Shown here piece by piece: positions 1-64,000 of a DNA stretch of 64,000 nucleotides. Position 1 is the first letter of the stretch. Every line of letters begins with the position of its first letter. The DNA is from an uncultured Acidobacteriota bacterium (lineage in GTDB: Bacteria > Acidobacteriota > Thermoanaerobaculia > Gp7-AA8): positions 32,001-96,000 of the forward strand of contig CAVUKB010000013.1 of assembly GCA_963741955.1 (NCBI GenBank), written 5' to 3'. The translations under genes and the position numbers were made by a program. The notes below the pieces were generated by a model that saw only the letters and a list, made by a program, of their open reading frames with translations, was not told the DNA's origin and searched no databases.

Positions 1-369
1 TCCGGCGGGGAGGCGCAGCGCCTCAAGCTCGCATCATTCCTGGTCGGATCGGAGCGGAGCGCCACGCACCGGCTGTTCCTGTTCGACGAGCCGACGACCG
101 GACTTCATGCGTCGGACGTGAAGCAACTGATCCGAACGTTCCGTGAGCTCATCGAGCGCGGGAACTCGATCGTGGTCATCGAGCACAACACGGACATGAT
201 CGAGGCGGCGGACTGGGTGATCGACCTCGGGCCGGAGGGGGGCGATGCGGGAGGTGAAGTCGTCGCGATCGGGACGCCTGCCGAGATCGCGAAGAATCCG
301 GCCAGCCTCACCGGACGATTCCTCTACCGCGACACGGTCGCTCACGGGGCCGGGAAGCCCGCGGCGTAA
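1..369 (+). CDS. uvrA: Excinuclease ABC subunit A, C-terminal part (5' truncated by window edge)
   Basis: Frame 1 reads [11 protein letters not shown]...[10 protein letters not shown]...VVIEHN...[24 protein letters not shown]: ABC signature, Walker B and the UvrA C-terminal DLGPEGG motif; stop TAA at 367-369. Confidence 0.92.
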
Positions 370-437
370 TTGGCCGTAAATATTCTGCGATCGGGCTTGT
401 ACGCAGAATTTAGTTCGCCCGAGCGAAGCTGTAGCGG

Positions 438-483
438 TATTTTATTCTTCTAAAGTCCTATTGGGCCAAATATTCTGTGGCTC
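438..483 (+). promoter_or_regulatory. Candidate sigma70-type promoter in AT-rich leader of the repeat array
   Basis: TTCTAA (448-453), 17 nt spacer, TATTCT (471-476), with an AT-rich stretch upstream; predicted start ~483, next to the first repeat unit at 485. Confidence 0.3.
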
Positions 484-484
484 C

Positions 485-2804
485 GCTTCCGCCACAGGCG
501 TCCTCTCGATCCGCTTCGAACGCGATTCGCGCGGCGGATCGCAAATCCGCACTTCCATGGCGCGAACGTGAGTCGCATTGAGGTGCTTGTGCGACTGATC
601 GTGCCGCCCCCTCACGGGGGCTCCCATCTGCATTCCTCGATCTCCGGACCTCCGCCTGACGGCGGAGGCTGAACGGGCTGGCGCCCTTCGGGCTCACGGG
701 CGAACCGGAGAGCCGCGATATGACGTTCCATCGTACTGAGTCTTCGGAGGCGGGTTTTCAAATCGCGCAAATGGAATCGCTGTCGAAGGACCGAACTGCA
801 CCTACCACGGAACCGGTTCGGAAGAAAGACGCCCGTTCGGTCCGTGGCAATTCGCGCAAATGGATTCGTGATCGGAGCCCCGGATCTCTCCGTTAACGCG
901 AGCGTGCTCCGGGAAGTGACGCCCGTTCCACCAATCGCAAATGCTTCCGCCACAGGCGTCCTCTCGATCCGCTTCGAACGCGATTCGCGCGGCGGATCGC
1001 AAATCCGCACTTCCATGGCGCGAACGTGAGTCGCATTGAGGTGCTTGTGCGACTGATCGTGCCGCCCCCTCACGGGGGCTCCCATCTGCATTCCTCGATC
1101 TCCGGACCTCCGCCTGACGGCGGAGGCTAAACGAGCTGGCGCCCTTCGGGCTCACGGGCGAACCGGAGAGCCGCGATGCGACGTTCCGTCGTACTGAATC
1201 TTCGGAGGCGGGTTTTCAAATCGCGCAAATGGAATCGCTGTCGAAGGACCGAACTGCACCTACCACGGAACCGGTTCGGAAGAAAGACGCCCGTTCGGTC
1301 CGTGGCAATTCACGCAAATGAAATCGTGATCGGAGCCCCGGATCTCTCCGTTAACGCGAGCGTGCTCCGGGAAGTGACGCCCGTTCCACCAATCGCAAAT
1401 GCTTCTGCCGCAGACGTCCTTTCGATCCGGTTCCGAACACGAGTCGCGCGGCCGATTGCAAATCCGCACTTCCATGGCGCGAACGTGAGTCGCATTGAGG
1501 TGCTTGTGCGACTGATCGTGCCGCCCCCTCACGGGGGCTCCCATCTGCATTCCTCGATCTCCGGACCTCCGCCTGACGGCGGAGGCTAAACGGGCTGGCG
1601 CCCTTCGGGCTCACGGGCGAACCGGAGAGCCGCGATGTGACGTTCCATCGTACTGAGTCTTCGGAGGCGGGTTTTCAAATCGCGCAAATGGAATCGCTGT
1701 CGAAGGACCGAACTGCACCTACCACGGAACCGGTTCGGAAGAAAGACGCCCGTTCGGTCCGTGGCAATTCGCGCAAATGAAATCGTGATCGGAGCCCCGG
1801 ATCTCTCCGTTAACGCGAGCGTGCTCCGGGAAGTGACGCCCGTTCCACCAATCGCAAATGCTTCTGCCGCAGACGTCCTTTCGATCCGGCTCCGAACACG
1901 AGTCGCGCGGCCGATTGCAAATCCGCACTTCCATGGCGCGAACGTGAGTCGCATTGAGGTGCTTGTGCGACTGATCGTGCCGCCCCCTCACGGGGGCTCC
2001 CATCTGCATTCCTCGATCTCCGGACCTCCGCCTGACGGCGGAGGCTAAACGGGCTGGCGCCCTTCGGGCTCACGGGCGAACCGGAGAGCCGTGATGCGAC
2101 GTTCCATCGTACTGAGTCTTCGGAGGCGGGTTTTCAAATCGCGCAATTGAAATCGCTGTCGAAGGCACGAACTGCACCGGCCACGGAAACGGTTCGGAAG
2201 AAAGACGCCCGTTCGGTCGATGGCAATTCGCGCAAATGAAATCGTGGTCGGAGCCCTGGATCTCTCCGGTTACGCAACCGTTCTCCGGGAAGAAACGCCC
2301 GTTCCAGCCACAGCAAATGCTTCTGCCGCAGACGTCCTTTCGATCCGGCTCCGAACACGAGTCGCGCGGCGGATTGCAAATCCGCACTTCCATGGCGCGA
2401 ACGTGAGTCGCATTGAGGTGCTTGTGCGACTGATCGTGCCGCCCCCTCACGGGGGCTCCCATCTGCATTCCTCGATCTCCGGACCTCCGCCTGACGGCGG
2501 AGGCTAAACGAGCTGGCGCCCTTCGGGCTCACGGGCGAACCGGAGAGCCGCGATGCGACGTTCCGTCGTACTGAATCTTCGGAGGCGGGTTTTCAAATCG
2601 CGCAAATGGAATCGCTGTCGAAGGACCGAACCGCACCGGCCACGGAACCGGTTCGGAAGAAAGACGCCCGTTCGGTCCGTGGCAATTCGCGCAAATGAAA
2701 TCGTGATCGGAGCCCCGGATCTCTCCGTTAACGCGAGCCTGCTCCGGGAAGTGACGCCCGTTCCACCAATCGCAAATGCTTCTGCCGCAGACGTCTCGTC
2801 GATC
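485..2804. repeat. Tandem array of five 458-459 bp non-coding units plus partial sixth, containing REP-like hairpins (BIME-like)
   Basis: Units at 485-942, 943-1400, 1401-1859, 1860-2318, 2319-2777 and partial 2778-~2804. Each has hairpins AGTCGCA-N12-TGCGACT, GCCCCC-tcac-GGGGGC, CCTCCGCC-tgac-GGCGGAGG and GCCC-ttc-GGGC. Confidence 0.97.
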
Positions 2805-3504
2805 AATCCGGATTCGTCGCCCAGACCGAGACCTCCGGAACGAATCCTCGATCGTCCATCTCGAGAAGAGCGGCGATGGTGTGCGCGATCTCGATGGGGC
2901 GCAGCTTTTTCTCGCTCCCCTTCCGGGAACTTCCGGAGCTGTTGAAGAACTCCGTCTGCACTTCGCTCGGATTGACCTCCATCACCCGAATCTCGTGCTT
3001 CCGAAGCTCCGCGCGCCAGCACTCGGTCATTCCTCGAAGCGCGAACTTGCTCGATGCGTACGCCGTCCCTCCGGCGAATCCGCGAAGTCCGGCAGTCGAA
3101 GCGATGTTGATGATGTTCCCGCCGCCTCGCTTCACGAAATGCCGCGCCGATTCCCGCGCCACCATCATCGCCCCGAAGACGTTCGTCGCGTAGACATCCT
3201 TCATCGCATCGAGATCCGTCTCGAGGAGCGGCGCGAAGTGGCCGAATCCTGCATTGTTGACGAGGACGTTGTAGTCCCCGAGCTGCCGGATCGATTCGGC
3301 AACCAGCCGCTCGACGTCTTCGGGCCGGGAAACGTCCGCCGCCACCGCGATCGCACCGACCGTTTTCGCTGCGGCGTTCAGCTTCGTCTCGTCGCGACCG
3401 CAGATGACGACTTTCGCTCCGCGGGACACCAGGAGCCTCGCGGTCTCCAGACCGATCCCCGAGCTCCCTCCGGTGACGAGCGCACGCACTTCTTCCAGCT
3501 TCAT
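2803..3504 (-). CDS. SDR family NAD(P)-dependent oxidoreductase
   Basis: TGGSSGIG Rossmann motif, NNAG, YASSK catalytic YxxxK; start re-set to ATG 3504 (MKLEEV) with GGAGG RBS upstream. Confidence 0.93.
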   Translation of the reverse strand: MKLEEVRALVTGGSSGIGLETARLLVSRGAKVVICGRDETKLNAAAKTVGAIAVAADVSRPEDVERLVAESIRQLGDYNVLVNNAGFGHFAPLLETDLDAMKDVYATNVFGAMMVARESARHFVKRGGGNIINIASTAGLRGFAGGTAYASSKFALRGMTECWRAELRKHEIRVMEVNPSEVQTEFFNSSGSSRKGSEKKLRPIEIAHTIAALLEMDDRGFVPEVSVWATNPD

Positions 3505-3577
3505 CTGAACCTCCTGATCTCCCCGGGAGTCTGCGCGGCAGTGATGTCCGCTGCCCACGGTTTCCGCTGTAGTCCGA

Positions 3578-3586
3578 TGTTACAAT
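3578..3586 (+). promoter_or_regulatory. Extended -10 promoter element for the OPT gene
   Basis: TG-T-TACAAT about 70 nt upstream of ATG 3655. Confidence 0.5.
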
Positions 3587-3654
3587 GCTGCGTTCGCCAG
3601 CGGTTCGGCCAATCACCAGTGCAACCCGATTTCACCCTTTGAGAGAGGGATTTC

Positions 3655-6207
3655 ATGACGACTACTGAATTACCGCCCGCCGCAGGAGGGGGAGAATCGA
3701 ACGGATCGGCTTCGCCGAAGCCGTCTCTGTTCGAGCCGTTCATCCCTGCTCGCGCCGTGATGCGCGAGCTGACGATCGGGCCCCTGATCCTCGGCACCAT
3801 CCTCGGAATGATCTTCGGAGCCTCGTCGCTGTATCTCGTTCTGAAGGTCGGACTCACCGTCAGCGCTTCGATTCCCGTCGCAGTCATCTCGATCACGCTT
3901 TTCAAGATCTTCTCCAAGCTCGGCGGAAAAGAAGCCACGATCCTCGAGAACAACATCGTGCAGACCGCCGGCTCGGCCGGTGAATCGATCGCGTTCGGCG
4001 TCGGCGTCACGATGCCCGCGATCATGATTCTCGGGTTCAATCTCGAGATCGGCCGGGTGATGATCGTTGCGGTTCTCGGCGGCCTGCTGGGAATTCTGAT
4101 GATGATCCCGCTTCGCCGCGCGCTGATCGTGCAGCAGCATGGACTCCTCAAGTATCCGGAGGGGACTGCGTGCGCGGAGGTGCTCAAGGCCGGCGCATCC
4201 CCCGAGTCGAAGGCGCAGGCTTCCGACTCGGCACGCCGCGACATCGATGCCGCAGCCGCAGCCGGAAGTGGAATCACGAGCGCGCACACGATCTTCACCG
4301 GATTCGGGATCGGCCTCGTCTACAAGGCGGCCATGGCCGCATTCAAGGCGTGGAAGGACATCCCGGAGAAGATCTTCGCGGCTCCGTTCCGCGCCGGATC
4401 CGTTTCGGCGGAGATTTCGCCCGAGCTGATGGGCGTCGGCTACATCATCGGGCCGCGCATCGCAGCGGTCATGGCCGCAGGAGGCGTCCTCGCGTACCTC
4501 GTGTTCATCCCGATGATCAAATTCTTCGGGGCCGGCGCGGGCGTGATCGCACCGGGAACCATCCCGATCGCACAGATGTCGCCGAATCAGATCCGCGGCG
4601 CGTACGTGCTGTACATCGGTGCCGGCGCCGTCGCCGCGGCAGGGATCATCAGCGTGCTTCGCGCTCTCCCGACCATCTGGCACGGCATCAAGGAAGGTCT
4701 GAAAGACGTCGGTTCCGGAACGCGTACCGCCGTCCTCGACATCCACCGGACCGAGCACGACCTGCCGATGAAGGTGGTGTTCATCGGAATCATCGCGCTG
4801 GTCATCGCGATCAGTCTCGCACCTCCCCTGGAGATGAATCCGCTCGGCGCGATCCTGATCGTCGTCTTCGGATTCCTCTTCGTCACGGTCTCCTCGCGTC
4901 TCACCGGCGAGATCGGTTCGTCGTCGAACCCGATCTCCGGGATGACGGTCGCCACGCTCCTTCTGACGTGCCTGATCTTCCTGGTGCTCGGATGGACGTC
5001 GCGACACTACTTCGTGACCGCCCTCTCGGTCGGCGCGATCGTCTGCATCGCGGCGTCGAATGGAGGCACCACTTCGCAGGACCTGAAAACCGGATTCCTG
5101 GTCGGTGCGACTCCCCGGGCCCAGCAGATCGCGATTCTGGTCGGTGCGCTCGCATCCGCGCTGGTTCTCGGACCGATCCTTCTCAAGCTCAACTCCGCGG
5201 GAACGATCTACGTTCCGCGCGAGACGTTCACCAAGGCGGATCTACAGAGCACGATCGATCCTGCCAAGGCCCAGGCACTTCCGCTCTTCCAGAACGAGAA
5301 GACCCCGGGCACCGGGCCGTATCACCTTCTGGCGGTCGGCGGTGAAGGTGAACCGACCGCGATCGCCGGCGTTCGCGCCGGGAACTATCTGGTCGACGAC
5401 AACGGGCGGATCCTGTGGCGTTACATCGAAGCGTTCCCTCCCACCCTCGTTGCACCGGCAAGCGAGATCTCGACCAAGATGGAAGGGTTGAGCGGAGCCG
5501 AGGCGAAGCTCGACAGCAACAAGTACCGCGTCTGGTTCAACACCAATACCGGCAGCGGACTCGCCGGGAAGTACCTCGTCGATGCTCAGGGTCGCGCCAT
5601 GTATCTCGTCGATCCCGGGATCAACGGCGTCTTCACCACCCGGCCCGACGGGACGACGGTGACCAAGTTCAATCCCCCCCAGGCGACGCTCATGTCGTAC
5701 ATCATCAAAGGAATTCTCAATCGTGAGCTTCCGTGGGCGCTGGTGCTCTTCGGAGTGATGATCGCGCTTGTGCTCGAGCTCTCACAGCTTCCCGCACTCG
5801 CGTTCGCTGTAGGCGTCTACCTGCCGCTCTCGTCTTCGACTCCCATTCTCGCCGGCGGTCTGATCCGGTGGGGTGTCGACCGTTACGTCCGCAACAAGTA
5901 CAAGGACGCCAATCTCACGGAAGAGCAGCTGATCGCCGAGACGGATAAGAGTCCGGGCGTGCTGATGGCGTCCGGCTATATCGCGGGCGGCGCGATCGCG
6001 GGCATCATCATCGCGTTCATGGCGGGTGGACTGAGTGATCTGGACAACCGGCTGCAGAACTGGGCAACCGCGCACAACCCGTTCTTCGCAGGGCCGTGGT
6101 CGGATCTGTTGTCGCTGATCCCGTTCGCGATCATCGGGACGGTCCTCTACCTGACCGGTCGCGAGATCATCATGGCGGGACGCAAGAAAAAGAAATCCGC
6201 GGCCTGA
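3655..6207 (+). CDS. OPT family oligopeptide transporter
   Basis: [71 protein letters not shown] motifs; many transmembrane segments. Confidence 0.93.
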
Positions 6208-6228
6208 TCACAGCAACATCGAAACGAG

Positions 6229-6258
6229 AAAAAGCCCGGCAACTCGCCGGGCTTTTTT
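6229..6258. terminator. Bidirectional intrinsic terminator
   Basis: AAAAAGCCCGGC-aactc-GCCGGGCTTTTTT between convergent genes. Confidence 0.85.
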
Positions 6259-6260
6259 CG

Positions 6261-6755
6261 TCATCGCACCTTTCGAAGTTCCTCGGCGACGATGGTGTCG
6301 ATCAGATGGCGTTGCTCCTGGTGAGACCATGTCGTCGCGATCCGCATCGCGTTCCATCGCGGATACCAGCGGGCAAAGAGGCAGTGCGCGAAAATCACCA
6401 TGTGAACGAAGATCAGAATGGCCACTGAATGATCACGCGACATCCACGGAACGTGAGCCGCGGGCCAGCTGATGAAGAGAAGATCGAGCGCGCCGAGCAA
6501 TGCCGCATCGACCACGTCGCTGATTGCCGCACGGCGCCGCGCCGTGTGGATCTCGACCTCGGTTCCACGCAGGGCTGCGCGCCGCGGTACGCTGGCCGGC
6601 CCACCCGCGCCGGGGAGGAGCCTGACGTTCTCACTGATTCGGGAGTTCACGGTTATTCGTACAAACCGGAAGGCTCGATGATTCCCGTTTCGCGAATTTC
6701 GAGACCGGTCCCGCAGTCGGAATAAACGAGCGGTGACGGCTTCTGCCGGGCCCAT
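6261..6755 (-). CDS. Hypothetical membrane protein (start uncertain)
   Basis: ORF filling the gap between the DUF5666-like gene and the terminator; two hydrophobic segments in the C-terminal half. Confidence 0.4.
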   Translation of the reverse strand: MGPAEAVTARLFRLRDRSRNSRNGNHRAFRFVRITVNSRISENVRLLPGAGGPASVPRRAALRGTEVEIHTARRRAAISDVVDAALLGALDLLFISWPAAHVPWMSRDHSVAILIFVHMVIFAHCLFARWYPRWNAMRIATTWSHQEQRHLIDTIVAEELRKVR

Positions 6756-6765
6756 CCGGGCGCGC

Positions 6766-8025
6766 TCAACGCTCTCGTATCGTCTGCGCGATCAGGTTGC
6801 CGTCCGGATCACGAAATGCTCGAATGGCCACATCCTGTCCCCGTTGGAGCTGATCGGCATGCTTGTAGCCGCCGCTGGAGGTCTGGACGACGAAGTCGCT
6901 CGAGGCGAGCACGGCAAGGACCTGTCCTGTATCGGAGTCCCGGACCTGAATCGTCGCCGAACGCTCGAGCGTCTCTTCGATCGTTCCGTAGAGCAGCACG
7001 AGCTCGTAATCGCCCGCACTTGTTTCTGAGGCGGAAGTCTCGGGCGGCGGCGGTTCGGCAGGTGGAGGGGCAGAAGCGACGACTTCTCCCGCGAAACGGA
7101 CCACGTCGGCCCGGAAAACCTTCTCCGCGTAGCGGCCGCTGATCTCCAGATGATCGCCTTTGACGAGATCGGAAACGCGGAGTGGATCACCCTTGCTGTT
7201 CACGGCGCCGCTCACGTCGACGGTGACCTCGCCGTCTCGCCCGAGGTCCATCCGGATCGCGTGCTTTTGCGGATCGATTGCGACCACTCGGCCGTGAATC
7301 GAGGTGAGGGTCCGGTTCTGCCGGACGGCGGGCGCGCTGGTCCGCACATTCTGCACGACCTCGATCGAATCCGTCCGAATCGAATTTCCAGCCGCCGCGA
7401 CGACATGCGCCCGGACGACATCGCCCTCTTCCAGATTCAGGATGTGATAGGTCGTCCCCTGGTATTGCACGGGGGTGTTGGGAGTTCCGTCGAGCGTCCA
7501 CTGCTGCCCTGCGGCGTCAATGACGACCAGATCGGAGCCTCCCTCGTCCACCGTGCGCACCGTTCCTTCGATTGTCGTTCCGGGCGCAGGTGCTTTGGCA
7601 GCGACGTTGCCGGTGATCACGCGACCGAGGAGCTGCACTCGCTCCGCACGGATGGCGTTTCCGGGGCGACCGATCCCGTCGACCCGCACGCGATCCCCCG
7701 TTTCGATTTTCCGGAAGCCTTCCGTCCCGCTGAAGACCTGACCCGGATCCGCCGTCCCGTATCCGAAGAAGCGGGTCGAGACAGGATCGGTATTCACGGT
7801 GACCTTCGCCCTCGCCTGATCGGCATCGGGAACCAGTGAGAACGCGGTGTCCCGCCCGTCGAGAGCGATCACAGTACCGACGATGGAGCCGTTCGCCTCC
7901 GGCTGAATATCGGCGGCTGTACTCCAGTCAGGTCGACCCTGTCCGAAAACGGGTACACAAAGGGTGAGAACACCGATCGCGAATCCGGCGACGAATCGGA
8001 GCGGAAACGATTGCTGCGTCTGCAT
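6766..8025 (-). CDS. Secreted DUF5666-like protein with four OB-fold-type repeats
   Basis: Signal peptide; repeated modules starting SIVGTVIALD, TIEGTVRTVD, SIHGRVVAID, LLYGTIEETL, each followed by L/I-xx-GD/GQ-x-V-x-V/I and A-x-x-I/V motifs. Confidence 0.65.
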   Translation of the reverse strand: MQTQQSFPLRFVAGFAIGVLTLCVPVFGQGRPDWSTAADIQPEANGSIVGTVIALDGRDTAFSLVPDADQARAKVTVNTDPVSTRFFGYGTADPGQVFSGTEGFRKIETGDRVRVDGIGRPGNAIRAERVQLLGRVITGNVAAKAPAPGTTIEGTVRTVDEGGSDLVVIDAAGQQWTLDGTPNTPVQYQGTTYHILNLEEGDVVRAHVVAAAGNSIRTDSIEVVQNVRTSAPAVRQNRTLTSIHGRVVAIDPQKHAIRMDLGRDGEVTVDVSGAVNSKGDPLRVSDLVKGDHLEISGRYAEKVFRADVVRFAGEVVASAPPPAEPPPPETSASETSAGDYELVLLYGTIEETLERSATIQVRDSDTGQVLAVLASSDFVVQTSSGGYKHADQLQRGQDVAIRAFRDPDGNLIAQTIRER

Positions 8026-8066
8026 TTGGGCTTCCTCCGGTGCACTTGCGGCATTTGACGATCACG

Positions 8067-8081
8067 GCAAACGGTGCGCCA
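8067..8081 (-). promoter_or_regulatory. Candidate sigma54 -24/-12 promoter
   Basis: TGGCGC-ACCGT-TTGC on the minus strand about 40 nt upstream of ATG 8025; near-consensus TGGCAC-N5-TTGC. Confidence 0.6.
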
Positions 8082-8097
8082 TTCACGTGGAGCGTTC

Positions 8098-9414
8098 TCA
8101 CACCATGACGGATGCCGGCTCGCTGACGTTCAACTCCATCCCCTGAATGAACGCCTGACGGACGATCCGGTCGTCTCCCAGGAAGATCAGCGCGGCGAGG
8201 AGATCCTCGATCGATTCGGTCCGGGAGATCCGCATACGGAGAAGGGGAGTGGCGTGAAGGTCGAGAACGATGAAGTCGGCATCCTTACCCGGTTCGAGGC
8301 TCCCGGTCACATCGTCGAGCGAAAGCGCGTGGGCACCGCCGAGCGTGGCGAGATACCAGAGCTCCACCGGCGAGAGAGAGATCCCACGCACCTGCTGAAC
8401 CTTGTACGCATCCGCCATTGCGTTGAAGAGGGATGGCGAGGTTCCCGCGCCGATGTCGCTGCCGAGCCCGACCGGAATGCCGTGGCTCATGATTCTCGTC
8501 AGCGGGAAGAGACCGCTCCCGAGGAAGAGATTGGAGTTCGGGCAGTGTGCAATCCGGGTCTGGCGCTCTCCCAGAAGCTCGAGCTCCGCCTCGGAAAGGT
8601 GCACGCCATGAGCGAGAATCGTCCGGTCGCTCAGAAGGCCGAAATGGTCGTACACCGAGACGTAGTCCCGGATGTCGGGGAAGAGCTCTGCGACCCATTG
8701 ATTTTCTGCGACGTTCTCTGCGACGTGACTCTGTACATACGCATCCGGGAACTCTTCCTTCAGTCGCCCCGCGAGACGGAGCAGACGTGCGCTGGATGTC
8801 GGCGCAAACCGGGGGGTGATCGCGTATCGCAGCAGCCCGCGGCCGTGCCATTTCAGCAGGAGCTCCCGGCTGAGCGCCCACGACTCGTCCGGATCTTCGA
8901 TGAGATTCTCCGGAGCGTTCCGGTCCATCATCGTCTTCCCGATGATCGCGCGGAAGTTCCTTCTTTCCGCCTCTTCGAAAAAGACATCCGTCGCTGCGGC
9001 GTGAATGGTCGAAAAAATCAAGGCCGTGACGGTCCCGTTGCGCAACAGCTCCGTGTAGAGGGCGCGTGCGACGGTTCTCGCGTGCGTCGTATCGGCGAAA
9101 CGGCTCTCGGTCGGAAAGGTATGCCGGTTGAGCCACTCCAGGAGATGACCGCCGTACGAACCGATCATCTCGAGCTGTGGTGCGTGAAGGTGCGTGTCGA
9201 CGAACCCTGGAGAGATCAGGGCTTCGCGTCCGAGGTCGACCACCGATTCTCGTGCCGCCAGCACGGGATCGAGGTTCGCCCATTCTCCAACGTCGACGAT
9301 CTTTCCATCCGCGACACGGAGAAACCCATCCGCAAAGTAGAGCCACTGCGGCTGCTCGCGCTCGGCGAACGGATCGGCCAGAGGCGTGAAGACGCGCGCC
9401 CGGTAGATGGTCAT
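8098..9414 (-). CDS. guaD: Guanine deaminase
   Basis: PGFVDTHLHAPQ, LLEWLNRHTFPTE, YAITPRFAPT, QSHVAEN, AHCPNSNLFLGSG, GLGSDIGAGTS amidohydrolase motifs. Confidence 0.92.
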   Translation of the reverse strand: MTIYRARVFTPLADPFAEREQPQWLYFADGFLRVADGKIVDVGEWANLDPVLAARESVVDLGREALISPGFVDTHLHAPQLEMIGSYGGHLLEWLNRHTFPTESRFADTTHARTVARALYTELLRNGTVTALIFSTIHAAATDVFFEEAERRNFRAIIGKTMMDRNAPENLIEDPDESWALSRELLLKWHGRGLLRYAITPRFAPTSSARLLRLAGRLKEEFPDAYVQSHVAENVAENQWVAELFPDIRDYVSVYDHFGLLSDRTILAHGVHLSEAELELLGERQTRIAHCPNSNLFLGSGLFPLTRIMSHGIPVGLGSDIGAGTSPSLFNAMADAYKVQQVRGISLSPVELWYLATLGGAHALSLDDVTGSLEPGKDADFIVLDLHATPLLRMRISRTESIEDLLAALIFLGDDRIVRQAFIQGMELNVSEPASVMV

Positions 9415-9465
9415 GACCGGATCATTCTATCCAGTTCCTCGGCAGGGCAGGTACTTCGAGTTCGA

Positions 9466-11130
9466 TCACGTCCCGCAGCGGCGAGCCAGTGCACGTCCTT
9501 CGTCGGCATTCGGAAGGAGAGCGTGCGCGGCGCGTGCGTGACGGCACCGGCTGTCGTGACTCCCGCTGCGGGCAAGACGGACCTGAATCCGGTAATTGCC
9601 CGGATCGATTCGGGAGGCGCGCTCGAGTGAGGCCCGGCTGTGTGGCCCTGCGTAAATACTCATTCCGATGATCTGGGCCGTACTCCTTGCGACCCCGGCA
9701 CCCGAGATGAGGATCACTGCTGCCAACGCCAGCGGCCGGAAAACACGACCGCTGCGCCGGCTTTCCACCACCGGAGGCGCTCCCGTTGCTCCGAGTGCAG
9801 TCCAGGCCAGAAGGGCGGGAGGAGCGAGAAGAAGTACCGCGTCGAAGGCTCCGGTCACCACCGCGCCGGTGAGAGTCGCGAGACAGACCATCCCGAGGAG
9901 CGCTTCCTCCATCTCTTCGGATCGTGCGATCCGGCGGAGGGCAGCAAGAGCGATCATCACCAGCGCGACCAGCAGCATTACCACCGCTGCGACTCCGCGA
10001 TCGGAGATCCAGCTGACCCAGTCGCTGCTCGGCCACGGGTTGTAGGTCGTTCCCGGTTCGGAGGAATTGAGCGAAGGATCGTGCCGGGCGGCGTACTCGG
10101 GGTAGACCACCGGCCAGTTGCCGGGGCCGACTCCGAGCAGCGGATGATGCGCCGCCATGCGGAGTGAGTGCTCGTACTGGATCAGCCGCCCGCGGCCGCT
10201 CCCTTCGTCGTAGCTGACGACCCCGCGAACGGATTCGAGGTAGGGGTCGTCACTCCGCCAGTGGAGGTCGTTCGGAAGCCGGAGGGCAGCTACCACTCCT
10301 CCACCAGCCAGAATGAGGATGCCGGCAAGGCGCAGCCAAGTTCTGCCGCGCCGGCGGAGCGCGGGAGACGTGAGCACCGCTCCGATCATAACCACGCCGG
10401 CGGCAACCGCTGCGAGCCACGCCGCTCGCGACCGCGTGAGAACGAGGGCGGCGCAGACGAGTGCGGTACCGATGGACGAAAAAAGAATGCTCCGGAATCG
10501 CGACGCGTGAAGATTCGTGAACAGGAGGAGAGGAAGGCCGAACGCCGCGATGTGCCCGATGAAGTTCCGGTTTCCGAGTGTCCCTCCCGGTGCGCGATTG
10601 AGCGAAAAGATCTGCGGCTCGAATCCGTACGCCTGCATCAAAGACGTGATCGCGGCCACGACGACCGCAAGAGCGAGAGCAGCGACGAGCGGCGCAGCGA
10701 GTCCCGCTTCGCGCAGGGATCGCGCAATCCAGTAAAGCGCGATGGACGAAGCGGTGATCGCAAGCGCGCGCAGCCCGAGCCATCGGTTCGTCGCGAAAAG
10801 CGCAGATGTGGCGCTCAACAGGAGCCATCCGCCGAGGAGGAGATCGATCTTCGTGAACGCGATCCGCATCACCGCCCGGAGCGCAAAGAGGAGCGCCACA
10901 ACTGCAGTCAGGTGAAGAATCAATTCCTTCGGTACGAAAAAGCGGTCGAGATCGAAGATCTTGTAGGGAGTCGCGAAGAGCACGACGGCAAGTGCGCCGA
11001 ATTGCACCACGCGCAGTGAAAAGCGTTCCGGCCAGCCTGCAACCGGTACGTCTGTGACAGGCGGCTCTCCTGCGCGCCCGGAACCCGGAATCCCTGCCGG
11101 AAGCTCGATGGAGTCGTGGTCGGAGCTCAC
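9466..11130 (-). CDS. O-antigen ligase (Wzy_C) family membrane protein (start uncertain, 11130-11265)
   Basis: GGTLGNRNF, LVLTRSRAAWLA and HPLLGVGPGNW motifs; polytopic hydrophobic pattern. Confidence 0.8.
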   Translation of the reverse strand: MSSDHDSIELPAGIPGSGRAGEPPVTDVPVAGWPERFSLRVVQFGALAVVLFATPYKIFDLDRFFVPKELILHLTAVVALLFALRAVMRIAFTKIDLLLGGWLLLSATSALFATNRWLGLRALAITASSIALYWIARSLREAGLAAPLVAALALAVVVAAITSLMQAYGFEPQIFSLNRAPGGTLGNRNFIGHIAAFGLPLLLFTNLHASRFRSILFSSIGTALVCAALVLTRSRAAWLAAVAAGVVMIGAVLTSPALRRRGRTWLRLAGILILAGGGVVAALRLPNDLHWRSDDPYLESVRGVVSYDEGSGRGRLIQYEHSLRMAAHHPLLGVGPGNWPVVYPEYAARHDPSLNSSEPGTTYNPWPSSDWVSWISDRGVAAVVMLLVALVMIALAALRRIARSEEMEEALLGMVCLATLTGAVVTGAFDAVLLLAPPALLAWTALGATGAPPVVESRRSGRVFRPLALAAVILISGAGVARSTAQIIGMSIYAGPHSRASLERASRIDPGNYRIQVRLARSGSHDSRCRHARAAHALLPNADEGRALARRCGT

Positions 11131-11261
11131 GCCGTTCTCTTTCTCGATCGGATCGGATTCATCCCCGCTCGTCCGGGATGCAAGAGGTGCGCTGAGCGAA
11201 GAGATCGGGATCTCGTGGAGGCGCTGACGCACCAGATGCCGGAACGCCGGGCGCCACCGTC

Positions 11262-12203
11262 TCACTCTTTCGGATCGTCATCGGGGTTGAGCGACTCGCG
11301 ATCGTCGTCCCCGGCGACGAGTTTCCTCAGGACGTTCGCCTGCTGCCGCTCCGTCACGATCTCTGGGCGTACCGGTTCGTCCCCTTCCAGGCTCGCGGCG
11401 AGATGATCGCTCCCTTTCTCCAGAGAATCGAGAAACGACTCCTCACTCGAGGGCACCATGGGAGTCTCCTCGCGAGACCGCGAGCGTGCGGAACGTCGTT
11501 CCGACTGGCTGAATTGACTGTCCCAGGCGAGGATCGTCGGCACCAGCCGTTCGTAAAGCTCACACGTCGCGCGGACGTCTTCCAGACAGTACTCCGCGAT
11601 CTCGCGATAGCGGCCGGCGCGGTACATCGTCTCGACCATGCGTCCGTCCATTCCTTCGCTCTTCGAGCTGTCGATTCCGAACGACTTGCATGCGAGATCG
11701 AGGTTGAACCTGAACTGACGCGAGTTGACCGTCCCCTTGAAGTTGAGGGCGTCGCGGAGATCGCAGTTCGGATGGAACGAGTAGCGGTAACCGATCAGAT
11801 CCCGTTTGGGGCGGACGCCGTGGATTGCGGAGCGAATCATCAGAAAAGGCCCGTCGAACTGCCTCCCGTTGAACGTGACTACGCGGTCGTCTTCGCCGAG
11901 AAACTCCCAGAACTTCTCGAGAATCGCTTTTTCCGAACCGCTGATGAAGGTTCGATCGCCATCCCGTTCAGTCACCAGCTCCTCCTGATCCGGAATCTCC
12001 ATGAACGCGCAGGAGCGATGGGTGTCGGCATTGACGATACCGATGGTGACGATCCGGCCGGTGAACGGAGAGAGCGCGCCGCGGCGTTTCTCTTCTTCCG
12101 CTTCGGCTTCACTGAGGCCCTTGATCAGGTACTCTCGGACGTAAGTGTCGTGCTCTTCCCACGGAGTCCCGACGGTCTCGATGTCGATGACGAGGCGTTT
12201 CAT
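11262..12203 (-). CDS. PolB-like 3'-5' exonuclease (RNase H-like, DEDDy)
   Basis: ExoI VIDIET, ExoII TFNGRQFDGPFL, ExoIII YCLEDV; disordered C-terminal tail. Confidence 0.85.
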   Translation of the reverse strand: MKRLVIDIETVGTPWEEHDTYVREYLIKGLSEAEAEEEKRRGALSPFTGRIVTIGIVNADTHRSCAFMEIPDQEELVTERDGDRTFISGSEKAILEKFWEFLGEDDRVVTFNGRQFDGPFLMIRSAIHGVRPKRDLIGYRYSFHPNCDLRDALNFKGTVNSRQFRFNLDLACKSFGIDSSKSEGMDGRMVETMYRAGRYREIAEYCLEDVRATCELYERLVPTILAWDSQFSQSERRSARSRSREETPMVPSSEESFLDSLEKGSDHLAASLEGDEPVRPEIVTERQQANVLRKLVAGDDDRESLNPDDDPKE

Positions 12204-12250
12204 GATCGGTGAGAACTCATTTTACCGCGGATTATTCGCCGCTTCGCTCC

Positions 12251-12284
12251 GGAAAAGGAAAAGCCCCGTCGGGTGACGGGGCTT
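12251..12284 (-). terminator. Intrinsic terminator of mdh
   Basis: Minus strand AAGCCCCGTC-accc-GACGGGGCTT followed by TTCCTTTT. Confidence 0.8.
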
Positions 12285-12309
12285 CCATTCAGTCGTGAAC
12301 GGGCTGCGA

Positions 12310-13245
12310 TCAGACTGCAGCGCCGGTCTTCAGTTTCTCGAAGAGCTCCCGCACTGCGGCCGCAGACTTGTCGAGAGCGGCCTTCTCGTCGGCGGTGAGC
12401 TTGATCTCGATGACCTGCTCCATCCCGTCGCGACCGAGCTTGACCGGTACGCCGACGTAGAGGTCCTTCAGCCCGTATTCTCCGGTGAGATACGCGGCAC
12501 ACGGAAGGATCTTCTTCTTGTCTTTGAGGATCGCCTCGACCATCTCCGCTGCAGCGGACGAGGGAGCGTACCAGGCGGACGTCTTCAGCAGATTCACGAT
12601 CTCCGCCCCGCCGCTGCGGGTCCGATCGACGATCGCGTCGATCCGTTCCTTCGAGATGAGCTCCGTGATCGGGACACCCGCGACCGTCGAATAGCGCGGC
12701 AGAGGCACCATCGTGTCTCCGTGTCCTCCGAGCACGAACGCGTGGGTGTTCTCGACCGACACGTTCAATTCCATCGCGATGAACGCACGCATGCGCGCCG
12801 AGTCGAGGACTCCGGCCATGCCGATCACGCGCTCGCGGGGGAAGCCCGAAACACGCCGCGCCACTTCGCACATCGCGTCCAGCGGGTTCGAGACGATGAT
12901 CAGAATTGCCTTGGGGCTTCGCTTCGCGACCTGCTCGGTCACCGAGGCGACGATCTCTTCGTTCTTCCAGAGAAGGTCGTCACGACTCATTCCGGGTTTT
13001 CTCGGGAGCCCCGCCGTGATCACGATGATGTCCGATCCCGCCGTCTCGTCGTAGGTGTTCGTGCCGATCATGTGCGCGTCGAATTTCTCGACCGGCGCGG
13101 CTTCGAGCATGTCGAGCGTCTTTCCCTGCGGGACGCCTTCGACGATGTCGACCAGTACGACGTCTGCAAGTTCTTTTTCTGCGATCCGCTGACCGAGCGT
13201 GGCCCCGACGTTGCCCGCTCCGACTACGGTAACTTTCGTTTTCAT
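12310..13245 (-). CDS. mdh: Malate dehydrogenase (LDH-like)
   Basis: [47 protein letters not shown]; GGAGG RBS. Confidence 0.96.
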
Positions 13246-13441
13246 GTCGTCCTCCAGCTATCGGGAGAGTAGCGGGGCGATTCTATCGCAGAGGGACTCG
13301 TTTTCAACCGCCCCGGCGATGGAGATCTCGAGCTCGTCTCCTTCGTTCCTGATGATTTTTTCAGCAGTCACTCGATGCACCGCTCCCCCGCCGCTCGAGC
13401 TCAGCTGGCACCCGGTTCGCTCGTACCGGGTCGGATTCTTC

Positions 13442-13786
13442 ATGTTCAGAGAGTTCACGGAAACCGCCCGCCAGGTGGCATCGACCCGACGCCGCTCGGT
13501 GAAGGAGCAGCTTCTCGCCGAGTATCTCGCCGCGCTCCACGATCCCTCTCTCGAGCGCGCCGCAGTATTCCTGCGCTACGGTCCACTCCGGCTGGTCGAG
13601 CCGGACGTGGTGGTCGAGATCGCATTCGACCGGATCCAGGAGTCGAAGCGGCACAAATCGGGTTACGCCCTCCGCTTTCCCCGCATCGTACGGAAGAGGG
13701 ACGACAAGAGCGTGGAACAGATCTCGACGCTCGATGAAGTGCGGACCATCTACGAAGGACAACTGGAACGGGAGAAAGGGAGATAA
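13442..13786 (+). pseudogene. ATP-dependent DNA ligase remnant with large in-frame internal deletion
   Basis: 114 aa: ligase-like N-terminus (MFREFTETARQVASTRRRSVKEQLLAEYL...AAVFL) joined directly to the OB-domain end (VEPDVVVEIAFDRIQESKRHKSGYALRFPRIVRKRDDK); no KxDG adenylation motif. Confidence 0.75.
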
Positions 13787-13837
13787 AGGGTGGCCGATTT
13801 CCCCTCTGCCGGGAGTTCCTTTAAGATTCTCGGCCGC

Positions 13838-14959
13838 ATGCCAGGGCACGTCAGAGTGGGCGACTCATTCATCGCCCGCCCTCCGGAGCGACTGACTCTC
13901 GAGGAAGGGTTCGAGTTCGACGACGGGGGGAAGATCGCTCCCTTCGAGATCGTCTACGAGACGTACGGCGAGCTCAATCAGGACCGCTCGAACGCGATTC
14001 TCGTCTGCCACGCGCTCTCACCGAGTGCTCACGCTGCCGGCAAGTACCGGCCGGAGGAAGACCGGGCCGGCTGGTGGGACGGGCTGATCGGCTACGGAAA
14101 AGGAATCGATCTCGATCGTTTCTTCGTGGTCTGCGTCAACTTTCCGGGCTCGTGTCTCGGCACGACCGGACCGAACAGCGTCAATCCGGCGACCGGCAGG
14201 CCGTACGGCTCGGCCTACCCCTGGGTCACGATCGAAGACATGGTCCGGGCCGAGAAGATCGTGGTCGACCATCTCGGCATCGATCGCCTGGCGGCGGTGG
14301 CGGGAGGCTCGCTCGGTGGGATGCAGGCACTCCTCTGGTGTGTGCTCTACCCCGGATACGTCGGGAGTCTGGTCGCGATGGCAGCCGCGGCCGCGGTCCC
14401 GGTGGAAGGTCTGGCGTGGCACCACATCGGGCGAAAGGTCATCGAGAACGATCCGGACTTTCACGACGGTGATTACTACGACGTGCACCATCCTCTGCGG
14501 GGACTCCAGATCGCGAGGATGGTCGGACACATGACCTATCTCTCCACTGAAGGTCTGGAGCGTAAGTTCGGACGGCGGCGGAAGCGAGGGTCGCGGCAGT
14601 TCGAGGTCGACTCGTACCTCGAATACCAGGGCCGGAAGTTCTCGATGAACTACGACGCGAATTCGTACATCCGGATTCAGGCCGCGATGGACGAGATGGA
14701 CCTGGAGGAACAGTACGGAACGCTCGAGTCGGCGCTATGGAACTTCCGCTCGCGAGCGCTGCTGATGTCGTTCACCACCGACTGGCTCTTCCCGACGGCA
14801 GAGATGGCGAAAGTGCATCGGGCTCTCCGCGAGATCGGCGCCGATTCGAAACTGGTCGAGATCGAGTCGCCGAATGGACACGACGCATTCCTCGTCGACT
14901 ACGATCTGATCACGCCGGACGTTTCGGAGTTTCTCGCCGCAATCTCGTCCGCAGTCTGA
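13838..14959 (+). CDS. metX: Homoserine O-acetyltransferase
   Basis: YETYGELN, NAILVCHALS, GWWDGLIG, GGSLGGMQAL nucleophile elbow, DWLFP, GHDAFL. Confidence 0.92.
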   Translation: MPGHVRVGDSFIARPPERLTLEEGFEFDDGGKIAPFEIVYETYGELNQDRSNAILVCHALSPSAHAAGKYRPEEDRAGWWDGLIGYGKGIDLDRFFVVCVNFPGSCLGTTGPNSVNPATGRPYGSAYPWVTIEDMVRAEKIVVDHLGIDRLAAVAGGSLGGMQALLWCVLYPGYVGSLVAMAAAAAVPVEGLAWHHIGRKVIENDPDFHDGDYYDVHHPLRGLQIARMVGHMTYLSTEGLERKFGRRRKRGSRQFEVDSYLEYQGRKFSMNYDANSYIRIQAAMDEMDLEEQYGTLESALWNFRSRALLMSFTTDWLFPTAEMAKVHRALREIGADSKLVEIESPNGHDAFLVDYDLITPDVSEFLAAISSAV

Positions 14960-14997
14960 ATCGACGGGTCGATGGCACGACCTCCACTCCGGGGACG

Positions 14998-17424
14998 CTA
15001 CTCGGCCGCTGAGGTTTCGCCGTTGATCGGCGCACGGTAGTCGCAATCCTCGGTGTTGCAGTACTCGATGCGTCCTTCGCGCTTGGTCTCCTTCTCCAGC
15101 AGGTACGGTGCCGCGCACTGGGGACAGGGACGTGGGACCGGCTTGTGGGAGAGTGCGAACTTGCATTTCGGGTAACGGGAGCAGGAGTAGAAAATCCCGC
15201 GCCTCGAGCTGCGCTCCACCATCTCGCCTTCACCGCACTCGGGACATTTCACTCCCGTCGGCTCGGCCGGTTTGCGACCGTTCGCGCCGATCTTCCGGAT
15301 GTTCTGACAGTCCGGATAGCCGGAGCAACTGTAGAAGGGGCCGTATCGCCCGCTCTTGAGGACCATCTCTTTGCCGCACTTCTCGCACGGCGGCTGCGGC
15401 TCGTCGGTGATCCCGGCTTTCAGAATTCGCGGGTCCTTGGTGTTGCGGCACTCGGGATATCCGGTACATGCCCAGAACTGTCCGAAGCGGGAGCGCTTCA
15501 GAGTCATCGGCTTGCCGCACTTGTCGCAGGTGATCGCCTCTTCCGGCTGCGCGGCCTGAGTGGAGAGTTTTGCGATCTCCTTCGTGAACTTGCAGTCGGG
15601 ATAGTTCGTGCACGCGAGAAACTCGCCGAAGCGTCCGAACTTGATGGCCATCGGCGCGCCACACTTCTCGCAGACTTCTTCGGTCTTGATCCCTTCGCCC
15701 TTGACCTGTTGCATCTCGTCACGGGCTTTCTCGAGGTCCCGATTGAACTCCTTCGAGAATCGGGTCAACGCCTTCTTCCAGTCCATCTTTCCTTCTTCGA
15801 TCTCGTCGAGCTCTTCTTCGAGCTTCGCGGTGTAGCCCGCGTCGATGATGTCGGCGAAGGAGTGGGTCAGAAGTCTGGTGACGAGGATCCCGAGCTCGGT
15901 AGGAACGAATTTGCCCTCGTCTTTGTAGGTGTAGTCGCGACTCTGGATGGTCTGCAGAATCGCACCGTACGTGGAGGGGCGGCCGATTCCGTTCTCCTCC
16001 AGAGCCTTGACCAGAGTCGCTTCCGTGAACCGCGGCGGTGGCTGAGTGAAGTTCTGCTTCGTGTCGATCGGCGGGAGCAGTTCGAGCACGTCGCCTTCGG
16101 ACATCCGCGGCAGTGCCTTGCCATTGTCTTCTTCAGGTACTTCGTCCGTAGTATCCGGTGTCGAGGCAAAGACGGCGAGAAACCCGGCGAACTTCATCAC
16201 CTCGCCGGAGGCCTTCAGGGTCACGTCTCCATTTCTGATCTCGACGTCGGTCACATCGAACAGGGCAGGCTTCATCTGTGATGCGACGAAGCGCTCGAAG
16301 ATCAGCTTGTAGAGGTTGTACTCGTCCTTCGAAAGGTACTGCTTGACTGCTTCCGGCTCGAACTCGAGGGTGGTGGGCCGGATCGCCTCGTGCGCTTCCT
16401 GGGCCGATTTCTTGGACTTGTATACGTTCGGCTTCTCCGGGAGGATGTCGCTCCCGTATTTCTTTCCGATGTACTCCCGAACCTCGGTCAGAGCCTCGTC
16501 CGAGACGCGCGTCGAATCGGTACGCATGTACGTGATCAGACCGACCTGTCCCGCATCGCCGAGCTCCTTCCCTTCATAGAGACCCTGGGCGATCGACATC
16601 GTGCGGCGGACCGGGTACTTGAATCTCCGGTAGGCCTCCTGCTGCAGCTTCGAGGTGATGAACGGCGCGGGCGGACTCTGCTTCCGCTCCTTCCGGTTGA
16701 TCTTGTCGATGACGAAGGAGCCGGAACGGATGGCCGATTCGATCGCGCGGGCGGTTTTCTCGTCCGGGATCTCGGCCTTCTTCCCCTTCAGCTTCGTGAC
16801 CTTCGCGATGAACGGAGGCGGATCGCTGGCCTGGAGTCGTGCGGCGATGGTCCAGTACTCCACGGGGAGGAAGGCACGGATCTCTTCCTCGCGGTCGACG
16901 ATCATCTTCAGGGCGACGGACTGGACGCGACCGGCCGAGAGTCCCCGGCGGACCTTGTCCCAGAGGAGTGGTGAGAGCTTGTAGCCGACCAGACGGTCCA
17001 GAATGCGGCGCGCCTGCTGCGCATTCACCTTGTCCATGTCGATCTCGCCCGGCGACTCGAGAGCCTTCCGCACCGCGTTCTTCGTGATCTCGTGGAAGAG
17101 AATCCGCCGGACCTTGGGCGTCGCATCCTTCCCGAGGATGTTCATCACGTGCCAGCCGATGGCTTCCCCTTCGCGATCAGGATCGGACGCGATGTAGATC
17201 ACTTCCGCCGTCTTCGCTGCCTTCTTCAGCTCCGCGACGACCTTTTCTTTCCCCTCGAGGATCTCGTATTTCGGCTCCCAGCTCGTCTCGTCGACGCCCA
17301 GATCGCTCTTCGGAAGATCACGAACGTGACCGACGGATGCCTTGACGGTGTAGTCCTTCCCGACGAATTTGTTGATTGTCTTCGCCTTGGCGGGGGACTC
17401 CACGATGACCAGATTCTTTGCCAC
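14998..17424 (-). CDS. topA: DNA topoisomerase I
   Basis: LVIVESPAKAKTI, ASDPDREGEAI, SAGRVQS, ITYMRTDS catalytic Tyr, multiple C-terminal C4 zinc ribbons; GTG start with AAGGAG RBS. Confidence 0.97.
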   Translation of the reverse strand: MAKNLVIVESPAKAKTINKFVGKDYTVKASVGHVRDLPKSDLGVDETSWEPKYEILEGKEKVVAELKKAAKTAEVIYIASDPDREGEAIGWHVMNILGKDATPKVRRILFHEITKNAVRKALESPGEIDMDKVNAQQARRILDRLVGYKLSPLLWDKVRRGLSAGRVQSVALKMIVDREEEIRAFLPVEYWTIAARLQASDPPPFIAKVTKLKGKKAEIPDEKTARAIESAIRSGSFVIDKINRKERKQSPPAPFITSKLQQEAYRRFKYPVRRTMSIAQGLYEGKELGDAGQVGLITYMRTDSTRVSDEALTEVREYIGKKYGSDILPEKPNVYKSKKSAQEAHEAIRPTTLEFEPEAVKQYLSKDEYNLYKLIFERFVASQMKPALFDVTDVEIRNGDVTLKASGEVMKFAGFLAVFASTPDTTDEVPEEDNGKALPRMSEGDVLELLPPIDTKQNFTQPPPRFTEATLVKALEENGIGRPSTYGAILQTIQSRDYTYKDEGKFVPTELGILVTRLLTHSFADIIDAGYTAKLEEELDEIEEGKMDWKKALTRFSKEFNRDLEKARDEMQQVKGEGIKTEEVCEKCGAPMAIKFGRFGEFLACTNYPDCKFTKEIAKLSTQAAQPEEAITCDKCGKPMTLKRSRFGQFWACTGYPECRNTKDPRILKAGITDEPQPPCEKCGKEMVLKSGRYGPFYSCSGYPDCQNIRKIGANGRKPAEPTGVKCPECGEGEMVERSSRRGIFYSCSRYPKCKFALSHKPVPRPCPQCAAPYLLEKETKREGRIEYCNTEDCDYRAPINGETSAAE

Positions 17425-17585
17425 GAATGCTCCTTGTCGTTACGAAACGGACGGAAACCGCCCGGACCCGGCAATATTCCGACGGGCCGGAGACGGACAG
17501 GTGGCGCACGCGACCCTTCCGGTACGCGAATGCCGCGCTGGATGACCGTGATTCCGACCCTCAGAAACGAGAACGGAGGGACGGA

Positions 17586-18962
17586 TCAGACGCGTTCCGT
17601 CTTCTCGCTTTCGTACTTCCGTGTCTTGTTGGAAAGGGTCTTGGTGGAGATACCCAGGATCTCGGCCGCTTTTTTCCGGTCGCCTTCCGTCATGGCGAGC
17701 GTCTCTTCGATCACCCTCTTCTCGACTTCCTCGATCGGGAGCCCGAGCTCGATCGTGATCGACTGAGAGCTCTTCTTCTCCGCTGAGGCGACGCCGCGCT
17801 TCACTTTTTCAGGGAGTGTCTCGACTGTGAGGGTATCTCCGCGCGCCATGATGAATGCACGGTTGATCACGTTCCGAAGCTCACGAACATTCCCCGGCCA
17901 CTCGTACTGAGTGAGTACATCGATGAATTCCGGGGCGATCTTCTCGACCGTCTTCTCTTCCGACTCGTTCAGCTTCTCGAGGAAGAAGAAGGCGAAGAGC
18001 GGAATGTCTTCCGTCCGGTGGCGGAGGGGAGGGACCTCGATCGGGAAGACGTTCAGACGATAGTAGAGATCTTCCCGCATCTTCCCGTCCTCGATGGCTT
18101 TGATCGGATCGCGGTTCGACGCGGCAATGATCCGTGCATCGATGGGAATCTCTTCGTTTCCACCGACACGCCGGAACTTCTGTTCTTCGAGAACCCGGAG
18201 GAGCTTGACCTGCAGGTCGAGCGGCATCTCGGTGATCTCGTCGAGAAAGACCGTTCCACCCTTGGCCATTTCGAAATAGCCCTCCCGACGTTTGATGGCG
18301 TTGGTGAAGGCTCCCTTCTCATGACCGAAGATCTCGGATTCGATCAGGGTCGGTGAGATCGCGCCGCAGTTGAAGGCGATGAATGGTTTGTTTCGGCGGC
18401 GCGAGAGGTGATGGATGGTGTTGGCGACCACCTCTTTTCCCGCTCCCGATTCGCCCACGATGAAAACATTCGCATCGGTGTTGGCGACCATCTCGATCTC
18501 TTCGAAGAGTCTCTGCATCTCCTTCGATTTGCCTACCAGGTGACCGAGGGCTCCCATCTTCTGCAGCTGGCGGCGGAGCTCGAGGATCTCCTGCTTCATC
18601 ATCTGCTTGTCTTCGAGCGACTTGAGAATCACCTGGAGGCGCGGGAGGTCGACCGGCTTGGTGACGTAATCTTCGGCCCCGACCTTGAGAGCCTTGACCG
18701 CGGAGTCGACGGTCGCATGGCCGGTGAGGATGATCACCGAGACGTCGGGGTAGGTTTCTTTGAATCGATTCAGCAGGTCGAGCCCGGACCCGTCCGGGAG
18801 ACGGAGATCCACGATCGCGACATCCGGAACGGACTTGGTGGCAGCGGACCATGCGGCCTTGACGGAATCAGCCACGACGGATTCGTATCCCCACTCCTCG
18901 ACCACGTCGGCCATCCCGGCGCTCGTGGTCGCGTCATCGTCTACTATCAGGATTTTCTTCAT
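17586..18962 (-). CDS. Sigma54-dependent response regulator (NtrC/AtoC family)
   Basis: Receiver (VDDD, DLRLPD, K), GESGAGKE Walker A, GAFTNA, FLDEI, REDLYYRLNV, WPGNVREL, Fis-type HTH. Confidence 0.93.
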   Translation of the reverse strand: MKKILIVDDDATTSAGMADVVEEWGYESVVADSVKAAWSAATKSVPDVAIVDLRLPDGSGLDLLNRFKETYPDVSVIILTGHATVDSAVKALKVGAEDYVTKPVDLPRLQVILKSLEDKQMMKQEILELRRQLQKMGALGHLVGKSKEMQRLFEEIEMVANTDANVFIVGESGAGKEVVANTIHHLSRRRNKPFIAFNCGAISPTLIESEIFGHEKGAFTNAIKRREGYFEMAKGGTVFLDEITEMPLDLQVKLLRVLEEQKFRRVGGNEEIPIDARIIAASNRDPIKAIEDGKMREDLYYRLNVFPIEVPPLRHRTEDIPLFAFFFLEKLNESEEKTVEKIAPEFIDVLTQYEWPGNVRELRNVINRAFIMARGDTLTVETLPEKVKRGVASAEKKSSQSITIELGLPIEEVEKRVIEETLAMTEGDRKKAAEILGISTKTLSNKTRKYESEKTERV

Positions 18963-19645
18963 CAGTCTCCTGTCATCGGGAGGACCAGATCCAGAACGAG
19001 GGTATCCCCATGCTCGGCGACGGTCAAAGCACCGGCATAGGTCTCGGCGATGATCCTTGCGGCTGCGAATCCGACATCTGGGGTTCCGGAGAGGTCACTG
19101 TAGTAGAACTTGAACAGTTTCGACGGTTCAAAATTCGGACCAGGCCGGTTTCCCTCCAGGCTCAGCCGGACCGACCCCTCAGCGGTGCAACCAATCCGGG
19201 CCCGCAGGCTCTTCCCGAAAAGCTTCCGAGCGCTCCGGACGAGAATCTCGAGCAGATCGCGGATCCTTTCCTCGTGTGCCGTGATCCGTGCAGCGGCGGC
19301 CTCATCCCCGGCAGTCGCCGGCACCCCGGCACGGGTCAGAACCTCCTCTGCAAGAGGAGCGAAGTCGAGAAGGGAGGGCTGCTCCCCTTTGCCGGGTGGT
19401 ACGGTAAAGACGAAGAACGCATCGAAGATGCGTCCCATCCGGCGAAGCTCGCTCTCGACGGAAGCGGCGTATTCGCGCACCTTCGGATCGTCGGAAGAGA
19501 CGATCTTTTCGACGCGCATCCGGAGCAGCTCGAGGTTCAGTACAGCGATGTTCAGCGGCGTCTTCAGGTCATGCGCAATGTCGGCACTTCTGTCGAACGC
19601 GGTTCGCGCGAAGTTCTCCAGCCACGGATTCATCGGATCGTCCAT
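18962..19645 (-). CDS. Sensor-less histidine kinase-like protein with degenerate ATPase domain
   Basis: H-box IAHDLKTPLN near the N-terminus; N/G1/G2 boxes degenerate; TGATG overlap with the response regulator start. Confidence 0.7.
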   Translation of the reverse strand: MDDPMNPWLENFARTAFDRSADIAHDLKTPLNIAVLNLELLRMRVEKIVSSDDPKVREYAASVESELRRMGRIFDAFFVFTVPPGKGEQPSLLDFAPLAEEVLTRAGVPATAGDEAAAARITAHEERIRDLLEILVRSARKLFGKSLRARIGCTAEGSVRLSLEGNRPGPNFEPSKLFKFYYSDLSGTPDVGFAAARIIAETYAGALTVAEHGDTLVLDLVLPMTGD

Positions 19646-19740
19646 TCGGCCTCGGGAGCAAAACGGCTTCCCCCCCGGGGGAGGAAGCCGCGAACCGGAT
19701 CTGCTGCGAAAGGTGCTCCGCCGGTCAGAGACCGGCCGGC

Positions 19741-20166
19741 TCAACGTCTGCCCGCCACCTGGATGCGGGTGATCGACTCGTCGAGTTTTGCCTGTGCGAG
19801 TGCGAATCCCTCATCGTGGGAGGCGAGCGAAGCTAGTTCCCGCTCGGCGTCCAGCTTCTCGCGCTCCGCCGCGTCCACATCGATGTGCTCGAGTTCGTAC
19901 GCGTCCTCTGCCAGAACAATGACCCGATTGGGAAGGATTTCCGCGAACCCGAATTTCGCGACGAGGTAGTGAGAACGCTCTCCGACCCGGTACATCAGCT
20001 CGCCGACGCGCAGGCTGGCGAGCAGAGGGGTGTGGCCGGGAAGAATGCCCATGTACCCCTTCGCGGCCGGGATGAGTACCTCGTCGGCTTCGACTTCGAG
20101 GACTTTCCGCTCCCGAGTCACCACGGTCAGGAGCAGCGTCGCCGGGATTCTGGTCGCCTCGGCCAT
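19741..20166 (-). CDS. atpC: ATP synthase F1 epsilon subunit
   Basis: GYMGILPGHTPLL, GFAEI; last gene of the atp cluster. Confidence 0.93.
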   Translation of the reverse strand: MAEATRIPATLLLTVVTRERKVLEVEADEVLIPAAKGYMGILPGHTPLLASLRVGELMYRVGERSHYLVAKFGFAEILPNRVIVLAEDAYELEHIDVDAAEREKLDAERELASLASHDEGFALAQAKLDESITRIQVAGRR

Positions 20167-20167
20167 G

Positions 20168-21643
<1,476 letters not shown>

Positions 21644-22495
21644 CTATCCGAGCGCCGCAGCGCCCGAAACGATTTCGATGATCTCTTTGGTGATCGAAGC
21701 CTGCCGGATGCGGTTGTACGTGAGAGTGAGGCTGTCGATCACGTCGGTCGCATTCCTCGTCGCAGCTTCCATCGCCGTCATCCGTGCCGCCTGCTCGGCG
21801 GCCGCGGATTCCAGCAGCGCGCGGTAGATCTGGAACTCCACGAACTTCGGCAGGAGCTGCCGGAGAATCTCTTCCGGTGAAGGTTCGTAGAGATAGTCCA
21901 TCTCGACCGACGCTTCGGCGGTGTCGCGCATCAGCGGAAGGAGGCGCTCCATACGGACGATCTGCTGGATGACGGACTTGAACTCGTTGTAGACGACGTA
22001 GACCGCGTCGATCTTCTCGTCCTGGTAGTCGCCGATGATGACCCGGGCCAGATCGCGCGCCACTTCCGGCGTCATCGCCTGCATGATGTTGACGGCCTGA
22101 TACCGGATCGGCCAGTCGCGCCGGCGAAAATAGTCGTTGGCTTTGCGGCCGATCGGCAACAGAGCGGCTTCGTCCCACTCCTCGGTGACCAGCGCGTTCT
22201 GTGCGGCTCGGATCACGTTGCCATTGAACGCTCCACAGAGGCCCTTGTCCGCGGTCACCACGAGCACGAGGACACGCCGCTCGTCCCGGACGTGCAGGAG
22301 CGGATGGTCGGCGCGAACCCGGCTGGCGACGGAACGGAGAACCTCCTGAAGCGCGCCCGCATAAGGGCGGGCGGAGACGATCCGTTCCTGTGCACGGCGA
22401 AGCTTCGCGGCTGCGACCATCTTCATCGCCTTGGTGATCTGCTGTGTGTTGCGGACGCTTCGTATGCGCCGCCGTATGTCGATCGTACTCGGCAC
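21644..22495 (-). CDS. atpG: ATP synthase F1 gamma subunit
   Basis: ITKAMKMVAAAKL, DKGLCG, RQASITKEIIEIVSGA. Confidence 0.98.
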   Translation of the reverse strand: MPSTIDIRRRIRSVRNTQQITKAMKMVAAAKLRRAQERIVSARPYAGALQEVLRSVASRVRADHPLLHVRDERRVLVLVVTADKGLCGAFNGNVIRAAQNALVTEEWDEAALLPIGRKANDYFRRRDWPIRYQAVNIMQAMTPEVARDLARVIIGDYQDEKIDAVYVVYNEFKSVIQQIVRMERLLPLMRDTAEASVEMDYLYEPSPEEILRQLLPKFVEFQIYRALLESAAAEQAARMTAMEAATRNATDVIDSLTLTYNRIRQASITKEIIEIVSGAAALG

Positions 22496-22500
22496 GGGTG

Positions 22501-24039
22501 TCAGGCTCCGATCGCTTCGGGGTTGTCGCGGACGTAGGTTTTCTTGAATTCCAGAACTGCGTCGCGGATGTCGTTCGCCAGCGACTCCTCGAACTTCTTC
22601 GCCGTTTCGATCGTCTCGACGAGTCCCGCCCGCTCATCGGTCAGCCACTTGTGGAGCGCGGTCTCGAACGGACGGATCGCACCCACCTTCATGTCGTCGA
22701 AGAATCCGTGGGTGCCCGAGAATACCGAAACGACCTGAAGTCCGACCCGGAGTGGTTCGTACTGCCGCTGCTTGAGGATCTCGACCAGCCGGGTTCCACG
22801 GTTCAACTGCGCCTGAGTGGCCTTGTCCAGATCGCTGGCGAAGAGGACGAACGACGCGAGCTCGCGATACTGGGCAAGGTCGAGCCGGAGCGTTCCGGCC
22901 ACTGACCGCATGGCACGGATCTGGGCCGAACCGCCGACGCGCGAGACGGAGAGTCCTACGTTCACCGCGGGACGGACACCGGAGTGAAACAGGTCCGTCT
23001 CCAGGTAGATCTGACCGTCTGTGATCGAGATGACGTTGGTCGGGATGTACGCCGAAACGTCGCCCGCCTGCGTCTCGATGACCGGAAGCGCGGTCAGAGA
23101 GCCTCCACCTTTTTCGTCATTGAGCTTCGCAGCGCGCTCGAGAAGCCGCGAGTGGAGATAGAAGACGTCGCCCGGATACGCCTCGCGACCCGGGGGCCGG
23201 CGAAGAAGGAGCGAGATCTCGCGGTACGCCTGCGCATGCTTGGAGAGATCGTCGTAAATGCAGAGGGCATGCTGGCCGTTGTAAAGGAAGTACTCGCCCA
23301 TCGCGCATCCGGCGTACGGGGCCAGATACTGCATCGGCGCCGACTCGGAGGCGGAAGCGGTGACGACGATGGTGTGTTCCATCGCGCCATAGCTCTCGAG
23401 CGTCTTGACCACCTGTGCGACGGTCGACGACTTCTGGCCGATCGCGACGTAGACGCAGATGACCCCCTGCCCCTTCTGGTTGATGATCGTGTCGACCGCG
23501 ACGGCGGTCTTCCCGGTCTGGCGGTCTCCGATGATCAGCTCGCGCTGGCCTCGGCCGATCGGAATCATCGCGTCGATCGCCTTCAGTCCGGTCTGCAGAG
23601 GTTCCTTGACTCCTTTTCGTTCGATCACACCAGGCGCGATTCGCTCGATGGGATAAAACTCCGTGGAGTTGATCGGGCCTTTCCCATCGACCGGCTGACC
23701 GAGGGGATTCACGACCCTTCCGACCAGGGCGGGGCCGACAGGGACCGAAATGATGCGTCCGGTCCGCTTGACCTGATCGCCTTCCTTGATCTCCTGGTAC
23801 TCCCCGAGGAGAACCACCCCGACATTGTCTTCTTCGAGATTGAGCGCGAGCCCGAAAACGTCGTGCGGCAGCTCGAGCAGCTCTCCCGCCATGACCCGGT
23901 TCAATCCGTACACGCGGGCGATACCGTCGCCCACCGAAATGACGGATCCGACTTCGGAAACGTCGACGCCTCGCTCGATTCCGGCGATCTGCTGCCTGAT
24001 GATCTCCGTGATCTCGTCCGCTCTTAAATCAACGGCCAT
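22501..24039 (-). CDS. atpA: ATP synthase F1 alpha subunit
   Basis: [38 protein letters not shown]. Confidence 0.99.
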
Positions 24040-24097
24040 ATGATCTCCTGAAAACGGTGCTTCGAAACTAGTTGTGGATTTAGTTCCAGAAAACTGC

Positions 24098-24631
24098 TCA
24101 AGCTAATTGTTCTCTAAATTTGTGGATCTGTCCGAGAACGGATGCGTCGAAGACTTCACTGCCGACCTTCGCCACGAACCCGCCGAGCAGAGATGGGTCG
24201 GTCTCGACCTCGAGCTCGATTTTCTGCCCGAATTTCTGCTCCAGTGCGCCACGCAGGCGCTGCTGCTCGTCTTCGGACAGACCGCGAGCAGAGCGGACGT
24301 CCGCTCGCACGATTCCCATCGCCGAGTGAATCATCGCCTGAAGCGCTTCGAGGATGAAGGCGAGATCATTCACCCGGTGATTCCGGACCAGGACGTCGAG
24401 AACTCTCATGGTCAGATCGGATAGCTGAAGGCGCTCTGCGATGCTTCGCACGATCGCCAGCCGGTCTGCGATGTCCACCGAGGGGTTTCTCAGGACTTCG
24501 GGCAGCTCCGGAGCGAGTTTTCTCGCCTCTTCGAAACGCGCGAGCTCACGGCGTGTCGTGTCGGCAGTCTCCACCGATGCGGCGACCTCGTAGATCGCTT
24601 TGGCGTAAGAACGGGCAAAGCTGCGGATCAT
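24098..24631 (-). CDS. atpH: ATP synthase F1 delta subunit
   Basis: [23 protein letters not shown]; directly upstream of atpA. Confidence 0.92.
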
Positions 24632-25284
24632 GAACGCACCCCCGCGATCTCCCGGACGCTCTCGTCGAAGAGCTTGGACCGGTCCTCATCCGTGATCGAG
24701 TGGGCCACGATCTGTTCCGCCCGTTCAGTCGCGAGCCGTCCGGCATACTCGGTGAGCTCCTGGTGGGCTTGTTTGACCCGCAGGTCGACCGCGTTCTGGG
24801 CCGAAGCGAGAATCTTCTGAGACTCGGTTTCCGCCGCAGCGATCAGCTCCTGCTTCTGGCGTTCGCCTTCTTCGTGGGCGCGTTCGAGGATTTCCGCAAC
24901 CTCGCGCTCGATCTGAGAGAGCCGCTGCTGGATGTCGCTCGCCAGCTGATCCGCTTTCGCCCGGCGTTGTTCCGCCTCACTCAGGCGCTGGCGAATTGCT
25001 GCTTTTCTTCCGTCGAAGCTCTGAACGACCGGCTTCCGGATCAGGTACCAGAGGAGGCCGAGAAACAGCAGCATGTTCACCAGCTGCCAGAGCCAGCTCG
25101 GAAGCCCCAGGAAAGTCGTGGAGAGGCCGTGCGCCTCCTCACCCTGAGCCGCCCCGGAGACCTCCTGACCGACCTTCTGGGATCCCTGAGAAATGTTGCT
25201 CGGCGAGGCACCCCCCTCATGCACCTGAGCGAGGGCTCCGAGCGGCATCACGACGAGGAGTAAAACCAGGAGGAGTCGCTTCAT
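24628..25284 (-). CDS. atpF: ATP synthase F0 subunit b (with N-terminal signal-like extension)
   Basis: WQLVNMLLFLGLLWYLIRKP membrane anchor followed by a long coiled coil; operon position. Confidence 0.85.
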   Translation of the reverse strand: MKRLLLVLLLVVMPLGALAQVHEGGASPSNISQGSQKVGQEVSGAAQGEEAHGLSTTFLGLPSWLWQLVNMLLFLGLLWYLIRKPVVQSFDGRKAAIRQRLSEAEQRRAKADQLASDIQQRLSQIEREVAEILERAHEEGERQKQELIAAAETESQKILASAQNAVDLRVKQAHQELTEYAGRLATERAEQIVAHSITDEDRSKLFDESVREIAGVRS

Positions 25285-25718
25285 GACAGTTTTCGTCCCA
25301 GAATGCGTTCTGCGGTGAGTCGCGCGAGCATCTCGGAGTCGCGGAGTATCGTGTCGCGAGCGGTCGCGACATCCTTCTCGACCTTCGACTCGGCGTCCAT
25401 TGTGATCGCCTCCGCCTCCGATCGTGTTTTCTGGAGAAGTTCGTTCTTGTATCCGGCGGCCTCATTGCGCCGTTGGTCCCGGAGCTGACTCCCTTCCCGC
25501 TTCGCATCATGAAGACGCGACTCCATGTCTCGAGTCTCGTCGTTGAATCGGCTCAGCGCCTCTTCATACCTTTTTTCAGCGCTCCGTATTTCGGTCTCGC
25601 GCCAGATGAGAATGTCGTTGATCGGCCGGATCAGAAAACGACGGACGACGAAGTACGTCGCGAGGAAAATCGCGACGATCGCAAGAAGAGACAAGTCGGG
25701 TGCAAGATTGATCTGCAT
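25281..25718 (-). CDS. ATP synthase F0 subunit b'
   Basis: MQINLAPDLSLL...FLIRPI membrane anchor plus coiled coil ending ERILGRKLS; start re-set to ATG 25718. Confidence 0.85.
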   Translation of the reverse strand: MQINLAPDLSLLAIVAIFLATYFVVRRFLIRPINDILIWRETEIRSAEKRYEEALSRFNDETRDMESRLHDAKREGSQLRDQRRNEAAGYKNELLQKTRSEAEAITMDAESKVEKDVATARDTILRDSEMLARLTAERILGRKLS

Positions 25719-25796
25719 AGTAGTATTCGGAAGCGAAGGGTCAGGCGCCGGGAACCCGGAAAAACCACACAGCGCACGCCACGCAAGGGCCGCAGA

Positions 25797-25825
25797 CGTA
25801 TAGCACAGCAAATGACAATAATCAA
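25797..25825 (-). promoter_or_regulatory. Sigma70-type promoter of the atp operon
   Basis: TTGATT-17 nt-TATACG with TG extension. Confidence 0.6.
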
Positions 25826-25875
25826 CCGTGGCGGGGGAAGGAAGCTCCTCCTTCCGGCGTTCTCCCGGGAGTCCT

Positions 25876-26442
25876 ATGACGAGCCCTTACCGGAGGATTC
25901 TCGCACTCGCCGATGCGCATTTCGACCAGGTGCTGCGCACCCAGCGAGGCAACCTCTCGTGCCGCGTCGGATGCACTCATTGCTGCCATGGCTTCTTCGA
26001 GATCGGGGCAGCCGACGTTTCGATCATCGCCGAAGCTCTGGGCCATATGCCTGCAGGGGAGCGCGACCGGTTGATCCGCGCGGCGCGCGCATCGCTGGAG
26101 ACGACGAATCACCCCCGTCTGCGCGACCTCACCAAATCCGAACGCGATGCGTTTCTCGACTCGACCGAAGGCCTCCCCTGCCCCGCCCTCGGTGCGGACG
26201 GCGCATGCACGATCTACGATTTCCGCCCCCTGATCTGCCGGACTTTCGGTCTTCCCATCCGGGAAGGCCCCAGGTTCCTCGGTGAAGAGTGCTTTCTGAA
26301 TTTCACGGAAGCGACTGACGATGAGCGGTTCGACGCGGCCTGGGATCTGCTCGAGGAAGACGCAGTCGGTGTCGAGGATCAGTACACCGTCGCCGAAGCG
26401 ATCGTTGCGGCAGCCCGGGGCGTGGGAATCCCGGAACCCTGA
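25876..26442 (+). CDS. YkgJ/FliB family CxxxCxxCC cysteine cluster protein
   Basis: CRVGCTHCC, CPAL, CTIYDFRPLICRTFG motifs. Confidence 0.85.
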   Translation: MTSPYRRILALADAHFDQVLRTQRGNLSCRVGCTHCCHGFFEIGAADVSIIAEALGHMPAGERDRLIRAARASLETTNHPRLRDLTKSERDAFLDSTEGLPCPALGADGACTIYDFRPLICRTFGLPIREGPRFLGEECFLNFTEATDDERFDAAWDLLEEDAVGVEDQYTVAEAIVAAARGVGIPEP

Positions 26443-26483
26443 CCCCGAGGAGTGGTTCCACTCTCGCCGATAGTTTCCGGCGG

Positions 26484-26870
26484 CTACGACGACTTGTGGA
26501 TACTCTTGAGACCGGCCACGGCGACGGGAACTTCGCGCTCCGCCATGGAGCAGCTTCCCTGAAAGGTCGCGCCTTCTTCGATGATCAGAGTCGGGGTATC
26601 GATGTCGCTGAAGACGTGGCCGCTGCGATGAATCTCGATGCGGTCATCGGCTTTGATCCGGCCGACGACGGTCCCGCTGATCGCGATACGGCCGACGTGG
26701 ATCTCCCCTTCGATACTGGCGCTTTCTCCGACGATCAGCTCGTTCTTGGAAAAAATCTTTCCGTTGAACTTCCCGTCGATGCGCATCGTGTCCTCGAATT
26801 CGAGCTCGCCGCGGAATGACGATCCGCGATCGAGAAATCCGTTCAGTTCACCACCGTTCTTCGGCTTCAT
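26484..26870 (-). CDS. Bactofilin (polymer-forming cytoskeletal protein)
   Basis: Beta-solenoid repeats FRGELEFEDTMRIDGKFNGKI...LIIEEGATFQGSC; ATGA overlap with parB. Confidence 0.9.
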   Translation of the reverse strand: MKPKNGGELNGFLDRGSSFRGELEFEDTMRIDGKFNGKIFSKNELIVGESASIEGEIHVGRIAISGTVVGRIKADDRIEIHRSGHVFSDIDTPTLIIEEGATFQGSCSMAEREVPVAVAGLKSIHKSS

Positions 26871-27718
26871 CGTTTTCTCCCACTCCCGGTCAGCTCTTCG
26901 TACAGACGGATCAACTCATCCTCGCTTGAAAAAGTCACTCTGATCTCGCCTCCCCGGCGCTTCCGCTCGATCGCGACCTTCGCCCGGAGAGAACGGGTCA
27001 GTTTCTCTTCGGCATCACGAGTAAAGACGTCCTTCAGCTTCTCGGGTTTTTTCGCTGCAGAAGGAGCGCCCGAGACGAGGTGCTCCGTCTGACGCACATT
27101 GAGATCATTCTTGATCACCCGATCAGCAAGCGTCTCGATTTTACGAGGTTCTTCGACACTCAGAAGCGCACGTGCGTGCCCCATCGAGAGCTGGCCGGCC
27201 GCGACCATCTTCTTCACGCGCTCCGGGAGGCGGAGGAGCCGGAGAAAATTCGCCACCGTCGGGCGTTCCTTGCCGACGCGTTTCGCGATCTCTTCCTGGG
27301 TGAGGCCGAACTCGTCGTGGAGCTGTTGATACGCGACGGCTTCTTCCATCGGATTCAGATCTTCGCGCTGAATGTTTTCAATGAGTGCGAGCTGGAGAGC
27401 CTGGCCGCTCTGCACGAGCTCTTTCACGACCACCGGGACGGTTTTCAGTCCGGCCTTCTGGCTTGCGCGAAACCGCCGCTCGCCTGCGATCAGCTGGTAG
27501 CGCGAATCGCCGCTCCTCGTGACTACGAGAGGCTGTACGACGCCGTTCTCGCGAATGCTCCGCGCCAGCGATTCGAGTGCGGCCTCGTCAAAAGTCTTTC
27601 GTGGCTGGTCCGGATTCGGGATGATCCGCTCGATCGGAACTTCGAGCAGACCGGCTCCCTCTTCCTTCTGAGGAATGAGAGCCCCGAGTCCACGGCCGAG
27701 CACTCGTTTTTGCGCCAA
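26867..27718 (-). CDS. parB: Chromosome partitioning protein ParB
   Basis: LGRGLGALI, PNPDQPRK, IAGERRFRA, LIENIQREDLNP, HTH. Confidence 0.97.
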   Translation of the reverse strand: MAQKRVLGRGLGALIPQKEEGAGLLEVPIERIIPNPDQPRKTFDEAALESLARSIRENGVVQPLVVTRSGDSRYQLIAGERRFRASQKAGLKTVPVVVKELVQSGQALQLALIENIQREDLNPMEEAVAYQQLHDEFGLTQEEIAKRVGKERPTVANFLRLLRLPERVKKMVAAGQLSMGHARALLSVEEPRKIETLADRVIKNDLNVRQTEHLVSGAPSAAKKPEKLKDVFTRDAEEKLTRSLRAKVAIERKRRGGEIRVTFSSEDELIRLYEELTGSGRKR

Positions 27719-27724
27719 TGCTGA

Positions 27725-28504
27725 TTACCCCACGTCGATGACGGTTTCGGCTCTCTTTATAAACTCTTGAGCCAATTGAAGATAGGACTCACTGCCCCTC
27801 GATCTTATGTCGTACAGGATGATCGGCTTACCGAACGAAGGAGCCTCTCCCAGCCGGACGTTCCGCGGTACTACGGTCTGGTACACCTTCTCCCCGAAAT
27901 AGCTCCTGATCTCTTCGGAGACCTGGCGAGCGAGGTTGATGCGTTCATCGTACATCGTCAGGGCGATTCCCTCGATCTCGAGAGAGGGGTTCAAAGACGT
28001 CTGTACCCGCTCAATGGTGTTGACCAGCTGAGAGATTCCCTCCAGAGCGAAGTACTCACACTGCACCGGAACCACGACCGAATCCGCAGCCACGAGTCCG
28101 TTCACCGTCAGAAGACCGAGTGAAGGAGGTGAGTCGATGAAGATGTAGTCGTACTCTTCACGAATCGGCGCGAGTACGTCCGCAAGCCGGAACTCCCGGC
28201 GATCACCCTCCGAGAGCTCGATCTCCGCGGCTACGAGATCGACGGACGATGGCGCGATGTGAAGCATAGGGAGCTCGGTCTCCTGAATGATGCTCCGAAT
28301 CGCCTGCCCCGCGACCAGGACCGGGTACATCGAATCGCGGCTGTTTTTCGGAAGTCCGACTCCCGAGGTGGCGTTCGCCTGAGGATCGAGGTCGACCAGG
28401 AGGACTCGCCGGTCACATACGGCGACCGACGCTCCGAGATTGATCGCGGTGGTGGTCTTGCCCACACCACCTTTCTGGTTCGCGAGAGATACGATCTTCG
28501 CCAT
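27725..28504 (-). CDS. parA: Chromosome partitioning ATPase ParA/Soj
   Basis: NQKGGVGKTT, DLDPQANATSG, IDSPPSLG, PRNVRLGEAPSFG. Confidence 0.97.
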   Translation of the reverse strand: MAKIVSLANQKGGVGKTTTAINLGASVAVCDRRVLLVDLDPQANATSGVGLPKNSRDSMYPVLVAGQAIRSIIQETELPMLHIAPSSVDLVAAEIELSEGDRREFRLADVLAPIREEYDYIFIDSPPSLGLLTVNGLVAADSVVVPVQCEYFALEGISQLVNTIERVQTSLNPSLEIEGIALTMYDERINLARQVSEEIRSYFGEKVYQTVVPRNVRLGEAPSFGKPIILYDIRSRGSESYLQLAQEFIKRAETVIDVG

Positions 28505-28505
28505 C

Positions 28506-28521
28506 TGTTTCACGTGGAACG
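28506..28521. promoter_or_regulatory. parS centromere site
   Basis: TGTTTCACGTGGAACG versus consensus TGTTTCACGTGAAACA; overlaps the rsmG stop, 1 nt from the parA ATG. Confidence 0.88.
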
Positions 28522-29082
28522 CCGCAGAATCTGGAGAAAATTCGATTCTCCTCGCGGCAACACCTCAGTTCGGTCGATCTCCAGGCCGGCCACGTCAGGC
28601 ACGTCCCGCCCTGTCTGAAAGAGCGCGACCTTCCCCAACCCAGCCAGGTGCGGCAACACGAGTGGAATCCACTGCTCGGGATGTCCGACGGCCCGCGACG
28701 TGACCAGCTGAAACAGCAGGTCCGGATCGAGCCGCCCAATGACGTTCGCCAATCTATCACCGTGGGCGACCGAGTTCAACGAACACTCGCGGATCACCTG
28801 CTTCAGAAAGGCCCACTTCCGGCGGTCCGCTTCCACCAGGTGAAACCGTGCTTCCGGGCTGACGATCGCCATCGGAATCGCGGGGAGTCCACCTCCACTC
28901 CCGACATCGAGAACCTCCCCGTCGGGCCGGAGAACGCGAGCCGCCGCGATCCCCTCCTCGATGTGCTCATCGATATGTCTCCGCGCCTCAGGCCCGATCA
29001 GGTTGATCTTCGCCGACCAGGTCAGCAGCAGCTCGCGGTAGACCCGAATCCGCGCCGATGCTTCTCGCTCCACGTGCTCCAC
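28510..29082 (-). CDS. rsmG: 16S rRNA m7G methyltransferase RsmG (GidB)
   Basis: VLDVGSGGGLPAIP, LVEADRRKWAFL, VTSRAV; located between mnmG and parA. Confidence 0.9.
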   Translation of the reverse strand: MEHVEREASARIRVYRELLLTWSAKINLIGPEARRHIDEHIEEGIAAARVLRPDGEVLDVGSGGGLPAIPMAIVSPEARFHLVEADRRKWAFLKQVIRECSLNSVAHGDRLANVIGRLDPDLLFQLVTSRAVGHPEQWIPLVLPHLAGLGKVALFQTGRDVPDVAGLEIDRTEVLPRGESNFLQILRRST

Positions 29083-30958
29083 CCCTTCTCAGATGCAACC
29101 GCAGGATCGCGATTGCCGCAGGAGTCATCCCGGGGATCCGTCCCGCCTGTCCGAGAGACACCGGACGCACCCGTTCCAGCTTGTCGATCAGCTCGATCGA
29201 CAAGCCCGGCTTTCGATAGGAAAACGCCGACGGAATCCTCAGATCCTCATCCTGCCGGATCTTTTCCGCCTCCAGGCGCTGCTTCTCGATGTATCCCGCG
29301 TACCGCGCCCGGTTCACCACCGCGTCACGCTCCTCTTCCGAGAGCGACGCGAACGTCCCCACCATCTGGTCGAACAATCCCTTTTCGCGGCAGGCATCGA
29401 GAAACTCCTCGAGCGGGAATCCCGGGCGCTGCAGCAGCTTGGCCACTGTGGCCGGTCCTGCCAGGCTCAGTCCGAGCGATCCAAACCATTCCACCACGTC
29501 TCTCGACGGCACGATCTCCGAAGCGCCGGCGGCTTCTTCGGCTGCTCTCGTTCTCCGACGCCGGCCGTCCACGCGCTGGAGCCGCTCTTCATCCACGAGC
29601 CCGAGGCCGGCCGCGACGGGCGTGAGGCGTTCGTAAACGGTATCGCAGCCGAGGAGGAGCCGGTGTTCCGCGCGGGAGGTGAACATCCGGTATGGCTCTT
29701 CGGTGCCGAGGGTGACGAGATCGTCGATCATCACCCCGAGGTATGCCTGATCCCGGCGGAGGATGAGCGGCTCGGCGTCTCGAAGCAGCTGGAGTGCGTT
29801 GATACCAGCGATGAGACCCTGTCCTGCGGCTTCTTCGTAGCCCGAGGTTCCGTTGATTTGGCCCGCCAGGAAGAGACCGCGGATTCCCCTCACCTGCAGT
29901 GTCGGGTCGAGCTGCTCCGGATTCACGAAATCGTACTCGACGGCGTAGCCGTAGCGGGTGATCACTGCGCGCTCGAGGCCCGGGATTCCATGAACCACGT
30001 CCTCCTGCACATCCGGAGGAAGGGACGTCGAGATCCCGTTCAGGTAGAGCCAGGGGTGCTCGAGTCCTTCCGGCTCGACGAATACGTGATGCTGGGCCTT
30101 CTCCGCGAAGCGGACCACCTTGTCTTCGATCGACGGGCAATACCGCGGACCGGTCCCCTCGATCTGTCCGGAGTACATCGGTGCGCGATGGAGATTTGCG
30201 CGAATGAGCTCGTGGATCCGCTCGTCCGTGTGGGTGAGCCAGCAGAGAACCTGCGGCTGAAAGACGCTGTCAGTGAGGATCGAAAATGGGCGAGGGGTCT
30301 CGTCCCCTGGCGCTTCGGTCATTCGCGTGAAATCGGCAGAGCTTTTCGCGACGCGCGGAGGTGTGCCGGTCTTGAGCCTTCCGAGGCGCAGACCGATTGC
30401 GGCGAGGGAGGTCGAGAGTGTCTCTGCGGAGGGTTCTCCGAAACGGCCCCCCACGGTCTTCTTCTCTCCGGAGTGCATGAGTGAACGGAGAAACGTACCG
30501 GTGGTGACGATCACAGCCGGTGCGGCGAGAGATCTGCCGTCCTGGAGCGAAACTCCCGCGACGGCGTTTGCTTCGATCTGAAGGTCGGATACGAGCCCTT
30601 CGACGATCGATAGATTCGGTTCGTTTTCGAGGGAGGTGCGGACCGTGGCGGCGTAAAGGTCGCGGTCGCACTGGACGCGCGGACCATGAACGGCGGGACC
30701 CTTCGACCGATTGAGGACTTTGAACTGGATTCCCGCCCGATCGGCCGCTTCCCCCATCAGACCACCCATGGCATCGATCTCCCGGACCAGGTGGCCTTTG
30801 GCGAGCCCTCCGATTGCCGGGTTGCACGACATCCGGCCGATGGCCTCGGCGATCATGGTGACCAGGGCGACCCGGGCTCCTCCACGCGCAACGATGCGCG
30901 CAGCCTCGGCGCCGGCGTGACCGCCCCCGATCACGATCACGTCGAATCGATCACTCAT
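28988..30958 (-). CDS. mnmG: tRNA modification enzyme MnmG (GidA)
   Basis: VIGGGHAG, MSCNPAIGG, RLKTGTPPR, GPRYCPSIEDK, GQINGTSGYEEAA, EPYRMFTSRAE. Confidence 0.98.
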   Translation of the reverse strand: MSDRFDVIVIGGGHAGAEAARIVARGGARVALVTMIAEAIGRMSCNPAIGGLAKGHLVREIDAMGGLMGEAADRAGIQFKVLNRSKGPAVHGPRVQCDRDLYAATVRTSLENEPNLSIVEGLVSDLQIEANAVAGVSLQDGRSLAAPAVIVTTGTFLRSLMHSGEKKTVGGRFGEPSAETLSTSLAAIGLRLGRLKTGTPPRVAKSSADFTRMTEAPGDETPRPFSILTDSVFQPQVLCWLTHTDERIHELIRANLHRAPMYSGQIEGTGPRYCPSIEDKVVRFAEKAQHHVFVEPEGLEHPWLYLNGISTSLPPDVQEDVVHGIPGLERAVITRYGYAVEYDFVNPEQLDPTLQVRGIRGLFLAGQINGTSGYEEAAGQGLIAGINALQLLRDAEPLILRRDQAYLGVMIDDLVTLGTEEPYRMFTSRAEHRLLLGCDTVYERLTPVAAGLGLVDEERLQRVDGRRRRTRAAEEAAGASEIVPSRDVVEWFGSLGLSLAGPATVAKLLQRPGFPLEEFLDACREKGLFDQMVGTFASLSEEERDAVVNRARYAGYIEKQRLEAEKIRQDEDLRIPSAFSYRKPGLSIELIDKLERVRPVSLGQAGRIPGMTPAAIAILRLHLRRGGARGARSIGADSGLPRAAADLVGEDQPDRA

Positions 30959-30974
30959 GGTTCCACGTGAAACA
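30959..30974. promoter_or_regulatory. parS centromere site
   Basis: GGTTCCACGTGAAACA; fills the entire 16 bp gap between mnmE and mnmG. Confidence 0.9.
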
Positions 30975-32300
30975 TCACTTGCCGATGCAAAATTTTGCGA
31001 AGATCTCGTGCAGGATCTCGTCGCGCGTGACGGCCCCGGTCAGAAGCCCGATGGCGTTCGAGGCGCGATACAGCTCGACCAGAACGATCTCTTCGGTCGA
31101 GCCGGCGGCGAGTGCCGTCAAGGCCCCGTCGATCGCGTCAACCGTCTCCGCCACGGCGGCGCGCTGGCGTTCGTTAACGAGGGTCGGGCTCCCCTCTTCC
31201 GGAACGAACGTCGACCTCACCCGGGCATCGAGTGAAGTGAGCAATGCCTCCGTCCCTCGTCTTTCCGTGATCGAGATCCCGAGCGCACCCGGCGGCGGCT
31301 GCGCGAGATCGCACTTCGTGTAGATCAGCATCGAGGGAGCGAGAGAAGCGAGCTCCTTCATCTCGTCAGGATCCGGAACGGCAGAGGCGTCGATCAGGTA
31401 GATCACCAGATCCGCGGCTGCTGCCGCGTCCCGGGCGCGCCGGACTCCGATCTCCTCCACCACGTCCTCGCTCACGCGCAGTCCCGCGGTGTCGGTGACC
31501 GTCACCGGGATACCGCCGATCTCGATCGTCTCCCGCACCAGGTCACGGGTCGTTCCCGGGATTGGCGTCACGATCGCGCGCTCGGTCCCACAGAGAAAAT
31601 TCAGGAGTGTCGATTTCCCCGCGTTCGGCTTGCCAAGAATCACCGCGCTCAATCCGTGCGTCACCGCGCGACCTCTCTCGTAAGTCGCAAGCATGCGGAG
31701 AGACTCCTCGCGCGCGTTCCGGAGAGTTCGCTCCACTTCGTTTCTCTCGATGAATTCGTACCCTTCGTCCGCGAAGTCGAGCGCTGCTTCGAGCCGCGAG
31801 ATGACGTGAAGAAGAGACGAGCGGACGGATGTGCCGATCCGGCTCACTTCTCCATCCAGATTCGACAGTGCGACCCTCGCCTGAACCGTCGTGCGCGAGG
31901 CGATCAAATCACCGATCGCCTCCGCCTGAACCAGATCGAGCTTCCCGTTCAGCACCGCTCTTTCGGTGAACTCACCCGGCTCGGCAATCCGCGCTCCCGC
32001 GCGGAGCGCTTCCTGCAGCAGGCGCTCGACCAGAAAGGGATTTCCGTGCAGAGAGACCTCGACGAGATCATTGCCGGTGAAGGATCGAGGAGCGCGGTAT
32101 CCGGTGACGACAGCGTCGTCGAATGCGTCGCCGATCTCGAGCCGTCGCAGCTGCGGCTCCCGCTCCCGCAGCGTGCGACCGCCGCTCAGACGCTCGAGGA
32201 TGGCGAAGGATTCCGGTCCATCGAGACGTACGATGGCAAGCGCGCTTCGACCTTGTGGAGTCGCCGGCGCAATGATCGTCTCGATCTTCTCCGACGTCAG
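30975..32300 (-). CDS. mnmE: tRNA modification GTPase MnmE (TrmE); probable CTG start
   Basis: Frame is open from the jag stop: LTSEKIETIIAPATPQGRSALAIVRLDG...PRSFTGND...AEPGEFTERAVLNGKLDL; GKPNAGKS, GTTRD, DTAG, FCIGK. Confidence 0.93.
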   Translation of the reverse strand: MTSEKIETIIAPATPQGRSALAIVRLDGPESFAILERLSGGRTLREREPQLRRLEIGDAFDDAVVTGYRAPRSFTGNDLVEVSLHGNPFLVERLLQEALRAGARIAEPGEFTERAVLNGKLDLVQAEAIGDLIASRTTVQARVALSNLDGEVSRIGTSVRSSLLHVISRLEAALDFADEGYEFIERNEVERTLRNAREESLRMLATYERGRAVTHGLSAVILGKPNAGKSTLLNFLCGTERAIVTPIPGTTRDLVRETIEIGGIPVTVTDTAGLRVSEDVVEEIGVRRARDAAAAADLVIYLIDASAVPDPDEMKELASLAPSMLIYTKCDLAQPPPGALGISITERRGTEALLTSLDARVRSTFVPEEGSPTLVNERQRAAVAETVDAIDGALTALAAGSTEEIVLVELYRASNAIGLLTGAVTRDEILHEIFAKFCIGK

Positions 32301-32306
32301 CCCACC

Positions 32307-33143
32307 TCACGCATCAGCGCGGGGGATGATGGCGATCCGTTTGTAGAAGCCATCACCCCGTGATTCGGTCGTCACGTCGGCATCATCCTGGAGCGCGAGA
32401 TGCACGATGCGTCGCTCGATCGGTGTCATCGATGGCAGGAGCTGCTCGCCGCCTTCTGCCCGTACGAAGTCCGCCAGTTCCCGCGCCCGCGCCTCCAGAC
32501 GCTCGATCCGCTGTTCTTTGAATCCGCTGCTGTCGAATTCGATCTGCTTCGTAACACTTATGCCGCTAAGTGACTTGTTTGCAAGTACTTGCAACGAGTC
32601 CAACAGCTCTCCGTCGCGGGCGGTCAGTCGTTCCGAGTCCTCACCGTACAACCTCACTTCGATCTGCTCGTCGTTTTCCTCGGTTCGCACAGACAAATCG
32701 AGACCAGCGAGAGAAAACAGCTCCTCGCACCATCCCCGCACTTTCCCTGCCCCTTCGGATTCATCACCCTGTGGGGGGATCTCGACCGGCTCGCGATGTC
32801 GTGGAGTCTTCCGATCGGAGCGCTCTGTTCGACTCCCCCGATCCCTTCGGCCATCGTCGTTCCGCGATCTTCTGCTCCGCGCCGGACGGGCGGCGGCGCC
32901 GGGTGCTGGCGTCGGGAGCTCAGGTGATGCGGTCGTGGCGGCTGCAGGGGTTTCGATCCGTTCACTGATCTCGGCGATCTCGGCGATCTCGGCCTGAATC
33001 ACGATCCGCTTGATCCCACCGAGGAAACCCCGCTTCTCCACCACGACGTGATAGTCGAGTCGGTGGGTGTCGACGCCGAGGTCCGCCGCTGCCTTTTGAA
33101 GCGCGTCCTCGAGGTTGCTGCCTTCGTAACGACGTCCTGCCAT
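32307..33143 (-). CDS. jag: Jag/KhpB (EloR) RNA-binding protein
   Basis: Jag_N domain (KRGFLGG), KH-like GELLDSLQVL, R3H ERRIVH...TESRGDG. Confidence 0.88.
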   Translation of the reverse strand: MAGRRYEGSNLEDALQKAAADLGVDTHRLDYHVVVEKRGFLGGIKRIVIQAEIAEIAEISERIETPAAATTASPELPTPAPGAAARPARSRRSRNDDGRRDRGSRTERSDRKTPRHREPVEIPPQGDESEGAGKVRGWCEELFSLAGLDLSVRTEENDEQIEVRLYGEDSERLTARDGELLDSLQVLANKSLSGISVTKQIEFDSSGFKEQRIERLEARARELADFVRAEGGEQLLPSMTPIERRIVHLALQDDADVTTESRGDGFYKRIAIIPRADA

Positions 33144-33156
33144 GATCAGTATGTCC

Positions 33157-34848
33157 TCACCCAGGAAGGCTCTCGGGATGCTCCTTCCAGTAGTAGTTCA
33201 TGATCCCCTGCTGAGCGATTGTAAGGATATTCTGAACCAGCCAGTAGAGAACCAGTCCGCTCGGGAACTCCTTGAAAATCCACCCGAAGATCAACGGCAT
33301 GAAGAGGAACATGCGACGCTGCGTCGGATCGGCCGTCGTCGGAGTCATCCACTGCTGGACGAACATGGTCACCATCATCAGAATCGGCGTGATGTAGTAC
33401 GGATCCTTCGCCGAAAGATCTTTGATCCAGAAGATGAACGGTTCGCCCCGCACCGCGATGGCGTGAGAGAGAAGGCTGTAGAACGCCCAGAGGATCGGCA
33501 GCTGCAGGAGCATCGGGAAACACCCGCTCATCGGGTTGATTCCTTCCTGCGAGTAGAGCTTCATCATTTCGGCGTTCAGCCGTTGCTTCTGTTGTGGATC
33601 GGTTTTCGCCTTCCTGAATTTGTCGCGCAGCGCATTCACCTTCGGCTGGATGCGCTGCATCTTCTTCATCGAAACGATGCTCTTGTGCTGGAGCGGATAG
33701 AGGAGGAGCTTGATCACGACGGTGAGAAAGATGATCGCCCAACCATAGTTGCCGGTGAAGGTGTAGATCCATTTCAGCGCGATCAGGAGGACCCGGGCGA
33801 TGACACCGAAAATTCCGAACTGCAGAGTCTTTTCGAGACCGTACTGCTGCAGCAGCTCGACTTCTTTCGGTCCGAAGAACGCCTTCCCTTCCACGGTTCC
33901 GTTCACCGCGTTCAGGCCGGCGTAAAGCTCTCTTCTCTTTTTCGACTTCTCGAGGGGAGCGGGAACGTCGATTGCGCGGAACACGGCATCCCCGCTCTTC
34001 GTGGGGATGAAAACCGCGAGGAAGTAATTGTCCTCGATTCCGACGAACTGGGGCTGGCCCGAGAACAACTGGAATGCTTCGGCCTTCTCGCGTCCGACCA
34101 CTTTCAGAGAACCGTCTTCGCGTTGCACGACTCCGTTGCCCGAAGCCATGAAGCGGTTCTCGATCTCGTTCTGTCCGAGCTTTCTCATCCCCGGACCGAG
34201 GACGATCCGGTACGGCTGGCTGATCCCTTCCACCCGGATCGAGAAGTCGAACGGATACGCTGTTCCGAACGTGAACTTCTTGGTCACCTTGACCACGCCT
34301 GGTTGTGCGTACTGGAACGTGATCACGTGCTTTCCGCCCGAATCCTCCTCGGACATCTGGTAGAGCGATCCGTTCACCAGCCGGTTTAGTGTCTCGTCCG
34401 GGGTGATGATGGCGAACGGAAAATCCGAACGATCCGCAGCCCGAGCTTTGACGAGATTGACCTCATCGCCCTCTTCGTCGCGGTAGCGATGGAGCAGAAA
34501 CGTCGTGAGCTGACCGCCGCGGTTCGAGAAGCGCGCCTCGTAGGCCGGCTTCTTCACTGTCGCTTCCCGCGGGCCGGCGGCCTGAATGGCCTCTTGCGGT
34601 GTCGCGGAAACCGGCGCAGGCGAAGAAGCGGAGGATGCGGTCACGGGAGCGGTGGTCCCCGGCGGCGGAGCGGTCGCGGAAGGAGGAGCCGCGGAGCCGG
34701 ACGCCGGCGCCTGAGTCGCCGTCGACGAGGCCTTCTGCGCTGCCTCCTTCTGCTTCGCGAGCTCGGGGAAGAATTTCGGGAGCAACGCGCCCCATGCGAA
34801 GAGGAGCGCGATCGAAAGAAGAACTGCGATGAACAGACGCTTTTCCAT
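33157..34848 (-). CDS. yidC: Membrane protein insertase YidC
   Basis: GNYGWAIIFLT, INPMSGCFPMLLQLP, WIKDLSAKDPYY, PSGLVLYW. Confidence 0.96.
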   Translation of the reverse strand: MEKRLFIAVLLSIALLFAWGALLPKFFPELAKQKEAAQKASSTATQAPASGSAAPPSATAPPPGTTAPVTASSASSPAPVSATPQEAIQAAGPREATVKKPAYEARFSNRGGQLTTFLLHRYRDEEGDEVNLVKARAADRSDFPFAIITPDETLNRLVNGSLYQMSEEDSGGKHVITFQYAQPGVVKVTKKFTFGTAYPFDFSIRVEGISQPYRIVLGPGMRKLGQNEIENRFMASGNGVVQREDGSLKVVGREKAEAFQLFSGQPQFVGIEDNYFLAVFIPTKSGDAVFRAIDVPAPLEKSKKRRELYAGLNAVNGTVEGKAFFGPKEVELLQQYGLEKTLQFGIFGVIARVLLIALKWIYTFTGNYGWAIIFLTVVIKLLLYPLQHKSIVSMKKMQRIQPKVNALRDKFRKAKTDPQQKQRLNAEMMKLYSQEGINPMSGCFPMLLQLPILWAFYSLLSHAIAVRGEPFIFWIKDLSAKDPYYITPILMMVTMFVQQWMTPTTADPTQRRMFLFMPLIFGWIFKEFPSGLVLYWLVQNILTIAQQGIMNYYWKEHPESLPG

Positions 34849-34849
34849 T

Positions 34850-35059
34850 TCAGGGGACGGGGTCCCAACCTCCAGGATTCAGTGGATGGCAGCGGAACAG
34901 CCGCTTGATCGCGAGCCACGAGCCGCGGAGCGCTCCGTACTTCTCGACGGCCTGCATCGCGTAGACGGAACAGGTCGGTTCAAACCGGCACATCGGAGGG
35001 AGCAGGGGTGAAATGAATCGCTTGTAGAAGCGAAGGAGGAAAAGGAGGATGCCTCGCAT
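34850..35059 (-). CDS. yidD: Membrane protein insertion efficiency factor YidD
   Basis: [18 protein letters not shown]...[14 protein letters not shown]. Confidence 0.95.
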
Positions 35060-35060
35060 C

Positions 35061-35474
35061 TCAACCGCTCTGCCTCTGTCTGCGGAGCGAATCAGCCGCA
35101 CGCCTGAATCCTCGTCCGAGATCTTCGGAGAAGGCGTGAAAGTCGGCTTCCGATGCGCTCGTTTTCAGATTGACCACGAAATCGATCGATTCGGATGCGA
35201 AGCCGAGAGGCGCTCGCTGCCGGCGATAAACCTCGCGAACCCACCGCTTCAAGCGGTTCCGAACGGCGGCTTTCCCGACCCGCTTCGGAGCCGTGATTCC
35301 GATCCGTGGATGTCCGAGATCGTTACTTTTCGCAAAGACCACAGAGTACCGGACGAAGGTCCGGTTACCCTCTTCATATGTGCTGAGGAACTCGCGCCGC
35401 CGGGTAATCCGCTGCTGCCTCGACAGCGCCTCCGATGCGGAACGGTGTGGTCTGGTGGCTCCAGACATCGGCAT
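35061..35474 (-). CDS. rnpA: Ribonuclease P protein component
   Basis: [25 protein letters not shown] (RNR motif). Confidence 0.93.
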
Positions 35475-35500
35475 CCCCGGTACGAGGAGTCCGGAACCGC

Positions 35501-35635
35501 TCAGACCGCGAGGCGCTTGCGTCCTTTGCGGCGCCGGCGTGAAATGACTGCCTGGCCGTTTTTCGTCCTCATCCGGACGAGGAAGCCGTGCGTGCGCTTC
35601 CGGCGGCGGTTGTTCGGTTGAAAAGTACGTTTCAT
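35501..35635 (-). CDS. rpmH: 50S ribosomal protein L34 (absent from ORF track)
   Basis: Translates [44 protein letters not shown] (44 aa). Confidence 0.98.
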
Positions 35636-35674
35636 AGTTCGACCTTATTCTCAGGGTAATTGAAGGAACCGCAG

Positions 35675-35703
35675 AGTATAGTGACGCCCCCCGGCAGGGT
35701 CAA
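35675..35703 (-). promoter_or_regulatory. Sigma70 promoter of the rpmH operon
   Basis: TTGACC-17 nt-TATACT. Confidence 0.8.
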
Positions 35704-35846
35704 CCCGGACGCCGGACGACAAACCGCAAACTGACCGGAGAGGGACTCTATTCCACCCTCCGAAAGCGTCCCTCCAGGGGGGTTCTAACTGTCTTGATGA
35801 GCCTCTTCCGCTGTGCTACACTCGCCAACCCTTCTCGTGTAGCAGT

Positions 35847-35877
35847 TTTTCCACAATTGTGGAAAAGTTGTGGAATC
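35847..35877. promoter_or_regulatory. DnaA boxes upstream of dnaA
   Basis: TTTTCCACA (35847-55), TGTGGAAAA (35858-66), TGTGGAATC (35869-77). Confidence 0.8.
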
Positions 35878-35899
35878 TCTAAAGGATAGCCCCCCCGGT

Positions 35900-37210
35900 A
35901 TGAATCTCTGGAACCAGGTCCTCAGCCGGCTTGAAGAGCGACTCGATGCGGCGGAATTCGAGCAATGGTTCCAGCCGACGCACTTCCTCGCCGAGAAGGG
36001 CGACATCATCGACGTCCGGGTTCCCGATTCCCGTTTCGTGGACGAAATCACGGAGCGCTACGGCCGCGCGATCCGCGGAATTCTTTCCGAAATGGATTCC
36101 GACCGGACCCGGATCCAGTTCGTCGCCGACGCCACCGCTCCGAAAAGACAGACCTCGAGTCAGGTCAAAGTCTCCCCGGCCGCCGATCTTCCTCCTTCGA
36201 TCTTCAATCCCCGATACACCTTTTCCACCTTCGTGGTCGGAAATTCGAATCAGCTCGCCTACGCCGCCTCCCTATCGATCGCCGAGAACCCGAGCGGTTC
36301 CTTCAACCCGCTCTTCATTTACGGCGGCGCGGGGCTCGGGAAAACCCATCTGATCCAGGCCATCGGTCAAAAGATCTTCCGGGGACGGGAGCAGATGAAG
36401 GTCGTCTACATGTCAGCCGACAACTTCGTCACCGAGTTGATCTCGTCGATCCGCTATGACCGGATGGCGGCTTTCCGGGAAAGATACCGCTCCGTCGACG
36501 CTCTCCTTCTCGACGACATCCAGTTCCTGGCCGGGAAGGAACGGACGCAGGAGGAGTTCTTCCATACGTTCAACGCCCTGTACGAAGCCCAGAAACAGAT
36601 CGTCTTCACCTCGGATGCTCCACCACGCGAAATACCGACGCTCGAGGAGCGCCTCCGCTCGCGTTTCGAATGGGGGCTGATCGCAGACATCCAACCCCCC
36701 GATATCGAGACGAAGGTCGCGATCATCCGGAAGAAGGCGGAGGAACGACGGATCGATCTGTCGGACGACGTGGCGCTCTTCATCGCCGAGCGAGTGCGCT
36801 CGAACGTGCGGGAGCTCGAGGGGCATCTGAATCGGGTCGTCGCTTTCGCGTCGTTGACCGGACATACCATCGATCTCGATCTGACGAAAGAAGCACTCCG
36901 GGACCTCCTCGCCAAGGAAAACAAGCCGATCACCGGGAGCGAGATCCTGAAGGTGGTCGCAAATCACTACGGAATCAAGGTGGCCGAGTTGAAGTCGAAG
37001 TCGAACTCGCGACCCATCGCCTACCCTCGTCAGATCGCGATGTTTCTCTGTAAATCGCTGACGGACCTCTCGTACCCGGAGATCGGAAAACTCTTCAACA
37101 ACAAGCATCACTCCACCGTGATCTACTCCGTCGAGAAAATCGACCGGTTGAAGGAAGAGGATCCTGCCGTCGCGAATACCGTCGAAATGCTGATCAAGCA
37201 CTTTCGATGA
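35900..37210 (+). CDS. dnaA: Chromosomal replication initiator DnaA
   Basis: YTFSTFVVGNSN, NPLFIYGGAGLGKTHL, LLLDDIQF, RLRSRFEWGL, KHHSTVIY. Confidence 0.98.
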   Translation: MNLWNQVLSRLEERLDAAEFEQWFQPTHFLAEKGDIIDVRVPDSRFVDEITERYGRAIRGILSEMDSDRTRIQFVADATAPKRQTSSQVKVSPAADLPPSIFNPRYTFSTFVVGNSNQLAYAASLSIAENPSGSFNPLFIYGGAGLGKTHLIQAIGQKIFRGREQMKVVYMSADNFVTELISSIRYDRMAAFRERYRSVDALLLDDIQFLAGKERTQEEFFHTFNALYEAQKQIVFTSDAPPREIPTLEERLRSRFEWGLIADIQPPDIETKVAIIRKKAEERRIDLSDDVALFIAERVRSNVRELEGHLNRVVAFASLTGHTIDLDLTKEALRDLLAKENKPITGSEILKVVANHYGIKVAELKSKSNSRPIAYPRQIAMFLCKSLTDLSYPEIGKLFNNKHHSTVIYSVEKIDRLKEEDPAVANTVEMLIKHFR

Positions 37211-37485
37211 CTCTCGAGATTCGAAGTCGTCTCCTTCTTTCCTGGAAAGCTGATGAAACTGATGAGGAATACCTGCGGAAAAAGAAGCGACCTTCCGGAC
37301 CGGCTCTCCGGCTGCGGAAAACCGGCTGCCAATTCCGCGGCTTTTCCGCCGATCGACCCACAGCATTCCACGAGCCGGACTGCTATACTTTTTCAACGAG
37401 TTGGGTCACCGTCACCCGTTTTTCCACGTCGACTACCACTACGATGTACTAATCTCTTAAAAGAGTTTTCTCTTAAGGTAGAAGC
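37211..37485. other. Replication origin oriC (dnaA-dnaN intergenic)
   Basis: Variant DnaA boxes (TGCGGAAAA x2, TTTTCCGCC, TTTTCCACG at 37420-28) followed by DnaA-trio-like ACTACCACTACGATGTACTAAT and an AT-rich segment. Confidence 0.8.
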
Positions 37486-38613
37486 ATGGAGCTGAGCGTC
37501 GCGAAAGCCGATCTGCAGAAGGAACTGCAACTCTGTCAGGGCGTGGTCGAGAAGCGATCGACCATCCCGATACTCTCGAATGTCCTGATCCGTGCCGCCG
37601 GTGATCGTCTCGAGATCGCGGCGACGGACCTCGATGTGACTCTGGAGAGTTCGTGTCCGGCGCGAGTGAAAACCGAGGGAGGGATGACCGTCGAAGCGCG
37701 CCGCTTCTTCGACGTCGTGCGTTCGTTACCGGACGATGAAGTCAAGCTCACCCTCCAGGAAAACCTCTCGCTTCTGATCGAGTCGGGGAGTGCGAAGTTC
37801 CGCCTTCTCGGTCTTCCTGTCGAGGACTATCCGACGCTTCCGAAGATCTCGACGAAGGAGAGTTTCGAAGCGCCGTTCGACGATCTGAAGACGATGGTCG
37901 AGAAGGTGATCTTCGCGATCACCCACGAAGAGACTCGATTCCAGCTCAACGGTGCGTTGCTCAAGATCGACGGGAACAAACTGGAGATGGTCGCGACGGA
38001 TGGCCACCGAATGGCGCTGGTCAACGTGCAGAGTGGAGGCGGGAAGAACGGGAAGAAGGAAGGCATGACGATCCTCGTCCCGAGAAAAGCCCTTCACGAG
38101 CTGACTCGTCTCGAGGCGGAAGAGGATGACGGGAAAGTCCGGTTCGGGACTGCGGACAATCATCTCTTCTTCGAGGTCGGTCCGCGACGTCTGATGGCGC
38201 GGATGATCGACGTGAATTTTCCGAACTACATGGAAGTCATCGCTCGCGACAACGACCGCAAGATCGTGGTGGATCGGGAGAGACTTCTTTCGACCATCCG
38301 TCGCATCTCGCTCGTCGCGAACGAGCGGACTCGCGCGATCCGTTTCGATTTCGGGCCGGGCAAACTGACCGTCTCGTCGACGAACCCGGAGCTCGGCGAC
38401 GCGCGAGAGACCGTGCCGATCGAGTACTCCGGAGACCCGTTCTACATCGGACTCAATGCGGCGTATCTCACCGATTTTCTCGGAGTCGTCGATACCCAGA
38501 ACATCTCCCTCGAGCTCAAGGACGAGAACAGCCAGTGCATCGGCCGCCCATTCGCCGCGGATGGACTCGAATACGACTACCTGTACGTCGTGATGCCGAT
38601 GCGGATCTCCTGA
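37486..38613 (+). CDS. dnaN: DNA polymerase III beta clamp
   Basis: STIPILSNVL, ATDLD, VATDGHRMA, FPNY, YVVMPMR. Confidence 0.97.
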   Translation: MELSVAKADLQKELQLCQGVVEKRSTIPILSNVLIRAAGDRLEIAATDLDVTLESSCPARVKTEGGMTVEARRFFDVVRSLPDDEVKLTLQENLSLLIESGSAKFRLLGLPVEDYPTLPKISTKESFEAPFDDLKTMVEKVIFAITHEETRFQLNGALLKIDGNKLEMVATDGHRMALVNVQSGGGKNGKKEGMTILVPRKALHELTRLEAEEDDGKVRFGTADNHLFFEVGPRRLMARMIDVNFPNYMEVIARDNDRKIVVDRERLLSTIRRISLVANERTRAIRFDFGPGKLTVSSTNPELGDARETVPIEYSGDPFYIGLNAAYLTDFLGVVDTQNISLELKDENSQCIGRPFAADGLEYDYLYVVMPMRIS

Positions 38614-38619
38614 CGCTCC

Positions 38620-39732
38620 GTGATCCTCGATTCGCTGAAGGTTCGCCAGTTCCGGAATCTCGACGATCAGGATCTGGAGTTTCATCCTCGGGCGAACCTT
38701 TTCGTCGGCGACAACGGCCAGGGAAAGACGAACTTTCTCGAAGCGATCTACTTCCTCGCGACGACCAAGTCCTTCCGGACGTCGAAAACGGCGAATCTCG
38801 TGCGGCTCGGCGCCGATCGGGTTTTCGCGGCCGGCACCTTCACCGCCGAGCGGGTCGTGAGGTCGCTCTCGATCGGGATCGACCTGGCGCACCAGAGGAG
38901 ACGAGAGCTCCAGATCAATGGCCAGAAAGCGCGGCTGCACGACTATCTCGACCTGATTCACCCCTTCGCCTATTCCGCCGCCCGGCTGGAGATCATCCGC
39001 GGAGGTCCCGAGGAGAGACGGAGATTTCTCGATCGCGGGATCGCGTCACTCCGAACGGGCCACCTGGCGCATCTGACCAGGTATCAGAAGGCACTCCAGC
39101 AACGGAATGCGCTCCTGCGTGAGATCGGCGAAGGACGGGGAGGGAAGCGGAGCCTCGATTCGTGGGACGTGGAGCTGGTCGAAGCGGCAGCGCCCATCGT
39201 CGCGGCACGAGCGAGCTATGTCGAAAAACTGGTCCGGAGATTCCGCCAGGTGGTCGAGGCCCACGACTACCACGTCAGGGACCTCGAGATCGGCTACGAG
39301 CCGGCAGGGATGAGTGGGAACCGGGAGGAGGATCTCGCGCTGCTGGAGCGGACGCGGAGCAGGGACGTCGGTGCCGGATTCACGACCACCGGGCCACATC
39401 GGGACAACGTCGCGATCACGATCCGGTCGATTCCCGCGGACGAGTTCCTCTCCAGCGGAGAGACGAAGATGACGGTACTCTTTCTGAAGCTCTCGAAAAT
39501 CGAGCTTTACCGGGACGAGCGCCAGGACGCACCGATCTTCGTACTCGATGATATCGACGCCGAGCTCGACATCCGGATTCTCCGACGGCTGTTCGGTTAC
39601 ATCCTCGATTCGACGCAACTGTTCACGAGCTCGGCCAAGGAGATTTTCTTTCGCGAATTCTCGCTCGGGGCGCACCGCAAATTCACGCTCGAGAAGGGGG
39701 CGGTAACCGGGCGGGACGACGCGTCGGCGTGA
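38620..39732 (+). CDS. recF: DNA replication/repair protein RecF
   Basis: GDNGQGKTNFLEAI, GPEERRRFLD, GPHRD, LDDIDAELD. Confidence 0.94.
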   Translation: MILDSLKVRQFRNLDDQDLEFHPRANLFVGDNGQGKTNFLEAIYFLATTKSFRTSKTANLVRLGADRVFAAGTFTAERVVRSLSIGIDLAHQRRRELQINGQKARLHDYLDLIHPFAYSAARLEIIRGGPEERRRFLDRGIASLRTGHLAHLTRYQKALQQRNALLREIGEGRGGKRSLDSWDVELVEAAAPIVAARASYVEKLVRRFRQVVEAHDYHVRDLEIGYEPAGMSGNREEDLALLERTRSRDVGAGFTTTGPHRDNVAITIRSIPADEFLSSGETKMTVLFLKLSKIELYRDERQDAPIFVLDDIDAELDIRILRRLFGYILDSTQLFTSSAKEIFFREFSLGAHRKFTLEKGAVTGRDDASA

Positions 39733-39928
39733 GGGATTAAATCATTTCGCACCAGAATTTTCTGCTAGAATGAGACGTTCTGATCGGGTGTGCGGAAATC
39801 ACGGTTTCGGCACGACTGTCGAACGCGATGGGTGCAGGGCATACTGCCCCGTTTCTCCTACGAATCCAACGGTGAAAAGAGCAATCCTCCGGTCGCTCGC
39901 AGGTCTGAGGTGCGCGCGCTACCGGTGA

Positions 39929-42328
<2,400 letters not shown>

Positions 42329-42355
42329 TCGAGCTCCCGCGAAGCAGAGTCACGA

Positions 42356-44890
42356 ATGTCCGATATCAATACTTCGAACGAACAGAGAATCCCCGTCAAT
42401 ATCGAAGACGAGATGCGCCGGTCGTATCTCGACTACGCGATGTCCGTCATCATCGGGCGCGCGCTTCCCGACGTACGCGACGGGCTCAAACCGGTCCATC
42501 GACGGATTCTCTACGGGATGTACGAGCAGGGAAACACCGCGAGCAAGGCGTACAAGAAGTCCGCCCGCATCGTCGGTGACGTGATGGGTAAGTTCCACCC
42601 TCACGGCGACAGTGCCATCTACGACACCGTCGTCCGGATGGCGCAGGACTTTTCCATGCGCTACCCGCTGATCGACGGGCAGGGGAACTTCGGATCGATC
42701 GACGGCGACAACGCCGCCGCCATGCGGTACACGGAAGTCCGCCTCACGAAGCTCGCCGAGGAGCTCCTTCGCGACGACATCGAGAAGGAGACCGTCGACT
42801 GGGTACCCAACTACGACGGCTCTCTCGAAGAGCCAGCCGTTCTTCCCGCCAAGTTCCCGAACCTTCTGGTCAACGGTGCCTCCGGGATCGCGGTCGGAAT
42901 GGCCACCAACATTCCCCCCCACAACATCGGGGAGGTGATCGATGCCTGTCTCCAGATGATCGAGAACCCCTCGATCACGACACTCGAGCTGATGAAGGTC
43001 CTCCCCGGCCCCGATTTTCCGACCGCGGGCTTCATCCACGGCATCGACGGGATTCGGGACGCGTACGAGACCGGCCGCGGCATCATCCAGCTCCGGGCTC
43101 GGGCCGAGATCGAGGAGATGGCGAAGAGCGAGCGTCAGGCCATCGTGGTCACCGAGATCCCGTTCATGACCAACAAAGCTCGTCTGATCGAGAAGATCGC
43201 CGAGCTGGTCCGGGACAAGCGGATCGACGGAATCTCGGATCTTCGAGACGAGTCCGATCGCGATGGAATCCGGATCGTCATCGAGCTCAAACGGGGTGAA
43301 GTCGGCGAGGTCGTTCTCAACAACCTCTACAAGAACACCCAGATGCAGACGACGTTCGGAATCATTTTCCTGGCGATCGTCGACAACCAGCCGCAGGTCC
43401 TCGGCCTCCGCGAGATGCTCCGCCATTTCATCGATCACCGTAAAGAGATCGTGATCAGACGGACTCGGTTCGAACTGCGCAAGGCCGAGGAGCGGGCCCA
43501 CATCCTCGAAGGTCTCACCCGCGCACTCGATCACCTCGATGAGGTCATCGCCCTGATCCGGTCGAGCGACTCACCCGATACGGCGAAGAGCGGCCTGATC
43601 GAGCGCTTCGACTTTTCCGCCATCCAGGCGCAGGCGATCCTCGACATGCGCCTGCAGCGCCTGACCAGTCTGGAGCGGGACAAGGTCGTCCGCGAGTACG
43701 AGGAGATTCTCGCCACGATTCAGAGGCTGAAGGAGATTCTCGGCTCCGAAGCGAAAATTCTCGAAATCATCGCCGGCGAGCTCTCCGAGATCAAGCGGCT
43801 CTACGGTGACGAGCGCCGGACCGAGATCATCCCGGAGATGTCCGACATCACGATCGAGGACATGATCGCCGAAGAAGACATGGTGATCACCGTCTCGCGT
43901 GGTGGCTACATCAAACGGTCCCCCCTCTCGCTCTATCGCGAGCAGAAGCGGGGCGGAAAAGGTCGGATCGGGATGGTCCCGAAGGAAGAGGACCTCGTTC
44001 AGCATCTGTTCGTCGCCTCCACGCACTCGTACATCCTCGTCTTCACCGATCGCGGAAGGCTTCACTGGCTCAAAGTTCACACCATCCCGGAGGTCAGTCC
44101 CTCAGCGAGAGGAAAGGCGATCGTCAATCTTCTCGAGGTCCAGGAAGGCGAGAGCGTCCGCGCCCTTCTCACGGTGAAAGACTTCACCGAAGCCGAGTAC
44201 GTCGTGATGGCGACGAGGAACGGCCGGATCAAGAAGACCGCGCTCTCCGCCTTCTCGAATCCGCGCGCGGCCGGGATCATCGCCATCGACATCAACGAAG
44301 GTGATGACCTCTACAGCGTGCAGCTCAGCGACGGCCAGTCGGAGATCTTCCTTGGAACCCACGACGGAAAGGCGATCCGATTCCGCGAGAGCGACGTCCG
44401 ACCGATGGGTCGCGGAGCCGCCGGCGTCAAGGGCATCACTCTTCGAGACGGCGACTCCCTGGTGGAGATGGACGTACTCACGGCCGCTTCCGCAGGGGAG
44501 ATCCTCACCATCACGGAGAACGGGTTCGGGAAGAGGACGGCGATCGACGAATACCGACTTCAGTCGCGCGGCGGATCGGGAGTGATCAACATCCGCACCA
44601 CTGAAAAGAACGGGAAAGTCGCGGCAATCCTCTGCGTGTCCGAGCAGGATCAGGTGCTTCTGATCACGCGCCAGGGGAAGATCATTCGAGTTGGCTGCGG
44701 GACGATTCGTTCCACGGGGCGCTCGACTCAGGGAGTGCGGGTCATCAATATCGACGAAGGTGACGCGGTCGTCGCTGCAGTGAAGGTCGTGGAAGAAGAA
44801 TCGGACGAAGAAGTGTCTCCCGACATCGAACAGGAAGAGCCCGGAAACGAGTCGGCGCTCCTCAATGACGACGACGAGACGGTGCACTGA
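42356..44890 (+). CDS. gyrA: DNA gyrase subunit A
   Basis: [32 protein letters not shown], GyrA box QKRGGKG, beta-pinwheel repeats. Confidence 0.98.
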
Positions 44891-44957
44891 GTCGAAAATC
44901 CGCCGACCCCGATGTTCGGCAGGCATTCGAAACTCGATATCCGATGGCGGAGCGAAG

Positions 44958-45251
44958 ATGCACAGGTTGTCTCGGGACCGAATTCAATCTCTGGCACGCC
45001 TCGTCGCTGACGAGCTCGCCAGTCTCAAGGGCGTCCGCGTCCTGCGCGATACCGATGCAATTCGCCAATCCGTGGGACAGGCGTTGACGGAAGAAGCGAA
45101 GCGGGAAGAAGAAAAAGCGAAATTTGTGATCGACCAGATCACCAAAATGAGCGGTGCGCCCGCTCCCGGATCGCGCGAGTGGACCACGCTCTTCCAGAAA
45201 ATCTACGAATGCGAACCGAACGAAGCTCTCTCGCCCACCCAGGAGAGCTGA
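44958..45251 (+). CDS. DUF507-like small protein
   Basis: MHRLSRDRIQSLARLVADEL...PGSREWTTLFQKIYE resembles DUF507; GGAG RBS. Confidence 0.6.
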   Translation: MHRLSRDRIQSLARLVADELASLKGVRVLRDTDAIRQSVGQALTEEAKREEEKAKFVIDQITKMSGAPAPGSREWTTLFQKIYECEPNEALSPTQES

Positions 45252-45263
45252 TCGGCGACGATT

Positions 45264-45427
45264 GAAGCGCGCTTACAGATCGTCGATGCATGCCGCCTTT
45301 CTCACACTGGATGCAGACGGTTGCCCCAGTGTCGATTTGAACGCTTTGGGAGCACTCTCTGCTCGAACCTTCCATATGTGCCTGGAGCCCCCCGATCGGG
45401 GACGCACGCGAACCCACCAACCGCTTC
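45264..45427 (-). ncRNA. Candidate rod-shaped structured ncRNA (possibly 6S-like)
   Basis: Ends pair (GAAGCG/CGCUUC); internal GCUCCAG/CUGGGGC and GGUUCGAGC/GUUCAAAUC stems; pairing favours the minus strand; no credible CDS here. Confidence 0.3.
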
Positions 45428-45701
45428 TTTCCGGAATATTTATGCCGTTCTCGCTCGAAAGGTCCGCAGACCCTGTTCAGGACCACGACGGTTGGTACCA
45501 CGAATCAAGCTTGCAGGCTTGAATTTTCGCGGCCACAATCTCCATAGGATCGCGAGTCACGGAGAATGATGGCTTCGGACGACACGGAATCGGCAGTCGT
45601 TTCCAGGGAAGGTTCCTGACCCGCCAAATTGACCCTGAATCGGCGTTTCGGCTGGATCGACGGTCGGCGCGAGAAGAGATTCACGGCTTCCATGAGCGAA
45701 A

Positions 45702-46034
45702 CTATTGTTGTTTCGGATCCGGTTCCCGGAAGCCATCGTGAGGTGCGGATGACGGCTCTTCCCGCGGGGATGCACCGTCATCCTGCTCTGCCGATCGCGC
45801 GAGATCACGCCATTTCTGCGCCTTCATCCGCTCGAAAATTCCGCCGGCGTGTCCCGCGGGGATCCAACTATTGCCTCCGCACTTCGGGCATCGGTTCCTG
45901 AACGCGACATTCTTGCCGCAATCGGGACAGATGATCACCAGAGCGTGCGAGAGTTGAAGCTCCTGCTCACCCTCGTCATCGAGATCGCGGAGAAAATCCG
46001 CCAGGCTCTGAAAGGATTCCTGTAGCGAAGGCAT
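45702..46034 (-). CDS. Small zinc-ribbon hypothetical protein
   Basis: CPDCG...CPKCG; GAGG RBS upstream of ATG. Confidence 0.65.
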   Translation of the reverse strand: MPSLQESFQSLADFLRDLDDEGEQELQLSHALVIICPDCGKNVAFRNRCPKCGGNSWIPAGHAGGIFERMKAQKWRDLARSAEQDDGASPREEPSSAPHDGFREPDPKQQ

Positions 46035-46063
46035 CGCAGTTCGACCTCAAACACCCCGAAATT

Positions 46064-46079
46064 TGCACGGCACATGCCA
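46064..46079 (-). promoter_or_regulatory. Candidate sigma54 promoter
   Basis: TGGCAT-GTGCC-GTGCA (GG-N10-GC) about 30 nt upstream of ATG 46034. Confidence 0.5.
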
Positions 46080-46109
46080 CGCCGCTTCCGGCGGCATCCC
46101 GAGAGGTGG

Positions 46110-47609
46110 TCAGACCTTCATCACGTCGTACTGCTCGTGGTGCAGGTTGTCGTCCGGTTTGAAGAGCAGATGGATGTTCAGAAGTCGTTCGACCTCGTCG
46201 AAGATCTGGTTCTTCTCGTGCTGGAGCGCTGCGTAGATCTCCGGATTCACACGCACGATGAGTTCCTCGCCCTCGTGCACGTCGCGAAGCTTGATCAGAT
46301 CGCGCCAGATCTCCAGGACCACCGTGGTGTTCGACTTGATCCGACCGCTTCCACCGCAGTAGGGACAGGCCTGCGTCAGCGATCTTTCGAGACTCTGCCT
46401 CACCCGCTTCCGCGTCATCTCGACCAGGCCGAACTCGGAGATCTGCAGGATCTTCGTCTTCGAGCGGTCCTTTCGAATCTCTTCCTCGAGAGCACGGAAG
46501 ACACTCTCCCTGTTCTCGAGATCTTCCATATCGATGAAGTCGAGGACGATGATTCCGCCGAGGTCCCGCAACCTCACCTGGCGCACGATCTCACGGATCG
46601 CTTCGAGGTTTGTACGGTAAACGGTTTCCTCGAGGTTCTTCTTGCCGACGTATTTCCCGGTGTTCACGTCGATCGCGACGAGAGCCTCGGTCTGATTGAT
46701 GACGATGTAGCCGCCGGACTTGAGCCAGACCTTCGACTTCAGGGCACGCTCGATCTCCGTCTCGACGTTGAATTCTTCGAAGATCGGCTCCTCCCGGCGG
46801 TACAGCCGGACGCGCGAAACCAGGTTGGGCTGGATCTGGTCGAGGAACTCCACGATCCTCTGATACTCGTCGATGGAGTCGACCCAGACCGTCATGAAGT
46901 CAGGAGTGAGAACGTCCCGGATCGTTCGCAGGACGAGATCGAGCTCGAAGTGGACCGCAGTCGGTGCGGATGCCTTTTCCGCCCGATGCCGGATCTGCCC
47001 CCAAAGCTCGGTCAGGTACTTCATGTCCGCGACGAAGTCCTCTTCCGAACGTCCCTCGCCGGCCGTCCGGATGATGAATCCTCCGGGACCGCTGCGGATC
47101 GTCTCGAGGATCCCTTTCAACCGGACCCGTTCCTCCTCATTCTCGATCCGGCGGGATACTCCGATGTGATTCACGGTCGGCATGTACACGAGGAAACGGC
47201 CGGGAAGGGTGATGTGGGTCGTGATCCGGGCACCTTTTCCGGCGATGCTCTCCTTCGAAACTTGAACCACGATCTCCTGCCCTTCGCGAAGAAGATCGGA
47301 GATCGAAGCCTCGGTTCGGGGAGGAGCCGCGTCCTCATCGAAATGGATGTCCTCGGTCGCTTCTGTCTCGTACTCCTCGAACTCCTCGATCACGTCCGAG
47401 ACGTAGAGGAACGCGTCGCGCTCGAGACCGAGATTGACGAAGGCGGACTGCATCCCCGGGAGGACCTTGGTCACCCGACCCTTATAGATGTTCCCGACGA
47501 TGGTCCGCTGCCGGTGGCGCTCGACCCAGAGCTCGACGACCTGTCCCTCGTCGAGCACCGCGATCCGCGACTCGTGCTTGGTGGCATTGATGACGATTTC
47601 GTGTGACAC
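46110..47609 (-). CDS. rng: Rne/Rng family ribonuclease (RNase G)
   Basis: GNIYKGRVTKVLPGMQSAFV, AIDVNTG, RLRDLGGIIVLDFIDM, GLVEMTRKR, CPYCGGSG; start re-set to GTG 47609. Confidence 0.93.
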   Translation of the reverse strand: MSHEIVINATKHESRIAVLDEGQVVELWVERHRQRTIVGNIYKGRVTKVLPGMQSAFVNLGLERDAFLYVSDVIEEFEEYETEATEDIHFDEDAAPPRTEASISDLLREGQEIVVQVSKESIAGKGARITTHITLPGRFLVYMPTVNHIGVSRRIENEEERVRLKGILETIRSGPGGFIIRTAGEGRSEEDFVADMKYLTELWGQIRHRAEKASAPTAVHFELDLVLRTIRDVLTPDFMTVWVDSIDEYQRIVEFLDQIQPNLVSRVRLYRREEPIFEEFNVETEIERALKSKVWLKSGGYIVINQTEALVAIDVNTGKYVGKKNLEETVYRTNLEAIREIVRQVRLRDLGGIIVLDFIDMEDLENRESVFRALEEEIRKDRSKTKILQISEFGLVEMTRKRVRQSLERSLTQACPYCGGSGRIKSNTTVVLEIWRDLIKLRDVHEGEELIVRVNPEIYAALQHEKNQIFDEVERLLNIHLLFKPDDNLHHEQYDVMKV

Positions 47610-47690
47610 GCGGCGTGATTGTACCCGAGTGCGGCTGCGGGTGCGGTGGAAGGATCGATCCGGTAGAATCGCCGCCCGGAGAACCGAGCG

Positions 47691-48167
47691 ATGAGAGTAC
47701 CGATCTACTTCTCGGCCTCGATCAGCGGAGGCCGATCCGATGTCCCCCTCTACCGGAGGATCGTGGATCATCTGAGCGCGAGAGGGCATCGCATCTACGC
47801 CGAACACGTCGCCGATGCTTCCCTCCGAGCCGACGGGGAGACCGTCACCCCTGAAGAGATCTTCCGCCGCGATCTCGATTGGATCGAGGAGGTGGCCAAA
47901 TCCGGCGGCGCGTTGGTGGCCGAGGTCTCCATGCCGTCGATCGGCGTCGGGTACGAGATCGCAGCCGCGCGCTACCGGTTCGGGATGCCGGTGGTCTGCC
48001 TCTACCGGCCGGCCCACACCAGGCGCTGCTCGGCCATGGTCAGCGGCGACCGCGAGATCACTCTCCTGGCTTACGAGGAAGACTCCCTGGACCAACTGCT
48101 CGACGCGCTCGGGAAGAGACTCGACGAAACACGCGGGGCGACTTCCGTCCGCGGCTCGATCCGGTGA
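47691..48167 (+). CDS. Nucleoside 2-deoxyribosyltransferase family (DNPH1/Rcl-like)
   Basis: IYFSASISGGR, IFRRDLDWI, VAEVSMPSIGVGYEI, SAMVSG. Confidence 0.85.
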   Translation: MRVPIYFSASISGGRSDVPLYRRIVDHLSARGHRIYAEHVADASLRADGETVTPEEIFRRDLDWIEEVAKSGGALVAEVSMPSIGVGYEIAAARYRFGMPVVCLYRPAHTRRCSAMVSGDREITLLAYEEDSLDQLLDALGKRLDETRGATSVRGSIR

Positions 48168-48204
48168 ATAAACCGGCTTCCGAGCGGGTTATTCACGGCG
48201 CTGC

Positions 48205-48240
48205 TTGACGCGCCACGGGGGCTCTGCTATTTTGCGGCGC
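48205..48240 (+). promoter_or_regulatory. Sigma70 promoter of tRNA-Asn
   Basis: TTGACG-17 nt-TATTTT with TG extension and GC-rich discriminator. Confidence 0.7.
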
Positions 48241-48260
48241 CGCTGCTTCCCCGGCAGTAC

Positions 48261-48336
48261 TCCGGCATAGCTCAGTTGGTAGAGCAACGGACTGTTAATC
48301 CGTGGGTCGTAGGTTCGAGTCCTACTGCCGGAGCCA
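48261..48336 (+). tRNA. tRNA-Asn(GTT)
   Basis: TCCGGCA/TGCCGGA acceptor stem, AGCTCAGTTGGTAGAGC D arm, ACGGA-CTGTTAA-TCCGT anticodon arm, GTTCGAGT T loop, encoded CCA. Confidence 0.98.
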
Positions 48337-48351
48337 GATACGAAACCAACG

Positions 48352-48384
48352 ACGGCCACCGAATTCAGGTGGCCGTTTCCTTTT
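48352..48384 (+). terminator. Intrinsic terminator after tRNA-Asn
   Basis: ACGGCCACC-gaattca-GGTGGCCGT followed by TTCCTTTT. Confidence 0.75.
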
Positions 48385-48390
48385 CCCCGA

Positions 48391-49791
48391 CTACTCCGTG
48401 GCCTTTGCCTTCACGTCCGGGGCGACCTGGGCAATCGAGACGGACTTGACGTTCACGAACTCCCGGATTCCGAATACGCCCAGTTCTCGGCCGTATCCCG
48501 AATGTTTGATGCCGCCGAACGGGAGTCGCGGGTCGGACGCCACCATCGAATTGATGAACACCTGACCGGCCGCGATCCCGTCGATGAACAGCTTCTGTTC
48601 ACCCGGATCGTTCGTCCACGCCGCTGAGCCGAGGCCGAACCGGGTGTCGTTGGCGACTTCCAGCGCCTCTTCGGCGTTCGCGACTCGGAAGAAGGCCGCG
48701 ACGGGACCGAAAAGCTCCTCGCAGGCTGCGGCGCTGTCGCGAGGCACGTCGACCAGGACCGTCGGCTCGAAGAAGTTTCCCGGCCTGTCCACAATCTTTC
48801 CGCCGAGGAGCAGCCTTGCCCCCGCATCGACGGAACGCTTCACCTGATCCTGGAGCTCCTCGGCGATCTGCCGGGTCGCGAGCGGACCGATGTCGGTCCC
48901 CGGCTCGAGAGGATCGCCGATCTTCAGAGTTCTCATCCGTTCGACGAACTGTTCGATGTACCGGTCGGCGATCTCGCGGTGGACGATGAAGCGTTTGGCC
49001 GCGATACATGACTGTCCGTTGTTGATCGTCCTCGCGCTGACGCCAACCTTCGCGGCAGCGTCCAGATCAGCCGAGGGCATGATGATGAAGGGATCGCTTC
49101 CCCCGAGCTCGAGAACCACTTTCTTGAGCTGGCGGCCTGCGATCTCGGCCACATTGCGGCCCGCCGGCTCGCTTCCGGTGAGCGTCGCCGCGGCGATTCT
49201 GGAGTCCTCGAGCAGCTGTCGGACCTGAGACGACCCGATCAGAAGAGTCTGAAAGCATCCCTCGGGAAACCCGGCGCGGAGGAGGATCTCCTCGATCGCC
49301 ATCGCGCACTGAGGAACATTCGATGAGTGCTTCAACAGGCCCACGTTCCCCGCCATGAGGCCGGGCGCGACGAACCTGAACACCTGCCAGAAGGGAAAGT
49401 TCCACGGCATGATGGCGAGGACGACGCCGAGCGGCTGATAGCGTACGAAGCTCTGCCGGGCATCGGTGGCGATCGTTTCGTCGGCGAGGAACTCCTCGGC
49501 GTGGTCCGCGTAATAGCGGCAGACCCAGGCACACTTTTTCGCTTCGGAGATGGCAGCCTGGATCGGTTTTCCCATCTCCAGGGACATGAGGCGACCCCAC
49601 CGGTCCGCCTCGTCCTCCAGAATCCTCCCCGCTCGTCGCATCTTCTCGCTGCGGCTGGAAAACGGCTCGAGCCTCCACGACCGAAACCGCTCTGCGCCCC
49701 GGCCGATCGCCCGGTCGATACCCTCGGGGGTGAGAGGTTCGAAGACCTCCAGCGTTTCATCGGTTGCGGGGTTGATGCTGGCGATCGACAT
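48391..49791 (-). CDS. NAD(P)-dependent succinate-semialdehyde dehydrogenase-type aldehyde dehydrogenase
   Basis: IMPWNFPFWQ, LTGSEPAG, LELGGSDP, NNGQSCIAAK, EELFGP, PFGGIKHSGYGREL. Confidence 0.9.
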   Translation of the reverse strand: MSIASINPATDETLEVFEPLTPEGIDRAIGRGAERFRSWRLEPFSSRSEKMRRAGRILEDEADRWGRLMSLEMGKPIQAAISEAKKCAWVCRYYADHAEEFLADETIATDARQSFVRYQPLGVVLAIMPWNFPFWQVFRFVAPGLMAGNVGLLKHSSNVPQCAMAIEEILLRAGFPEGCFQTLLIGSSQVRQLLEDSRIAAATLTGSEPAGRNVAEIAGRQLKKVVLELGGSDPFIIMPSADLDAAAKVGVSARTINNGQSCIAAKRFIVHREIADRYIEQFVERMRTLKIGDPLEPGTDIGPLATRQIAEELQDQVKRSVDAGARLLLGGKIVDRPGNFFEPTVLVDVPRDSAAACEELFGPVAAFFRVANAEEALEVANDTRFGLGSAAWTNDPGEQKLFIDGIAAGQVFINSMVASDPRLPFGGIKHSGYGRELGVFGIREFVNVKSVSIAQVAPDVKAKATE

Positions 49792-50019
49792 CGTAATCCT
49801 CCGTGCACAAAACCTCGGTTAGCATATCGCAAGGCGACAGAGGGAAAGAGAAGCAAGGTATGTGCGAGGACCCTCCCGCGACCGCGGGACGGCACTCTCC
49901 GAACCGATCCGTCCACTCCAGGGAGGGTCCATCGACGGGACTCTTCCGCATTCGGTTCTCTTTCCCGAGAGAATGAGTTAATCTGAAGGAAACGCTTTAC
50001 TAAACAGGCATTCACGAAT

Positions 50020-50720
50020 ATGGGAAGACCGCCAATCATCGACCGCAATACGCTCCTCGAAACAGCGCGCGAGCAGTTCGCCCGAAAAGGATACCGCTCC
50101 ACGACTCTCGCCGACATCGCGACACGGATGGGGGTCACGCCTGCCGCACTGCTTCGGCACGTGAAATCGAAGGAAAAACTCTTCGTCGAATCGATGCGCG
50201 CGGGGCGCCAGGAGCTTCCCGATTTCATCGTCGAGCTCGAAGCGACGCCTGGTGACGCCGACCCTCGAGAAGTGCTCGAGCGGTTCGCGAAGGCGTTCGT
50301 TCCCTACGTCCAGAGCAAGATGGACGAGAACATCAGCGTCTATACCGGCTCACGGTCGGGAGCGGTCCGCGGAGCGTCACGACTGAAGAAGGGAGAGTCC
50401 GGGCCTGCTCGGGCGCTGACGGTTCTCGAGGGGTACATCCGCCGAGCTGCGCGCGCCGGACGGCTCACCGTGAACAACGCGGGCGATGCGGCACTCTCCC
50501 TGATCGCATCGCTGCACGGCTACGTCTACTTTCACCAGGTGCTTCACGTGGTGGAACACCCGATGAAGCTACGACGCTACGTCGGTACGGTGCTGGATAT
50601 CTGGGGCTCGGCAAGCTTCACCCCGAAAAAGAAAGCAGGCGCCGCGAAAAGTGGTTCGAATAGACGCTCTCCGTCAAAAGGTCCGGACCGCCAATCTTCG
50701 CGTGGCCGCTCCGGGAACGC

Positions 50721-50733
<13 letters not shown>
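50020..50733 (+). CDS. TetR/AcrR family transcriptional regulator
   Basis: MGRPP...[39 protein letters not shown]. Confidence 0.88.
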
Positions 50734-52127
<1,394 letters not shown>

Positions 52128-52128
52128 G

Positions 52129-52668
52129 TCAGAGGCTCTCGACCGTGATGTGGTCGTTCGTGTAAATGCAGATGGAGGCAGCGATCTTCATCGCCTCAGT
52201 GGCGATCTCCGCAGCTCCCAGCTCCGTGTGATTGACCAGCGCGCGTGCCGCGGCGAGCGCGTATGGGCCTCCGGACCCGATCGCGAGGAGGCCGTCGTCG
52301 GGTTGAATCAGATCGCCGGTCCCCGACAGGAGATACGACTTCTCTCCATTCGCGACGATGAGAAAGGCCTGAAGTTGCCGGAGGTACTTGTCCAGTCTCC
52401 AGTCTTTCGCCAACTCGACGACGGAGCGTTCCATGTTTCCGTGATACTCCTCGAGTTTCCCTTCGAAGCGGGAGAAGAGCGCGAAGGCATCGGCTGCGGA
52501 GCCGGCGAATCCCGCCAGGATCTTGTCCTGATACAAGCGACGCACCTTCGCAGCGCCGTGTTTCATGACCGTGTTCCCGACGGTCACCTGGCCGTCGCCG
52601 GCCATCGCGACCTGATCGCCGCGACGAACGCAAATCACGGTTGTTGCGTGCACGTTCCAGTCCTTCAT
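52129..52668 (-). CDS. hslV: ATP-dependent protease peptidase subunit HslV
   Basis: [40 protein letters not shown]. Confidence 0.97.
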
Positions 52669-52777
52669 TTCCATGATCCTACCAGACCACCTCCCGCGGC
52701 CTCGCCTATCCGTTTACGGACAGACGGTCCGAAGAGTTTCGCGGTGCGACCGCACCGGGCACGTCGCCCGAACCCGC

Positions 52778-53662
52778 CTATTGCATCGCGTTGGGAAGGA
52801 AGGTGGCAAGCTCCTCCGCAGACGCGAAGCGTGCGAAATCATCCGGAACGGGAGCGACGTACGTTCCGAACGATGGGAGCTCGAGCAACCAGGCATGGAG
52901 CATCGGACGCACCGCGTTATCGCGGAACCCTCCGCCGTATTTGCGATCTCCCGCCACCGGATTGCCGATCGAGGCGAGGTGAACCCGGATCTGGTGAGTG
53001 CGGCCGCTCCGGAGTGTTGCCTCGATCAGCGAAAATCCGGAGCTCCGTCCGAGCGGACGGATGAGGGTCACCGCGGGACGTCCGGCGGGATCGGCCCGGA
53101 ACCGGCTCGCCGATTCACGCGCGATCGGCAGATCGATCTCGACGGGCTCCTCGACAGCTCCATGCACGATCGAGAGATAGACCTTCTTCGGGTTCTCCGA
53201 CGCGAAGATCCGCGAGAGCGTCGCGGCCGCAGCGCGGCTGCGCGCGAACACGAGCACCCCACTCGTTCCGGTGTCGAGCCGGTGGACGATGAAGAGCTCA
53301 TCCGGCTGCCGTTCGCGACGAAGCATCGACGCGACGATCTCGGATGCTGCGGGCGGTCCCTGCTGGGCCGCGGGTTGAGTCGGAATTCCGGAAGGCTTCG
53401 CGACGGCGACGACTCCCGATTCGTTCGCGACGATCGGAACGACGAAATCGGGCGCGAGAATGGAGAGGCGGTCGCCGGGAGAGACCGCCCGCGACGCGAC
53501 AGAGACCGGCCGGCCGTTGATGGTCACCAGTCCGGCGTCGATCCGCCGGCGTGCTTCACGGCGCGAGAGCTCGACCGGGCCGCGGATGAGAGCGAGGTCG
53601 AGCCGCTCGGGCGCTTCTCCCGGAAACGAGAAAGACCAGCCGGCAGGATGATCCGGGTTCAT
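52778..53662 (-). CDS. RluA/RluD family pseudouridine synthase
   Basis: S4-like N-terminus, KPSG, HRLDTGTSG, GRTHQIRVH, GDRKYG, LHA. Confidence 0.9.
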   Translation of the reverse strand: MNPDHPAGWSFSFPGEAPERLDLALIRGPVELSRREARRRIDAGLVTINGRPVSVASRAVSPGDRLSILAPDFVVPIVANESGVVAVAKPSGIPTQPAAQQGPPAASEIVASMLRRERQPDELFIVHRLDTGTSGVLVFARSRAAAATLSRIFASENPKKVYLSIVHGAVEEPVEIDLPIARESASRFRADPAGRPAVTLIRPLGRSSGFSLIEATLRSGRTHQIRVHLASIGNPVAGDRKYGGGFRDNAVRPMLHAWLLELPSFGTYVAPVPDDFARFASAEELATFLPNAMQ

Positions 53663-53675
53663 GAGATCGTCCGGG

Positions 53676-53705
53676 GAAAAGAAAAGGCGCCGGAACGGCG
53701 CCTTT
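53676..53705 (-). terminator. Intrinsic terminator of recA
   Basis: Minus strand AAAGGCGCCG-ttc-CGGCGCCTTT followed by TCTTTT. Confidence 0.8.
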
Positions 53706-53728
53706 CCGGATCTCGGGAGATCGACGAC

Positions 53729-54787
53729 TTACTTTGCGGCAACTTTTTCCTTCTTCGGATCGCCGCCTTCGATCACGGTCAGTTCGGTGAAATTGATTCC
53801 GAGCGCTCTCCGGACCTTCCCCTCGATCTCCTTTTCGAGATCGGGGTTCTCGCGCAGGAACTGCTTCGAATTCTCTCGGCCCTGTCCGAGCCTCATGTCT
53901 CCGTACGAGAACCACGATCCGGACTTCTCGACGATCTTCTGCTCGATGCCGATATCGAGAATCTCCCCTTCCTTCGACACGCCCTCGCCGTAATTCACGT
54001 CGAATTCGGCCTGGCGGAAGGGAGCGGCACACTTGTTCTTCACGACTTTCACCTTCACGCGGTTTCCGGTCACCTCGTCGCCGTCCTTGATCTGCGTGGT
54101 GCGGCGGATCTCGAGGCGGACCGACGAGTAGAACTTGAGTGCACGACCGCCGGTGGTGGTTTCCGGATTGCCGAACATCACTCCGATCTTCTCCCGGATC
54201 TGGTTGATGAAGACCAGGCAGGTGTGCGATTTCGACACGATGCCGGTCAGCTTGCGCAACGCTTGCGACATCAGCCGTGCCTGAAGCCCGACGTGGCTGT
54301 CGCCCATCTCACCTTCGAGCTCGGCTCGTGGAACGAGCGCTGCGACAGAGTCGACGACGATGACGTCGACCGCGCCGGAGCGGACCAGAACCTCCGCGAT
54401 CTCGAGTGCCTGCTCACCACTGTCGGGCTGCGAGACGAGGAGGTTGTCGATGTCGACTCCGAGCTTCTTCGCGTATTCGGCATCGAGAGCGTGCTCCGCG
54501 TCGATGAATGCTGCGAGTCCCCCGACTTTCTGCGCTTCGGCGATCACGTGGAGCGAGAGAGTCGTCTTGCCGGATGATTCCGGACCGTAGATCTCGACGA
54601 TCCGTCCCCGCGGTACGCCACCGACTCCGAGTGCCGCGTCGACACCGATCGAACCGGTGGAGATCGAGGCGATTCCGGAGACTTCGCGCTGCCCGAGTCT
54701 CATGATCGAGCCCTTGCCGAACTGGCGTTCGATCTGGGAGACGGCGCTGTCGGCGGCTTTCATCTTGTCTGCTGGTATCGTGGCCAT
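53729..54787 (-). CDS. recA: Recombinase RecA
   Basis: [50 protein letters not shown]. Confidence 0.99.
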
Positions 54788-54964
54788 GAAATATTCAGCT
54801 CCTTTTCAGTCGTGTGTCAGAACAATTTTCGTGCGTGGATACTCCGGTCTCGAGACACGAAAACCACAAGACAGGTGTGCGGGCGATTCGAGTGTACGAC
54901 GCGATTTCCAAAGCAGTCAAGAAAACTGCCCGACGATTTCCACTCCCTTCGCCTCCATCTTATA

Positions 54965-54986
54965 AACATAGTATTATCAATATGTT
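54965..54986. promoter_or_regulatory. Candidate operator in AT-rich recA promoter region
   Basis: AACATA-N10-TATGTT inverted repeat. Confidence 0.4.
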
Positions 54987-55152
54987 ACCGTGACACGCCG
55001 GGCCGTGAGATCCTGCTCGCCGAAGCCTCGGCGACCGGATTCTACACACCGTAGAATCGGAACGGGCCAAGCCTTTGCTTCTCTTTGCCGCAATCGGTCC
55101 TTGTCGAAGTATCGACGCTGCGGGATCATCGTTTGAAGCAGGAGTTGAAAGC

Positions 55153-55704
55153 ATGCGAAAGTCCGGAATCCTCTTCGTCCCATCACTCGTCGTCACGGCG
55201 TTTTTTCTCCTCGCCTGGAGTGGTTGTCAGAGTCAGGCTGCCACGACCCGAACAGCCGGAGGTACTGCGAACGTGGAACAGAAATCGGGACCCGAACTCG
55301 AGAGCTGGAGTCTGAAAGTCGACACCGCTGGCGGCATCACCGGACGCGGAATCGGCGGGATCGTCATCCAGTCGAACGGTGCGGCGACGACGACAGATCC
55401 TGCTTGCACGGGGACTCCGTCGAAGGACCAGCTCGAGAACCTCGCACAGACGATCCGTTACGCCAACCCCGCTTCCTGGCGTCCATCTTACGTGAGAGAA
55501 CAGAATCCGAAGGGATACGCGGATCAGATCGAGTACACCGTGACGCTGACGACGCAGCCGAAAGGGCAGCCCGCCAGCACTCACTCGGCGAAATGGTACG
55601 ACGAGAACGAAATGCAGATCCCCGGGGAGCTCCGAACACTGCGCGAAGAATCGTGGAAGCTGCGAAGCAACGTACTCGACAAGTGCAAACCGTCAGGTGC
55701 GTGA
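55153..55704 (+). CDS. Lipoprotein, emfourin (protealysin inhibitor)-like
   Basis: Signal peptide with lipobox WSGC; TAGGITG, ADQIEYTVTL, HSAKWYD, PGELRTL pattern; GGAG RBS. Confidence 0.55.
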   Translation: MRKSGILFVPSLVVTAFFLLAWSGCQSQAATTRTAGGTANVEQKSGPELESWSLKVDTAGGITGRGIGGIVIQSNGAATTTDPACTGTPSKDQLENLAQTIRYANPASWRPSYVREQNPKGYADQIEYTVTLTTQPKGQPASTHSAKWYDENEMQIPGELRTLREESWKLRSNVLDKCKPSGA

Positions 55705-56385
55705 TGCCTCTTCGCGCTCCGGCCGGTCGTTGCGGGAGTCGCGGCTCTCCTTTCTCTTCTCGATCAGCGGCCGCACCGCTCGAAGATCCGCGATGAACTT
55801 TTCGGTTTCCCGTCGCCGCGTTTCGTCATCCGGCGCACGCAGAAGCGACGATGGATGGACGGTCGCCATGACGTACGGCGCGAGATCCGAATCGATGATC
55901 TTTCCTCGATCTCTCGTCACCCGGAACTGCCGGCCGAGGAGCGCCTGAGCGGCCGTAGCGCCGAGGCAGACGATCACGGCAGGCCGCACCACGGCGATCT
56001 CCGCTTCCAGCCACGGGAGGCACGCCGTGATCTCGACCGAGCTCGGTTTCTTGTGGATCCGGCGCCTGCCACGCGGCTCCCACTTGAAGTGTTTGACCGT
56101 GTTCGTGACGTATACCTGCCTTCGATCGATCTCCGCTTCCTCGAGAGCTTTGTCGAGAATCCTCCCGGCGGGACCGACGAACGGATGTCCACTGAGGTCC
56201 TCCTGATCGCCCGGCTGCTCTCCGATCAGCATGACCGTGGATCCTTTACGACCTTCACCGAAAACGGTCTGAGACCCGCGCTTCCAGAGATCACACGCCT
56301 GGCAGGCGGCCGCAGCATCGCGCAACCGGGGAAGAGTCGGCCGTTTCGGGACGAGCGGAGCGGCAGTCTCCTGTTTCCGGGCCAT
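55693..56385 (-). CDS. UdgX family uracil-DNA glycosylase
   Basis: CQACDLW Fe-S cysteines, GEQPGDQED, R-loop KHFKWEPRGRRRIHKKP, HPSSLLR. Confidence 0.9.
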   Translation of the reverse strand: MARKQETAAPLVPKRPTLPRLRDAAAACQACDLWKRGSQTVFGEGRKGSTVMLIGEQPGDQEDLSGHPFVGPAGRILDKALEEAEIDRRQVYVTNTVKHFKWEPRGRRRIHKKPSSVEITACLPWLEAEIAVVRPAVIVCLGATAAQALLGRQFRVTRDRGKIIDSDLAPYVMATVHPSSLLRAPDDETRRRETEKFIADLRAVRPLIEKRKESRDSRNDRPEREEASRT

Positions 56386-56433
56386 GCCTGATCGACAAGC
56401 AGCAGCCGCGCCAGCACGACCGGAAGGATCGAG

Positions 56434-57234
56434 TCAGGCGTCGGCAGAGTCCGTGAAGGGACGTACCCGGACGCCGCTGCTCCGCTCCATCTCCCGCGCG
56501 ATGGCCACGACTTGCGCGGCGGGAGGAATTCGGAACGAGCCGGTATCAGACATGATCTGCCGGTCGCCACGAGTCGCAAGGGTCCATTCGCGTGGAGCAG
56601 GACGGATGGGGACGGTGAGGTGGACTTCGTCCGCTCCGAGGGATCCGATCAGCCGCGCGATCTCCTCCATCTTGCCGCTGTTCACCGGCAGAAGCATGGT
56701 CTGGATGATCAGCCGACCTTCGAATTCCTTCCGGAAAAGTCTCAGCCCGGCGATCACCCCCGCGAGGTCGAGATCGTCGACTGCGCGATGGATGCGAGAG
56801 AACGTCGCTTCATCCGCAGCGTCGATCTTGCAGGCCACTTCGTCCGCCAGCGCGAGCTCGCTCCGAACGGTCGGATTCTGGAGGAGAGAGCCGTTCGTCA
56901 GCACGAGCATCGTCTTCTTCGACCGTTGCCGGAGCTTCGAGATGACCTCGCCGAGATTCGACGCGAGCGTCGGTTCACCACTGCCGGAGAAAGTCACACG
57001 TTCGGCCGCTCGCCAGTTGCTCTCCTCGAAATCGTGCACGACCCGGCTGGTGTCTACGAACTTCTGCCGCTCCATGGTGGCGCTCTGAATCCTGCCGAGT
57101 TGGCAGTAGACACAGCGGAACGAACAGGCGGATGTCGAGTAGATCAGGTCGATGCCGAGCGAGTTGCCGAACCGCCGCGACGGAACCGGTCCGTAGACGG
57201 TTCGAAGCTGATCCGAAGGGAGTTGCTCACTCAT
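56434..57234 (-). CDS. Radical SAM protein (TYW1-like core family)
   Basis: YGPVPSRRFGNSLGID, CSFRCVYC, TFSGSGEPTL, VLTNGSL. Confidence 0.88.
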   Translation of the reverse strand: MSEQLPSDQLRTVYGPVPSRRFGNSLGIDLIYSTSACSFRCVYCQLGRIQSATMERQKFVDTSRVVHDFEESNWRAAERVTFSGSGEPTLASNLGEVISKLRQRSKKTMLVLTNGSLLQNPTVRSELALADEVACKIDAADEATFSRIHRAVDDLDLAGVIAGLRLFRKEFEGRLIIQTMLLPVNSGKMEEIARLIGSLGADEVHLTVPIRPAPREWTLATRGDRQIMSDTGSFRIPPAAQVVAIAREMERSSGVRVRPFTDSADA

Positions 57235-57253
57235 GACCACGACCTTTCCGGCC

Positions 57254-58087
57254 TCAGAACCCCGCGAGAAACCCGGCCGCGATGGCGATCACGAACATCG
57301 CTCCGTAGCCCACCTCGACGAATCCGAGCGCCTTCGGCATCACCGGTCTCCGTAGCGGCGAGAGTCCGGCTACTGCTCTTACCAGGAGAATCGCGAACGC
57401 CACGATGGCAGCGATCGAGCCCCATCCTGCAAGATAGATCCAGATTGCTCCGGCGAGGGCGACGATATGCGAAACGATGGGAGCGGCGAGCGACGCGCTC
57501 CGCTGGCGCTGCAGCCGGATTCGCGCACGAACGTACAGAACGGACGGAATGGATCGAAACGCGTAGAGCGCCCACAACGCAATTGCGAATCCCGGATCTC
57601 CCCCGGCAGCGAGGATCATCGTGGCGAGTGTGGCTCCTGCGGCGACCGGACTGAGAATCTCCGGAATCGCGGAGCGGCCGCTGGTCCGCAGGTCGTACCA
57701 CAGTTGCACCAGGCCGAAAGGAACGGCGGCCGCGATCGGAATCATCGCGCGAGGCCCGCTCAGAAGAAATCCGCCCGCCAGCAGAAGAGCCGCTGAAGAT
57801 CCATAGATCGCGACGAACGCGCGTGCCGCACCGGTGCGTGGAACCTCTCGATGATGCTGAACGTCGGAAGACCAGATCCGGAGCGGAGCACGGAACAGGA
57901 AGGCTGCAACCGCGGCGAGTCCGATCATCGCGCCGCCCCACGAAGGAGCGATCAGCAGCCCGAGGACCAGCGGCTCGATCACGAATCCCCATCCTCCATG
58001 TTCGACGGGAATCGCGACTGCCCGCAACCGAACGCCTTCGAACGGTCGCCGGAACCCGCGGGATGTCACTTCGTGATCGCGTTTCAT
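57254..58087 (-). CDS. YwiC-like membrane protein
   Basis: IPVEHGGW motif, multiple transmembrane segments, KALGFVE near the C-terminus; GGAGAGG upstream of ATG 58087. Confidence 0.7.
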   Translation of the reverse strand: MKRDHEVTSRGFRRPFEGVRLRAVAIPVEHGGWGFVIEPLVLGLLIAPSWGGAMIGLAAVAAFLFRAPLRIWSSDVQHHREVPRTGAARAFVAIYGSSAALLLAGGFLLSGPRAMIPIAAAVPFGLVQLWYDLRTSGRSAIPEILSPVAAGATLATMILAAGGDPGFAIALWALYAFRSIPSVLYVRARIRLQRQRSASLAAPIVSHIVALAGAIWIYLAGWGSIAAIVAFAILLVRAVAGLSPLRRPVMPKALGFVEVGYGAMFVIAIAAGFLAGF

Positions 58088-58154
58088 GGTCAGGACGTGC
58101 CTCTCCTTCCACGGCAATTCTCGAACTCTCTGCGCCTGGGCGGCGAGGACCAAA

Positions 58155-58172
58155 GTCACAGTAATCTGTGAC
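58155..58172. promoter_or_regulatory. Palindromic operator candidate in divergent promoter region
   Basis: GTCACAG-TAAT-CTGTGAC perfect inverted repeat. Confidence 0.5.
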
Positions 58173-58203
58173 CCGGCGACCCGCGCCGGGCTACCATTGC
58201 CCG

Positions 58204-58872
58204 GTGAGCACGCTCCTGAGCGATTACGCTCTCGCCCTTCTCGCGGCGATTCTTGCGTCTCGACTCCTTCGAACGGTCGCGGACGACTCTATGGGACGAG
58301 CCCGGCAGGCCTGGGCCCTCGCGCTTGCCGCGACCGCAGCCGGAGCGCTTCTCGGCGGGACGTATCACGGGTTCGAGGACTCACTCGCTCCACTCGCGGC
58401 GATGATCCTCTGGAAATCGACCACGTTGATGATCGGAGCCGCGAGTCTCGCACTGGTGTGCGGAGCAGTCGACGCGACGATGATCGGAAGCGCGAGAGTA
58501 CGAAGCCTCGGGATCGCCACCGGTCTGTACGTCCTCTATGCGGCGTGGATGCTCTTTCACGATGAGTACGTCTGGGTCATCGCAGCGTACGGCACCGGTC
58601 TCGTGGTCGTGCTCGTTCTTCTCGGCTTCGCTGGAGCGAGCCTGCACCGGGCGCGGCGCCTCTTCGTCTGGAGCGTGGTCATCTCGATCGTTGCCGCGGG
58701 GGTCCAACAGCTGGAGCTGGGCCTCTCCCGCTTCATCAACCATAACGACGTGTATCACCTAGTTCAGATGGCGGCGCTCTATTTCCTGTACCGGGCCGGC
58801 AGATCGCTCACCGTGGAGCCGCAGACCACGACCCCCGCGAAGCTCGTGACGACAGAGCGAAGGGCGTCCTGA
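58204..58872 (+). CDS. DUF6962-like integral membrane protein
   Basis: TLLSDY, GGTYHGF, NHNDVYHLVQM motifs; about 7 transmembrane segments; GTG start 6 nt after TACCAT. Confidence 0.6.
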   Translation: MSTLLSDYALALLAAILASRLLRTVADDSMGRARQAWALALAATAAGALLGGTYHGFEDSLAPLAAMILWKSTTLMIGAASLALVCGAVDATMIGSARVRSLGIATGLYVLYAAWMLFHDEYVWVIAAYGTGLVVVLVLLGFAGASLHRARRLFVWSVVISIVAAGVQQLELGLSRFINHNDVYHLVQMAALYFLYRAGRSLTVEPQTTTPAKLVTTERRAS

Positions 58873-58902
58873 GACGCCCTTTCGGCAATTCGAGCGAAGA
58901 GG

Positions 58903-59925
58903 TCATCTCGATTCGTGCGAAGGATGATCTTTCACGAGATTGCGGACGACGTTCCCGGGGATCGTGCCCTGAAGGCTGACCGAGTCCCCCCGACTCTGCA
59001 CTTCGAATCCGCGAATCGCAGCGACCAGCTCCGGTGACTTCTCCTGAGCCGCGAGTCTCCATGCCGACAGCATTCCTCTGACCGTGTCCTCGAGCAGCTG
59101 CGATGTCTCGGAATCGCGCGTTCTCGCGGAAGCGCCGAAGCGCAGATCGTCCGAATCGGTCGCGGTCCAGAGTGCGAACGACGAGACATTCTTCAGCGAA
59201 GACTGCAGATTTCCGTCTCCTCGCGACCGCATGGCGTGGGATGGTCCTCCCATCCGGGACGCGCGTGCGAGATCGATCAGAACCCACGCCGACGCTGCGC
59301 GATCGATCCGCGGAAGCTCGGCCCCCAGAATCCCGCGGGTGCTGAAGCTCGTCCCGCCGCTGGTGAACGCCTGCATCGCAGCGGTGACGGCACTCTCGGA
59401 TCCGATCACTGCGAAACGTCCGCTGAGGAGTGCCACGGCACCGGGGTGATCTCCGATCTCCGCGTCAGCCCCGTGCTCGTTCCGGACGAGGTAGTAAACG
59501 CCGTTCTCGTTCTTCTGGACCAGCGCGCCGCGGTTCGCCATTGCGCTGCCGAAGCGCGTCGAGTCGAACTTTCCCTGAACGATGACCAGGCCATCGGAGG
59601 CATCTTCGGATACGAGGTTGCCTGGACGGGCAGCGAAGACGATGAGTTTCACGTCGCGGTCGATGTCGATCCCGGCATCGGAGAGGAAGAGCGCGGCATC
59701 GCCGTCGACGGTCATGTGGTTCGTCTCGGAGAACAGCCGTGAGAAGAGAGGACTCTTCTTCAGCTCACCGATGCGGACCATACCCACCGTCGCCGCGTCG
59801 GCGGGAACCAGAGCAAGAGGATCCGATACGGCCGCGCTCGCGGTGGATGCCCCGGCACCCGACAGCGAAAGTACGGCCGCGACGGCCCCGGCGGAGAGCA
59901 GAAGGCGAAACGATCTCGGAATCAT
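58903..59925 (-). CDS. Secreted hypothetical protein (DUF3352-like) in the ABC operon
   Basis: Signal peptide then PLALVPADA; AGGAG RBS inside the permease 3' end. Confidence 0.65.
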   Translation of the reverse strand: MIPRSFRLLLSAGAVAAVLSLSGAGASTASAAVSDPLALVPADAATVGMVRIGELKKSPLFSRLFSETNHMTVDGDAALFLSDAGIDIDRDVKLIVFAARPGNLVSEDASDGLVIVQGKFDSTRFGSAMANRGALVQKNENGVYYLVRNEHGADAEIGDHPGAVALLSGRFAVIGSESAVTAAMQAFTSGGTSFSTRGILGAELPRIDRAASAWVLIDLARASRMGGPSHAMRSRGDGNLQSSLKNVSSFALWTATDSDDLRFGASARTRDSETSQLLEDTVRGMLSAWRLAAQEKSPELVAAIRGFEVQSRGDSVSLQGTIPGNVVRNLVKDHPSHESR

Positions 59926-59927
59926 GT

Positions 59928-60782
59928 TCAGAACTCCTTTCGGCTGAAAAGCCAGGACGCAAGAAAGAGACAGACCGCTCCGAAGAGCGCCGTGCTCACG
60001 AATGGTGACCAACTGAACGGCTGCAGCCGGGAGAACGGCCCTTCGCCGCCGGAAACGAGAGCGAAGACGTCTTTCCCGATCTCCGGCGTCTTCGGAAACA
60101 CGACGTACATGAGGTGAACCAGGGTTGCGCGCCACTGCGTCGCGATCGCGGCTTCGAACTTGTCGTGTGCCGCGAGAACGCTGGAGATCAACAGGATCGA
60201 GAAGGTCGACATGATCGAGACCGCAGTGGAGGAAGTGACCACTCCGATCAGGAACGTGAACGCGAGCAGGACCGCGACCACGAAGAGGATCAATACGACG
60301 CTCAAGAGAAACTGCGGATGGACGACGTGGGTCTTCCAGATCACGATGAGCCATACCGCACCGAGGAGATAGATCACGTTCGTTGCGGCGAGAAGAAGTC
60401 CGGCCACGTAGCGCGAGATGAGGAGCTGCGTCCTTCCGACCGGTCGCGACAGATAGAGGTCGATAGTGCCCTTGTCCTGCAGTCGCGGCACGAGATGCGC
60501 GGTCGCGAAGATGGCGAGGAAGATCCCCACCGCATACAGAATCGCCGCAAATCCGGTCTCGAAGCCGAGCACGAGCTGATCGACGTCGACCGAGTTGCCC
60601 GACATATGAACGGACTGTCCGAAGAGCTTTGCCCCGGCGAGCGCACCGTTGACGATGTCGAGGTTCACCGCCGCCGCGAAGATCAGTACGAAGATCGTGG
60701 AGAGGACGAAATACGCGATGAGCGTCCAGCGTGCAGCTGCCTCGCGAAACACGTCTTCGATGCTTGCCGCCAGCGCCCTCAT
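59928..60782 (-). CDS. ABC-2 type transporter permease
   Basis: GTIDLYLSRPVGRTQLLISRY motif, about 6 transmembrane segments, FSRKEF C-terminus. Confidence 0.88.
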   Translation of the reverse strand: MRALAASIEDVFREAAARWTLIAYFVLSTIFVLIFAAAVNLDIVNGALAGAKLFGQSVHMSGNSVDVDQLVLGFETGFAAILYAVGIFLAIFATAHLVPRLQDKGTIDLYLSRPVGRTQLLISRYVAGLLLAATNVIYLLGAVWLIVIWKTHVVHPQFLLSVVLILFVVAVLLAFTFLIGVVTSSTAVSIMSTFSILLISSVLAAHDKFEAAIATQWRATLVHLMYVVFPKTPEIGKDVFALVSGGEGPFSRLQPFSWSPFVSTALFGAVCLFLASWLFSRKEF

Positions 60783-61753
60783 CGTCTCTCCTCCTGTGGC
60801 GCTCCCGCCTGCTCGACCGCTTCCGATCCTTCCATTTTGATCAGCCCGACGAAGACGTCCTCCAGCGAGGAGCGGATCGGAGCGAGCTCGGAGAGAGCCA
60901 CGCCGGCCGAGCGGGCCTGGTCGATCAGTTGGTTCAGATGCGGTACGTCGCGCACGGACAGCTCCAGATGGCCGTTGCTTCTTTCGACCGAAGCTCCGGT
61001 CGCGATGAATCCATCGAGAAGTGAATCGGAGATCGGAGACGCGACCATCCTGTACTTCGACTCGCGGCGGGTGAGCTCGTCGATGCGTCCCAGAGCCGCG
61101 ATCTTTCCTTTTCGGAGAACGGCAACGCGATCACACGTAAGTTCGATCTCTGAAAGTAAATGAGAATTCAGAAATATGGCCCGCCCTCGATCCGCTTCAC
61201 CCCTCAGGATGTCGCGGATCTCGCGACGGCCGACCGGGTCGACTCCGTCAGTCGGCTCGTCCAGCAGAAGTACGGCGGGATCGTGTACCAGGGCGCAGGC
61301 GAGTCCCAGCCGCTGGGTCATTCCTTTCGAAAACTTCTTCACCCGCACATCCGACCACTCCGCGAGTCCTACCCGCTTCAGAAGTGCGGGAACGCGGTTT
61401 TCGATCGCGCCGGCCCCCATCCCGGACATCCGCCCGAAGATCCGAAGAGTCTGGCGCGCGGTCAGATAGCCTGGAAAACGGTGGCCTTCCGGAAGATAGC
61501 CGACCGGAAGCCGGCTCTCGGGGCGACGGCTCGATGTGCCGAGAAGGAATGCGTCCCCTTCGGTCGCCCGGGTCAGGTCGAGCAGAACCTTGACCGTGGT
61601 CGTCTTCCCCGCACCATTCGGACCGAGGAGTCCGAAGATCTCCCCCGCAGGGACGGTAAAGTCGATTCCATCGAGAGCGACCACGCGCCGTCGTGAACCG
61701 AAGGCGGTGAAGATCTTTCGAAGCGCCCGAACTTCGATTGCAGGAGTTTCCAT
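60779..61753 (-). CDS. ABC transporter ATP-binding protein
   Basis: GPNGAGKTT, FSKGMTQR, LLDEPTDG, NSHLLSE. Confidence 0.95.
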   Translation of the reverse strand: METPAIEVRALRKIFTAFGSRRRVVALDGIDFTVPAGEIFGLLGPNGAGKTTTVKVLLDLTRATEGDAFLLGTSSRRPESRLPVGYLPEGHRFPGYLTARQTLRIFGRMSGMGAGAIENRVPALLKRVGLAEWSDVRVKKFSKGMTQRLGLACALVHDPAVLLLDEPTDGVDPVGRREIRDILRGEADRGRAIFLNSHLLSEIELTCDRVAVLRKGKIAALGRIDELTRRESKYRMVASPISDSLLDGFIATGASVERSNGHLELSVRDVPHLNQLIDQARSAGVALSELAPIRSSLEDVFVGLIKMEGSEAVEQAGAPQEERR

Positions 61754-61821
61754 ACCGTCCCTAACTTACGTTGTCTCACGGGGAAAGTTTAAGCTCGGTG
61801 GAACTCGGACATCCGGGGGTC

Positions 61822-61837
61822 TGGAACCGAACTCGCA
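61822..61837 (+). promoter_or_regulatory. Candidate sigma54 promoter
   Basis: TGGAAC-CGAAC-TCGCA (GG-N10-GC) upstream of the GGAGGAG RBS and ATG 61860. Confidence 0.4.
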
Positions 61838-61859
61838 GTTCGTTCGGACCGGAGGAGAA

Positions 61860-62510
61860 ATGCGCTTCAGAGATCGGCGAGACGCGGGCCGGCGCCTCGC
61901 TCCGCTCCTGAAAGATTACGCAGGACGCGAGGACGTGGTGGTGCTCGCCCTACCCCGGGGCGGCGTCCCGGTAGGATACGAGATCGCCAGGAGCCTCGGC
62001 GTCCGCCTGGAGGTCTTCCTCGTGAGGAAGCTCGGTGTGCCCGGACAGGAGGAGCTCGCGATGGGGGCGATTGCGAGCGGCGCCGTCCGGGTGCTCAGCA
62101 GCGACCTGGTGGCGGCCCTTGGCATCTCTGCGGAGATGATCGAGAGCGTTGCGCGTCGGGAGGAGGCCGAGCTCACCCGCCGCGAGAAGGCCTACCGCGG
62201 CGATCGCGAGCCGGTGCAGATCGAGGGGAAGGTCACCGTACTCGTCGACGACGGGCTCGCGACCGGATCGTCGATGAGAGCCGCAGTGCGTGCGGTACGG
62301 AAACTCGCTCCGTCTCGCATCGTCGTCGCCGTCCCCGTCGGCGCGCCGTCCACATGCTCCGATCTGCGGGAGGAGGCAGACGAGGTCGTCTGCGCGTACA
62401 CCCCGGAACCGTTCCAGGCCGTCGGCCTCTGGTACGAGGACTTCACCCAGACCACCGACGCCGAGGTACGCGAGCTCCTCGACGGCTCACGGACGGCGAG
62501 TGCCGGATGA
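61860..62510 (+). CDS. Phosphoribosyltransferase family protein
   Basis: FRDRRDAGRRLA, LALPRGGVPV, VLVDDGLATGSS PRPP loop. Confidence 0.9.
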   Translation: MRFRDRRDAGRRLAPLLKDYAGREDVVVLALPRGGVPVGYEIARSLGVRLEVFLVRKLGVPGQEELAMGAIASGAVRVLSSDLVAALGISAEMIESVARREEAELTRREKAYRGDREPVQIEGKVTVLVDDGLATGSSMRAAVRAVRKLAPSRIVVAVPVGAPSTCSDLREEADEVVCAYTPEPFQAVGLWYEDFTQTTDAEVRELLDGSRTASAG

Positions 62511-62538
62511 CGGGAAATCTGAACGAAGGAGAAGAACG

Positions 62539-63198
62539 ATGCCCGACGAGAGCGAAGTCGAATCGAACGTGGTGAGAGTGGACGCCCGCGGTGTCCAGCT
62601 CGAAGGGAATCTCGCTCTTCCAGTCGATGCAGACGGCGTCGTTCTGTTCGCCCATGGAAGCGGCAGCAGCCGTCACAGTCCGCGAAATCGACAGGTCGCG
62701 GAGGTGCTGAATCGCGCCGGCGTCGGAACGCTGCTGATCGACCTTCTCACGGCCGATGAGGAATCGGTCGACAATCGAACGGCGCAGCTCAGGTTCGACA
62801 TCCGCCTTCTGGCCGAACGGCTCATCGGCGCGACGGAATGGCTCCGTGACCTTCCCGAGACGAAAGAGATGTCGATCGGATATTTTGGTGCGAGCACCGG
62901 TGGTGGAGCCGCGCTCGTCGCTTCATCGAACCGGAAAGACATCGCGGCGATCGTCTCGCGCGGGGGGCGCCCCGATCTCGCCGGCCAGGCGCTCCCGTTC
63001 GTCGAGGCTCCCACTCTGTTGATCGTCGGAGGCCTGGACGGCCCGGTGATCGAGATGAACCGGGAGGCGTACGAGCTGCTCCAGTGCGAAAAGCGGATGG
63101 AGATCGTCCCCGGCGCAACGCATCTCTTCGAGGAGGAAGGGAAGCTCGAGCGGGTGGCCGAGCTGGCCCGCGACTGGTTCACCGGCCACTTCTGCTGA
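62539..63198 (+). CDS. Dienelactone hydrolase-like alpha/beta hydrolase
   Basis: FAHGSGSSRHSPRN, YFGASTGG, SRGGRPDLA, PGATHLFEE. Confidence 0.88.
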   Translation: MPDESEVESNVVRVDARGVQLEGNLALPVDADGVVLFAHGSGSSRHSPRNRQVAEVLNRAGVGTLLIDLLTADEESVDNRTAQLRFDIRLLAERLIGATEWLRDLPETKEMSIGYFGASTGGGAALVASSNRKDIAAIVSRGGRPDLAGQALPFVEAPTLLIVGGLDGPVIEMNREAYELLQCEKRMEIVPGATHLFEEEGKLERVAELARDWFTGHFC

Positions 63199-63212
63199 CG
63201 AGCTTAATCGAT

Positions 63213-63241
63213 ATAGATGCTATATGACGCATCTATTTATT
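63213..63241 (+). terminator. AT-rich hairpin (terminator or operator) between convergent genes
   Basis: ATAGATGC-tatatgac-GCATCTAT followed by TTATT. Confidence 0.45.
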
Positions 63242-63280
63242 ACGCGTTAATACAAGCACGTAGTCCTGTCCCGTTGCAGA

Positions 63281-64000
63281 TCAACGGCCGCTCTTGCCGC
63301 GCGGCTTCGTCTTCGCGGGCAGTTCCGGCCGTTCGGAAGCCTCGGTGACATGGTGAAGCCGAAGGCGGTTGTGAACTTCGACCACTCCGGAGACGGTGTC
63401 CACGAGGTCTTCCGCGAGGCGCTTCGAGTAACGGTCCTGAACGGAGCCTTCGAGGGTCACCTCTCCATTTTCGACCCGCACCTCGAAACCGCTTGCGTCC
63501 AGACGGCCGTCGCGCGTGAGCCGCTCGCAGACGTCCTCGTAGATCCGGTCGTCACCTCGCCGGTAGCCCTGCGGTCCGCGTCCACTGTGTCGTCCGGGGA
63601 CGGGATGTGCGACCGGGCGGCTCTCCATCGGTGAACCATACCGCCGTGCGCCCCGACGTCGCGGGAGATACGTTGCATCATCGTAGCGGTTCACCGTCTC
63701 TGCGGCGTCGATCGGACGCCGCGCGGAAGTTCCGCCGGAACTGTCGGCGTGTGAGGACATGTTCTGCCACGGCGTTGCCCACTCGCCTCCGGGAGTCGTC
63801 CTCCCGGTGACCGCATCCCATCCGGGCTCGGTGGTGGTGAAACCTCCCGAGCCGCCGTACCGCCGCCCGTACTCCGACTCGTCATCGCGCGAGGGTCGTG
63901 CGAGCGTCCTCCGGCGCGGTTCGGAAGGGCCGTATTCGTCATACGGCAAAGGAACCACGCGACGCGAGGGTTCCCACTCTCGCTCATCGCGCTCCTCTTC
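63281..64000 (-). CDS. BON domain-containing protein (5' truncated by window edge)
   Basis: GRGPQGYRRGDDRIYEDVCERL...VENGEVTLEGSV...GVVEVHNRL; frame is open to position 64000. Confidence 0.85.
   Translation of the reverse strand, partial: EEERDEREWEPSRRVVPLPYDEYGPSEPRRRTLARPSRDDESEYGRRYGGSGGFTTTEPGWDAVTGRTTPGGEWATPWQNMSSHADSSGGTSARRPIDAAETVNRYDDATYLPRRRGARRYGSPMESRPVAHPVPGRHSGRGPQGYRRGDDRIYEDVCERLTRDGRLDASGFEVRVENGEVTLEGSVQDRYSKRLAEDLVDTVSGVVEVHNRLRLHHVTEASERPELPAKTKPRGKSGR

Follow-up and report, generated by a model that had tools for sequence, protein, structure and literature searches.

The window analysed here, a 64,000-nucleotide stretch of one contig from an uncultured Acidobacteriota bacterium, opens with the 3' end of uvrA and continues into a long tandem array. 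The uvrA fragment at 1-369 has no Pfam match; in phmmer it aligns with solved UvrA chains at their C-termini (E 3.5e-63 to 5e-46). Behind it stands a terminator-like hairpin with an 8-bp stem (382-389/402-409) and a 12-nt loop, followed by TTAGTT, which a consensus terminator scan missed under its criterion of five T in eight. On the far side of the array, and convergent to uvrA, lies a short-chain dehydrogenase (SDR) gene (adh_short, E 4.7e-54, Pfam on the 2803-3558 reading). Its start, chosen by inspection, is the ATG at 3503 with AGGAGG just upstream; a 251-aa version starting at GTG is absent from the protein collection. Between the two gene ends, five complete repeat units and a 27-nt piece of a sixth fill positions 485-2804 (Table 1). 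Tandem Repeats Finder reports 485-2795 with a period of 459, 5.0 copies, 95% matches and a score of 4188, and the five units are 91.7-98.0% identical in pairwise comparison. The partial sixth unit aligns to the right flank over 18 identical bases, with 6/9 in the next stretch, and shares two bases with the SDR stop codon (2803-2805). Outside these limits, likeness to the unit is not significant, either in the left flank at 370-484 (172 of 300 shuffles score as well) or in the right flank past 2804 (75 of 300). A preliminary description of this DNA had given the same unit lengths, the same partial sixth unit and the same convergent neighbours, and repeat finding, alignment and the homology searches agree with it on these points. 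It had also stated that the window holds no transposase, reverse-transcriptase or cas gene. Pfam scans of 56 window ORFs, several of which have no match at all, found no such family and no integrase, and Rfam at gathering scores returned tRNA-Asn alone from the whole window.

Table 1. Coordinates of the array, its parts and its neighbours, and the contigs that carry related ORFs
Feature	Position	Strand	Basis or remark
uvrA 3' end, last 122 codons	1..369 (stop 367-369)	+	phmmer against solved structures
Terminator-like hairpin 3' of uvrA	382..415	+	read from sequence
Whole tandem array	485..2804	n/a	TRF period 459, unit lengths and identities; right end by local alignment
Unit 1	485..942		458 nt; unit alignment
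Unit 2	943..1400		458 nt; unit alignment
Unit 3	1401..1859		459 nt; unit alignment
Unit 4	1860..2318		459 nt; most diverged unit; unit alignment
Unit 5	2319..2777		459 nt; unit alignment
Partial sixth unit	2778..2804		27 nt; local alignment of units against right flank
Invariant 130-nt core, unit 1	541..670		alignment columns 58-187; 0 variable columns
Core, units 2-5	999-1128, 1458-1587, 1917-2046, 2376-2505		anchor positions from unit alignment
Low-variation domain, unit 3	1458..1675	+	alignment columns 58-275
Low-variation domain, other units	541-758, 999-1216, 1917-2134, 2376-2593		
Lineage-specific segment, unit 3	1428..1664		columns 28-264; tblastn with 8 related ORFs
Family-conserved module	1665..1886		columns 265-459 of unit 3 and 1-27 of unit 4; two 89-nt sub-repeats
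Motif type CAAATCGCGCAAATGGAATCG	1676..1696; also at 759, 1217, 2135, 2594	+	pattern search
Motif type CAATTCGCGCAAATGAAATCG	1765..1785; also at 848, 1306, 2224, 2683	+	89 nt past the first type
SDR gene, convergent to uvrA	2803..3503	-	Pfam adh_short
Related repeat ORFs P0006, P0010, P0011, P0015, P0017			on 544,001-nt contig
Related repeat ORF P0009			on 705,193-nt contig
Related repeat ORF P0014			on 1,299,627-nt contig
Related repeat ORF P0016			on 14,374-nt contig

The array is real; its copy number rests on the assembly. Pairs of units share exact runs of 130 to 256 nt, and because such runs exceed the length of a short read, it would take long reads to settle the copy number with ease. 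These runs would suit an artefact in which the repeat itself is genuine and the number or order of its units is wrong. Counter to this, variant patterns differ among the five units and are ordered, and a collapse would lower the copy number, not raise it. The array is also set in ordinary chromosome sequence with its flanking genes intact, and the related arrays on four further contigs (14 kb to 1.3 Mb) show this type of repeat to be real. We regard an artefact of this sort as quite improbable.

Variation among the units is concentrated outside a central region. Although 45 of the 459 alignment columns vary, none does so in columns 58-187, and when 45 sites were placed at random 200,000 times, a run as long as the longest invariant one (131 columns) came up once. 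The invariance of this 130-nt core, which had been remarked on before, is non-random (P about 5e-6). A wider low-variation domain, columns 58-275, holds 7 variable columns in 218 versus 38 in 241 elsewhere (Fisher 3.2e-6), and it takes up just 1 of the 21 private differences of unit 4. The minor variants fall into the groups {1,2}, {2,5}, {4,5} and {3,4}, which fit no single tree; because these patterns are mutually incompatible, the units have swapped sequence among themselves. Three hairpins lie within the core, at 571-596 (7-bp stem, 12-nt loop), 606-621 (6-bp stem, TCAC loop) and 649-668 (8-bp stem, TGAC loop), and a fourth lies outside it at 683-693 (4-bp stem, 3-nt loop). All four had been located correctly in the preliminary description. 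The TTAG said to adjoin the hairpin at 649-668 fared less well, as column 188, the first to vary, falls within this tetranucleotide, and unit 1 has TCAG instead.

Each 459-bp unit is itself composite, consisting of a module of about 222 bp made of diverged sub-repeats and a 237-bp hairpin-rich segment that holds the core. The module contains an internal duplication (columns 276-355 against 365-445; 67% identity, E 8e-6), and the repeat families D2 and D3 recur at 89-90 nt. Every sub-repeat of about 89 nt bears one copy of a 21-nt A/T-rich motif, CAA[A/T]TCGCGCAAATG[G/A]A[A/T]TCG, so that two copies occur per unit, both in the module outside the core. A pattern search returned ten matches, all within the array, where 0 were expected by chance. 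The motif is missing from the window's other 61 kb and therefore is not a general regulatory site.

This module, and not the core, ties the array to other genomes. With the minus-strand array ORF as a probe, eight related ORFs were found on four other contigs, each running through tandem repeats. The first HMMER search, against representative proteins, gave ten matches: one ORF of the array itself, five related repeat ORFs and four unrelated repeat proteins. A second search added the three remaining relatives. Rejected as relatives were P0007, P0008, P0012 and P0013, true long surface repeat proteins matched through short Cys/Trp/Gly words. The family surfaced only with the full HMMER search; a word-based search with the ORF at 612-1091 found that ORF alone. 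The plus-strand ORF at 1176-1589 has no protein relatives, and plasmid and phage sequences gave no blastn match to one unit or to the outer module, nor did plasmids give a tblastn match to P0014.

All eight relatives match the non-core module, as in P0006, whose residues 5-78 match 1665-1886 at 77% identity (E 1e-39). For the lineage-specific segment (columns 28-264), tblastn with the eight relatives gave no convincing counterpart (best E 0.003; P0006 0.29). The part kept in other genomes is, judging from these translated matches, the flanking module with its 21-nt motif rather than the hairpin core. The earlier label of orphan is thus apt for the core and mistaken for the rest of the unit. 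Seen through their ORF translations, the relatives' arrays are built from monomers of about 86-92 nt, grouped into higher units whose lengths are about 195, 234, 258 and 348 nt. Single related ORFs run through the one DNA motif in three different frames and also in reverse orientation, as fits a repeat period that is not a multiple of 3. On balance, the array is probably one member of a small array family that is represented on a few other contigs.

These contigs appear to come from different species. Two proteins of the window, AtpA and OPT, are the sole members of their 90% clusters, and TopA clusters only with a 74-aa fragment. The 77% identity of P0006, over 74 residues in a non-coding frame, corresponds to an estimated DNA identity of about 90%. 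With AtpA less than 90% identical, conservation at this level would therefore point to function or recent transfer and not to neutral drift, an argument weakened by the possible incompleteness of the other genomes.

The array is not protein-coding. ORFs of up to 159 aa (480 nt) do run through the units, contrary to what had first been stated, and one of them, on the minus strand at 612-1091, is present in the protein collection as predicted protein P0005. One could therefore imagine a decayed or recoded minus-strand repeat-protein gene with 153 codons per unit, in which each unit has an RBS-like GGAGATCGAGGAA and an ATG, together with a CXXCH motif and one TGA each in units 4 and 5. Three units have a period of 3 x 153 nt, only one or two stops per unit interrupt minus frame 2, gene prediction called the 159-aa ORF, and the related ORFs are long, reaching 641 aa. 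Arguing against such a gene, variable columns show no codon-phase bias (16/13/15 for 44 columns, the gap column excluded), and in the most open frame most of the base differences between units 3 and 4 alter a residue (about 15 residue changes from about 25 base changes). Every reading frame is broken by stops and by two 1-nt length changes. GC content by codon position is flat in the array (0.64/0.57/0.66) compared with about 0.65/0.45/0.78 in real genes, and five array ORFs have no Pfam match even at E<=10. By our estimate from base composition, chance alone would leave one or two stops in 153 codons about one time in three, taking six frames at 62% GC. Finally, single ORFs of the relatives read the motif in all three frames, behaviour that a genuine protein repeat would not show. 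We give this explanation hardly any credence.

Two other classes of repeat can be set beside the array. CRISPR loci are a poor match, as the whole unit repeats, there are no unique spacers, and no Cas family occurs among the scanned ORFs. In integron cassettes, the attC core sites are paired and follow the consensus RYYYAAC / GTTRRRY; on inspection, no GTT in the unit precedes three purines, and no integrase family was found. We also considered, and rejected, the core as an insertion whose CAAAT direct repeats, flanking columns 64-275, would be a target duplication; P0006 shares 11-12 nt inside that boundary.

The hairpins had earlier been read, as one of two alternatives, as a REP/BIME array amplified in trans. 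In such a scheme a REP/BIME- or MITE-type element would have its hairpins recognised by an IS200/IS605 (RAYT) transposase encoded elsewhere, which would amplify the cluster. REPs are described as 20-40 bp long, highly dispersed and extragenic, with a GTAG or CGTC end tag defining most families (PMC3733652). BIME and REP clusters, as the same source describes them, resemble the array in being mosaic, extragenic and rich in GC hairpins, in lying between convergent genes, whose gaps REPs prefer, and in having conserved motifs between hairpins; good folding as RNA is a further trait that the core shares with MITEs (PMC3733652). The hairpins at 571-596, 606-621 and 649-668 are of REP palindrome size (16-26 nt), as parts of a 459-bp unit more than ten times the size of a REP. 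Unlike REPs, however, the array has no dispersed copy in the other 61 kb. With up to three mismatches allowed, the three hairpin sequences match five times each in the whole window, always inside the array, and 2850-64000 contains no dispersed repeat family. Neither the hairpin at 649-668, which is flanked by TCCGGA and CT[G/A]AAC, nor that at 606-621 carries a GTAG or CGTC tag, the adjacent tetranucleotide varies, and none of the 56 Pfam-scanned window ORFs matches a transposase family. The element conserved across the family is a non-palindromic A/T-rich motif, not a hairpin.

A search of genome contigs for the exact 20-nt hairpin of 649-668 gave 46 loci, each with one match and 20-31 nt in common with the unit, and no related array among them. 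Most are in unrelated phyla, and the hairpin therefore arises often. Five of the loci examined lie in one Bryobacteraceae MAG; as two of these are identical stretches of 4 kb, four are distinct, and one locus is an inverted doublet with GGCGTCTA tags (CGTC-tagged). Because of these loci, the hairpin sequence does act like a REP somewhere. As an account of the array itself, we hold REP-type amplification to be very improbable, and this part of the preliminary description drew no support from the tests made on the window.

The same region could instead act as RNA. Each unit may be a small-RNA gene whose product, a folded plus-strand transcript of about 215 nt from columns 58-275, has its two ends paired in a helix, with UUUU after it; in a variant, one long transcript would be cut into units at A/U-rich motif linkers. 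Segment 1458-1680, folded as plus-strand RNA, gives a z of -3.47 with 0 of 200 shuffles as good, compared with -1.71 for the minus strand and -1.52 for single-stranded DNA. It is the best of 32 windows folded (runner-up z -2.06); its ends were picked after a fold had been seen, and its z is marginal once corrected for 32 windows. The fold coincides with the low-variation domain, and its ends pair (columns 60-67 with 268-275) just ahead of TTTT. In helix 233-237/246-250, three one-sided changes stay paired as G-U on the plus strand only, and one further change (A-C, unit 1) breaks a pair. The suggestion of structured RNA units had been made earlier with the core read on the minus strand, which does not fold beyond shuffles; transferred to the plus strand, it is a possibility.

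Counter to the small-RNA genes, whole-unit folds are unremarkable (z -1.60 and -1.00), and Rfam 15 has no match on either strand of 300-3000 at E<=10. A consensus scan of 300-3700 found no sigma-70-like promoter and no terminator, and a sigma-54 consensus is absent from four of the five units, with one 2-mismatch site in unit 4. Compensatory changes affect 0 of 139 predicted pairs on the plus strand and 1 of 149 on the minus strand, and the covariation term is unfavourable on both, numbers to be read in the light of five near-identical copies, which cannot show covariation. The folded part is moreover the part that is not kept in the relatives. A structured plus-strand RNA is possible on the predicted folds, and the invariance of the core together with the plus-strand fold suits a functional RNA at least as well as it suits a satellite. 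Taken as a full account of the array, tandem small-RNA genes are conceivable and in our view doubtful.

Attention to the motif leads to another proposal, namely that the array offers DNA sites to a binding protein in the origin-proximal region, where it might work like a centromere, as a decoy or in organising the nucleoid. The 21-nt motif would then be read as two ATTTG words 9 nt apart, recurring about every 81-92 nt. It is the most widely shared feature of the array family and lacks palindromic symmetry, and no fold is predicted for the surrounding module (z +1.6 to -1.4). One relative has extra copies of the 9-nt word (ICAICAICAI in P0016). The distance from the array to dnaA is 33 kb, and to the nearest parS-like site 26 kb. 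Set against this, the motif is unlike both parS and the DnaA box, neither of which was found in the array, its spacing here (81, 89 and 63 nt) is not in helical phase, it does not recur in the remaining 61 kb, and we identified no candidate binding protein. A binding array of this kind seems unlikely to us.

We favour the interpretation that the array is a non-coding satellite with two-level (higher-order) structure, with a probability of about 55%. The ancestor would have been an old array of monomers of roughly 86-90 nt, from which a unit of three to four monomers formed. One monomer may then have been replaced or expanded by the hairpin-rich segment, after which unequal recombination or replication slippage between units would have multiplied the 459-bp unit five-fold. 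Gene conversion would since have maintained the similarity of the units, and the invariance of the core could be due to purifying selection on a folded transcript or, alternatively, to a conversion tract. Lying between two converging gene ends, the array may well disturb nothing, although we say so with lower confidence, and there is, by our estimate, roughly one chance in three that it is without function. The keeping of the motif across contigs apparently of different species suggests, again with lower confidence, that it may be recognised by a trans-acting factor, either a DNA- or RNA-binding protein or a repeat-spreading machinery.

A more ambitious possibility is a class of conserved element that has not been described, in which a roughly 21-nt A/T-rich motif every 86-92 nt has a dedicated factor that reads it, and what lies between motifs is exchangeable cargo. 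Here the cargo would be the 237-nt hairpin-rich segment, whose expression as a structured RNA would explain its invariance. We consider this rather unlikely. If it were true, the array would not be junk; it would be a scaffold that makes or presents lineage-specific structured RNAs, or that binds a chromosome-organising protein.

Among known systems, the higher-order repeats of eukaryotic satellites group diverged monomers into larger, more uniform units, with mosaic variants reflecting exchange. The array, as a satellite, is similar in having monomers 67% alike in units 92-98% alike and in its mosaic variants. It differs in scale, with only five units in a gap between bacterial genes, and has no centromere connection. 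Mycobacterial interspersed repetitive units (MIRU), 40-100 bp long and repeated in tandem, occupy several intergenic loci and begin where the gene upstream has its stop codon. Like them, the array abuts a stop codon, that of the SDR gene; unlike them, it has no reading-frame coupling, because its frames are broken. The likeness is one of description. The tandem small-RNA array NsiR1, another possible parallel, has a unit several times shorter than 459 bp. It is known from heterocystous cyanobacteria (PMC6596454), and the logic would be shared if the present units are transcribed. For NsiR1 both transcripts and regulators are reported (PMC6596454), whereas our array is known from its sequence and no consensus promoter or terminator was found.

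Long-unit non-coding satellites are rare in bacteria. A survey of 261 reference genomes reports dispersed long-repeat families of non-coding satellites in two species only, Leptospira interrogans and Methanocella conradii (Subirana and Messeguer 2019, PMC6749651). As that survey describes them, such satellites share with the array a head-to-tail order of non-coding repeats longer than 30 nt, related arrays at several places and a period that need not be a multiple of 3 (PMC6749651). The surveyed repeats are 37-69 nt long and each family lies within one species (PMC6749651); in contrast, the present family has monomers of about 86-92 nt in units of 195-459 nt and spans several contigs, apparently of different species. 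Across these apparent species it keeps the 21-nt motif and about 220 bp around it, and the segment between differs.

The motif strings were not found in the searchable open literature, whose scope leaves out about 1.7 million PMC articles and all subscription journals. The motif and the eight related ORF identifiers offer a concrete handle for experiments. The analysis also carries a practical warning, as gene callers render such arrays as 'hypothetical proteins' of up to 641 aa. Conversely, spurious ORFs of this kind can be used as probes for related non-coding DNA where a DNA search is lacking.

We consider the array to be most probably a plain satellite (probability about 0.55), a description that includes the possibility of a functional motif within it. 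Tandem Repeats Finder places a single large array at 485-2795, with a period of 459, 5.0 copies and 95% matches, and we regard an incorrect copy number as quite unlikely. The five units are 91.7-98.0% identical in pairwise comparison, and a partial sixth can be traced for 27 nt to 2804, its last two bases lying within the stop codon of the gene that follows. Of the 459 columns in the alignment of the five units, 45 are variable, none of them in the core (columns 58-187, or 541-670 in unit 1); random placement of the variable sites gave an invariant run this long once in 200,000 trials. Repeat finding, alignment and placements bear out the tandem array and invariant core of the preliminary description, its four hairpins lie in the sequence where it put them, and the setting between convergent uvrA and SDR genes is confirmed. 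The TTAG that it placed beside the third hairpin is not a fixed feature, as the first variable column falls within it and unit 1 has TCAG instead.

Directly upstream of the core, units 1-2 and 3-5 differ at nine columns and by a 1-nt indel within 52 nt (columns 6-57; window 485-541), whereas elsewhere they are about 1% apart. The difference is a block replacement, in which one 11-nt palindrome, CGCCACAGGCG, gives way to another, TCTGCCGCAGA, shifted by 2 nt. To the left of the array, the spacer contains two copies of AAATATTCTG (378-387 and 468-477), 90 nt apart and thus near the sub-repeat period, the first copy being part of a terminator-like hairpin of uvrA; the pair may be due to chance, because the alignment of flank to unit is not significant.

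Contrary to the earlier statement that no open reading frame runs through the units, ORFs of up to 159 aa cross them. The case for a protein gene lies in minus frame 2, where each 153-codon unit contains one or two stops and an ATG preceded by an RBS-like GGAGATCGAGGAA, and where a CXXCH word is present. Counter to this, so few stops are expected by chance in about one third of such units in DNA of 62% GC (our own base-composition estimate), variable columns split 16/13/15 by codon phase, and the two units of 458 nt shift the frame. Moreover, about 25 base changes between units 3 and 4 yield about 15 residue changes, codon-position GC is flat, unlike in the real genes of the window, and a Pfam search with five array ORFs found nothing even at E<=10. 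The evidence against coding outweighs that for it: the array is not a protein gene, a reading to which we give hardly any weight. A public protein collection holds a predicted protein (P0005) for the 159-aa ORF at 612-1091 on the minus strand. This entry and the "proteins" of related arrays, which reach 641 aa (P0009), probably arose when non-coding repeats were annotated as genes.

The spurious ORFs served as protein probes for related non-coding DNA. A word-based protein search matched only the window's own predicted ORF; a full HMMER search with the minus-strand ORF 2070-2468 gave ten hits, comprising the ORF of the window itself, five unnamed ORFs whose internal repeats are plain to see (P0006, P0009, P0010, P0011 and P0014), and four genuine long surface repeat proteins, set aside as matching through short Cys/Trp/Gly words. 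A second search, with P0014 as query, added P0015-P0017. All eight related ORFs are singletons, on contigs of 544,001 nt (five ORFs), 705,193, 1,299,627 and 14,374 nt. In tblastn, the part of the unit matched by all eight is columns 265-459 plus 1-27 (E 6e-5 to 1e-39; 77% identity over 74 residues for P0006), whereas columns 28-264 have no convincing match among them (best E 0.003; P0006, 0.29). The array is therefore an "orphan", as it had been called, only in part, since the other portion of its unit has relatives on other contigs.

Because the relatives match only the non-core side, the unit has two parts. One, about 222 bp long, is the module conserved in the family and consists of old sub-repeats 67% alike; the other is a 237-bp hairpin-rich, seemingly lineage-specific segment that houses the core. 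One DNA word appears within single related ORFs in three frames, as FICAIC, FARF and LRDL, and also in reverse, as QIAQM; a non-coding repeat with a period indivisible by three would be expected to behave in this way. From the peptide spacings, the monomers of the related arrays measure about 86-92 nt and form larger units of about 258 (P0009), 234 (P0010), 195 (P0011) and 348 nt (P0006). The word common to the family is the motif CAA[A/T]TCGCGCAAATG[G/A]A[A/T]TCG, present twice per unit, 89 nt apart, and ten times in the window, never outside the array.

Minor variants group the units as {1,2}, {2,5}, {4,5} and {3,4}; no single tree fits these groups, and the units must therefore have exchanged tracts. 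Unit 4 has 21 private differences, one of them within columns 58-275. An old monomer array may have given rise to a multi-monomer unit, which would then have gained the lineage-specific segment; five-fold amplification of the 459-bp unit would have come last, with similarity subsequently maintained by conversion. The invariance of the core may reflect either selection or a conversion tract, which five copies do not separate.

An array of structured RNA units is possible but doubtful. On the plus strand, the fold of 1458-1680 (columns 58-280) has z -3.47, with 0 of 200 shuffles as good (minus strand, z -1.71; DNA parameters, z -1.52), and this region came out best when 16 windows per strand were scanned blind (-3.13; next, -2.06). 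The ends of the folding segment pair (columns 60-67 with 268-275) and are followed by TTTT, and the segment coincides with the low-variation domain, which has 7 of 218 columns variable compared to 38 of 241 elsewhere (Fisher 3.2e-6). However, significance is marginal after correction for 32 windows, the fold of the whole unit does not stand out from shuffles (z -1.60 on the plus strand, -1.00 on the minus strand), and we found no promoter or terminator consensus at the array and no Rfam match at E<=10. Compensatory change was seen in alignment folding at 0 of 139 and 1 of 149 pairs, but copies as alike as these five offer little scope for any. The RNA, if any, would be on the plus strand, not on the strand used in the preliminary description.

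The other reading proposed there, a REP/BIME array, is not borne out. Passages of PMC3733652 describe REPs as palindromes of 20-40 bp in high copy number, most with a GTAG or CGTC tag at one end and frequently linked to a RAYT transposase. Allowing up to three mismatches, each of the three hairpin sequences occurs five times in the window, always inside the array; the other 61 kb hold no dispersed repeat family and, by blastn of the unit, nothing beyond one 28-nt chance match. On either side of the third hairpin are TCCGGA and CT[G/A]AAC, neither of which is a tag. As had been noted for transposase, reverse transcriptase and cas genes, none was found among the 56 ORFs scanned in the window, nor was an integrase. 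In species-representative genomes the 20-nt hairpin 649-668 matched once at each of 46 loci spread over many phyla, with only 20-31 nt common to the unit, and we conclude that this GC hairpin arises often. Five of these loci lie in one Bryobacteraceae MAG, four of them distinct because L021 and L024, though on two contigs, do not differ anywhere in their 4020 nt. Another, L034, carries two exact copies of the hairpin in inverted orientation, about 110 nt apart (1866-1888 and 2001-2020), each adjoined by GGCGTCTA. This pair looks like a CGTC-tagged REP doublet, which suggests that the hairpin behaves as a CGTC-type REP in that MAG. By the tests run, the array in the window is not REP/BIME, and a REP/MITE element is very improbable.

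The spot between two converging gene ends, where the array lies, is the least harmful place for inert DNA. The family module has about 90% DNA identity, by our own estimate, to a contig of an apparently not close genome: the window's AtpA and OPT are the sole members of their 90% clusters, and that of TopA holds only one other entry, a 74-aa fragment. Such conservation argues that the motif is recognised by something, or that the repeat moves. The argument from distance is weakened because the other genome may be incomplete, and an array of binding sites seems to us unlikely. Prokaryotic non-coding satellite families with long repeats are known but rare (PMC6749651). The motif strings were not found in the literature searched and the array has no Rfam family; it adds a new family to a known class of element, the non-coding long-repeat satellites, and would gain weight if the motif were a recognition site or the core an expressed RNA.

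Features of the array, its neighbours and the rest of the window (unit starts anchored on a conserved word)
Feature	Position	Remarks
UvrA C-terminus		left neighbour of array
Unit 1	starts 485	458 nt
Unit 2	starts 943	458 nt
Unit 3	starts 1401	459 nt
Unit 4	starts 1860	459 nt
Unit 5	starts 2319	459 nt
Short-chain dehydrogenase		right neighbour, convergent
parB	26867-27718	
parA	27725-28513	
mnmG, mnmE, jag, yidC		origin region
dnaA	35870-37210	
gyrB and gyrA	39944-44890	after dnaA
ORF	6766-8025	Pfam-poor set
ORF	12295-13272	Pfam-poor set
ORF	20030-21880	Pfam-poor set
ORF	37726-38961	Pfam-poor set
ORF	52673-54577	Pfam-poor set

For more than 12 sizeable ORFs of the window, Pfam gave no match at the thresholds applied, and for one more it gave DUF5666 only (examples, among others, in the table). 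The sole RNA family match at gathering scores in the window is a tRNA-Asn (GTT) at 48261-48336. The window also contains the chromosomal origin region (26867-37210), with two parS-like sites (28506-28521 and 30959-30974) at 1-2 mismatches from the consensus, and two DnaA-box-like TTTTCCACA words that face each other at 35847-35866, directly upstream of dnaA.
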